The notes below the pieces were generated by a model. The model was not told the origin of the DNA, did not search any database, and was given only the letters and a program-made list of their open reading frames with translations. A program made the translations under genes and the position numbers. DNA of 64,000 nucleotides. Origin: Octopus vulgaris (lineage: Eukaryota). Below are positions 1 to 64,000 of the stretch, piece after piece. Where the stretch lies: NCBI GenBank assembly GCA_951406725.2, contig OX597833.1, forward strand, positions 14,198,001 to 14,262,000, read 5' to 3'. Each line of letters opens with the position of its first letter. Within the stretch, counting starts at the first letter, position 1.

Positions 1-656
1 ATATATACACACATAAAAACATACATATAAACTACGTTCATACATATATACACACATACATGCACTTACATATATAGACACATACAAACATACATGCACT
101 TATATATATACACACATACATACAAACGTACATATAAACTACGTTCATACATATATACACACATACAGGCATACATACATACATGAATACATATACACAC
201 ATATATGCACTTACTTATAAACACACATACAAACTTACACGCACTTACATGTATACACACATACATACATACAAACAAACATACATATAAACTACGTTCA
301 TACATATATACACACATACAGGCATACATGCATACATGCATACATGAATACATATACACACATATGTGCACTTACATATATACACACATACATGCACTTA
401 CATATACACACACACACATACATACAAACATATATGCACTTACATATATACACACATACCTACGTACAAACACATATAAACTACGTTCATACATATATAC
501 ACACATACAGGCATACATACATACATACATACATCCATCCATCCATCCATCCATCCATCCATCCATCCATCCATCCATACATACATACATACATACATAC
601 ATACATACATACATACATACATACATACATACATGAATACATATACACACATATGT
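1..656. repeat. Compound (CA/TA/TACA/TCCA) microsatellite-minisatellite
   Basis: The motif AAACTACGTTCATACATATATACACACATACA recurs near 29, 137, 290 and 478, followed by pure (CATC)n and (CATA)n. The ORFs here are repeat translations. Confidence 0.95.
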
Positions 657-1597
657 GCGGGCGAACGACGCAGTGATGTGTTCAAAGACCTCGCTGATTA
701 GTTCATTAAAATTATTTGATATCCTTCAAACGATGTCGCGGTTTGTATCCTATAACAAAATGGAGAAACCTCATTAGTTCATATCCTGAAAATTTATTCA
801 TGTATTCTTCACTTTATGTCAGAAATATGATTAACGACTTTACGTAATAAATTTTATATACATAAGAATCCATTGTTGATAAGTATTTTGCTTCGATGTT
901 GAAAAGAGCCATATTAGTAAATTGTAAAGACTGCCATTTAAATCGATGACACCTAAATAAGATTTTCTCTGTTAAATTTACAATGTATGATTATGGAAGT
1001 TAACTTATATCAAATCCTAAACTAATTACAATCAATTTAATTATCAACAGCCTTTCATATATAAGTAGCTTTTCGATATTATATCATCTTGATCAGTATA
1101 TACATATATTTGTATATTTGTGTGTAATGAATAGGATTTAGGCTTGTGATTATGTATCTGTTCGGCTGTCTATTTTCATTGTCTATCACTCTAAAATGCA
1201 GCAATTCATACACGCATATAAATACATGCAAGATTAAACTATTATCGCATATATGTAGATAATACTATTATACTTATATACTTACAATGAGAAATTTGTA
1301 TGCAGTCTAGATTTTCATTTATGTCTATCATCGTAAGCTGTACTGGGCTACGTAAAAGACTAGAAATACAGTTTCTGTAAGAAAGTAGAAGGTAAACTCA
1401 TTTGCATTCTTCAAATAGGTGGGATAGTTACAATGTGATTTTGCGCAACCCGGACCACCTCTCTCCTCTAGCTACAAACACATAATACTTATTGTATTCC
1501 CTTTCCTGAACACTTTCATGTAAACTGTTTTTAAACTTTTCTCATCATTATCAAAGACTGTACAACTGTATTTTAATACTTTTGTGATAACCATTTT

Positions 1598-1598
1598 T

Positions 1599-1672
<74 letters not shown>

Positions 1673-1717
1673 AATTATTCAGTTTATCATTTAAATATAT
1701 ATGACATGTCTAGATAT

Positions 1718-1792
<75 letters not shown>
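1598..1792. repeat. (ATC)n followed by (TA)n(TG)n microsatellites
   Basis: Directly visible; the source of the poly-M ORF. Confidence 0.95.
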
Positions 1793-1793
<1 letters not shown>

Positions 1794-1796
1794 ATT

Positions 1797-2003
1797 TGTT
1801 ATTCGTGCCTGTGTTTATCCATCCATCATCGCCTGACAACCGATGTTGATGTTTACGTTCCCATCAGTTAGCGGTTCGGCAAAAAACGTCCGATAGAATA
1901 AGTACAAGGCTTATAAAGAATAAGTCCTGGGAGTCGATTTGTTAGACTAAAGGAAGTGCTCCAGCATGGCCGCAGTCAACTAACTGAAGCAAGTAAAAGA
2001 ATA
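1797..2003 (+). mobile_element. SINE family A, diverged 3' half
   Basis: GACAACCGATG...GCGGTTCGGCAAAA...CCGATAGAATAAGTAC...GTGCTCCAGCATGGCCGCAGTC...AAGTAAAAGA matches the 3' half of other family A copies. Confidence 0.85.
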
Positions 2004-2008
2004 ACACA

Positions 2009-2062
<54 letters not shown>

Positions 2063-2222
2063 GTATGTATATATGTATATATATACATATAGATATATAC
2101 ACACATACATAAATATACATACATATACACACACACGAAGAAACTGACAGAATAAGTACCAGGCTTATCAAAAAAAACTCACTAGGCAGTGTCTCATATT
2201 TTTGTTTGCCCACTCAGTTGTA

Positions 2223-3542
2223 TCTATCAATTTTTCTTTGTATATATATATATAACACTCCTAAAATCATTTCTTTTATGATCCAAAACTAGGTCAAAAG
2301 TACTGAATGGATCTTTATGAAATTTGGAAATTATATTCTATGCATAAGGGCCATAACCCCCATGACTATTCATATATTTTTCCTTTTGATGAAATTTTAA
2401 CCATAGATATTAGACACAAATGAAGTAATTTTTTATAAAATTTCATCTTCTTACAAGTTAGAAAGACCCTTCCATGGGGATTTAAAACCCACAATTTTGT
2501 CATTTTATCTAAGCAAAAACGAATACAGTGGTGCTCTTGGAAGCTGTAGGGTTACCCGAGCATAAAAGATGAGCATTATTTGTAATTCAATAGTACAACA
2601 GTGTAACAGTTTGCTTTCACATACACTTACATTGTGATTTCTGTAATGTGATGCATAAATTGTCAAGTAAACGAGAGGCATCTTTGCCTCCACAGATTCA
2701 GTTGCAAAGTGTTGAGTGACGTTATTTGATTGCAGACCTCCTTTCAGTCTTTTTATTATCACTGGGTCACACATAGTCCCCACATGGTAACATTGATTTC
2801 AAGGCCTTCCCAGATGAGTGACTGGTTATTCCAAGACATTTATAGATTGCAAATTTATTCTGTCCAGTTACGTATCAGTATAGTGGTCATTTGCAAACTC
2901 CAGAGATGACACTTTCATTTCTCCTTAGCCTTCACGTCACACAGTTGTTAATGTTTATTTCAGTTGGGTCACGCCCTTCCAATTGCTATAGATTCGTAAT
3001 GCATCTTACGACTGTGCCTGTCACCTGGATGGTGAGGAATTCTACATTGGGAGTGGTAACGACTAGGGTAGGATAGCTGACTGCTTATTGTGATCATTCG
3101 TCTTTTGGTTTCCTGTAGCTTTGCTCTCTTTTACAATCCCAGTGAACATATATTTCCTATTTCAAAGAAGTTCAAACAATAGACATAAGACCCAAGTTAA
3201 AAAAATTCTCAACAATTCAACTTCTCTAGTTGACATTAAGACACCCACCCCCGACAGGGGCCTTAACTCTCACATTTTAGAGCTCCATGACCTTCATTTT
3301 TCAGGAGCAAAATTCTTTTAACAGGTTCTATAAGACTGGAATTTTGGAATATGCGCATAAAAATCAGTAGTATAGGATACACCTGACACGATTGCAATTT
3401 TATTTAGGGTGTGTAAAGAGGGAAATAACCCTCATCTGCAATTTTGATGAAATTCGAAACAAAGGTTCATTACAGAAAATATAACAGAAAAGTCAAATTC
3501 TTCAATTGCATGTTACACGAGCAACGCCGGGTATCTCTGCTA

Positions 3543-3543
<1 letters not shown>
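2223..3543 (+). mobile_element. Non-autonomous Helitron-like element (5' boundary uncertain)
   Basis: The 3' end CACGAGCAACGCCGGGTATCTCTGCTAG|T has the same hairpin+CTAG terminus as other Helitrons here. A TC-TATA-rich start candidate lies near 2223-2255. Confidence 0.55.
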
Positions 3544-3599
<56 letters not shown>

Positions 3600-3625
3600 C
3601 ATACATACATACATACATACATACA

Positions 3626-3660
<35 letters not shown>

Positions 3661-4084
3661 TTACTGAATATTTAGGGTAAACTATCCAGCTGTAGATTCT
3701 TGAAAATATTTAAGCGATAAGCTGTTACGTTTAACAAATAATTAATTGAGGTAGAAATAATAAAAGTGTTGAGAACAAGATCAATGAAACAACTTCGTAT
3801 CTAGTATTTATAGAAGTTTAAACAGTTTTCAAAGTGTTAACCAGTTTTAAATATACGTAAAAAGAATCATACCTTGAAAAAATTGTAAAAAATAAACGCT
3901 GAAAAGTTCTAAATAGTACGTATTCAATCAATATTAAATATAACAAGTGAATCGATGGATAAAGGTTTTTGAATTATAAAAAATTTAATATGGAATCGAA
4001 TTATAAGTTATATGTAGGAAAGGATGGACGATATGCTAGAAAAAGATATTTTTCAAGTACAGGAGAATAATTGGAACGGGCAGA

Positions 4085-4137
4085 GTCTATCTGTCTGCCT
4101 GTCTATCTGTCTGCCTGTCTATCTGTCTGCCTGTCTA

Positions 4138-4220
<83 letters not shown>

Positions 4221-4246
4221 GTCTGTCTGTCTGTCTATCTATCTGT
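4085..4246. repeat. (TCTG)n/(TCTA)n microsatellite
   Basis: Directly visible. Confidence 0.95.
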
Positions 4247-4377
4247 ATACACCCGTGACTAAAGAAGCCAAATTGTTATTACATATATGTGTGTGAGTTC
4301 GTGCCTCTATGTGAGTGTTTGTATGCGTGTCTGTGCGTGTGAATGTGTGTATATATAAATATATATATATAAATTAG

Positions 4378-4620
4378 GTTCCTTCTCGAGCCATGCCACG
4401 CTCATAAGGGCCGGTTTCCCGGTTTCAGTGGAGTAGAAATTCCCCACCTGGACGGGACGCCAGTCCGTGGCAGTATTGCTCATTTTTGTCAGCGGAGTGG
4501 ACTGGAGCAGGGTGAAAATGAAGTGTTTTGCTCAAGAACACAACGCATCGCCCGGTCCAGGAATCGAAACCACAACTTTACGATCATGAGTTCAACACCC
4601 TAACCACTAAGCCACGCGTC

Positions 4621-4625
<5 letters not shown>
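4378..4625 (-). mobile_element. SINE family D (tRNA head, CORE-like middle)
   Basis: The reverse complement reads GCGTGGCTTAGTGGTTAGGG (A box)...GGTTTCGATTCC (B box)...TGTGTTCTTGAGCAAAACACTTCAT...GAAACCGGGAAACCGG. Confidence 0.88.
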
Positions 4626-4673
<48 letters not shown>

Positions 4674-4686
4674 TTCTTATATATAT

Positions 4687-5119
4687 ACTCTTTTACTCTT
4701 TTACTTGTTTCAGTCATTTGAGTAAATCGACCCCAGGGCTTATTCTTTGTAAGCCTAGTACTTATTCTATCAATATCTTTTGCTGAACTGCTAAGTTACG
4801 GGACGTAAACACACCACAAGCAATGGTGGGGGGACAAACACAGACACACAAACATATACATACATACATACATAGATATATACATACATACATATATATA
4901 TATACATATATACATATATATATATACATACATACATACATATATATATATACATATATACGACGGGCTTCTTCCAGTTTCCGTCTACCAAATCCACTCA
5001 CAAGGCTTTGGTCGGCCCGAAGGTATAGTAGAAGACACTTGCCCAAGGTGCCACGCAGTGGGACTGAACCCGGAACCATGTGGTTGGTTAGCAAGCTACT
5101 TACCACACAGTCACTCCTG

Positions 5120-5120
<1 letters not shown>
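4687..5120 (-). mobile_element. SINE family A with internal microsatellite
   Basis: Matches the family consensus GCAGGAGTGGCTGTGTGGTAAG...GGGTTCAGTCCC...(TA)n(TG)n...GAAACAAGTAAAAGAGTAAAAGAG, with internal deletions. Confidence 0.92.
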
Positions 5121-5159
<39 letters not shown>

Positions 5160-5546
5160 TACCTGTATGTTTCTAATATGCTTAAACTAAAGAAGAAGAA
5201 GAGAGAAGAACATAGAAGCCAAACAATCGAGGATGAAACCTTAAAATTCAAAATATAAGCGAGTAAATTTAATAAAGAATTAGTAAATTTTTCCTGTGAA
5301 GAAATGAGTGGGAGGTGGCTAAATTCGTTTGTTTGCGCAGGAAATGATTGCAAAAAGCATATTTTTAGAAAAATGCTAAACTTATTAGGATTAGTAAAAA
5401 TTTAAAAATAAGAAAAATATTAAAATTATTATAAGTTGATAAAGCAATAACGAGAGAAGAAAAGACAGAATAGTACGAGAAATATAATTCGAAAGTAAAA
5501 CATAATTTGATTGTAATGAAATAGATTAAATTATGATATCAAATAT

Positions 5547-5932
5547 GGAAGCACTCCGTCGGTTACGACGACGAGGGTTCCGGTTGATCCGAATCAACGG
5601 AACAGCCTGCTCGTGAAATTAACGTGTAAGTGGCTGAGCACTCCACAGACACGTGTACCCTTAACGTAGTTCTCGGGGATATTCAGCGTGACACAGAGAG
5701 TGACAAGGCCGGCCCTTTGAAATACAAGGTACAACAGAAACAGGAAGTAAGAGTGAGAGAAAGTTGTGGTGAAAGAGTACAGCAGGGATCACCACCATCC
5801 CCTGCCGGAGCCTCGTGGAGCTTTTAGGTGTTTTCGCTCAATAAACACTCACAACGCCCGGTCTGGGAATCGAAACCGCGATCCTATGACCGCGTGTCCG
5901 CTGCCCTAACCACTGGGCCATTGCGCCTCCAC
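5547..5932 (-). mobile_element. SINE family C (tRNA-Arg-like head), full length
   Basis: A box TGGCCCAGTGG, B box GGTTTCGATTCC, 3' end CGTAACCGACGGAGTGCTTCC; TSD ATATCAAATAT on both sides. Confidence 0.93.
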
Positions 5933-6068
5933 TAATATCAAATATACGTACTGTAACGCTGGGGATTCATATAATTTAACGGATGAAGGCGGATTTTAAA
6001 ATATAGTAAGTGCGAATTTGGGGGATTTAGTAAGAATAAGTTTCAACTTTAAATTATATATTCAGAAA

Positions 6069-6436
6069 TCTATTATATAAAATCCGTTCTGTCTATCTGT
6101 CTATGTGTCTTCTAGGATCTCGGGCATCCTCCATCTGATTGCGCTCAAATTTGATATGTAGATGCCGACGGTATCAGGGCGTGTATAAAGTCTTGAAAAA
6201 AATTTCAAAAATCGATTCCAGGTGAGAATGCGATCGATAAAGCCGCGGAAACATGCATTTGTACGCGCAAGTACATCAGTCGAAATCAGTCTTTTGCTGG
6301 TGTCTCAAATTTAGGTTAAATCAGTGTTTCTCAAGGGGGGGGGGGCTATGGGGCGGTCGGACAAGTTGTTTTGAGAAAATTTGGTTTCAATGTTTGACAA
6401 CTCAGCACCGTCCATTAGACGGGGGCGTTTTGCTCG
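6069..6436 (+). mobile_element. Non-autonomous Helitron-like element, CTCG-ended family
   Basis: A|TCTATTATATAAAA start, CCGTC/GACGG hairpin, end TGCTCG|T; second copy at 48337-48726. Confidence 0.7.
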
Positions 6437-6551
6437 TGTTTAATATTAGAGTAAATGAAGGAAAGGTAATTATTGGATATAATTGGGAGCTTATTTGGAT
6501 TGAGAAATGTTTCTCCAAGAATTCAATGAAAAGTCAAGAAAAGAAGTCATA

Positions 6552-6714
6552 GGCGTAGGAGTGGCTGTGTGGTAAGTAGCTTGCTTACCAACCACATGGT
6601 TCCGGGTTCAGTCCCACTGGGTGGCACCTTGGGCAAAGTGTCTTCTGCTATAGCCCCGGGCCGACCAAAGCCTTGTGAGTGGATTTGGCAGACGGAAATT
6701 GAAAGAAGCCCGTC

Positions 6715-6757
<43 letters not shown>

Positions 6758-6931
6758 CGTGTTTGTGTGTCTGTGTTTGTCCCCCCCCCCCAACATCGCT
6801 TGACAGCCGATGCTGGTGTGTTTACGTCCCCGTAACTTAGCGGTTCGACAAAAGTGACCGATAGAATAAGTACTAGGCTTACAAAGAATAAGTCCTGGGG
6901 TCGATTTGCCTGGCTAAAGGCGGTGCTCCAG
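6552..6931 (+). mobile_element. SINE family A, 3'-truncated
   Basis: Family A head and internal (TA)n(TG)n; stops after GGCGGTGCTCCAG. Confidence 0.92.
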
Positions 6932-6962
6932 TGCTCAGCCTCGAGTAGAAAAGAATATATAC

Positions 6963-7061
6963 CAGTCGGGTGCTCGTGTAGTCTTTCCTCGCACCCTCGA
7001 TGTTCCTTTTGGTCAAATGTAGGGCGGCCGATGGGGCGTCTGCTCTCGACTACATAGAAAC
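6963..7061 (-). other. Candidate 99-bp internal coding exon (unverified)
   Basis: Unique, GC-elevated segment bounded by TTGCTTTAG| and |GTATAT on the minus strand. One open frame (phase 1): FYVVESRRPIGRPTFDQKEHRGCEERLHEHPT. No recognisable homology. Confidence 0.25.
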
Positions 7062-7962
7062 CTAAAGCAATTATCAAAGTATGGTAAGCGTTACTCCACT
7101 CTTGTTTAAGAGTGACCACTGCATCTTTAAGAATACGACAGATGCGTGATTCAGTAGTGGTCAGTAGGCTTTGTACATTTTTGCTACCAATAAAATGTTT
7201 AATCTTATTTAATGTTAATAGTCGAAAAAGTTTAAATATTTGCACAATCGCTTACTGCTAAGCTAATCTTAAATCATTTAAAAATTTTATTCTATCTATA
7301 TAATTTTAAAATTTTTTTTTGGTGAATATCCAATAATTTTCTATCGTATAAATACATAATTTTCTCATAATTATAAATTTCCCATTTTATCTCCCAAACT
7401 AACTGCTATCTAAAATAGCATTTTCTCTAGCACCAAATTATAGCTTTATTTTTGAATTTTAACCATATTTAACTTCTTTACTCAGTAAACAGTCCATATA
7501 AGCTCCGCCCCTAGAATCTTATTTAAACCTCGGGATATACACACGTACATGCATACACATATGTATATACATACATATACACATGCACACATATATGCAT
7601 ACACACACACGCACACAGACACACGCACATATATGTATATATACATAAACACACATACACGCATACACACAAACACACACAGACACACATACAGGCACAC
7701 ATACGCACACACACACTCACCCCAACACACATATCCTCAGAAAATAAAGACAAAATTGCATAGCTTACGTCAAGTAATTTATATCCCTCTGAGCTGTATT
7801 AAATAAGCAGAACAAATATTTTAAACATTTAGTTCGCATATTTTCCAATTGTTTTTCAGTCTGAGATATTGAAGAAGAAAAAAGTAGTTTACTTTTTAAA
7901 TCTTTCAAAACCCCGTTATAATGTTTCGCTCTGTATAAGTCTTTTTTAACATATCACTATAT

Positions 7963-8928
7963 ATTTCTTTATTGCCCACAAGGGGCTAAACACAGAGGAG
8001 ACAAACAAGGACAGATAAGGGGATTGAGTTGATTGCATCGACCCCAGTGCAAAACTGGTACTTTATTTATCGACCCCGAAATGAGGAAAGGCAAAGTCGA
8101 CTTCGGTGGAATTTGAACTCAGAACGTAGCGGCAGACGAAATACCTATTTCTTTACTACTCACAAGGAGCTAAACATAGAGGGGACAAACAAGGACAGAC
8201 AAGGGGATTAAGTCTATTATATCAACCCCAGTGCGTAACTGGTACTTATTCAATCGACCCCAAAAGAATGAAAGGCAAAGCCGATCTCGGTGGAATTTGA
8301 ACTCAGAATATAACGGCATTCGAAATACCTATTTCTTTACTACCCACAAGGGGCTAAGCACAGAGAAGACAAACAAGGACAGACAAACGGAATAAGTCGA
8401 TTACATCGACCCCAGTGCGTAACTTATTTAATCGACCCTGAAGGGATGAAAGGCAAAGTCGACCTTTGCGGAATTTGAATTCAGAACGTAACGACAGACG
8501 AAATAACTATTTCTTTACTACCCACAAGGGGCTAAACACAGAGAGGACAAACAAGGACAGGCAAACGGATTAAGTCGATTACATCGACCACAGTGCGTAA
8601 CTGGTACTTTTTTAATCGACCCCGAAAGGATGAAAGGCAAAGTCGACCTCGGCGGAATTTGAACTCAGAACGTAACGGCAGACGAAATACCTATTTCTAT
8701 TTCTTTACTACCAACAAGGGGCTAAACACAGAGAGGTCAAACAAGGACAGACAAACGGATTAAGTAGATTACATCGACCGCAGTGCGTAACTGGTACTTA
8801 TTTAATCGACCCCGAAAGGATGATAGGCAAAGTCCACCTCGGCGGAATTTGAACTCAGAACGTAGCGGCAAACGAAATACTGCTAAGCATTTCACCAGGC
8901 ACGCTAACGTCTCTGCCAGCTCGCCGCC
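7963..8928 (-). mobile_element. SINE family B multimer: one head plus about five 180-190 bp body units
   Basis: Head GGCGGCGAGCTGGCAGA at 8928; repeated GAGTTCAAATTCC...GACTTTGCCTTTCATCCTTTCGGGGTCGA...GCCCCTTGTGGG units. A single TSD TTTTAACATATCACTATAT lies at 7944-7962 and 8929-8947. Confidence 0.93.
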
Positions 8929-8949
8929 TTTTAACATATCACTATATTC

Positions 8950-11745
8950 ACAGTGATTAATGATTAACTGTTAATGAGCGGCTTTTATAACTTTGTTATT
9001 TCGCCGATGCTCTGTAGCAGTTATGAATTGGAAATTTTGTAAATCCACTTTGACATATATTACCATATGTCCAGTAATGGAAATTTCTTGTACTCTTACA
9101 ATTGATTTACTGTTCGTTTATCGCCATTCTTTTGCGTACCGACAATATTGTTTGTCCTATGTTGTTTCCCAAGCTTCTGCATACTGCCACACAGCCTAGG
9201 TTCTTTGAGCTTCAAATAAAGCCCTAATTTACTTTAAAGCACTGTCTGTCTTCAAACTTGAGGGTTGAGTCTTCATTGAAACATAAAGACATAGCACGTT
9301 TTCGTCTTATGCAGCTTGTAACAGAGGAGTTGGAAACTTGTTTATGAACTTTTCAATACTAAGTACATATTAGGTTGCTTTTGATATCTTATTCATTTTC
9401 TAAAACATACTTCATATAACATGGGTAAAATTTTAAGCCAAATTTAGCAAAATAAAGCGAAATATTTCGGCCTTTCTTGCTTTAAACGTTGACACAAGAC
9501 AACACCTTGCTGTCAGTTTTACGTGTTGAATATCTCCAAGAATTGCTGTTTGAATAAGAATGTTCTTACAATTCAATTTGTGGTTACATTCTGTAGGTTT
9601 TGATACTAGTGAAATTCTTTTTGCTAGGGTCGCATGTTCTTTCATGTGTGTTTAGGAAGGCAAAATGGGGGAAAAATATAGAGCTTTGAATCTGAGAGTT
9701 TATGGTAAATGTATGTTTGTACCTTCTTGTCAGTTTACATAATTAAAGCACCTAAAACGGTATGCCCTTCTTGTTGAATTCCATTGTGGATTTAACATTA
9801 GATTTATTACAAGCATCCAGCCACAAAATGAAACAGGCAGCCAGATATTAATTTTTTTTAAAGTATGATGTAAAATGTATTTCGAAATATTTGTAAATAT
9901 ACATCATGAATTTCTTCTCATGGTAACAATCACTAAGTTGGCGTATGTGAGGACTACTTTAGTTCCCCTGTCAGTCTCTGATATTTGTCGGTTCGTTGTG
10001 TCATCAAATATGAAGAAATGTTGACGTTACACGATTCTAGGACAAGCAACAATAAAGGTTTTAAGTGTGTTCTGATAACCCAAATTGATATGTATTAAGC
10101 CAATACTTAGTCACATTGATTCCATATTCATGAGGGATAATAATGCGCAAGATTACAGTATCAAGGTAAACAATAATTTCATTGTAGTTTACTATATTTA
10201 GGAAGAGTTAAGTACATGTAGATCATTTATAATATTTTGTATGTTTCTAATAGAATCTTAGTAAGATTTCCAAATATTACTTAACATGTGTATTTTGAAT
10301 GCAGGATCTAATTCCAAATCCCCAGTGATAGTATTTCAATAGGAGGCGCAATGGCCCAGTGGTTAGGGCAGCGGACTCGCGGTCATAGGATCGCGGTTTC
10401 GATTCCCAGACCGAGCGTTGTGAGTGTTTATTGAGCGAAAACACCTAAAGCTCCACGAGGCTCCGGCAGGGGATGGTGGTGATCCCTGCTGTACTCTTTC
10501 ACCACAACTTTCTCTCACTCTTACTTCCTGTTTCTGTTGTACCTGTATTTCAAAGGGCAGGCCTTGTCACTCTCTGTGTCACGCTGAATATCCCCGAGAA
10601 CTACGTTAAGGGTACACGTGTCTGTGTGAGGGCGCGTGGCTTAGTGGTTAGGGCACTCGGCTCATGATCGTAAGGTTGTGAGTTCGATTCCCGGCGACGC
10701 GTTGTGTCCTTGAGCAAGACACTTTATTTCACGTTGCTCCAGTCCACTCAGCTGGCAAAAATGAGTTGTACTTGTATTTCAAAGGGTCAGCCTTGTCACT
10801 CACTGTGTCACGCTGAATATCCCCGAGAACTACGTTAAGGGTGCACGTGTCTGTGGAATGCTCAGCCATTTGCACGTTAATTTCACGAGCAAGCTGTTCC
10901 GTTGATCGTATCAGCTGGGACCCTCGTCGTCGTAACCGACGGAGTGTTTCCTCCCTAGTATTTCAATACAGTTTGTTTCTGAGCTTTTATAGGCATCAAC
11001 TTTATTTTGTGCATTTAGGGTAGGCCACAGAAATTGTTAATTTAGCAGTTTTGAGTTGATTACATAATCAAATTCTTTGGTGGCCAAATATTTGCAGTTC
11101 ATATTCAATAATCTCATTAGATTTTCACTATTTTTAGTTGTTTAGAGTCGTTTTGTTTTGTTGCTAGAAATTGTTATTTCTTAATATTTTAAGCATAACT
11201 TCTTTATAACAATCTGTATCCATGAAAACAGCTGCACTACCTTTACTGGCTTCCCTAATTTTCATTTTAATGTTTTTTCTATCGAGATCATTTAGATGTT
11301 TCTATTCTTGTCTAAAGAAATTCGATTTCATGTTCCTATTTTCAGTCATTTCAATGAGAAAATTCATAATGTGTTCACAGTTAGAGCCAATTGCTTAATT
11401 CCTTCTTTTCTTTGCACAAAAATAACTTTTAATTATAGCTAGTGACTCATTATGATTATCACCACCCTTTCTAAAATTAGGCTCAACTAGCATAGGATTT
11501 CAACAATTTTTTCGTCTAATGAAAGTTAGAATTGTAGGAAGTAGCTGAAAGCTTCAGATCTCCCCCAAAGGCCACTAAATATGTTCACTTGATTATCGGC
11601 TAATCTTCTGATTGATATTAATCTTTTATCTGATTTTGCGCATATCTGAGCTCGATCTAGAAAGCGATTCTTATTGCTCTGTGAACTTGGTCTTAAAACA
11701 CAAATCTTATTGCATTTATTATCTTTGGTCTTAATTCTCATGTTT
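8950..11745 (-). mobile_element. Decayed Penelope-like retroelement (RT + GIY-YIG endonuclease pseudo-ORF)
   Basis: Manual minus-strand translation gives PLE motifs in the correct order: IREASKGSAAVFMD (~IKxADKGxAVVIMD), NFCGLP*MHK (~FYGLPKIHK), LDTVILRIIIPHEYG (~DVxSLYTNIPH), RQISETDRGTKVVLTYANL (~QxxGxAMGxxxAPxYANL), YLAACFILW (~YLDD), IYHKLSDSK (~IYxKPTD), NIGQTILSVRKRM (~YIGQT). Many stops and frameshifts. Confidence 0.85.
10342..10956 (+). mobile_element. Composite SINE: family C fused to a D-head/C-tail chimera, inserted in the Penelope-like element
   Basis: The C copy runs 10342-10626, then a new head GGCGCGTGGCTTAGTGG with the CORE-like middle and the C tail follows. One TSD, TAGTATTTCAATA, flanks the whole unit. 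Confidence 0.88.
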
Positions 11746-11789
11746 TAGGTTGACGTATCGAATCTATGACACATTCTATTTCAAATAAT

Positions 11790-12403
11790 CTTTTCTGCTC
11801 TAGGTACAAAGCCCGAAAGTTTTTGGGGAGGGAGCCAATCGATTAGATCGACCCCAGAATGCAACTGGTGCTTAATTGATCGACTCCGAAAGGATGAAAG
11901 CCAAAGTCAACTTAGGTGGAATTTGAACTCTGAATGTAAAGACAAATGAAATACTGCTAAGCATTTCGCCCGGCGAGCTAACGTTTCTTATTTCTTTATT
12001 GCCCACAAGGGGCTAAATATAGAGGGGACAAACAGGGACAGAAAAACGGATTAAGTCGATTACAACGATCCCAGTGCGTAACTGGTACTTAATTTATCGA
12101 CCCCGAAATGAGGAAAGGCAAAATCAACCTCGGCGGAATTTGAACTCGGAACGTAACGGCAGACAAAATACCTATTTCTTTACTACCCACAAGGGGCTAA
12201 ACACAGAGGGGACAAACAAGGACAGACAAACGGATTAAGTCGATTATATCGACTCCAGTGTTTCACTGGTACTTAATTTATCGACCCCGAAATGAGGAAA
12301 GGCAAAGTCGACCTCGGCGGAATTTGAACTCAGAGCGTAACGGCAGACGAAATATCACTAAGCATTTCTCCCGGCGAGCTAACGATTCTTCCAGCTCGCC
12401 GCC
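11790..12403 (-). mobile_element. SINE family B multimer plus variant-tail B copy
   Basis: Family B units; TSD ATTCTATTTCAAATAAT on both flanks. Confidence 0.9.
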
Positions 12404-12589
12404 TTATTCTATTTCAAATAATGTTACTTTGTTCAAAGCGGTTCCTAATGTAGTTTCTCATCGTTGTCATATTTCTTCCGAATTTCAGAATAATTTCATC
12501 TGGAAAATTTTGTGCATCTTCCAGAAGATTTAGCTCATTGGAAAAATAGCTTGTCTGCATTATAATTATCGAATATATCTCATATTACG

Positions 12590-13031
12590 AATTACCTGGA
12601 CATATCACCAATAATGTTATCTGGAGTCATTGGGTGTTTCGTGTTATATCACTCACCCAGGAAAGCTACAGATGTGCTGCAGTGTCCCACTCCTCAGGTA
12701 CACAGAGAAAGCTGTCGTCTCTACTTTCACCCACCAAAACAAGTAGGGTAGTTTTAAAGAACCGTTGTAAACGGTTTGTCTTTAAAGCTTTATGCATTGG
12801 AACTCTGCTTTCCAAAACTCCAGGAATAATTTTTGCCCTTCTCTCTTTGTTTCCAGCTTCTTATGTACTTTTTCCCAGCTGGATGTATCCCAATCACGCA
12901 CTCGGGTCGGTCCTCCTGTACTGACTTTTATCCTGGATCAGTGATGCCTTGTTATTCCTCTGAATCTCGCCCTAAAGAAGTAATGTGCGGCTACCATGAA
13001 TAGCACTTTCAGAACCTGATTCGCTTCGATC

Positions 13032-13033
<2 letters not shown>
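12590..13033 (-). mobile_element. Decayed HERO-type (RLE) non-LTR retrotransposon fragment
   Basis: Translation EFWKAEFQCIKL*RQTVYNGSLKLPYLFWWVKVETTAFSVYLRSGTLQHI resembles the HERO pre-zinc-knuckle region (LWKAEPxRIKFLIQAVYDVLPSPSNLxxWGKVETPACxLCxxRGTLEHI). CGAAACACCCAATGACTCCAG downstream resembles HERO 3' ends as I recall them. Confidence 0.7.
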
Positions 13034-13078
<45 letters not shown>

Positions 13079-13105
13079 GCAGAGTATTTAAAGGAAAATC
13101 AAAGA

Positions 13106-13152
<47 letters not shown>

Positions 13153-13154
<2 letters not shown>

Positions 13155-13309
13155 CGCAAGTGTGGTAAGTAGCTTGGTTAGGAACCACATGGTTCCGGGT
13201 TCAGTCCCACTGCGTGGCACCTTGGGCAAGTGTCTTCTACTATTGCCACGGGCCGACCAAAGCCTTGGGAGTGGATTTGGTAGACGGGAACTGTAAGAAG
13301 CCCGTCGTA

Positions 13310-13362
<53 letters not shown>

Positions 13363-13590
13363 GCATAAGTGTGTATATGTTTGTGTGTCTGTGTTTGTTC
13401 CTCCAACATCGCTTGACAACCGATGGTGGTGTGTTTACGTCCCCGTAACTTAGCAGTTCGGCAAAGGATACCGATAGAATAAGTACTAGGCTTACAAAGA
13501 ATAAGTCCTGGGGTCGATTTGCTCGACTAAAGGCGGTGCTCCAGCATGGCTACAGTGAAATGACTGAAACAAGTAAAAGAGTAAAAGAGA
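13153..13590 (+). mobile_element. SINE family A, full length
   Basis: Full consensus match with internal (TA)n. Confidence 0.92.
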
Positions 13591-13602
13591 TATATATATG
13601 TA

Positions 13603-13661
<59 letters not shown>

Positions 13662-13769
13662 ACGCAGAGTATTTAAAGTTAAATCAAAGGATATTAAATT
13701 GAAGAACCTGAAGAAATTGCACCCGCATTACGGTAGGGCTGCAATTGCAACGGTCACTAATTGATGCAG

Positions 13770-13886
13770 ATGTCATGTGTTGGTATTAATACATCGATTA
13801 GAAAGCAATTTTTTCTTGGTGATCTCTGACAACTATATCCGGCTTTTTAGCCTTGATTTCCCTATCTGTGTATATTGGCGCGTTAA
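13770..13886 (-). mobile_element. R4/Dong-type restriction-like endonuclease fragment
   Basis: PIYTDREIKAKKPDIVVRDHQEK-(frameshift)-CFLIDVLIP matches the R4-clade motif IxTDRxIxANRPDIVVxDxxxKxCxLIDVxIP. Confidence 0.8.
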
Positions 13887-14032
<146 letters not shown>

Positions 14033-14487
14033 GTGTGTTTAATACACACACACACATATTGGGAAAGATAGAGAAAGGAAGAGAGAGGAGTGATTATCTA
14101 TTATCTACACAGTGTGTATGTATACATTTACACGCACGAATACTTATCCGTGTGTGTATCTGTGAGTGTTTATGTGTGTACACGTGTGTTTGTATCCGTG
14201 CATCTGTGTTAAGATGTATTTCATGAAATGTTTTTTCTTAAAAGATAACACAAAGCATAAACGCATCAGGAATAGGATTAAACAGATTTATTTAATCAAA
14301 ATATTTAATCCATTGTCTTCTTTTGTTATTAGATATTCCTGTTTGAAAAGAAATCTCTTGTTTCTCAAGATTATGAACTGCACCAAATCACAACTACGAC
14401 TTCTTCACGAAGCTTAATTATGCTTAATGAGTTCTAAATGTTGGAAAATGTAATTAGTTGGGGGAAATGCTGTTGGATTAAGACGGA

Positions 14488-14697
14488 TACTCTTTACTCT
14501 TTTACTTGCTTCAGCCATTTGACTGCGGCCATGCTGGAGCACCGCCTTTAGTCGAGCAAATCGACCCCGGGACTTATTCTTTGTAAGCCCAGTTCTTATT
14601 CTATCGGTCTCTTTTGCCGAACCGCTAAGTGACGGGGACGTAAACACACCAGCATCGTTTGTCAAGCAATGCTAGGGGGACAAATACAGACACACAG

Positions 14698-14740
<43 letters not shown>

Positions 14741-14912
14741 CATATATACGACAGGCTTCTTTCAGTTTCCGTCTACCAAATCCACTCACAAGGCATTGGT
14801 CGGCTCGGAGCTATAGCAGAAGACACTTGCCCAAGGTTCCACACAGTGGGACTGAACCCGGAACCATGTGGTTGGTTAGCAAGCTACTTACCACACAGCC
14901 ACTCCTGCGCCT
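14488..14912 (-). mobile_element. SINE family A, full length
   Basis: Consensus match. Confidence 0.92.
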
Positions 14913-15024
14913 GTTCAAAATTTTATAAGCAACGTTCTGTTTTGGAGAGGTATATCTTAGGCGAGATTGTGGCTGTGTCGTAAGACCTTGCTTCCCAACT
15001 AATGGTTCCAGTATCACTCCCACA

Positions 15025-15353
15025 GTGGAGGCACATGGCCTAGTGGTTAGAGCAGCGGACTCGCGGTCGAGGGATCGCGGGTTCGAATCTCAGACCGGGC
15101 GATGTGTGTGTTTATGAGCGAAACACCTAAGCTCCACGTGACTCAGGCAGAAGGTAATGGCGAACTTCTGCTGAGTCTTTCACCACAACTTTCACTCACA
15201 CTCTTTCCTCCTGCATCTAGCAGCTCACCTGCGACGGACCGGCGTCCTATCTAGGTGGGGAACCTATATGCCAAGGAACCCGGGAAACGGTCCCTTATGA
15301 GCCAGGCATGGCTCGAGAAGGAAAAAACAAAAACAAAAACAAAAACAAAAATA
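15025..15353 (+). mobile_element. SINE family E (C-type head + D-type tail) nested in an old family A copy
   Basis: Head GTGGAGGCACATGGCCTAGTGG...GCGGACTCGCGG; tail GGACCGGCGTCC...GGGAAACGG...GGCTCGAGAAGG(AAAAAC)n; TSD TATCACTCCCACA at 15012-15024 and 15354-15366. Confidence 0.88.
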
Positions 15354-15554
15354 TATCACTCCCACACTGTGGAAACTAGGGCAAGTGTCATTTTATACGG
15401 CCCAGGGCTGACCAAAGCACTGAAACATTCTATCTTCAAGTGAATTGCTTACATAGACGTTTTCGCACATAAAACAGCGTCACTTTCAGTGTTGGCTCTA
15501 AATCCTATAGAAAATCTGTAGGCGTAACTTTAAAATGATAGATACGATGCGGTG

Positions 15555-16727
15555 TAAGAAGTTCCTGGCCTTAAGCGTATCGCGAAAGGCATAGTTGGAG
15601 CCTCATCGACGACAGTGAACAGGTGTGGGCGCCGTTCGTAAGGTGCGCCTTCCCGCAGCTCGTCTCACTGACCGAACTGCAAACATGAATAAAAAAGAGA
15701 CCGAAACTGGGCGATTGGGACCGAGAGTGTCGCCAAGCTGTACAGCAGCTCTGCCGTCCGGGATCAAACTTGTGCAACTTACAAACGACTAAAGCGTTCT
15801 ATAGAGGACTAGTGGAGGGGAGGTCCGACGACACACTCGGGGTAAACCTGGGCGTCGACGAGAAATTCCTAACCCGCCATTTTGAGGACGTCGTTCGGGC
15901 CGGGGCCTATGGATAACTTCCAGAGATCCCTGGCTTGGCAATGCTATCGAGACGCACTACCAGTTCGATAGTAGATCTACAGACAGGGTTCGAAAACCAT
16001 CACCGGACCGACCTGCCCGAGATGCGGTCAGAGCAACGAAACCGTTCTGCACGCACTCGTGCAGTGTCCAGATATTTCAAAGTTGTGGACCTTTGTCGAA
16101 CAGCTATTGTCACGTGTAGGACAGGCCCGCTTATCGGCCGAGTCTATCGTGAATATTGTTCCGCCACCTTCCTTTAAACGGGAAGGAAAAACAGTTTTCG
16201 TAACACTGATAGCTATGGCAAAAGAATGCGTGTGGTGGACGCGTTTGAAAGGCTTACAAACAAACACTTTCCTTTCTGGTCAGTCTCTCGTTTACTTGTT
16301 CAAGTACCATTTGAAAAGGAGGATGTGAATAGAGAGAAAAGTGTTGTCGAATGAAAGTCTGAATATAAAAAGGGTAAATGTGGCAAAAATGGCCAGTATG
16401 AAAGACGACACCATTTTAAGCATAAATCTATAACGAGAGTAAAGGTACATACTCTTAAGTACATTTTGAACTGCCTGAGGTGACCTTGGTCTTTTTTGTA
16501 GGTTTTTCTTTCCAAGCCTACACCAAAACTGTGAACAACATCGATTCTCCTTCTTTTTTTGGGAACTTTATATATTTCTTTCTTTTTTTGTACACCACAT
16601 AACCCAAAGATCCCTATTGAACGAACTTTTTCTTTGTGTCCCACCCATTCCCACCTCGAAAAGAAAAACTCTACATTGTATTTCGTCTATTTTCTGTGTT
16701 TAGCCCTGTGTGGCCATAATAAAAAGA

Positions 16728-16728
<1 letters not shown>
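15555..16728 (+). mobile_element. 5'-truncated Tx1/L1-like LINE (ORF2 C-terminus and 3' UTR)
   Basis: ...AFYRGLVEG...DNFQRSLAWQCYRDALPVR...PTCPRCGQSNETVLHALVQCPDISKLW... contains the CX2CX7HX4C knuckle typical of L1/Tx1 ORF2. Stops and frameshifts are present; the 3' UTR ends ...CATAATAAAAAGA. Confidence 0.82.
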
Positions 16729-17045
<317 letters not shown>

Positions 17046-17365
17046 AATAGACAGACATACAGACAGATCGATAAATATACGGGCGTTTGTGTATCTACAG
17101 GTGTATGGGGTGTTGTGTACCTACATAAAATACTAAAATTCTTAGTCATATACATATAACTATTGACTACTTTTCTCCCTTATGATTTCTAAACTTAATT
17201 CTTAATTTAAATTCTGTCAGAAGATTTCTCCCGTTATATCTACACCTCGATTCGCTTAAATTATATATTTTAAAAGTTTCCTAACTTCTAGAATATTCTA
17301 GTATTTCTTACCTTCATCCGTTCCAGATTCAGTCTCGTCACTTATTTCCCAAAAGTATGTAAAAC

Positions 17366-17370
17366 TTTTC

Positions 17371-17440
<70 letters not shown>

Positions 17441-17552
17441 TTCCTTTCTTTCTTTCCTTCTTTCTTTCTTTCTTCTTTCCTTCCTTTCTTTCTTTCTTTC
17501 TTTCTCTCTTTTTTGTCTTTCTTTCTTTCTTCCTTCCTTTCTTCCTTCTTTC

Positions 17553-17584
<32 letters not shown>

Positions 17585-17863
17585 TTTCCTTTCTTTCTTT
17601 CTTTCTTTCTTTCTTTCCTTCTTTCTCTCTTTTTTTGTCTTTCTTTCTTTCCTTCCTTCCTTCCTTCCTTCCTTCCTTCCTTCCTTCCTTCCTTCCTTCC
17701 TTCCTTTCCTTCCTTCCTTCCTTCCTTCCTTCCTTCCTTCCTTCCTTCCTTCCTTCCTTCCTTCTCTGTATCTCTCCTTCTCTACGTACCTACCTGCATA
17801 TATATATATATATTTATCTACTTGCCGTCGTTTCTCACAAACTCAGTCTCTAAAGCCACCTCT

Positions 17864-17903
<40 letters not shown>
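17366..17903. repeat. Polypyrimidine tract (TTTC)n/(TTCC)n/(TC)n
   Basis: Directly visible. Confidence 0.95.
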
Positions 17904-17905
<2 letters not shown>

Positions 17906-18041
17906 ATGAAGAGTTTTTCGTTTTTGTCTTTGGAATTAATTAGAATCCGAACCAATTTGTAGAATGCATATTGGTTCTGTGCCAACTTGGATTTGAATTA
18001 AATTTCGTCTACATCTACAATTTTCGTTTCCTTATACTTCA

Positions 18042-18674
<633 letters not shown>

Positions 18675-18717
18675 TATATGACGGAACGCATGCATCCATT
18701 TCTAAGTAAGTTGGTTC

Positions 18718-18786
<69 letters not shown>

Positions 18787-18924
18787 ACGTGAGTGTGTGT
18801 GTGTGTATGTATATATACATGTATATATATCTATATCTATGTACATATATATATATGTATGTATATATATGTGTGTATGTATATATACATATATATACAC
18901 ACATATATATATATACAAATATGT

Positions 18925-18970
<46 letters not shown>

Positions 18971-18974
18971 TAAT

Positions 18975-19148
18975 TTATTCATTTACCTGTTTTAATTATT
19001 TCATTGCGGCCCTGCTGGAAGACCACCTTTAGTCGAATAAATCAACTTTCGGGTCATATTCTTTGCAATCTAGGTACTTATTCTAGCGATCTCTTTTTGT
19101 CGAATCGCTATGATAGGGTACAAGCACAGGCATATACACAAATATATG

Positions 19149-19225
<77 letters not shown>

Positions 19226-19370
19226 GACAGGGGCTTCTTTCAGTTTTCCATCTGGCAAATCCATTAACAAGGCTTTGGCTGGCCAGAGGCTATAGCAGAA
19301 AATACTTGCCCAAAGTGCCATGCAGTGGGACTGAACCCGGAACCATGTGGTTGGGAAGCAAACTTCTTGC
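18975..19370 (-). mobile_element. SINE family A, old diverged copy
   Basis: GCAGTGGGACTGAACCCGGAACCATGTGGTTGG and other consensus blocks. Confidence 0.8.
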
Positions 19371-19377
19371 GACAGAC

Positions 19378-19419
<42 letters not shown>

Positions 19420-19970
19420 GCGCGCAAACACGCACACATGAAGTTGAAATTTAGAGCAAAACAAAAGACGAAACAGGTGTATGTACGACAAGCAAGTGTA
19501 ATAGTTTGACGCTTGGGAAAATTTGGAGCCTACGCTCTTCAACAGAAAGGAATGAGAGGAAATAAAAAGAGAGGGAGAGAGAGAGTGTGAGAGAGAGAAG
19601 AAAATAGGTGTAGGGTTCAGCGGTCTAACATATATATGTATATATGTATGTATATATATGTGTGTGTGTGTATGTTTGTGTATCTATCTATCTATATACA
19701 TATGTAGATATATATATTTGTATGTATATATATATATATAAATGCATATATGTATATATATATGTGTGTATATATATATGGCAAATATACATATGTGTAT
19801 ATATATATGTGTGTGTGTATATATATGTATACGTACATGTACATATGTATGCATATACGTATATATATACATAGGTATATATGTATATGTATATATATAG
19901 AATACACAGACACACACACATACACACACACACACATATATATATATATATGCATACATACATTTATTTC

Positions 19971-20010
<40 letters not shown>

Positions 20011-20429
20011 CTAAATATTTGAACGTGGGAATATACACACATAATTTTATCTGGTTTCTTTTTATAGAAATAGCATAGAAGATATACAAAAGTCACCTCT
20101 CTTTCCCCCTCTCTCTTTATGTCCAGCTCTCCATGTCTCTCCTTCTCTCTATCGTTCCTTTGTATATTTACCAATTCTCAAATTCAATCGGAATGTAATA
20201 ACGCTTGCTTCCAGTCTTCGCTATTCTGTTTTCGCTCCTTCCATTCCCTGGAACATTGAAACACCAAAACAAAGATTGAAATAATTTTATTTTGTTTTGT
20301 TTTTTATTTTGTTTTTTTTCACATGCATTTATTTTGCTATGTAAATTTTCTTTCGTTCTTGGGCTATCGTTTCCTACAACCACCTACATCTTTTGCGTGA
20401 AATTTGGATCTTCAAGAATTTTTGCTAAA

Positions 20430-20947
20430 TCTATATATATATATATAAAACTGTAGTTGTGTGAGTGTCTGTCTCCTTCGATTTAGATTCCTAACTCCTC
20501 CCACATTTTGCGGTGCAGTTTAACCAAATTCGGGTATCTTATAGTCGTGATTAATATCGAGCCCGTCTGGCTATTAGCGCGCGTCTACGATGAGTCTACG
20601 ATTTTATAAATAATTTAACATCATTTTTTATTCCATTTTAATGCATAATTTTTCGTGTGTCGATGGCGGCGGAGTTGGCGTCCACGCTCACAGCTGCACC
20701 TGTTTGCTTCTCCCCTTCTTCCCTCCCTCGTGAAGCTGTGGGGAAGGGAGTTTAAGGAAATCAACGTCGTAATGCGTTGTCAAGGAGACCAGCGTTCTTT
20801 TAGAACAACGACTTCATGGCTTGAAGACACCAAAACAGAAATGGCTAAGAAAGCCTGAATTGGCATCTATAAAGGAAGTAACTCTCTAAAAATGCTTATA
20901 TAGTTATTTCCCTTACAAACCCGAGCAACGCCGGGCGATACTGCTAG
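20430..20947 (+). mobile_element. Non-autonomous Helitron
   Basis: A|TCTATATATA start; 3' CCCGAGCAACGCCGGG hairpin followed by CGATACTGCTAG|T; no TSD. Confidence 0.9.
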
Positions 20948-21129
20948 TCTTTGATAAAACAAAACATTTAGGTTGTAAAACAATTTAACAAAAATCAAAA
21001 AAAAAAGGAAAAGAAATATGTAAACTCTTTCAAATGTTTCCTTATAAAACACATTTGCCTCCTTCACCCTGGCGAACAAATGTTAGTAGCATCATGCATA
21101 ACGGACTCTCCCGTCGTTAGACGACGTAC

Positions 21130-21415
21130 GAGGGATCGGCAATTTCTTACCGAAGAACCACACAGATGATTTCTTTATCGTGATCGAATATTTATGTAGA
21201 TACAGGCTCTCTCTCTCTCTCTCCATCAGATCGACTTTACCTGCACAGGTGCAACGGGTGTCACATGTCAGATGACAAAATGATAGCACAGGAACGTGAA
21301 ATGAAGTGCTTTGCTCAAGAACACAACACAATACAACGCAACGCTCGATCTGGGAATGGAACCCACGATCTCGCAATCGTGAGTGCAACACCCTAATCAC
21401 TAATCCATGTGCCTT
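21130..21415 (-). mobile_element. Old D-head SINE copy
   Basis: GTGAAATGAAGTGCTTTGCTCAAGAACACAAC...CACCCTAATCACTAATCCATGTGCC is a diverged family D head and core. Confidence 0.7.
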
Positions 21416-21424
21416 TACATCATA

Positions 21425-21809
21425 CTAGCAGTATCGCCCGGCGTTGCTCAGGTTTGTAAGGGAAATAACTATAAAGCATTTTTAGAGAGTTATAGCCAAA
21501 AAATAGCAAAAAAATGGAAAGAAAATGACGGTAAATTTTTTTTGAGAGTTAAAAAAGGTGGAGTTGCGTCCCCTAGACGGTCTGTGGTTTGGGTTTCTGA
21601 TTCTCGACCCCATGTCGAATTTATCGATTTTTTTCAGAACTGGGGGAACTTTTCAAAATTTTCGCTGCGTTAGTTTTGAATTATGACATTGGGCTATGTG
21701 TGTGTCAAGTTTCATCAGAATCGGTTGAAAGCCGTGGTCAGGGTGAGGGTACGAGAAAACAGACACACAGAAACACGCACAGACAAACTGCCGTTTATAT
21801 AGAGAGAGA
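21425..21809 (-). mobile_element. Non-autonomous Helitron
   Basis: A|CTAGCAGTATCGCCCGGCGTTGCTC is the reverse complement of the shared 3' terminus; the other end is TTTATATAGAGAGAGA|T. Confidence 0.85.
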
Positions 21810-21846
21810 TATATATATATACATACACATCATATATATATATATA

Positions 21847-21913
<67 letters not shown>

Positions 21914-22460
21914 GGCCTCAGGCAATAGTAGAAGACACTCGCCGAACGTGCCACGCAGTGGAACTGAATCCGGAACCATGTGGTTGGTAAGCAAGCTACT
22001 CGTCACACAGCTAAACAAATTTGCGAAAATTCTTTGGACAAGCAAAAGAACTTTAATACGTTCTGCTAGATTCCAACCTACGAAAAACAAAACCAAAAAA
22101 ACAACAAAAAAAAAACAAAGACGTTATCATTTTGAATCTCATTGTTCCCCGTGGATAATACAATTTATTATCGTTCAGTACATGTAAACTTCTGCTGCTC
22201 CTGCGTGAGCTGTCAAAGAAATCATTGTTAATTAAATCCCTGCAACGAAAATTTTCTGTCGTTGTTTAACTTCTTAATTGTTCATAAAGGATTATAATTC
22301 CACGTTAAACGCCATTATGGAGAAATCACGATCAGGTTTCCAATACCGGCTTCTAATTTCTTATCACTTAATTTCCCTTCAACTAAAAATTTCGTAAAAG
22401 CATTCAATGCAAAATGTAGGGCTACATCAGCAACAATTCGTGGTTATGACACGGTTTATG

Positions 22461-22691
22461 GGGCGGCGAGCTGGCAGAAACGTTAGCACGCCGGGCGAAA
22501 TGCTGAGCGGTATTTCGTCCACCGCTGCGTTCTGAGTTCAAATTCCGCCGAGGTTGACTTTGCCTTTCATCCTTTCGGGGTCGATAAATTAAGTACCAGT
22601 TACGCACTGGGGTCGATGTAATCGACTTAATACCTATGTCTGTCCTTGTTTGTCCTCTCTGTGTTTAGCCCCTTGTGGGCAGAACAGAAAT
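22461..22691 (+). mobile_element. SINE family B monomer
   Basis: Full head-to-tail copy; TSD GGTTATGACACGG(T/C)TTAT. Confidence 0.93.
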
Positions 22692-23024
22692 AGGTTATGA
22701 CACGGCTTATCACCGTAGTTCTGCTCCTCCCTAACCCAACACCGTAAACAAACTGACACCAACCTGAAGCGTCGACTGAATCGGCATCACTCATTATTTT
22801 TTAAGATTGATACTCATTCTATCAGACTCTTTTGCCAATTTTTCGGTTGCATAAACAAACCAACAGCGGTTGTCAATACTTGGTGACTCTAATTCGACGC
22901 TAACTTATTTGACATTAGTTGTTTCTCTCGTTTGAATGCGTCGCTCTCTGTCTGTCTGTCTGTCCCTGTTTATATGTGTGCGCATATATCCCTTTATGAG
23001 GAGAGAAAAAGTGTTTATATCAAT

Positions 23025-23255
23025 CTGTTTCTTTACTACCCACAAGGGGCTAAACACAGAGGGGACAAACAAGGACAGACAAACGGGTTAAGTCGATTAC
23101 ATCGACCCCAGTGCGTAACTAGTACTTAACTTATCTACCCCGAAAGGATGAAAGGCAAAGTCGACCTCGGCGGAATTTGAACTCAGAACGTAACGGCGGA
23201 CGAAATACCGCTAAGCATTTCGCCCGGCGTGCTAACGGTTTTGCCAGCTCGCCGC
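23025..23255 (-). mobile_element. SINE family B monomer
   Basis: Full copy; TSD AAGTG(T/C)TTATATCA. Confidence 0.92.
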
Positions 23256-24004
23256 TTTAAGTGCTTATATCAGTCACCTTTATTGAATAAATTGTAATGC
23301 ACCTCTCTCTCTCTTCCCTCCTCTCTCTATATATGGGACGATATTTCTATCTCTGTACACGAAGAGAGGGGCATTGTTTATGTTATTTCATATATAAATT
23401 ATAATGTATATCTCCCTCTTTTTCTCGCACGTTTTCTATTCTAGTTGTATGTGCACATATTTGAACGTGCGTGTGACTGTAAACGTGAATATGTTTGCCT
23501 CCAGCGCCACAACGTACCATCACTAAAGCAGGCCGTTTGTATATTTGCCAATTTTCAGATTCAATCGTTATGTTATACTGCTTTCAATCTTCGCTATTCT
23601 ATTTTTGCGCATTCAATTCCCTGGAATTTTGAAACATCAAACGAAAGATTAAAATAACTCTTATGTTATTTCAAACATTCATTTTGAATATCGCTTTGCT
23701 TTCGTCCTCCTGCTATCTTTTCGAACAAACATCTACATCTTTTGCATATAATTTCAATCTTTGCCAATCTCTGCTGAAACGAAGGCAAAACAAAACGTTT
23801 AGGTGAGTGAGAAAGAGAAAGAAAAAGAGAGAGAGAGATAGACAGAGAGAAAGAGAGAGAAAAAGAGAGAGATATTACAATCTATAAATTGCATTATCAC
23901 TCACTCTCCATCGCTCACAATATCCGTATGTATGTATGTATGTATGTATGTATGTATGTATGTATGTATGTATGTATGTATGTATGTATGTATGTATGTA
24001 TGTA

Positions 24005-24105
24005 TATCGTGAGTGGTTTAAAAAACCACATCAGATGCCATGATGGATCTAAGAATTAGGTACAAGAGGTGGTCAAACTCTGCACAAGGAGTAGACAGCC
24101 ACCAT
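24005..24105 (+). mobile_element. Possible RTE-type LINE extreme 3' end
   Basis: [15 protein letters not shown] resembles the terminal GLxxHxRxH motif of RTE ORFs, but the match is short. Confidence 0.35.
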
Positions 24106-24323
24106 TTCGTCAGTGGATCACATATCCGAAAAAGAAGCACGCTCCAATGGCCAGAGCAGTATTGTATTTACAGGAAGTTAATTATATGGCCAATCAGAGT
24201 AAGGAATGTCTTCGCACCATAATGCACTCAGAGTTTGGAAACTGACCAGGCGTTTATAAGGCTAAGCACTTTATAAATGCAAAACCATTGGTCAGTCTAT
24301 GATTCTCCATATAGTTAACATCC

Positions 24324-24387
<64 letters not shown>

Positions 24388-24389
<2 letters not shown>

Positions 24390-24559
24390 CGCAGGAGTGG
24401 CTGTGTGGTAAGTAGCTTGCTTACGAACCACATGGTTACGGGTTCAGTCCCACTGCGTGGCATCTTGGGCAAGTGTCTTCTGCTATAGCCTCGGGCCGAC
24501 CAATGCCTTGTGAGTGGATTTGGTAGACGGAAACTGAAAAGAAGCCTGTCGTATATATG

Positions 24560-24608
<49 letters not shown>

Positions 24609-24830
24609 TTGTGTGTATGTTTGTGTGTCTGTTTGTCCCCCTAGCATTGCTTGACAACCGATGCTGGTGTGTTTACGTCCCCGTCACTTAGCGGTTCGGC
24701 AAAAGAGACCGATAGAATAAGTACTGGGCTTACAAAGAATAAGTCCCGGGGTCGATTTCCTCGACTAAAGGCGGTGCTCCAGCATGGCTGCAGTCAAATG
24801 ACTGAAACAAGTAAAAGAGTAAAAGAGAGT
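24388..24830 (+). mobile_element. SINE family A, full length, inserted in (TA)n
   Basis: Consensus match. Confidence 0.93.
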
Positions 24831-25183
24831 CAAGAGTATATGTATATATATATATGAACTTGCTGAACTTTTCAATACAAACCGGTAATGTTACGGTGAC
24901 GTAAACACACCAGCATCGGTTGTCAGCTCAGCTAGTAACAGTGAGTGGTGCCTGTATATTAAGGTGCCAGCCTTGTCCCATTGTCCGTCACGTGGAATCA
25001 CCCCTGAGAACTACGTTAAGGGTAGGAATGTCTATACAGTGTTCAGCCACGTATACATTAATTTCATGAACAGGCTGTACCGTTCACGGTGACAACTGGA
25101 GATTTCATCGTCGTAACCGACGAAGAGCCGGGCTACAAGAAGAATAAACGTAAATAAAGCCCCTAACAAGTAATAAAAACTTT

Positions 25184-25720
25184 GGGAAGGATGGCTTCCC
25201 ATTGCAAATACTGATAGGTCACAGAAAGTGTGTCAATAGCCAGCTGGAGGAGGTGTCCTCCTGGGGCTACAAGCTACAGTAGCATCCATCCTTAGGAGTT
25301 AGCCATATTTAAATGGCAAATATATCTGATCACGTGTCAATACCCAGATACTCGAATCCATGGGTATCATAGGTTGAAGACGGGAAGGATGGCTTCCCTT
25401 TTCAAATACTGATAGGGCACAGAAAATGTGTCAATAGCCAGCTGGAGGAGGTGTCCTCCTGGGGCTACAAGCTACAGTAGCATCCATCCTTAGGAGTTAG
25501 CCATATTTAAATGGCAAATATATCTGATCACGTGCCAATACCCAGATACTCGAATCCATGGGTATCATAGGTTGAAGACGGGAAGGATGGCTTCCCTTTT
25601 CAAATACTGATAGGGCACAGAAAATGTGTCAATAGCCAGCTGGAGGAGGTGTCCTCCTGGGGCTACAAGCTACAGTAGCATCCATCCTTAGGGGTTAGCC
25701 ATATTCAAATGGCAAATATA
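25184..25720. repeat. 198-bp tandem repeat, about 2.7 copies, hairpin-rich
   Basis: Units start GGGAAGGATGGCTTCCC at 25184, 25382 and 25580 and are nearly identical. Confidence 0.95.
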
Positions 25721-26630
25721 CTTTACGATAAAAACATTGTTTTGTGTCAATTCTAATAACACTGGGGAAAAACCCCAACAAAAACGAGCAAATTTATCTG
25801 ACAGTCCAACATATTTGAATCCTCGTAAAGTTGGTTAAAATTTCAGATAGGAGGTTAGACTAACTACATTTCAGTTGAAGGCATAACTCTTCCATAGCCA
25901 TGGAGTTTTATCAGGAATGAATTTCGTCACTCATCTACAAAAATTTACTAATTACAAAATTAATTACCACCAACTTCGCTAGTCATGGCCTCTCATTCAG
26001 ATAGTTCTGAAATTTGCGCAGTATCTCCATGGCAACAAAAGTAACAACGGAAAAGCGCTTTTGTAAATTCCAATAAAACTTTCATAGAAATTTAATTAAA
26101 TATAATGCAGTCTGTATTTGGCGTTTAAAACGGCATCCTTCATTTCCGAAACAAATTTAAATTAAACCGGATATAATATATTCAATGAAATGAAACCTTA
26201 TTTCATTAGTGTTGAAAGTAATCTAACAATGTAGACTGAATGATTTAGTAAGAATTAATTACAATGATTAATTGTACCACACAAGTCTCTTCCTAACAAA
26301 ATTCAAAATCGTATAAATTTTATTCCTTATGTTCTTTTCCAATATAAATAAAAATGTGTGTAAAGTGGACAACAGAAAGCTCTGATCTGTTTGCCATTCT
26401 TGTTTGTCTCTTTTCTCTGTCGTTCTTTAATCACACTTTTTGTTTTCCATAAGCCTTCTTTGTTTTTCTCTCTCCATACAAAAACGTACATACACACGTA
26501 TTATGGCATAGTAGCTAAGGGTGGCGGACTAACAGAACCGTTAGTAGATCGAGCTAAATGCTTAGCGGCAGTACAACTGGATTTACGATCTGATTTCAAA
26601 TTCCGTTGAGCTAATCCTTAGAACCACTGA

Positions 26631-26997
26631 TGGAGGCGCAATGGCCCAGTGGTTAGGGCAGCGGACTTGCGGTTTCGATTCCCAGACCGGGCGTTGTGAG
26701 TGTTTATTAAGCGAAAACATCTAAAACTCCACGAGGCTCCGGCAGTGATAGTGGTGATCCCTGCTGTACTCTTTCACCACAACTTTCTCTCACTCTTACT
26801 TCCTGTTTCTGTTGTACCTGTATTTCAAAGGGCCGGCCTTGTCACTCTCTGTGTCACGCTGAATATCCCCGAGAACTATGTTAAGGGTACACGTTTCTGT
26901 GGAGTGCTCAGCCACTTACACGTTAATTTCACGAGCAGGCTGTTCCGTTGATCGGATCAACCGGAACCCTCGTCGTCGTAACCGACGGAGTGCTTCC
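26631..26997 (+). mobile_element. SINE family C
   Basis: Consensus match with a deletion in the head; TSD AGAACCACTGAT. Confidence 0.92.
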
Positions 26998-27031
26998 CAC
27001 AGAACCACTGATATCTCTCGTTACAAATATA

Positions 27032-27446
27032 TGTTTCTTTATTATCCACAAGGGGTTATACATAGATGGGACAAAAAAGGACAGATAAACGAATTGAGTC
27101 GATTACATCGACCCCAGTGCGTAACTGGTACTTAATTTAATCGAGTCCGAAAGGTTGAAAGGCAAAGTCGACCTCGGCGGCATTTGAACTCAGAACATAA
27201 CGGCAGACGAAATACCTATTTCTTTATTACCCACAAGAGGTCAAACATAGAGGGGACAAACAAGGACAGACAAACGAATTGAGTCGATTACATTGACCCC
27301 AGTGCGTAACTGGTACTTAATTTATCGACCCCGAAAGAATGAAAGGCAAAGTCGACACGGCGGAATTTGAACTCAGAACGTAACGGCAGACGAAATACTG
27401 CTACGTATTTCGCCTGGCGTGCTAACAGTTCTGCCAGCTCGCCGCC
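27032..27446 (-). mobile_element. SINE family B dimer
   Basis: One head and two bodies; TSD TCTCGTTACAAATATA. Confidence 0.92.
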
Positions 27447-27588
27447 TTCTCGTTACAAATATAGCTCAGGTAGCTTAGATGCCTCACACACAACTGCAAC
27501 TGCCTGAGTTACAATAGCAATGGCTGAGATATCATATCAACCACCGCTGAGCAGTTTCTTTACAACTGAAGCACGCTCATATTTCATA

Positions 27589-28595
27589 CTAGCATTAAAG
27601 ACCCGTCGTTGCCGGGTCATAGTGCTAGTGCATGTATATATGTGTATATATATGTGTACATATTACATGTACATCTATATATATACATCTACACATAAAA
27701 TACAAAATACAAAGCTATATCTTGATATCCCTAGTGATAACAATACTCAAAATATAGAACAGACTGGAATTATTAGCCCGTCTCTTGTAATTTCGATCAA
27801 TTGTATCTTGTCCTCCCTTTTCTATAGAAGTGTGGCTACAATCCAGCCTACCTCTACTTTTTTTCCGGGACGTCCTATGTCCCAGATATAAAGGTAAAAA
27901 TAAAAATATTTCCACTTTGCAAGTTCGAGTCGTGTACTCCCTTGACTCGAACATTGCTTCAATTGTGGCGAATTTACCGCCTCTGATTAGATATCTTTCA
28001 TAGTCGCACCAAGACACTTTTCGAAGGTGCTTTCCTCCATGTGTTCAAATCTTCTTTTTTCTCTACGTTGTATACTTTATAGACAATAGTCTTTTCTTTA
28101 ATTTAATTTTTTATTATCCATCTGGACTATTCCATTTCTTCACGCTAATTTTATTTATAATTTATTCCCATTCATGTGAAACCACTTATTCAAGTTCAAA
28201 TCATTGATGCAATTTTATACCAATTGCTATTTTTATTTTTGTTATGTTACGATTATATTATACTTTAGTTTGATTTTAATTATTACTTACTACATATAAT
28301 TCATTTGTTATTATTATTTTTATTGTTAAAGTGAAAGCATCTGACATAAAATAGAGAACTATTTTGGTTTCACTTTTAACACGTAATATTGAAATAGTGG
28401 AGAAGATATGATATTGCTATGGGTTCGCTCTAGGCAAGATGTTGAACATTTTTTTGCCCATGAATCTACATGGACCTTAAGTAAGGCATGTGTAAAATTT
28501 GAATGAAATTGGTTGTGTAGTTCTCAAGTTTTAGGGAAACACACAGACAGACAGACAGACAGACACACATTCTCAGTTTTATATATATATAAAGA
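27589..28595 (-). mobile_element. Non-autonomous Helitron, 1.0 kb
   Basis: A|CTAG at 27589 with the GACCCGTCGTTGCCGGGTC hairpin nearby. The other end, CAGTTTTATATATATATAAAGA|T, is the reverse complement of a TC start. Confidence 0.82.
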
Positions 28596-28795
28596 TTCTT
28601 ATATTTATATGTTGTTTTTTTATAGTTATTTCCCCGTTTATTTATTTCATATTTCTTATAAATGTCTAAAAATTATTTCAAAGTTTTTTTCCATTTTCAT
28701 TTTATATTTGGTTATTTTATAATAAGTCTCTATCTTTTAAATGTCACATAAAGCCACATTGAAAAATATCATCTAAAAATGTAAATATATATAAG

Positions 28796-28883
28796 TATGT
28801 ATGTATGTATGTATGTATGTATGTATGTATGTATGTATGTATGTATGTATGTATGTATGTATGTTTGTATGTATGTATGCATG

Positions 28884-28917
<34 letters not shown>

Positions 28918-29055
28918 AGTGTTTATATATGTATGTATGTTTGTATGAATATACGTATATAAATACTTACATATATGTATATATACATATACATATGTTT
29001 ATGAGCACATACGTACAAATAAATATTTTATAATATATATACAGATATACATACA

Positions 29056-29094
<39 letters not shown>

Positions 29095-29175
29095 GTTTAT
29101 ATATGTATATATATATATATGTATATATATATATGTATGTATATATATATGTATATATATATGTATATATATATG

Positions 29176-29223
<48 letters not shown>

Positions 29224-29280
29224 TATGTACATATACATACACATATATATATATGTATGTATGTACATATACTTATATAC
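28796..29280. repeat. (TATG)n/(TA)n compound microsatellite
   Basis: Directly visible. Confidence 0.95.
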
Positions 29281-29794
29281 TCATGCGTATATACATTAAA
29301 TGGACTGGAACAAAACCAGTCAGATAGCAAGCCATTTCGTCTTTTTCTGTTCCCCATATAATCAATTAATATCCAATTTTAATGTAAACAAAGTAAATAT
29401 CATTCTTTTGTAAATTTTAATTTAATACCAGAAGCGAAAGCAAACTCTGTTAGCATAAATCAAACTAAATAATTGCTGTAAAGATTACATTACCCCGTTG
29501 GTATAACAAAATATGAAGCTTTATTTTGTTTACTCAACTATAAACGATCTATGAAGAAAAACGAAGGAAAAATGAAGAAATATATAAAACACAGATTCCA
29601 TGAGACTCTTGAAAACTGTAATTTGTTTTGCTTCCTAAAATGTTTAATTTCGTTTAAATTATTTGCCCCCGGTTATATCATGCTGAGGACTTCTGATAAG
29701 GATGAAATTGCATTATACATGATTACCTATGACTAGAAATTTTAAGATCTTGCTAATGAAAAAGCAAAACAAAAATTATAAAAAAGCAAGGAAA

Positions 29795-30190
29795 TCTTTA
29801 TATATAAAAGTTAAGTTGTGTGTCTGTCTCCTACGATTCAGATTCCTAACTACTCCCACATTTTGCGGTGCAGTTTAACCAAAACCGGGTATCTTATAGT
29901 CGTGATTCATATCGAGCCCTTCTGGGTATTAGCGCGCGTCTACGATGAGTCTACGATTTAAAAATAATTACCATAATTTTTTCCCATTTTAATGCATTTT
30001 TTCGCTATTATATAAGGGAAGTAACTCTCTAAAAATGTCTACGATGAGTCAACGATTTAAAAAAAATTACCATCATATTTTTTCCATTTTTAATTTCTTT
30101 TTTTTTCTTTTTTTTTTGGCTATAACTCTCTAAAAATGCTTTATAGTTATTTCCCTTACAAACCCGAGCAACGCCGGGTGATACTGCTAG
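29795..30190 (+). mobile_element. Non-autonomous Helitron
   Basis: A|TCTTTATATATAAAA...CCCGAGCAACGCCGGGTGATACTGCTAG|T. Confidence 0.9.
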
Positions 30191-30489
30191 TATAAAATAA
30201 AACCAAAACAATACAAATAAATTAAATACGTATAATCTGTGTTGCTGCTTTCTTGTTTTGTGGTGTCCCTTTTTCTTCGGCTTAAAATTCAAACTTTTGA
30301 TCGTTGATCGTGCCATGTTTGATCTAAACGAAGATTACCTCCTTACTATTATTGAACACCGAGGAACGCCACATGTTTTAAAACAAATCATATTACATGT
30401 ATTAATGTCTAATTGTCAGTAGAACAACGTCTTTTGGATGTTAGGAGTTCAGCCAGAAAAAAATATTAGAAATTCATATCTTATTTGTC

Positions 30490-31090
30490 AGCGGATCCGT
30501 TTCAAGAAGACGATCAAGAAACTTCCTGAGAGAAATGAAAAGTGGAACGGCTATTGGGAGGTAACTGCAGATTTACCTGGGTGCCAGGTTTTCTTTCCCA
30601 TCCCAGTTACGAAAAAACCAGATATTTTGATGTGGTGTGAAAGAAAGTTGTAAATATAGTCGAGCTAACGGTTCCTCATGAAGATAATATGGACGCCGCT
30701 CGGGTTCGAAAATTGAACCGTTATGTAAACCTCCTCGAGGAATGTGAAGACGCAGGCTGGAAAGCGGAACATTTTCCAATCGAAGTCGGATGTAGAGGGT
30801 TTGTTGGACACAGCGTGAGACGACTGTTGTTATCGCTAGGCCTAACTCATCGTAAAGTCAATACCACCATGACTGATATCCAATCTACAGTGGAGAAGGC
30901 TAGCCACTGGATTTGGTTAAAAGAGACGATGAGCGATGGCTAAAAGGATATTGAGCTTAACTTCATAACCAGCTGATCTAGCAAGCGAGGCCTCATATCA
31001 GTGAGGGGGGCCGGTGCGTATTGATGCCGTCGAGAGGTAGGGTCCAAAACGGCGCGCATTCTCTCCTGATGACTCCATACACTTGCTGGT
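30490..31090 (+). mobile_element. HERO-type non-LTR retrotransposon 3' end (RLE domain), copy 1
   Basis: WEVTADL...KKPDILMW...IVELTVPHEDNMDAARVRKLNRY...GWKAEHFPIEVGCRGFVG...EKASHWIWLK is a PD-(D/E)xK restriction-like endonuclease of the HERO/NeSL group; frameshifted. Confidence 0.9.
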
Positions 31091-31477
31091 TTCCGGTATA
31101 CGGAGCTTTTGACTGGTAGCACTTGCATGTGTAAGCTTTTTGCAAGACATCGATAACTCAACGTATTTGCGTTGCGTAGCATTAGATTCGCTCCGCTCAG
31201 TGTAGCTCCCAGGATTTGCCCAGGTTTTCCCCGCTGTTCAGCTTGTTCTTGTATGCATATAGGCTCTGCTAGTGGCTTCAGGGAAAGTCTTTTCAGTTAG
31301 AACTCCAGAGCAGCTGTTCCTGGGATCTAATCTCTGTTGGCGTTTATTGCAGCAAAGTGTTTGTGGATAGTTAGAAGACATTTTTGTGAATGTATGTGAA
31401 TGGGAAGGATAGTTTTCTTAGCGTAATCTTAAATGGTAATATGCTGACGTGTTGCAGATGTATCCGAACGCTTTCAT

Positions 31478-31846
<369 letters not shown>

Positions 31847-31940
31847 GTCTATCCGTCTGTCTGTTTGTCCGTCTGTCTGTCTGTCTGTCTGTATCCATAC
31901 ATATGCACACACGTACATACAGACGCACACACACACCCAA

Positions 31941-31971
<31 letters not shown>

Positions 31972-32791
31972 CGTATATGAGAAAAATTGAAGATTGAAGA
32001 CTGATGTTTTTTACTTGATAGTTGACAATTGTTTCAACATCTCCACGTTGGCTACATACACATTATGTCTATAGTTACGTATGCTAACAATGATTTAACC
32101 ACTTAAATAACAAATATTTGACCTTAATCAGAATGGGCAAATTTAGAACGTAAGAATAAACGCCATAGTTCAGCAACCAGTCTTCATTTTGTTTAAAAAG
32201 GAATTTCATATTTTGAAGGCATGAAGTATAAAATGCTGATACTGTCGGTCTTAAATCGTACGTTTGAGGCATTTTCTTCTTCTTGAGGCTATCTTTTATT
32301 GATTATGTTAAGTGTAGTTGTATAAATCTGTATTATGAGTTGGTAAAGAGTATGTACGTGGAGGCGCGTGGGTTAATGGTTTGGGCGTCAGCACCATGAT
32401 CGTAAGATTGTGGTTTCGATTCCTGGACCGGGCGACGCGTTCTGTTCTTGAGCAAAACACTTCATTTCACGCTGCTCCAGTCCACTCAGCTGGCAAAAAT
32501 GAGTAACGCTGCGATGGCCTGGCGTCTCGTCCAGCTGGGGAACACATATGAAGAAAAACGAAGGAAAAATGAAGAAATATATAAAACACAGATTCCATGA
32601 GACTCTTGAAAACTGTAATTTGTTTTGCTTCCTAAAATGTTTAATTTCGTTTAAATTATTTGCCTCCGGTTATATCATGCTGAGGACTTCTGATAAGGAT
32701 GAAATTGCATTATACATGATTACCTATGACTAGAAATTTTAAGATCTTGCTAATGAAAAAGCAAAACAAAAATTATAAAAAAGCAAGGAAA

Positions 32792-33183
32792 TCTTTATAT
32801 ATAAAAGTTAAGTTGTGTGTCTGTCTCCTACGATTCAGATTCCTAACTACTCCCACATTTTGCGGTGTAGTTTAACCAAAACCGGGTATCTTATAGTCGT
32901 GATTCATATCGAGCCCTTCTGGGTATTAGCGCGCGTCTACGATGAGTCTACGATTTAAAAATAATTACCATAATTTTTTCCCATTTTAATGCATTTTTTC
33001 GCTATTATATAAGGGAAGTAACTCTCTAAAAATGTCTACGATGAGTCAACGATTTAAAAAAAAAATTACCATCATATTTTTTCCATTTTTAATTTCTTTT
33101 TTTTTCTTTTTTTTTTGGCTATAACTCTCTAAAAATGCTTTATTTCCCTTACAAACCCGAGCAACGCCGGGCGATACTGCTAG
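32792..33183 (+). mobile_element. Non-autonomous Helitron (duplicated copy)
   Basis: Same termini as 29795-30190. Confidence 0.9.
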
Positions 33184-33483
33184 TATAAAATAAAACCAAA
33201 ACAATACAAATAAATTAAATACGTATAATCTGTGTTGCTGCTTTCTTGTTTTGTGGTGTCCCTTTTTCTTCGGCTTAAAATTCAAACTTTTGATCGTTGA
33301 TCGTGCCATGTTTGATCTAAACGAAGATTACCTCCCTTACTATTATTGAACACCGAGGAACGCCACATGTTTTAAAACAAATCATATTACATGTATTAAT
33401 GTCTAATTGTCAGTAGAACAACGTCTTTTGGATGTTAGGAGTTCAGCCAGAAAAAAATATTAGAAATTCATATCTTATTTGTC

Positions 33484-34085
33484 AGCGGATCCGTTTCAAG
33501 AAGACGATCAAGAAACTTCCTGAGAGAAATGAAAAGTGGAACGGCTATTGGGAGGTAACTGCAGATTTACCTGGGTGCCAGGTTTTCTTTCCCATCCCAG
33601 TTACGAAAAAACCAGATATTTTGATGTGGTGTGAAAGAAAGTTGTAAATATAGTCGAGCTAACGGTTCCTCATGAAGATAATATGGACGCCGCTCGGGTT
33701 CGAAAATTGAACCGTTATGTAAACCTCCTCGAGGAATGTGAAGACGCAGGCTGGAAAGCGGAACATTTTCCAATCGAAGTCGGATGTAGAGGGTTTGTTG
33801 GACACAGCGTGAGACGACTGTTGTTATCGCTAGGCCTAACTCATCGTAAAGTCAATACCACCATGACTGATATCCAATCTACAGTGGAGAAGGCTAGCCA
33901 CTGGATTTGGTTAAAAAGAGACGATGAGCGATGGCTAAAAGGATATTGAGCTTAACTTCATAACCAGCTGATCTAGCAAGCGAGGCCTCATATCAGTGAG
34001 GGGGGCCGGTGCGTATTGATGCCGTCGAGAGGTAGGGCCCAAAACGGCGCGCATTCTCTCCTGATGACTCCATACACTTGCTGGT
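33484..34085 (+). mobile_element. HERO-type non-LTR retrotransposon 3' end (RLE domain), copy 2
   Basis: ORF 33683-33949 MDAARVRK...IEVGCRGF...ASHWIWLKRDDERWLKGY retains the native C-terminus. Confidence 0.9.
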
Positions 34086-34685
34086 TTCCGGTATACGGAG
34101 CTTTTGACTGGTAGCACTTGCATGTGTAAGCTTTTTGCAAGACATCGATAACTCAACGTATTTGCGTTGCGTAGCATTAGATTCGCTCCGCTCAGTGTAG
34201 CTCCCAGGATTTGCCCAGGTTTTCCCCGCTGTTCAGCTTGTTCTTGTATGCATATAGGCTCTGCTAGTGGCTTCAGGGAAAGTCTTTTCAGTTAGAACTC
34301 CAGAGCAGCTGTTCCTGGGATCTAATCTCTGTTGGCGTTTATTGCAGCAAAGTGTTTGTGGATAGTTAGAAGACATTTTTGTGAATGTATGTGAATGGGA
34401 AGGATAGTTTTCTTAGCGTAATCTTAAATGGTAATATGCTGACGTGTTGCAGATGTATCCGAACGCTTTCATAGAAACGTTAGTGCGCCGGGCGAAATGC
34501 ATAGCGGTATTTCGTCTGCCGTTACGTTCTGAGTTCAAATTCCGCCGAGGTCGAGTTTGCCTTTCAGCCTCTCGGGGTAGAAAAATAAAGTACCGGTTTC
34601 CCACTGGGTCGATGTAATCGACTTAATCCGTTTGTCTGTCCTTGTTTGTCCCCTCTATGTTTAGCCCCTTGTGGGTAGTAAAGAA

Positions 34686-34757
<72 letters not shown>

Positions 34758-34760
34758 GTA

Positions 34761-34841
<81 letters not shown>

Positions 34842-34935
34842 GTCTATCCGTCTGTCTGTTTGTCCGTCTGTCTGTCTGTCTGTATCCATACATATGCACA
34901 CACGTACATACAGACGCACACACACACCCAAACAG

Positions 34936-34968
<33 letters not shown>

Positions 34969-35354
34969 CGTATATGAGAAAAATTGAAGATTGAAGACTG
35001 ATGTTTTTTACTTGATAGTTGACAATTGTTTCAACATCTCCACGTTGGCTACATACACATTATGTCTATAGTTACGTATGCTAACAATGATTTAACCACT
35101 TAAATAACAAATATTTGACCTTAATCAGAATGGGCAAATTTAGAACGTAAGAATAAACGCCATAGTTCAGCAACCAGTCTTCATTTTGTTTAAAAAGGAA
35201 TTTCATATTTTGAAGGCATGAAGTATAAAATGCTGATACTGTCGGTCTTAAATCGTACGTTTGAGGCATTTTCTTCTTCTTGAGGCTATCTTTTATTGAT
35301 TATGTTAAGTGTAGTTGTATAAATCTGTATTATGAGTTGGTAAAGAGTATGTAC

Positions 35355-36132
35355 GTGGAGGCGCGTGGGTTAATGGTTAGGGCGTCAGCACCATGATCGT
35401 AAGATTGTGGTTTCGATTCCTGGACCGGGCGACGCGTTCTGTTCTTGAGCAAAACACTTCATTTCACGCTGCTCCAGTCCACTCAGCTGGCAAAAATGAG
35501 TAACGCTGCGATGGCCTGGCGTCCCGTCCAGCTGGGGAACACATACGCCATAGGAACCGGGAAACCGGGCCCATGAGCCTGGCTAGGCTTTAAAAGGGCG
35601 CATTTATTTATTTGTGGAGGTGCGTGGCTTAGTGGTTTGGGTGTCAACACCATGATCGTAAGATTGTGGTTTCGATTCCTGGACCGGGCGACGCGTTCTG
35701 TTCTTGAGCAAAACACTTCATTTCACGCTGCTCCAGTCCACTCAGCTGGCAAAAATGAGTAACGCTGCGACGGACTGGCGTCCCGTCCAGCTGGGGAACA
35801 CATACGCCATAGAAACCGGGAAACCGGGCCCATGAGCCTGGCTAGGCTTTAAAAGGGCGCATTTATTTATTTGTGGAGGTGCGTGGCTTAGTGGTTAGGT
35901 TGTCAGCACCATGATCGTAAGATTGTGGTTTCGATTCCTGGACCGGGCGACGCGTTCTGTTCTTGAGCAAAACACTTCATTTCACGCTGCTCCAGTCCAC
36001 TCAGCTGGCAAAAATGAGTAACGCTGCGATGGCCTGGCGTCCCGTCCAGCTGGGGAACACATACGCCATAGGAACCGGGAAACCGGGCCCATGAGCCTGG
36101 CCAAGCTTTAAAAGGGCGCATTTATTATTATT
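35355..36132 (+). mobile_element. SINE family D head-to-tail trimer (period 259 bp)
   Basis: Units start at 35355, 35614 and 35873, each with A/B boxes and a (TTTA) tail. A degenerate TSD TAA(A/G)GAGTAT(G/T)TA flanks the trimer. Confidence 0.94.
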
Positions 36133-36313
36133 TTTTAAGGAGTATTTATGGGTTGACGAATCCTTTTCATATGAAGCCATAGAAATCCAGAGTCACTGAT
36201 TTGAGTAAGGATGTTTCAGCTGAGATTTTTGTTTGCGTTTACAGCTGTAATCATTTCAAACTTGAGGGAATGACACTCTTAGTATGAGTCAACAGAAATG
36301 TTGACTCATACGA

Positions 36314-36740
36314 GGCGGCGAGCTGGCAGAAACGTTAAGACGCCGGGCGAAATGCTTAGCGGTATTTCGTCTGCCGCTACATTCTGAGTTCAAATTCCGC
36401 CGAGGTCGACTTTGCCTTTCACCCTTTCGGGGTCGATTAAATAAGTAACAGTTACGCACTGGGGTCGATGTAATCGACTTAATCCGTTTATCTGTCCTTG
36501 TTTGTCCCCTCCGTGTTTAGCCCCTTGTGGGTAGTAAAGAAAAATTGGTATTTCTTCTGCCGTTACGTTCTGAGTTCAAATTCCGCCGAGGTCGACTTTG
36601 CCTTTTATCCTTTCGGGATCGAATAAATAAGTACCAGTTACGCACTGGGGTCGATATAATCGACTTAATCCGTTTGTCTGTCCTTGTTTGTCCCCTCCCT
36701 CTGTGAGTAGCCCCTTGTGGGCAGTAAGGAAATAAGAAAT
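36314..36740 (+). mobile_element. SINE family B dimer
   Basis: One head and two bodies. Confidence 0.92.
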
Positions 36741-36938
36741 GTTTACGAGTGGAATGATATTTACAATCATTTGTGTTTTAGATGTAGGTTTGAAGTTTCG
36801 TAACATTCTTCAAGTGTTTGAGTTGTATATTTACATTTTGTTCCCCAGTCTAGTTTGAAAATATTTATGTAGTCTATTGTAATTCTCTTTTCGGTGTGTA
36901 GGTTTTGGTGATAGATTCTCGACGCGCTTTTTTTTTTA

Positions 36939-37330
36939 TCTCTGTATATATAAAGCTGAAGTTGTCTGTGCATGGCAGATTTGGTGGCCTCCAACAAACA
37001 CTATCTCCTCTGAGACCCTGCGGCGCAAGTTGACCAAAATTGAAAGTATGACAGAAGAAGGCTTGCTCTTCCTTCCGTAGAAGAAAAACTTCAAATCGGA
37101 CCATGTTAACACCAAAAATTATTTACATCAAAAGGTGCTTTTTTTCTACGAAAATCCCTATTTTTTACGATTTTTTGACTGCTGTGTCGCCAATTTTCGG
37201 TGTATTTCAACCAGAAAAATGTTCACTTAAAGGGAATAACAAGCTACATAATGCAAAATTTTTACTTTTCCAAAAATTCCAATTCTAAAGGGTGGAAACA
37301 AATCCGAGCAACACCGGGCGATACTGCTAG
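36939..37330 (+). mobile_element. Non-autonomous Helitron with a distinct internal sequence
   Basis: A|TCTCTGTATATATAAAG start; CCGAGCAACACCGGGCGATACTGCTAG|T end. Confidence 0.88.
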
Positions 37331-37798
37331 TTTTTGATAATCGCGTTTGCTATTGAAGTGTGAGCACGTTACACATTACTTGAAGGTATTGTGACATATG
37401 GTATATCGTAGGTGTTGTAAGAGTTATGACTGCTACTTACAATTTTGAATAGCGTTTTTTGGGGTTATGATCTCTACAAAAATTTTGTTTTGAGACAATA
37501 ATTTTTTGTTATTTCCTTCTCCAATGTCTTCACACTGAATTCCATAAATATTATTATGGCGTTCATATTATGTGGGAGGATGTCTCTATTTTTTTTTTTT
37601 TTTATCAGAAATGAAATCTTACTCGTATAATTTATCGCATATAATTTTGGAAGTTTCTGTTACTTCGTTGAATGCCAATTCTACAGAATATGTTATAGCA
37701 TACTTACAAACTACACTGCTGTGCTTAGAATTACCATTTAACAAACCACAATTTGATTTATTATTGCAGCCGTCACTCTTACTCTTATCTTTTAGGAA

Positions 37799-38180
37799 GG
37801 AAGCACTCCGTCGGTTACGACGACGAGGGTTCCGGTTGATCCGATCAACGGAACAGCCTGCTCGTGAAATTATCGTGTAAGTGGCTGAGCACTCCACAGA
37901 CACATGTACCCTTAACGTAGTTCTCGGGGATATTCAGCGTGACACAAGAGAGTGACAAGGCCGGCCCTTTGAAATACAGGTACAACAGAAACAGGAAGAA
38001 AGAGTGAGAGAAAGTTGTGGTGAAAGAGTACAGCAGGGATCACCACCATCCCTGCCGGAGCCTCGTGGAGCTTTAGGTGTTTTCGCTCAACAAACACTCA
38101 CAACGCCCGGTCTGGGAATCGAAACCGCGATCCTACGACCGCGAGTCCGCTGCCCTAACCACTGGGCCATTGCGCCTCCA
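37799..38180 (-). mobile_element. SINE family C, full length
   Basis: Consensus match; ACTCTTATCTTTTA repeated on both flanks. Confidence 0.92.
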
Positions 38181-38183
38181 CAC

Positions 38184-38385
38184 TCTTATCTTTTACTCTT
38201 TTACTTGTTTCAGTCATTCTACTGTGGCCATGCTGGAGCACCGCCTTTAGTCAAAGAAATCGACCCCAGGACTTATTCTTTGTATCGTTCTCTTTTGCCG
38301 AACCGCTAAGTTACGGGGACGTAAACACACCGGCATCGGTTGTCAAGCGATGTTGGTGAGGGGGGGACAAACACAGACACATTAG

Positions 38386-38469
<84 letters not shown>

Positions 38470-38612
38470 CACATATATACGACGGGCTTCTTTCATTTTC
38501 CGTCTACCAAATCCACTCACAAGGCTTTGGTCAGCCCGAGGCTATAGTAGAAGACACTTGGCCAAGGGTGCCACGCAGTGGGACTGAACCCGGAACCACG
38601 TGGTTGGTTAGC
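38184..38612 (-). mobile_element. SINE family A
   Basis: Consensus match with a long internal (TA)n. Confidence 0.9.
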
Positions 38613-38900
38613 ACTCATAAACGCAGAGTGTCACTCGGTTTCCATGGCGTATAAATAAATGAGATTATAACGCTCACTCACCCCTGAGTGGAATGAGTGA
38701 TCCGTCGCAGGTTTAACTTCTCAGTTATTACTGGAACACATTTACAGCTAAGCGAACTGCGGCAGCGAGAAATGTCGTATTTTGCTCCAAAACACCACGT
38801 ATCGCCTGGTCCGTGAATCGAAACGACGACGTTACGATCACGAGTGTAGCACCTGAAACACTAAGCCACGAACTTTTGCTTTCTCTTTATCATCTGGATT

Positions 38901-39578
38901 AGGAGTGGCTGTGTGGTAAGTAGCTTGCTTACTTGTGGCAAATTAAATGGATGAAAGAAGTTTGTAAGAGGTTTTAGGGCCTCCTCTGTGTAAGAGGTTT
39001 GAAGCCTCATATCGATTTTTTGAAAAGAAAGAAAAAGGAACATTGTTTTAGAGAAGCGAAGGTCGGCGGGCGCTTTTCGTCTTCTCCCATCATCATCATT
39101 TTTGCATCACCATCATTCATATCATTAATCTCTATGTCCAGCCCGCAAAGCTGCTATCTGTGTAATGCCCTTGTGGCAAATTAGATGAAATAAAGTAGCT
39201 TGCTTACCAACCACATGGCCCGGGGTTCAGTCCCACTGCATGGAACCTTGGGTAAATGTCTTCTATTGTAGCCTCGGGCCGACCAAAGCCTTGTGAGTGG
39301 ATTTGGTAGACGGAAACTGAAAGAAGCCCGTCGTATATATATATATGTATATATATGTATGTATATATGTACGTGTGTGTATGTCTGTCTTTGTCCCCCA
39401 CCATCGCTTGACAACCGATGTTGACATATTTACGTATCAGTAACTTAGCGGTTCGGCAAAAGAGACCGATAGAATACGTATTAGGCTTACAAAGAATAAG
39501 TCTTGGGGTTAATTTGTTCGACTAAAGGTGGTGCTCCAACATGGCCGCAGTCGAATGACTGAAACAAATAAAAGAATA
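38901..39578 (+). mobile_element. SINE family A interrupted by a 260-bp insertion (38933-39192)
   Basis: AAGTAGCTTGCTTAC is duplicated at 38918-38932 and 39193-39207. Confidence 0.88.
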
Positions 39579-39613
39579 TATGTTTGCGTCTGTGCTTGCG
39601 TTCGTGTGTATGT

Positions 39614-39651
<38 letters not shown>

Positions 39652-39660
39652 TTTATTTAT

Positions 39661-39750
39661 AGCAGAAAATTCAACAAAACCTGTTACTCTGAGTTTCCCG
39701 TTGCCGGCAACGGGAAACTCAGAGTAACAGGTTTTGTTGAATTTTCTGCT
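39661..39750. repeat. Perfect spacer-less 90-bp palindrome
   Basis: AGCAGAAAATTCAACAAAACCTGTTACTCTGAGTTTCCCGTTGCC|GGCAACGGGAAACTCAGAGTAACAGGTTTTGTTGAATTTTCTGCT. Confidence 0.97.
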
Positions 39751-39839
39751 GCTTTAAGTAAAGCATATTACTCTACCACTGGTATTTGAGTACTCTTTTT
39801 CCTACCTTGTGTCACATTTATGTGTTTGCTCCGGTATAT

Positions 39840-40257
39840 ACTCTTTTACTCTTTTACTCTTTTATTTGTTTCAGTCATTTGACTGCGGCCATGCTGGAGC
39901 ACCGCCTTTTAGTCGAGCAAATCGACCCCGGGACTTATTCTTTGTAAGCCCAGTACTTATTCTATCGGTCTCTTTTGCCGAACCGCTAAGTGACGGGGAC
40001 GTAAACACACCAGCATCGGTTGTCAAGCAATGCTAGGGTGACAAACACAGACACAAACATATACATACACACTTACATATATATACATATATACGACAGG
40101 CTTCTTTCAGTTTCCGTCTACCAAATCCACTCACAAGTCATTGGTCGGCCCGGGGCTATAGCAGAAGACACTTGCCCAAGATGCCACGCAGTGGGACTGA
40201 ACCCGGAACCAAGTGGTTGGTTAGCAAGCTACTTACCACACAGTCACTCCTGCGCCT
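39840..40257 (-). mobile_element. SINE family A, full length
   Basis: Consensus match. Confidence 0.93.
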
Positions 40258-40800
40258 ATATATGTATAATTATTATATATGTATAATTATATAATTATAT
40301 AATTATATAATTATAATTATATATATATGTATAATTATTTATTTATTTATTTATTTACATATATGGTAATTAACTGTGACGTAAACAATTACTATTTCAT
40401 ACAAAAAAAAAAAAGCATTATATATTAAGCACGAATTTAAAGAGAGAGATAAGTGAACAAATACTCTTGATTATCTGTCGTATACCCGCCAGTTATCATA
40501 CCGACAATACTAATGCTATTCCAGATAAGTTTGTCAAATAAATTAAACATGTAAAGATGGCTTAATGGATGAACCAACGAAACTCATACGTGCCTACGCT
40601 TCATATCACATGAGAATCGCAGACAACGTTATAATTTCTGAAGTAGTGCAGATTCCGATTCGGTTACTGCGTACACAGTTTACTATTGGCTGAAATTACG
40701 TGTTTATGACTTGCAGCGAACCGCAGAATAGTAATGACATAAGCGGTCAAGATTTTATAAATACAAATAAATACAAATTTGTATCTGAATGCATTTATAA

Positions 40801-41121
<321 letters not shown>

Positions 41122-41171
41122 TAGCTGTTCATGTTTGATGTCAACATCAAATTTTAGGCGACGATAGATAT

Positions 41172-41398
41172 CTATTTCTTTATTACCCACAAGGGGCTAA
41201 ACATAGAGGGGACAAACAAGGACAGACATAGGTATTAAGTCGATTACATCGACCCCAGTGCGTAACTGGTACTTAATTTATCAACCCCGAAAGGATGAAA
41301 GGTATAGTCAACCTCGGCGGAATTTGAACTCAGGACGTAACGGCAGACGAAATACCGCTAAGCATTTCGCCCGGCGTGCTAACGTTTCTGCCAGCTCG
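41172..41398 (-). mobile_element. SINE family B monomer
   Basis: Consensus match. Confidence 0.92.
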
Positions 41399-41919
41399 CA
41401 TCGCCTGATGATTGCGCTGTTGCGCACGAAACCTAGATTTCAGGAAACGAGCGTCTTAAACAGGCAACAATATAAACCATTGTTTATATTTCTATCCATT
41501 GTCTTTGGTCTCCCTAAGGAAATGTTATTCGACAAATGGAAACGCGTCATAAAAAAATTCACGGAGACAAACGCGCAGGCATTAAAAATATCAGATTTAT
41601 TCTCTACTCTATGTTTATCTCTAAGTTAATTAATTAAAAAATTCTGGGAGGTTGTCTCTTCCGCCTTTCTTAATCAAATTTAGTAATTAAAGTAAAGGTT
41701 TGTTCTCTTCAGTTAGAAATAAATTCAATTAATATTTCCTCTTCTCAAACATATTGTTCGTACCCGGATTAACTACTTAAAATTTAGCCCTATTTTTATG
41801 TCTATTCATTGATAATCTACAACAACAAAAACAACAACACACTAACGATAATAATAATAATAATAATAATAATAGTAGTAGTAATAATGATAGTAATAGT
41901 AATAATAGTAATAATAATA

Positions 41920-41964
<45 letters not shown>

Positions 41965-42206
41965 GGTAATAATAATAATATTAACAACAATCTCCTTTGT
42001 CCATTATAATATCTCGTTGTTTGTTCAAATGTGAGTTTTAGGACGAAAGCCTTCATCTGCGATCAGTGTTGCTTTTTTTTGAACAAGTTCTCATGATGAA
42101 GAATGCGATAATGGAAGGCTTTAGGATCAATTCTAAGACTTCGTGCCATTTAGACATTTTATTAACGACAAGGGTGTATACGCGAGGTTCAATTTGATGT
42201 AGTAAC

Positions 42207-42238
<32 letters not shown>

Positions 42239-42638
42239 AAAAAAGGTTCTTAAACAACGTAGAAACGGAAATATTGTGAAAGATGGTAAATGGATTAATT
42301 AAGAATTTATCCTCGTTGATAATGTCTTTTTATATGTTCATGAACTATATATCTCCCTATGTATGCTTGCATGTATATGTGTACATATATACATACATAC
42401 GGACGTACGTATGTGTGTGTGTGTGTTTATGTATGTGCATGCGTTTCTGTATGTATGCATAGATTTGTATGCATATATATGCATATACATATATTACATA
42501 CATCCGTATATGCATAAACACACATACATAGACACACACACACGTATATACACACGCATGTGTTATAACTACGCGTTGTGACTGCGTATATGTATATATA
42601 CATACATATTTCCATGAACACAAAGGCATATATATATA

Positions 42639-42683
<45 letters not shown>

Positions 42684-42816
42684 ACTTGATATATATGTAT
42701 ATATATATAAATGAGCTTAAATATATACATATATGTATATACATATACATATATATATATATGTGCTTAATATATATATATATATATATATATACATACA
42801 TATATATATGTACATA

Positions 42817-42883
<67 letters not shown>

Positions 42884-43245
42884 TGTGTGTGAGCATGTAT
42901 GTATACTGCAATATGAAACAATGTATAAGAATAGTAAAACTATGTGATGCTATGTATATACATGCATATCGCATACAAATAAGCATTTTTACGTGTGTGT
43001 GTGTATGCCTGTCAATGTGTGTATGGTCAGTGTAATCGTCAGCATATAACTTGCCTTTAAAACTGTCACTATGCACGCGCGCACGCGTATGCGAGTGAGT
43101 GTCTTTGTGTGTGTGTATGAATGCACTGAAGTATTAGAATGGATTGTAGGTTGTGTGTGAATGAACCAAGAAATTGTGCTTATTCCAACAATATTTCTCT
43201 AAACGGCTAAGTCCAGCTAAAAAAAACAGAAAACCAGTCAGGAGT

Positions 43246-43655
43246 GGCGCAGGAGTAGCTGTGTGGTAAGTAGCTTGTTTACCAGCCACATGGTTCCGGG
43301 TTCAGTCCCACTGCGTGGCACCTTGGGCAAGTGTCTTCTACTATAGCCTCGGGCCGACCAAAGCCTTGTGAGTGGATTTGGTAGACGGAAACTGAAAGAA
43401 GCCTGTCGTATATATGTATATATATATGTATGTGCGTGTATGTTTGTGTGTCTGTGTTTGTCTCCCTAGCATTGCTTGACAACCGATGCTGGTGTGTTTA
43501 TGTCCCCGTCACTTAGCGGTTCGGCAAAAGAGACCGATAGAATAAGTACTGGGCTTACAAAGAATAAGTCCCGGGATCGAGTTGCTCGATTAAAGGCGGT
43601 GCACCAGCATGGCCGCAGTCAAATGACTGAAACAAGTAAAAAGAGAAAAAGAGAG
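43246..43655 (+). mobile_element. SINE family A, full length
   Basis: Consensus match. Confidence 0.93.
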
Positions 43656-43840
43656 AGAGCCAGAAACCTGAAATAGCGAAATTTCATTAATCTGGAATAC
43701 AGCAAGATCCCGACCAAAGCCTTGTGGGTGGATTTCATAGACGGAAACTGGAAGAAGCCCATCGTACTCGGACACACTGACACACACACACATACACACA
43801 CACACACAAACACACACACAAACACACACAAACACACACA

Positions 43841-43881
<41 letters not shown>

Positions 43882-43965
43882 CCACACACCCACACATACA
43901 CACACACACACATACACACACACACATACACACACACAAACACACACACATTCAGGGGGGCATTC

Positions 43966-44112
43966 ATGACCTCCCCCTTAGCGAGGGCGGAGGTATTGTT
44001 TTCAGTCGTATTTGTTTGTTTGTTGGTTTGTCCGCGGAGAGGATATCACAAGAACCGTTGGAGGGATTCAGATGAAACTTTCAGAGATGTTTGACCTCTT
44101 GACTGGCACGAA
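43966..44112 (+). mobile_element. Helentron-associated (HINE/DINE-1-like) 5' fragment
   Basis: ACCTCCCCCTT-AGCG-AGGGCGGAGGT terminal hairpin, then TATTGTTTTC...(GTTT)n GTCCG...GGATTCAGATGAAACTT, the typical HINE layout. Confidence 0.65.
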
Positions 44113-44338
44113 CTCTCTTTACTCTTTACTCTTTTACTTGTTTCAGTCATGTGACTGTGGCCATGCTGGAGCACCGCCTTTAGTGTATCAAATCGACCCC
44201 AGGACTTATTCTTTGTAAGCCTAGTACTTATTCTATCGGTTTCTCTTTTGCCGAACCGCTAAGGTACGGGGACGTAAACACACCAGCATCGATTGTCAAG
44301 TGATGTTGGGGGGACAAACACAGACACACAGACACACA

Positions 44339-44389
<51 letters not shown>

Positions 44390-44577
44390 GAACACACATA
44401 TATATATATATATACGACAGGCTTCTTTCAGTTTCCGTCTACCAAATCCACTCACAAGGCTTTGGCCGGCTCGAGGCTATAGTAGAAGATACTTGCCCAA
44501 GATGCCACGCAGTGGGACTGAACTAGGAACCATGTGGTTGGTAAGCAAACTACTTACCACACAGCCACGCCTGCGCC
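44113..44577 (-). mobile_element. SINE family A, full length
   Basis: Consensus match. Confidence 0.92.
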
Positions 44578-44611
44578 TATAGTGTGTCCAAATGAACAAT
44601 AATGCAACATT

Positions 44612-45030
44612 GGGCGAGGCGAGCAGGCAGAAACGTTAGCACGCCGAGCGAAATGCTTAGCAGTATTTCGTCTGCCGTTACGTTCTGAGTTCAAATTCCG
44701 CCGAAGTCGATTTTGCCTTTCATCCTATCGGGGTCGATTAAATAAGTACCAGTTACGCACTGGGGTCGATATAATCGACTTAATCCGTTTGTCTGTCCTT
44801 GTTTGTCCCCTTTATGTTTATCCCCTTGTGGGTAGTAAAGAAATAGGTATTTCGTCTGCTGCTACGTTCTGAGTTCAAATTCCGCCGAGGTCGACTTTGC
44901 CTTTCATCCTTTCGGGGTCGATAAATTAAGTACCAGTTACGCACTGGGGTCGATATAATCGACTTAATCCGTTTGTCTATCCTTGTTCGTCCCCTTTATG
45001 TTTAGCCCCTTGTGGGCTTTAAAGAAATAT
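44612..45030 (+). mobile_element. SINE family B dimer
   Basis: One head and two bodies; TSD TAATGCA(A/C)CATTGGG. Confidence 0.92.
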
Positions 45031-45926
45031 AATGCACCATTGGGTATACCTTTTATCCACAAAGTATGGTAGACTTTCGATCGTAGGCCTCCTGGATCGC
45101 AGCTGACATAGAGTTTAGCACCACAAAATCTAATATATAGACTCTGAAACAATCTTAATTCATTCACTACTTTGCGACTAACTACTTCACAGTTTGCTAT
45201 TACATATATGGTTAGAACTGGGTAATAAAAGGAAGCTATCAACGTGTTTTCGATTCAGAAGCCAGCCTCATTCTCCTCTCCAAAAGCTTTATCTGCAATT
45301 CAACATCAAAACCTTTCTTTATAGTGTGATATATTCAAGTCTGTATTTATTTGGATACGAGCTATGATTCTTTATCTAGAAGTTGGTATTATTTCTATTC
45401 ACTGCTCCCAGATTTCTATAACCTATTAGATCATTAAATAAATTGCCCGTAATAAAGATATTTTCCGATGATTCAATAACGTTTTATATAAAAGGTAACG
45501 CATTTTTTTTCTTACAAATTTCCCATCACAAAAGTTCTTGTGTTCCTCTAGAATATACAGAAAACAAAGGTGATTCTTATATCATATATGTTTCCCTTTA
45601 CAATCTCGTTAGGTTCATTTTAGCCTAAAGAGCTACTGATAAAAATATTGTTCAGTCGAAGCAAATGTCTATGAACAGTTAAAGGTTAAACAGAAATAAT
45701 GTTATACAAACAGATGGTTTACTTAACGTAGAAGATAATGGAATATAAACTACATAATGAAACTGCCAACACCCCATTATTTTCTCTGTGTTTTCGTGAA
45801 TAATGGTATGGGAGTGTATGTACTTTTATCAAGTCTCTCGTAACACCATGTACAACGTTGTAAGCATTGATTTAAGGTTTTTAGTGATACCAGCACTGCT
45901 TGGTTGATTAGGTAATAGAAACAGAA

Positions 45927-46812
45927 GGCGGCGAGCTGGCAGAAGGGTTAGCATGCCGGGCGGAATGCTTAGCGGTATTTCGTCTGCCGTTACGTTCTGA
46001 GTTCAAATTCCGCCGAGGTCGAATTTGCCTTTCATCCTTTCGGGGTCGATTAAATAAGTACCAGTTACGCACTGGGGTCGATGTAATCGACTTAATCCGT
46101 TTGTCTGTCCTTGTTTGTCCACTCTGTGAGTAGCCCCTTGTGGGTAGTAAAGAAATAGGTATTTCGTCTGCCGCTACGTTCTGAGTTCAAATTTCGCCGA
46201 GGTCGACTTTGCCTTTCATCCTTTCGGGGACGATTAAATAAGTACCAGTTACGCACTGGGGTCGATATAATCGACTTAATCCGTTTTTCTGTCCTTGTTT
46301 GTCCACTCTATGTTTAGCCCCTCGTGCTTACAGTAGAAAAAAATTTTCTCTGAAAGAAAACCGGTGAGTTGGCAGAGTCATTAGCACACCGGGCAAAATG
46401 CTTAGCGGCATTTCATCCGTCTTCGGATTCTGAGTTCAAATTTCGGCGTCGATAAAATAAGTACCAGTTGAATCCTGCGGGACGATGAAATCGACTTGTC
46501 TCCTCGCCGAAATTATTGGTGGCCTTGTGCCAAAATTTGAAATTAATATATTCTCTGAAAGAGATGTACAGAAAGATCAGGGTAGCGCACAACGCATAGA
46601 AACAAAAACGTAACACTGTGGCTTCAGGCTTTGGTAGAGAGAATTTCATTGGAAGGGGTTTTGTCGATTACATCGGCCATAATGCTCAACTGGTACTTAT
46701 TCTATTGACCCCGAAAGTATGAAAGGCGAAGTCGACTTAGAATATAAAGGCAGCCGAAGTGCTGCGAAGCTTTTTACCCTTCGAGTTAACGATTCTGTCA
46801 TCTCACCGCCTT
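45927..46812. mobile_element. SINE family B cluster: + strand dimer (45927-46325) and two old copies in opposite orientations
   Basis: Family B consensus blocks. Confidence 0.85.
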
Positions 46813-46882
46813 AATACTACAAGGTATTAACATCAGTAATCTATTGTTTCAACCAGTTCCACGACTCCTACACAATACAGTT

Positions 46883-47100
46883 ACTCTCTCTTTTACTCTT
46901 TTACTTGTTTCAGCCCTTTGACTGTGGCCATGCTGGAGCACCGCCTTTAGTCGAGGAAATCGACCCCGGGACTTATTCTTTGTAAGCCCAGTACTTATTC
47001 TATCGGTCTCTTTTGCCGAACCGCTAAGTGGCGGGGACGTAAACACACCAGCATTGGTTGTCAAGCAATGCTAGGGGGACAAATACAGACACACAAACAT

Positions 47101-47178
<78 letters not shown>

Positions 47179-47340
47179 GACGGGCTTCTTTCAGTTTCCG
47201 TCTACCAAATCCACTCACAAGGCATTGGTCGGCCTGAGGCTATAGTAGAAGACACTTGCCCAAGATGCCACGCAGTGGGACTGAACCCGGAACAATGTGG
47301 TTGGTAAACAAGCTACTTACCACACAGCCACTCCTGCGCC
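46883..47340 (-). mobile_element. SINE family A, full length
   Basis: Consensus match. Confidence 0.93.
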
Positions 47341-47414
47341 TATTAGTTAGTTTAGAAAACCCTACAAATTACGACCAAATAAAAAACAAAAACGAATAAT
47401 CTAATGTAATATAA

Positions 47415-47590
47415 AATTCTTTTCTACTCTAGGCACAAGGCCTGAAATTTCTGGGGAGGGAGCCAGTCAATTAGATCAACCCCCAGTACACAACTGGTAC
47501 TTAAAAAATATCGGCTCCAGAAGGATGAATGGCAAAGTCGACCTCGGCGGAATTTGAACTCAGAACGTAAAGACAGGGGAAATACTGCAT
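47415..47590 (-). mobile_element. SINE family B variant with alternative tail
   Basis: TTCTTTTCTACTCTAGGCACAAGGCCTGAAATTT tail, also seen near 11790 and 59660. Confidence 0.8.
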
Positions 47591-48336
47591 GGTTGCAAAG
47601 CGAGTTTATTACGCATACAACTATGTCTCTGCTTACAAATTATAAAATCCTTTAATTTCCTGTTACAAAAAGTAAATCCTTAAAGATTTTTGTAAAAATT
47701 CTATAAAGGTGGAACTAAATTATACGACAAACCTCTGCTTGGCAACAACTCAGAAATATGTTGAGTCACCTGATTGGTGGGAAGTTTGAGAAGCCGTTGT
47801 AGCTAATAAAATATTTTTGATGTTCTACAGGGAGTTTTGGGGTTTCCAAAAAACACTTCATTTTCTAAATACCACCATATGTTTGAGGTTGTTTCTTTTA
47901 GTTTAAAGAAAAATGAGAAACAATAAAAGACTCCATTTTATTTAACTGCATTATTTGCGAATTTCTGTTCCGTTAAAATCTAATTAATGAAAATGCTCCA
48001 AGATAACTCATAAATTTGAAATTTATACTTTGGGAAACTAGTTGGTTCACTGTAATGTTTTTTTTTATTCAAGTGACTTAGCAATTACGTAAAAAAAAGG
48101 GGGAAAAAATGGATTCCGGAACGATATTCTGAGCTAACTATCGGTCGGCTTAAAAAATTTTCTAGATTTGTCTTCTTGATCGAAAATTTGATAAACTGTT
48201 GCTATCCAACATTGGATTTTTAAATACTTTTTGAAGCGGCCTTCGAGTCTCGTAAGGGAAATGGTTTCTGAAGTTAAAAATTTTTTGCGGTAGAAAATTT
48301 AAGAATAAAGAAAAAAAGAAGCATCAAAAATACTTA

Positions 48337-48360
48337 TCTATTATATAAAATCCGTTCTGT

Positions 48361-48399
<39 letters not shown>

Positions 48400-48726
48400 T
48401 TCTAGGATCTCGGGCATCCTCCATCCGATTGCGCTCAAATTTGATATGTAGATACCGACGGTATCAGGGCGTGTATAAGTCTTGAAAAAATTACAAAAAT
48501 CGATTCCAGGGGAGAATGCGATCGATAAAGTGAATAAAATCGTTTTTCTTTGGAACAGAAAAAAGTCTACCTTTATTTCTTCTTTTGCTGGTGTCTCAAA
48601 TTAGGTTAAATCAGTGTTTCTCAAAGGGGAGGCCTATGGGACGGTCGGACAAGTTGTTTTGAGAAACTTTGGTTTAAATGTTTGACAACTCAGCACCGTC
48701 CATTGTGTAGGGGGGCGTTTTGCTCG
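48337..48726 (+). mobile_element. Non-autonomous Helitron-like element, CTCG-ended family
   Basis: Homologous end to end with 6069-6436. Confidence 0.72.
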
Positions 48727-49317
48727 TATTTATATATACTTACAACCATACCTAGATACACAGATACATGTATGCCTGCATAAAGCGTATATATGTAGTT
48801 ATGGGTGGTTGTATGTATGCGTGTATATATGTATGCACTTATGTGTATATGCATTTACTGGAAAGGGAATCTGGTGGCTAAATGAATTCGTTACTTCTGA
48901 ATTAACATTGCTACCATTGGTTTCATGCGGAAAAAATCGTAAACTTAAAGCTTTCTCCTTGAAAATGTTGGTAATGTCTCTAATTGCTGGATAAGGTTAC
49001 TTGAAGTTACACGAAAATTTACGGGACTTCAAACGTTGTTTGATGGTATGAAGTGAGGTACAAGATCACGGACAAGAAAACATAACTCACGTAAGGACAT
49101 CTTTAAGTGTTAATTCTATTAAATTAGACTTGCTTTTGTGAATGTTGGTAAATTGCGTCCAAGATAGCTAATTGGCGCAACACAAATACTTTACTATATA
49201 TCGTTGTATAAATGCACACAAGTGCGGCACACAAGTGCATCACACGCCTGAAATTCTGCAGTGTGTATGTTTATCCATGTCATTTCGTGAGATTTACAAA
49301 GATTTTAAAACTATTTA

Positions 49318-49408
<91 letters not shown>

Positions 49409-49649
49409 GTCTGTCTGTCTATCTATCTACAGATGTATTGTAATACATAGTAATGTGTATTACTGGCGTAAAACACATTAGTGTATTCCCATCGCAATAC
49501 ATACTAATGGATACAAAGACCTATATATGTGTTTCATTGCGTAGTATAACAATAGATAAACACATACGCATATACATACATATACGAGCAACTTTTTATA
49601 TGAAGTATTCGAAGAATATATATTGTTCTATCAGACATTATGTTTGTAA

Positions 49650-50049
49650 TCTTTATATATAAAAGTCAAGTTGTGTGTCTGTCTACTACGATTTAGATTT
49701 CTAACTACTCCCACATTTTGCGGTGCAGTGTAACCAAAAGCGGGTATCTTATAGTCGTGATTCATATCGAGCCCTTCTGGGTATTAGCGCGCGTCTACGA
49801 TGAGCCTACGATTTTAAAAATAATTTACCATAATTTTTTTCCATTTTAATGCATTTTTTCGCTATTATATAAAGGAAGTAACTCTCTAAAAATGTCTACG
49901 ATGAGTCAACGATTTAAAAAAAAATTTACCATAATTTTTTTTCCATTTTTAATACATTTGTTTTGGCTATTTTTTGGCTATAACTCTCTAAAAATGCTTA
50001 TATAGTTATTTCCTTTACAAACCCGAGCAACGCCGGGCGATACTGCTAG
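49650..50049 (+). mobile_element. Non-autonomous Helitron
   Basis: A|TC...CCCGAGCAACGCCGGGCGATACTGCTAG|T; same family as 29795-30190. Confidence 0.92.
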
Positions 50050-50584
50050 TTGCATATAAAATTTTCGTCGATACAATTCTGAAATAAGGAATTTAAAAAT
50101 GACTATATTCCGGTATTAAAACTGTCGAGTAGGAAATATGATGTGACTGAGAATCACGTGTGTATGTGTGTGTGTGTACATGTGAGTGTGTATGCGCGTA
50201 CGTATATGCGTGAGTTTGTGAAAGTGAAAGTGGAAGTACAAGAGAGACAGCGAAAGAGAGAAAGAGAGAGAGAGCAAGTGAGAGAGAGGGCGAATGAGTG
50301 AGAAAGAGAGAGAGAGAGAGGGAGAGAGCGTGGTTTAGTGTGTTATATGCGTAGGAAAAAGAGGTTGTATGAGCGAATACGAGGAATTATTACTCCATTG
50401 CAGTTATCAATCTTTGAATTCTTCCGTTCTTGATTCCTCTTTGACTTACTCTACACAGGCAGCGGATTCGTTACCCGCCCCCACTCGCCTTAACATGTTA
50501 CTTCCTTTCCTTGATGATACAGGATTCGCATGCGTATGTTGGAAAACATTTGTCAAGCAATGGTAAAGCAAAAACATCAACGCA

Positions 50585-51540
<956 letters not shown>

Positions 51541-51839
51541 GACATCGATAAAAGAATAAAGAGACTTTTCTAATGTGTTTGAATATGTAAATTGTCTCGT
51601 AAAACTGTGATGTAATTTTATAATCTTGCTTTCTTGTAAATAAAATTTTCATACACTCACAAATGGATGCAAAATGAAAGCGAAAAAAATATTTACAAGT
51701 CGAATCTAAAAATGTTTGACAAACGACACACTTAATAATGAAATATGAGTACAATATCGGTCCTCTTATCCGGTTTCTAGAAATCCGGAAGTTCCCGAAA
51801 TACCATGCAATACCTGGCAATACCAGGCAATAATATTGT

Positions 51840-52457
51840 ACCTATTTCTTTACTGCCCACAAGGGGCTAAACATAGAGGGGACAAACAAGGACAGACAAA
51901 CGGATTAAGTCGATTATATAGACCCAAGTGCGTAACTGGTACTTTATTTATCGACCCCGAAAGGATGAAAGGCAAAGTCGACCTCGGCGGAATTTGAACT
52001 CAGAACGTAGCGGTAGACGAAATACCTATTTCTTTACTACCCACAAGGGGCTAAACACAGAGGGGACAAACAAGGAAAGACAAACGGATTAAGTCGATTA
52101 TATAGACCCCAGTGTGTGACTGGTACTTAACTTATCGACCCCGAAAGGATGAAAGGCAAAGTCGACCTCGGCGGAATTTGAACTCAGAACGTAACGGCAG
52201 ACGAAATACCTATTTCTTTACTACCCACAAGGGGCTAAACACAGAGGGGACAAACAAGGACAGACAAACGGATTAAGTCGATTATATAGACCCCAGTGTG
52301 TGACTGGTACTTAATTTATCAACCCCGAAAGGATGAAAGGCAAAGTCGACGTCGGCGGAATTTGAACTCAGAACGTAACGGCAGACGAAATACCTATTTC
52401 TTTACTACTCACAAGGGGCTAAACACAGGGGGGACAAACAAGGACAGACAAACGGAT
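51840..52457 (-). mobile_element. SINE family B body array (about 3.3 units, headless)
   Basis: About 183-bp units joined by GACGAAATACCTATTTC. Confidence 0.92.
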
Positions 52458-52589
52458 GGTTTTCAGCATCGTCATTATGACGAATTCTTTGCCATGAAAC
52501 CACCTCAATTCTGGGAAGACGGTATTTTGAAGTGAAAGGAAAGATGGAGACGCATTGTGCAACAAAATGGTTCCTATTTGGTTGATTAA
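52458..52589 (+). mobile_element. Mariner transposase C-terminal remnant
   Basis: DEFFAMKPPQFWEDGILK*KERWRRIVQQNGSYLVD* matches the mariner C-terminus (FFAxKxxxFxxxGIxKLxERWxKxVxxNGxY). Confidence 0.85.
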
Positions 52590-52602
52590 AAATGTAATGG
52601 AT

Positions 52603-52695
52603 GGATTGGCGTTCCGTCCAGCTGGGGGGAACACATACGCCATAGAAACCGGGAAACTGGGTCCACGAGCCTGGCTAGGCTTGAAAAGGGCGCAA
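52603..52695 (+). mobile_element. SINE family D tail fragment
   Basis: GGATTGGCGTTCCGTCCAGCTGGGG...GAAACCGGGAAACTGGG...AAAAGGGCGC. Confidence 0.85.
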
Positions 52696-54019
52696 AAAAA
52701 TCAAAAAAATCCGAAGAACACGTCCCAAGAGAGCTATGTTTACGACGTAGTTTCTATTCCTGATAAAAACTACTTTAGCTATTCTCCATCACTTCCATCA
52801 ATAATACTTCGTGGGGAAATATAAAAATGCAACAACTTCATCCATTTTCCTATCTAGAACGTTCTTAAACATGCAAGAAATGTTTAATTAAGCATTAAAC
52901 GTCAGTCTAAACCTCATCCTAAAATATATATTGCTTTCTTTCGACAGGAACCAAGATAACCTGATGGTATGAATGAAATATAAGCATTAATTTCGATCCA
53001 AGGAATCAACTGATAGGAAAGCATAAAACACGTGACTGATGGTATCATTGATTTATATAATATCCAAAATCTTTATTATATATACTATGGCACTGGTAAT
53101 AGATAGGAACGATCAGTGACTAGCAAAAATACGCAGAGTGACATATAGCCATTACGTTTAGTGTCCTGCCATTTTATTTATTTTTTTTTAAGACGATGAT
53201 GAGAAAATGAATATATCTTTGAAGACAAGTTTCATAGGCAAAGATGAAAAACAAGAAAGGGAAAAATGATAGCCGTAATGGCTAGTAAAAACATTTATGT
53301 TGAATCAGATGAGATGAAAATTTCCGGGAAACTAGAAGCGAAGGAATGATACGGTGAAGGGAACGAACGAGGGTAACTTTTTATAGCATTCTGAAAGGCA
53401 AAATGGCTTGCTAGTTCTTCGGGAGATTGAATTACGGATCAGTTTAAGAGAATATCAGGCATGTAAAATATATTTCCCCTATCATCGATTTCTTTTGAGT
53501 ATATAAAAAGAAAAAAGAAAAAAAGAGAAAGATTTGTTTTGTTTTATGAAATTGTATATTTGATAAAGTGATCCGACTAAGTTACAGCTAGTTATTCCCG
53601 TGAGGAATAAGTTAACGAGGTGTGTCACCATTTCCATCTACTCCAATACTGTACTGTCAATACAATTTCCGCAACTATTAAATATAAATATCGATTAATT
53701 TGAACTATCCAAAATTCTTATATTTTACAGAGAAAGAGAGAGAAGGAGAAAGAGTGAGAGACGATGATGAGAAATATTTTGACGTTCTTGTGATAAAAAT
53801 GAAGTCGATTTCTATCAAGTAAAAAAAAATCGAAACCAAATTGAGATTTTGATTCGCCAGCTGTTTACATTATCCCTTACAGCATTTCTGTTCAAGAAGA
53901 TAAATATCATATAAATATTTACACAGAGCAAGTGCGGTAGAATGGATGGACACGAGTGTATAACAGCTATAGGATTTATAAATTCAAGAAGAAAGAAATA
54001 TAAAATTAATTTTACGCTT

Positions 54020-54250
54020 TTCCACTTATACTTGCTTCAGTCTTTAGACTGTGACCATGCTGGGGCACCGCCTTGAGGAATTTTAGTCGAAGAAATCGAC
54101 CCCTGTATTTATTTTGAAGCCTGGTACTTAATCTATCGGTCTCATTTGTCGAACCGCTAGGTTATGGAGACGTAAACACACCATCACCGGTTTCCAATCG
54201 GTGGTGGGGGACAAAATTGACACAAAGGTATACATACACACACAAACAAC

Positions 54251-54281
<31 letters not shown>

Positions 54282-54287
54282 ACACAC

Positions 54288-54336
<49 letters not shown>

Positions 54337-54485
54337 AATAGAACAGGCTTCTTTCAGTTTCCGTCTACCAAATCCGCTCATAAGGCTTTGGTCTGCCCGT
54401 GGTTATAGTAGAAGGCACTCGCTCAAGATTCCACGCAGTGGGACTGAACCCAGAGCCATGTGTTTAAGAAGTAAACTACTTGCCA
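54020..54485 (-). mobile_element. SINE family A, diverged
   Basis: Consensus blocks with internal (CA)n(TA)n. Confidence 0.85.
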
Positions 54486-55125
54486 CTCGACCCTGTACAC
54501 AATCCTTTGTTGATATCGTTGATTAATGAGATTGATTTAAGATTTTAATCAACAGGGACCCAGAACCATTAAGTTGAGAAGCAACTTCTTATCAAACGAC
54601 CCTGAGGGTGTTGATTAACGAGATCGATTTAAAATTTTAATCTACAGGGACCCTTTTTATCTGGCCCAAAATTGTAGCCTGGTACCTGTGTTACTAATCG
54701 TTATCACGTTTACTCTTATTATTTAATTCCAAATGTTTGTATTAATTTTTGATATACACTTTAAAATTTCGCTAAATCAGTCATAAATATCAGAAATACT
54801 AAATTTCTAACACCCTCAGCCGCCCGGGGTTGCATCTAGGGACGCGTGTTTCAGGATGATTGTCCTTAGTCGGCCTAGAGTAGCAGACACCGGTCAGCTG
54901 ACGATATCTGTCTCGACTCGTAATGTATATATCTAAATTTCAGTGAAGTCTATTCACTGATTATCAAAATCAGAAATACTAAATTTCTAAATCTCTCGTA
55001 GAGACATGTACGGTGGTGGGGCGATAGAATGGTTGTATACTGTAAAATTTTATATGCTGTTATATATACTGACAACCAGATTTAGATATTTGTTATTTGA
55101 AACTGGTTAATAAACTTTTGATGAT

Positions 55126-55518
55126 GGATGGATGGAAGAACTCTGTCGGTTACGACGACGAGGGTTCCGGTTGATCCGAATCAACGGAACAGCCTGCTCG
55201 TGAAATTAACGTGCGAGTGGATGAGCACTCCAAAGACACGTGTACCCTTAACGTAGTTCTCGGGGATATTCAGCGTGACACAGAGAGTGACAAGGCCGGC
55301 CCCTTGAAATACAGGTACAACAGAAACAGGAAGTAAGAGTGAGAGAAAGTTGTGGCGAAAGAGTACAGCAGGGATCACCACCATCCCCTGCCGGAGCCTC
55401 GTGGAGCTTTTAGGTGATTTCGCTCAATAAACACTCACAACGCCCGGTCTGGGAATCGAAACCGCGATCCTATGACCGCGAGTCCGCTGCCCTAACCACT
55501 GGGCCATTGCGCCTCCAC
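55126..55518 (-). mobile_element. SINE family C, full length
   Basis: TSD AACTTTTGATGAT at 55113-55125 and 55519-55531. Confidence 0.94.
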
Positions 55519-55894
55519 AACTTTTGATGATATAGTTTTTGTTAAAAGAGGTGTTTTGTTTTTAATAATGTAACCAAATCGCAGAGAGCGCTTGCATGCA
55601 ATACATGTCCTACAGCCGTTCCGGTGCCTGTTAACACCGGTCTCCCCTTGATTTGTAGCAATCTCGAGCTTGTCATGTTGTACAAAACTGGTAAATCTAT
55701 TTGTCTTTAAGATGCCAGTTAACCATGCACAAAATGACAGTTCTAATTTTCATGATTAGCAGAGGCTTTGAAGCAAGCCAAGTCGGAAATCTGAGATAAA
55801 TAGCCAATATTTTACAGGCTGAAATATGAGGCTCACATCGCACATTCTATTATTATACCAGTAAAACTAACATGCACAGTCCTATTATTTGGTG

Positions 55895-56500
55895 GGTGGA
55901 GGCGCAATGGTCCAGTGGTTAGGGCAGCGGACTCGCGGTCATAGGATCGCGGTTTCGATTCCCAGACCGGGCGTTGTGAGTGTTTATTGAGCGAAAACAC
56001 CTAAAGCCCCACGAGGCTCCGGCAGGGGGTGGTGGTGATCCCTGCTGTACTCTTTCACCACAACTTTCTCTCACACTTACTTACTGTTTCTGTTGTACCT
56101 GTATTTCAAAGGGCCGGCCTTGTCACTGTCTGTGTCACGCTGAATATCCCCGAGAACTACGTTAAGGGTACACGTGTCTGTGGAGTGCTCATCCACTTGC
56201 ACGTTAATTTCACGAGCAGGCTGTTCCGTTGATTCGGATCAACCGGAACCCTCGTCGTAACCGACAGAGTTCTTCCATCCATCCATCATCAAAAGTTTAT
56301 TAACCAGTTTCAAATAACAAATATCTAAATCTGGTTGTCAGTATATATAACAGCATATAAAATTTTACAGTATACAACCATTAAGGGTACACGTGTCTGT
56401 GGAGTGCTCATCCACTCGCACGTTAATTTCACGAGCAGGCTGTTCCGTTGATTCGGATCAACCGGAACCCCTCATCGTCGTAACCGACGGAGTGCTTCCT
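55895..56500 (+). mobile_element. SINE family C containing an inverted copy of neighbouring flank and a duplicated tail
   Basis: TSD TCCTATTATTTGGTG at 55880-55894 and 56501-56515; 56277-56382 is the reverse complement of 55028-55133. Confidence 0.92.
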
Positions 56501-56774
56501 TCCTATTATTTGGTGATTTGAAGCAAACTCCACCAGTCATCCGAAACGGTACAGTTACAGATGAGTTGAGATCGTTTTCGAAAGCTATCTACATCTCGAC
56601 ACGCAAGGAAAAAAACTACCTATTTTTACCTGGATAAGCGATTTCCTAGCACCACAATTTGAAATGCATTACTTCAGTTGAACGCAGGGGTCAGTTGACA
56701 GTTGACAGAGACTGGAGATTATAAAATATCCGAAAAAATAAATACGGGACAATTCACAGAAATGATGGCGGATA

Positions 56775-57194
56775 CTTTTACTTTTACTTATAATTTTACT
56801 TGTTTCAGTCATTTGACTGCGGCCATGCTGGAGCAGCGCCTTTTTAGTCGAGCAAATCGACCCCCAGCACTTATTCTTTGTAAGCCTAGTACTTATCCTA
56901 TCGGTCTCTTTTGCCGAACCGCTAAGTAACGGGGACGTAAAGACACCAGCATCGGTTGTCAAGCGATGTTGGGGAGACAAACACAGACACACAAACACAC
57001 ACACACACACATATATACATATATATACGACGGGCTTCTTTCAGTTTCCGTCTACCAAATCCACTCACAAGTCTTTGGTCGGCCCGAGGCTATAGTAGAA
57101 GACACTTGCCCAAGGTGCCACGCAGTGGGACTGAACCCGGAACTGTGTGGTTGGTAAGCAAGCTACTTACTTACCACACAGCCACTCCTGCGCC
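56775..57194 (-). mobile_element. SINE family A, full length
   Basis: Consensus match. Confidence 0.92.
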
Positions 57195-57904
57195 TATGTT
57201 AACAAACTTTCAGAGAATTATAGAAACCATGAGTAAACTGGTAAAACTTATATCGTTGTTCCTCAAAATGACCATGTACAGGAACTCTTTCTAATTTTAG
57301 AAGGCTACCAATTCTGAGGGGAGGAATAAGTTAAAGCAAAACTGCTGCTTATTTTATCGACCCCTAAAGGTTGAAAGGCAAAGTCGACATCAGAAGCATT
57401 TGAATTCAGAAAGTAAAGAGCCTAAACATTTTGTCCGGCATGGTAACAATCCCGTCAGCTCACCGCCTTTGTGCGCCTTAATAACACTACAATTCAACAG
57501 AGACGCATGCAATCTAAATGATAAAAGTCCATATCATAATCAACGTTAACGATGCTCACAACTATCTAACCGAGATTTTGAAATCTCTTCAGGACCAGTA
57601 TTGTTTTCTTATCCCAAGCTGCAGCTGTACTTGGAGTACACGCTCTGCTACCACGAAACTAAGATGAACCAAACACCTGTAACAATAAAAGACTGTCTGT
57701 GTAAATTTTCATGTTCCATGTAATGGAAGCCATCATTATGACTGGTTGTGTCAAATGAGATGCTTTCTTTCCGCGCATTCCCTAATCCCAATGCAATATA
57801 CGATTTCGTTTCAAGCGACTTAATTGTACAAATCAGATCAGATACATTCTTTCAAAATTTCTTTAACTTTAACTGCAGGAAGCAGTTTTATATACCAATC
57901 TTTT

Positions 57905-58158
57905 TCCTTTGCACCCTTTTAAAGCCTATCCAGGCACATGGGCCCGGTTTCCCGGTTTCTATGGCGTATGTGTTTCCCACCTGGACGGGACGCCAGTCCA
58001 TCGCAGCGTTACTCATTTTTGCCAGTTGAGTGGACTGGAGCAACGTGAAATGAAGTGTTTTGCTCAAGAACACAACGCGTCGCCCGGTGCAGGAACCGAA
58101 ACCACAATCTTACGATCATGATGCTGACACCCAAACCACTAAGTCACGCACCTCCACT

Positions 58159-58208
<50 letters not shown>

Positions 58209-58471
58209 AAATAAATAATAAATGCATCCTTTTTAAAGCCTACCAAGGCTCATGGGTCCGGTTTCCCGGTTTCTATGGCGTATGTGTTCCCCAACTGGAC
58301 GGGACGCCAGTCCATCGCAGCGTTCCTCATTTTTGCCAGCTGAGTGGACTGAAGCAACATGAAATGAAGTGTTTTGCTCAAGAACACAACGCGTCGCCCG
58401 GCCCAGGAATCGAAACTACAATCTTACGATCACGATGCTGACACCCTAACCACTAAGCCACGCACCTCCAC
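57905..58471 (-). mobile_element. SINE family D dimer separated by (CA)n
   Basis: Two full copies; TATATA(C/T)CAATCT on both outer flanks. Confidence 0.9.
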
Positions 58472-58882
58472 TATATATCAATCTATCTTTTGCATAAGAA
58501 CATCAGTTTTGAAACAATTCTGTGTTAACATACGTTAAGTTTATTGAGGTAACGTGACTTGCATAAAATACCAATTCTTTGTTTGGTCGATGATTAATCG
58601 CATTACGGGAATAATAATGAAATTGAAATTTATGGCTTTTTAATTTCATGGTCATAGAAACATATTTTGTTTTCAATGACCGTCAACGAGTCTCAAGAAC
58701 AATTTTTTAGTGGCTGCTGGAATGGAACTGAGAAATAAATGTTTCTCTCATTTTGCACGCTCAGCTGTTGTGCGACGCACACATCATACTTTCCATCACA
58801 GTACAATACCGCAAAAAAGAAATGCTTTCTCTTTGAATAAACAACATTTCTCTTTTAGAATTACTTCCGTTTAAGGTGCTGC

Positions 58883-59162
58883 TGTTTGTTCCTTCTCGAG
58901 CCATGCCTGGCTCAATAGGGTCGGTTACCCGGTTTCATTGACGCCGGTCCGTCATCACAGGTGAGCTGCAAGATGCAGGAGGAAAGAGTGAGAAAAAGTT
59001 GTGGCGAAAGAGCAAGCAGACATTCGCCATTACCTTCTGCCGGAGCCGTTACCTTCTGCCGTGTTTCGCTCATAAAGACATACATCGCCCGGTCTGAGAT
59101 TCGAACCTGCGATCCTTCGACCGCGATCCCTCTGCTCTAACCACTAGGACATGTGCTTCCAC
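58883..59162 (-). mobile_element. SINE family E (C-type head + D-type tail)
   Basis: Homologous to 15025-15353; TCCGTTTAA on both flanks. Confidence 0.85.
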
Positions 59163-59659
59163 ATCCGTTTAAAGCGTTGCTTTCAAATTAGAATTACAGG
59201 AAAATATATTATAACGGAAAATTATATTAATATAATTTGCTTCAGTTCCAAATTAAAAAAAAAGAAAATTATGACTAAATTCGGTTTGCGAAAGTTTTGA
59301 ACATCGTAGAAACCCGCAAAATTCAGATTAGAGATGCATATGTGTTACACTAAGAATATATGTAAATATAATTACGTACAGAAATAATTCCTTACTATAA
59401 ATTGTTGTAAGTCATATAAGTGTAATACAAAATATCTCAACATATTCGGCACCAGGGCAAAGTCAGTGTCACAGACATGCACACATAAATCTCAAATACA
59501 CACACAAAAAAAAAAAACAGAAGATACAAGACAAAACAAAACAAAATCACAGATACGCAAACGCATGCGCACATACGGTCTTAGTTATGCAACTAAGATA
59601 TTTGCATGACATAATTTGGCTTCGGTGTGTTTGACAATGGAGTAATTGTAATTCTATAT

Positions 59660-60085
59660 ACTCTTTTCTACTCGAGACGCAAGGCCCGAAATTATGGGGG
59701 AAGGACGCTAGTCGATTAGATCAACCTCAGTACGCTACTGGTACTTAATTTATCGATCCTGAAAAGATGAAAGGCAAAGTCGACCTCGGCGGAATTTGAA
59801 CTCACAACAGAAAGTGGGACGAAATGCTGTTAATAATTTTGCCCGGCGTGCTAACATTTCTTATTTCTTTATTGCCCACAAGGGGCTAAACATAGAGGGG
59901 AAAACCAGGACAGACAAAGAGATTAATCCGACTACATCGACCCCAGTGCGTAACTGGTACTTAATTTATCGACCCCTAAAGTATGAAAGGCAAAGTTGAC
60001 CTCGGCGGAATTTGAACTCAGAACGGAAAGAGGGACGAAATACTGCTAAGCATTTTGTCCGGCGTGCTAACGGTTCTGCCATCTC
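59660..60085 (-). mobile_element. SINE family B plus variant-tail copy in tandem
   Basis: Family B consensus blocks, diverged. Confidence 0.85.
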
Positions 60086-60770
60086 GTTGAATTTCAAATG
60101 GCAGAATATAAGTAATAACTACAGAGGTTTCTGGAGGAGATTTATAGCACTTAACAAATAATACACACTGCAAGTTATTAGTAACCCTTGACATAAAAGT
60201 TTGTTTATACATACACACATACACACACACACACACACGCACACACACACACATACACATACAAACGCACAAACAAGCACAGACACACAGGTGGACATAA
60301 AACCCATTCAATAAATGCTTTTAAGCCACTCCCTTAGTTGGAAACCACAAAAATTTCTTTTCGATAATAGACAACTACACCTCTTACTCTTCAACACTTC
60401 GAACTCTATACCAAGTGCTACAAGGGAAAAAGACTTCAACGAAAGAATTCCAAACACGTTTTTGACACCCCAACAAAATTACTTTTACTTGAAATTTTTA
60501 TAAATTTGTACTGATATCTGATAAGTTGATGTTCATTACCGAAACCAGTAATATTTTCTTTATATAATTTTACAAATAATTTTTATTAAATTCCTTCTTT
60601 AATTGAAATATCTTAGATTTACTTCTGTGTTATTTCCACCTCCATGTATTATATATAAAAAATTGATTTGCAACATTTTTCCAACCTATATATATATGTG
60701 ATCTCTTGAGCACCACCAGCTCAAATATTTTCTCCTCTGTCTTCCCTCCTTGGGATCTTTCCTTCTCCTT

Positions 60771-60805
60771 GTTTCCGACGAAGAGCTCCGCTCGAAACGT
60801 TAAAC
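60771..60805 (+). ncRNA. Minimal hammerhead-like motif in a Penelope pLTR-like segment
   Basis: GUUU-CCGACGA-A-GAGC(UCC)GCUC-GAAA-CG-UU-AAAC: stems I and II are present with palindromic AACGUU, but the core is variant (U4C, extra A). Confidence 0.45.
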
Positions 60806-60921
60806 CCTCCTTCCCTTCTTTCCTGAGCGTTAATAATACTTTAATTGTTCCACGTCCTGCGTTGCTGTGTTTTTTTTTTTTTTCTTTTTTTTTCTTTTTT
60901 TCTGTGTTTTCTTGTTTGGAT

Positions 60922-60990
<69 letters not shown>

Positions 60991-61140
60991 GGTTTAGGTA
61001 ATTGAGATTCAAGTGAATTCTAAAGAATTCACATGAATATGGTCCTTAACTAGGATGCACCGGAAATCTATATGGTGTTAACCATACGACAAGTGGGGTG
61101 ATTACAAATAGGAAAAAAGCAACAAGAATGGATTAAAATA

Positions 61141-61224
61141 TCGGTACAATTGTTTCGTACGAGGACATCTTTAATAAGCTACAAAAAATGCAGTAAATAC
61201 AGATGGCTCGTACTCGTCAGCCGA
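61141..61224 (-). ncRNA. Type I hammerhead ribozyme (minus-strand copy)
   Basis: UCGG-CUGACGA-GUACGAG-[43 nt]-CUCGUAC-GAAAC-AAUU-GUA-CCGA; predicted cleavage between 61145 and 61144. Confidence 0.85.
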
Positions 61225-61440
61225 AAAAACATCAGAGATTCCCAAACATCAAAAGGGGTAGATACAAATGAGGGTGTGAGATTAACTGCATTGAAGAACG
61301 TTATAGTTCATAGTGAATTGTTAATCAAGTAACTTGATTAACAACTTGATCTCCAGGAATCGAACGTTCTTCAATGCAGTTAATCTCACACCCTCATTTG
61401 TATCTACCCCTTTTGATGTTTGGGAATCTCTGATGTCTTT

Positions 61441-61524
61441 TCGGCTGACGAGTACGAGCCATCTATATTTACTGCATTTTTTGTAGCTTATTAAAGATGT
61501 CCTCGTACGAAACAATTGTACCGA
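61441..61524 (+). ncRNA. Type I hammerhead ribozyme (plus-strand copy)
   Basis: Complete core CUGANGA/GAAA/GUA; stem I UCGG:CCGA; stem II 7 bp extended by CAUCU:AGAUG; short stem III AC:GU with palindromic AAUU loop. Predicted cleavage after A61520. Confidence 0.87.
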
Positions 61525-62019
61525 TATTTTAATCCATTCTTGTTGCTTTTTTCCTATATATATATATATATATATATATATAATGGCTACATCAGCACCA
61601 TTAGCAATAACAAAAACAATCTTTATCACCAACGTGGCTTGGATGTTGTGCTAGAACAGAGAATACTGCATTATTTCCCTAGAGAGGACCCCTCATAAGG
61701 AGTCGCGGTGCACAAAAAAATCGTATTTATGTCGTTGACAGAGGAGAACCGTTTGCTACGGCCGCCGAAAGTTCACAGGATTTCACCCTAGTTTTGAGTT
61801 CCTCAGTGAAAGGTCGTGAGTAACGAGGTAACAGTGGAATCTTCTCGTGAACAATAAATAGAATATCATTCTTCGTTCAGATATTGATGTGGTAAATAGC
61901 TGGAGGACTTATTAAAAAATAATTGATAGCGAGAAAAATACTTTGAAGAGCGAACGGCATCTTTTTCGCGAAATTAAAGAATGCTTTTATCCACTATGAG
62001 TCCATAGGCGAGGTCTGCG

Positions 62020-62113
<94 letters not shown>

Positions 62114-62997
62114 CTGTGTATATTTACACACACACTCTCACAGACACACAGAGACACAGATACGCACACACACAAACATTGATAGATTAATAGATAGATA
62201 GATGGATGGATGGACAGATTATTAGATTGATAGATAGATTGATATATAGATAAATAGATGTGTGGGTGGGTGTAGTAAAAATTATAGTATATTATTATAT
62301 TAATTACACTTCCATCACAGCACAATATCATCGCTGTGATTATTCAAATGATATTCGTTGAATCTTTTATATACACAAGACACATTTAAATCGTAGTAAC
62401 TGGTGCCTTGTGATTAGAAACAAACATTTGCATGTTGAAAAGAATAATTATCGATTTGCTATCCATAAGTCAGAAAAGAAAGCACACTCTAATAGAAAAT
62501 AAATGGTTTATATTTTTAGACATCGAGCAATGTGTTGTTGGCTATGGCGTGTAACTGGCAAGAATCTTACCGTCTGTTTCGCATAAACTACTACACTTGG
62601 CAATATTGACGACACTTTAGACATACTGGCCGGAAGTCGACATTCTTTTTATGGTGGAAGGATATGTATACACACAAACACACAAATGCACACAGGCACA
62701 CAATTATCATTGATGCTAATATACTGAAACGAAAATTGGTAGAACGTTATAACGTTTTCCGGGAGGTAAAGAAGAGTGGTCTGCCTTATACTAGAAATGA
62801 TTTTGTTTTTATTATTTCATATCATTTCTCCATATAGAATTTCTAATATATATATAAGCTTAAGTCAAGGTTTGCAGTTACATTTTTAAAATATGAGTCA
62901 TATTTTTTGTCATTTAATATTATAAATTAATAGGCATTACTTCGATTTATTTTTGTTATACTGAGTATTTATTAATCGCATAATCAAGAAAGACACA

Positions 62998-62998
<1 letters not shown>

Positions 62999-63089
<91 letters not shown>

Positions 63090-63090
63090 A

Positions 63091-63188
<98 letters not shown>

Positions 63189-63200
63189 ATATATATATCT
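62999..63200. repeat. (TCTA)n microsatellite
   Basis: Directly visible. Confidence 0.97.
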
Positions 63201-63432
63201 ATTAATGAAATGTAGAAAATAAATATGGTATTGTATACTTTATGAAACATACATGTGTTTCGGCAAATTAACTGTTGGGATTCCATAATTACTTCTTGAA
63301 ACATAATAGACTAGTCCCTTCCCCCGAGATTGCTGGCCTTGTGGCAAAATTTGAAACCAATATATGAAGATAAATTGAATTAAATATTTGATGGCTCTAA
63401 AAGGATTAGGGCAAATGGAAAATTCCTGTTTT

Positions 63433-63471
63433 ATACATACATACACGCACACACATACGTACATACATACA

Positions 63472-63505
<34 letters not shown>

Positions 63506-63782
63506 CATGCATGCATACACATATATATATACATACATACATATATATATATACATATATACATACACACACATATATATATATATATATAAAAAAGTTT
63601 CAACGGTCTAACTGTATATTTGTAATACATCAGTAAATGCACATAAGTATATGGAAGTGTATGTATATATGTGTTTATGTTGATTGACATATACACAAGC
63701 ATAAATATATACATATGTATGTATGTGTACATACATCTATAGATAATGCAAGATACATACGGATAAACACATTATCGCATTG

Positions 63783-63854
<72 letters not shown>

Positions 63855-63930
63855 TAAACACACACACACACATATATATATATACACACACTTGCACACA
63901 CAGACGCAATGTTATACGCACACACAAGTG
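63433..63930. repeat. (TACA)n/(TA)n/(CA)n compound microsatellite
   Basis: Directly visible. Confidence 0.9.
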
Positions 63931-64000
63931 GTTTCACACGAGCACACAGTCACATACACAAGCTCCGTGCACACTTTGTATAAATAGACAAAGATGAACA

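Follow-up and report, generated by a model that had tools for sequence, protein, structure and literature searches.

Inverted pLTRs and a one-sided tail have been published for Penelope-like elements (PLEs), and the same paper names the origin of the inverted insertions and of the tails as an open question (PMC8557442). The Hydra clade described there (Craig et al. 2021, PMC8557442), with Penelope-13_HM, Penelope-2_NV, Hydra-1_Amil and Hydra-1_Obim among its members, has DKT for DKG, RWK, CxCX5C, CxxC/CxH around E/N, no CCHH, no conserved GxKF/Y and a (TA)n target. The parent of the locus studied here resembles this clade in DKT, CxCX5C, CxxC/CxH, the C-terminal GIY-YIG, the (TA)n target and the 3' hammerhead ribozyme. 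It differs in having RWR instead of RWK, a 43-nt insert in helix II and a tail of ~118 nt where the clade has 30-40. It also measures ~4.9 kb, whereas the clade is generally <3 kb (a tendency and not a strict criterion), the difference being due to a 3'UTR of ~1.3 kb and to in-frame linkers that are long and rich in Asn. According to the supplement of PMC8557442, Penelope-13_HM has, like our locus, a 5'-truncated inverted copy with one hammerhead per strand, and the hammerheads of Penelope-2_NV and Hydra-1_Amil have the layout found here, with a self-complementary stem III.

The PLE hammerheads of PMC4209133 combine a long helix II, a short helix I and a palindromic helix III, as does ours, and in Schistosoma dual hammerheads lie ~100-700 bp apart on opposite strands; our motif differs in its extended loop 2, and our opposite-strand pairs obey a one-tail rule. 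The Penelope elements of Adineta vaga (Arkhipova et al. 2013, PMC3846280) share with our family the head-to-head inverted pLTRs, the junction palindromes, the tail on one inverted pLTR and the Asn-rich in-frame inserts, but they belong to another clade and host, their TSDs are visible (masked by (TA)n here) and they were explained by self-priming. The Poseidon element PAc of Anolis (Frangieh et al. 2024, PMC11167929) has AT-rich targets and a hammerhead in the pLTR, as here, and in vitro two reverse transcription (RT) start sites bound its tail and both target strands are cut and extended. Its hammerhead overlaps the ORF start, whereas our family has its ATG ~175 nt beyond the end of the pLTR, and the PMC11167929 passages on the two start sites do not connect them with the two arms of an inverted insertion. 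Animal non-LTR retrozymes share the type I hammerhead and the PLE pLTR ancestry, but they consist of a non-coding monomer repeated directly in tandem, whereas our locus is a unique inverted stub derived from a coding element (10.64898/2026.07.22.740005).

The locus lies in a window of 64,000 nucleotides, which is the whole stretch of DNA that was analysed, and its features are the following.

60926..60989, no strand: left target microsatellite, (TA)32
60990..61107, minus strand: PLE tail of 118 nt, on this arm only; in the tandem unit it stands between pLTR and ORF
61108..61302, minus strand: left arm, an inverted PLE 3' end (pLTR)
61141..61224, minus strand: type I hammerhead, mirror of 61441-61524; cut predicted between 61145 and 61144 from the hammerhead consensus
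61303..61330, minus strand: more inverted PLE 3'UTR; between it and the left arm, 58 nt of the natural copy L020 are deleted
61318..61344, no strand: true inversion centre with a 12-bp hairpin; its junction 23-mer is unique in the genome
61345..61362, plus strand: 3-nt filler and PLE 3'UTR; second 58-nt deletion, offset by 15 nt from the left one
61363..61557, plus strand: right arm, a direct PLE 3' end (pLTR), short, without tail
61441..61524, plus strand: type I hammerhead; stem III has 2 bp and its 8-mer is self-complementary; cut predicted 3' of 61520
61555..61582, no strand: right target microsatellite, (TA)14

The inverted repeat (61103-61302 and 61363-61562) has arms that are 98% complementary, and its 195-nt core (61108-61302/61363-61557) contains two mismatches (61437/61228 and 61465/61200). 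The initial annotation had described two 195-bp near-identical inverted arms, each bearing a complete, outward-facing type I hammerhead, and this description was accurate. It was right about a co-centred inner hairpin but not about its length of 13 bp, since 61318-61344 forms 12 bp with a 3-nt loop. It overlooked a further 118 nt (60990-61107) of the left arm ahead of its microsatellite: the insertion spans 60990-61554 between (TA)32 and (TA)14, and the element is asymmetric. This additional stretch matches L064 3286-3399, immediately 5' of a long ORF, and is 96-98% identical to natural copies. With L020 as the reference, the two arms begin near the same position, -278 from the pLTR end, and each has lost 58 nt near the centre, the losses being offset by 15 nt; the 3-nt filler lies on the right side of the inversion centre. 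One base is common to both arms and absent from every other fetched locus. The predicted fold of the whole palindromic element has -357.5 kcal/mol (z -47). No long coding frame was found in the arms in any of the six frames, and no host gene is evident among the long frames of the window by a crude filter that is blind to exons. Judged from its sequence, the palindrome is almost certainly an inverted stub of a PLE, with two 5'-truncated 3' ends that meet head to head in (TA)n, which bears out the earlier link to inverted pLTRs.

A descriptor scan of both strands of the 64 kb returned three hits: the two hammerheads of the palindrome at 61439-61526 (plus) and 61139-61226 (minus), and 60769-60807, which belongs to another family. 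The plus-strand motif has the intact core (CTGACGA at 61445-51 and GAAA at 61509-12), the three stems and the NUH triplet of type I. Stem I pairs TCGG (61441-44) with CCGA (61521-24), stem II has 7 bp (61452-58/61502-08) enclosing the 43-nt insert, and stem III has 2 bp closed by the loop AATT, with the predicted cut 3' of A61520. Checked against Rfam, Hammerhead_1 (RF00163) aligned over its full length to 61439-61526 in a 143-nt search, although the score of 16.1 bits (E 0.2) is below the gathering threshold of 34; in an 8-kb search the model was not found at E<=5, and the only matches were of miRNA models to microsatellites and hairpins, all below gathering. In the isolated motif the predicted pairing is ~0.98 for stem II, 0.4 for stem I and 0.06 for stem III, while a co-fold of two copies, held together by an intermolecular stem III of 8 bp, has -52.0 versus 2 x -22.7 kcal/mol, a gain of 6.6 kcal/mol. 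As had been proposed, the motifs are of the PLE kind that needs a partner for stem III. An older subfamily has the loop GATC instead of AATT with the self-complementarity kept, and this single evolutionary event is in line with a dimer function, as read from the sequences.

In the whole element the predicted pairing of all three ribozyme stems falls to 0.0, in agreement with the suggestion that the antisense arm switches the ribozyme off. The same arrangement speaks against a self-cleaving unit: each strand carries one sense ribozyme 3' of its full antisense. As modelled, the hammerhead in this back-to-back stub is most likely inactive, because in a transcript the antisense precedes the ribozyme and a tandem partner is lacking; if the stub is transcribed, a 195-bp dsRNA rod would form. 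Single minimal PLE hammerheads showed no activity and dimers showed weak activity (PMC4209133), or the protein of the element itself is needed, and in vitro cleavage is dispensable for a PLE (PMC11167929). The normal role of the hammerhead is most likely the dimer- or protein-assisted processing of tandem PLE transcripts. RNA editing was also considered. A>G at 61148 and T>C at 61151 (run X15) correspond to the GATC subfamily variant and A>G at 61195 is present in DNA runs as well, and no editing signal was seen among these differences in the run contigs. No RNA run was listed as carrying the sequence, which in contig data speaks neither for nor against expression.

Other repeats were observed in the window. 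The 60769-60807 motif (plus) is part of a copy of a second hammerhead family at 60690-60925, which ends on (TA)n and has a changed core base. A 32-mer of this family has 949 exact matches and its word depth is 30-50 times that of the palindrome arms; all eight copies viewed measure ~200-230 nt, and their 5' ends, ~70 nt ahead of the ribozyme, differ by no more than a few tens of bases. By its sequence this family looks like a SINE-like PLE derivative, far more abundant than the palindrome arms. A third, decayed hammerhead-like motif (60512-60565, altered core, mismatched stem II) was seen by eye and missed by the descriptor scan, and no further copy was found among the fetched loci. A 184-186-bp unit is dispersed in the window on both strands in short tandem arrays of 2-5 copies, and a tandem-repeat pattern at ~29900-32000 recurs at a ~3-kb offset at ~32900-35000, which suggests a local duplication. 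The arrays are as follows.

7962-8880, 11989-12354, 36361-36732, 44663-45029, 45974-46326 and 51839-52457: 184-186-bp arrays
35355-36126: 259-bp array
25184-25720: 198-bp array

The parent of the arms was sought by walking upstream of the 30 best arm matches. In L028 a GIY-YIG frame was found upstream (Pfam PF01541, E 1.7e-5, above cut-off), and two of the 12 larger fetched stretches contain open full-length frames of 1090-1091 codons (L063 1872-5141, minus; L064 3400-6672, plus). The L064 protein has 1072 aa from its ATG, with GIY-YIG at E 9.5e-5, above cut-off, and RVT_1 at E 6e-4, below it. A Pfam search with the full-length L064 protein and a PDB sequence search with the RT region returned no match. 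The element of ~4.9 kb has a single ORF consisting of RT, long Asn-rich linkers and GIY-YIG at the C-terminus, followed by the ~1.3-kb 3'UTR, a hammerhead ~35 nt from the end and the ~118-nt tail. In L064 the unit covers 3194-8007 plus tail, with a pLTR and tail (3194-3399) ahead of the ORF as a partial tandem and the ATG ~175 nt beyond the pLTR end. Inspection by eye of the L064 protein identified ADKTG (DKT), CNCRIKSKC (CxCX5C), CQLC (CxxC), CIH (CxH) and a single Cys directly before YVG, and the RT motifs align by eye with the Hydra alignment in the PMC8557442 supplement. RWR stands in the place of RWK as a conservative variant, and GxKF/Y is absent near the N-terminus. The family prefers (TA)n, which borders nearly all ends among the fetched loci.

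On these sequence features the parent is an EN+ Penelope-like element and appears to be of the Hydra type. The family is recently active and apparently new, being uncatalogued in the available parts of the PLE literature and of the PMC8557442 supplement, where a 14-nt core motif does not occur either. Identity with Hydra-1_Obim was rejected, as the protein start and the hammerhead differ by eye. Several further observations were made on the parent. The two long Asn-rich linkers of L063 and L064 vary in length between copies, a feature also reported for Penelopes of rotifers, and the 3'UTR contains internal tandem duplications of ~130-260 nt that differ by subfamily. At L064 3283-3457 a pyrimidine-rich AG at ~3451, 6 nt 5' of the ATG, and possible GT donors in the tail suggest, from the sequence, a 5'UTR intron as in Penelope. 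L064 also contains (104-8980) a 2.9-kb inverted duplication, 99% identical, that takes in the host flank past the element end and is either a later rearrangement or a 3' transduction.

Exact matches were searched in the 2.8-Gb genome. The hammerhead 23-mer gave 421 (control, 0), and the first 100 of these, counted by hand, include 40 that form 20 head-to-head pairs with spacings of 102-3683 nt. The insertions behind the first 30 matches, also counted by hand, are head to head in 11 of 22 cases and single in 11, five of the singles being tailed and six short. Among distinct head-to-head insertions with both ends classifiable (loci L001-L123), all 38 consist of one end with the ~118-nt tail and one short end, and none has two tails or two short ends. 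Given five tailed to six short singles, the chance of this result under independence is ~0.5^38. The number 38 is obtained from 37 signature rows, plus 2 for loci sharing a length, minus the complex L055/L064; L039 is L072 truncated by the locus edge and the two count as one insertion, while L031, L027 and L067, each with one damaged end, were left out and do not break the rule.

The arms themselves reach unequally far. Of 20 pairs out of 21 (the complex L120 is omitted), 10 have the longer reach in the tailed arm, 7 have it in the short arm and 3 have equal arms, so that 17 of 20 are unequal, by up to 3 kb. L007, L011 and L014 have a tailed arm that contains nothing but tail, and their arms therefore have no common template. 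At 13 variable columns, subfamily discordance is 0.038 within pairs versus 0.295 between them, which indicates by sequence that both arms of a pair derive from the same subfamily; two subfamilies serving as templates for two arms were not seen. This concordance fits RNA pairs from the same source and later conversion alike, and the two cannot be told apart by it. Symmetric pairs are the window copy, L107 and L114 (3 of 20), to which L008 can be added; L076 has a 24-nt fold-back cap, and private bases are common to both arms in 6 of 21 pairs.

That the locus arose by insertion of a Hydra-type PLE into (TA)n, built head to head, is in our opinion very probable as a whole. How the second arm is made is less certain, and for the inverted insertions we favour two-site twin priming with moderate confidence. 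The PLE protein would cut both strands of (TA)n, and reverse transcription would be primed by each freed 3' end, in one case from the end of the pLTR and in the other from a site ~118 nt 3' of it; UA-rich RNA follows both start sites and could pair with the target. The two cDNAs would stop independently and then be joined through microhomology or a short filler (the BLAST end overlaps of 1-19 nt are a rough measure of microhomology only), with the hammerhead travelling as pLTR cargo. The window copy would afterwards have lost its 58 nt per arm near the centre, and long palindromes tend to lose central sequence. In twin priming of the L1 type the two arms have no shared template. One tail per pair, together with a short arm that is the longer one in 7 of 20 pairs, is better explained by two start sites at fixed positions than by simple fold-back. 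The in vitro start sites were determined with Poseidon, not with a Hydra element, and no strand difference in their use was found (PMC11167929). The phrase 'twin priming' was not found in the PLE literature searched.

The main competitor keeps the same PLE origin and replaces the second priming event by fold-back: a cDNA started from the tail would turn at a local hairpin, be copied back by self-priming and have its pLTR end captured by (TA)n, with later central deletions leaving the arms unequal. This is near the self-priming idea in the Discussion of PMC3846280, and we regard it as the less likely of the two. It likewise predicts one tail per pair. The window copy itself is an argument for it and against twin priming, since its arms both start at -278, meet at a 3-nt loop, share a private base and have matching 58-nt losses; this symmetry and the private base are as compatible with fold-back copying as with a common template. 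The symmetric junctions of L107, L114 and L008 and the six pairs with private bases in both arms speak in the same direction, and the symmetric pairs, L008 and the L076 cap show that fold-back does occur. Unequal arms could alternatively result from late central deletions in a once-perfect palindrome. Against fold-back as the general route, the arms are unequal in most pairs, the untailed arm has sequence that is missing from the tailed arm in seven, and three insertions have arms lacking a common template, so that a large one-sided deletion would be needed in each of these cases. In addition, the arms of the window copy differ at one site that is variable within the PLE family.

A more speculative version of head-to-head insertion, which we think rather improbable, sees the stem III palindrome as an RNA dimerisation signal more than a cutting device. 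It would pair two RNAs on an RT-endonuclease dimer (the PLE protein is predicted as a dimer; PMC11167929), each subunit would prime from one cut (TA)n strand, and the geometry would force one start to the pLTR end and its counterpart to the end of the tail. If true, this would account for the head-to-head layout, the doubled 3' end and the one-tail rule (38 of 38), and also for the palindrome kept through the change from AATT to GATC and for the published dispensability of cleavage. As a separate observation, at L017 1892-1985 a 5'-truncated copy of the family and a 3' end of the second hammerhead family, the latter inverted, are fused head to head with no (TA)n in between, the one such fusion in 57 loci examined. 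It is possibly a mixed-template insertion or a nested one; pairing of two RNAs, if it takes place, would make it a mixed-template product.

The initial annotation had proposed a separate non-coding, palindromic, ambisense retrozyme-like family that spreads as a palindrome and uses its dsRNA rod as a switch. Both hammerheads are intact, the family is young, as was also claimed (the best matches of the arms are 97-98% identical), and 40 of the first 100 of the 421 matches are in head-to-head pairs. Youth alone would leave the cores intact, however, and the other data make this idea highly improbable. The junction 23-mer has one exact match in the genome, the junctions of all 20 fetched head-to-head pairs are different, including those of three pairs with near-equal spacing, and the spacings form a continuous range. 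Since each pair has its own junction, the mirror half is made anew at each insertion. As the initial annotation had itself listed against its idea, the fetched pairs turned out to be ordinary pLTRs with variable inversion points, though of an apparently uncatalogued family, and the arms are contiguous with a coding parent. The tandem monomers that define animal retrozymes (10.64898/2026.07.22.740005) are absent: among the first 100 of the 421 matches there are no true tandem hammerhead pairs, no tail-to-tail pairs and one same-strand pair, a local duplication, and full-length tandem pLTRs occur only inside coding elements.

Long perfect inverted repeats are a known class of artefact, and the piece spanning the junction was found in at least one of four runs (X1, a possible source sample, at depth 2.7), but an assembly or fold-back read artefact is hardly credible here, because this 120-nt Logan contig matches 61273-61392 without difference, the arms differ by 2 substitutions, by 2 unlike central deletions and by a one-sided tail, and 38 insertions obey the one-tail rule.

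The palindrome is therefore an ordinary PLE insertion product with a layout that is already published, and not a new self-cleaving RNA family. What the family adds is a PLE of the Hydra type whose full-length frames are open, with Asn-rich linkers, an unusually long tail (~3x the usual length) and a hammerhead that scores below the Rfam threshold. The long tail and the many young copies made a clean genomic count possible, in which all 38 insertions have one tail and the arm lengths are independent. Through this count the two arms are linked with the two RT start sites known in vitro, and the one-tail rule together with the unequal arms makes twin priming and fold-back directly testable against each other. 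Head-to-head insertions of this kind scatter long perfect inverted repeats through the genome, and these are potential sources of dsRNA.
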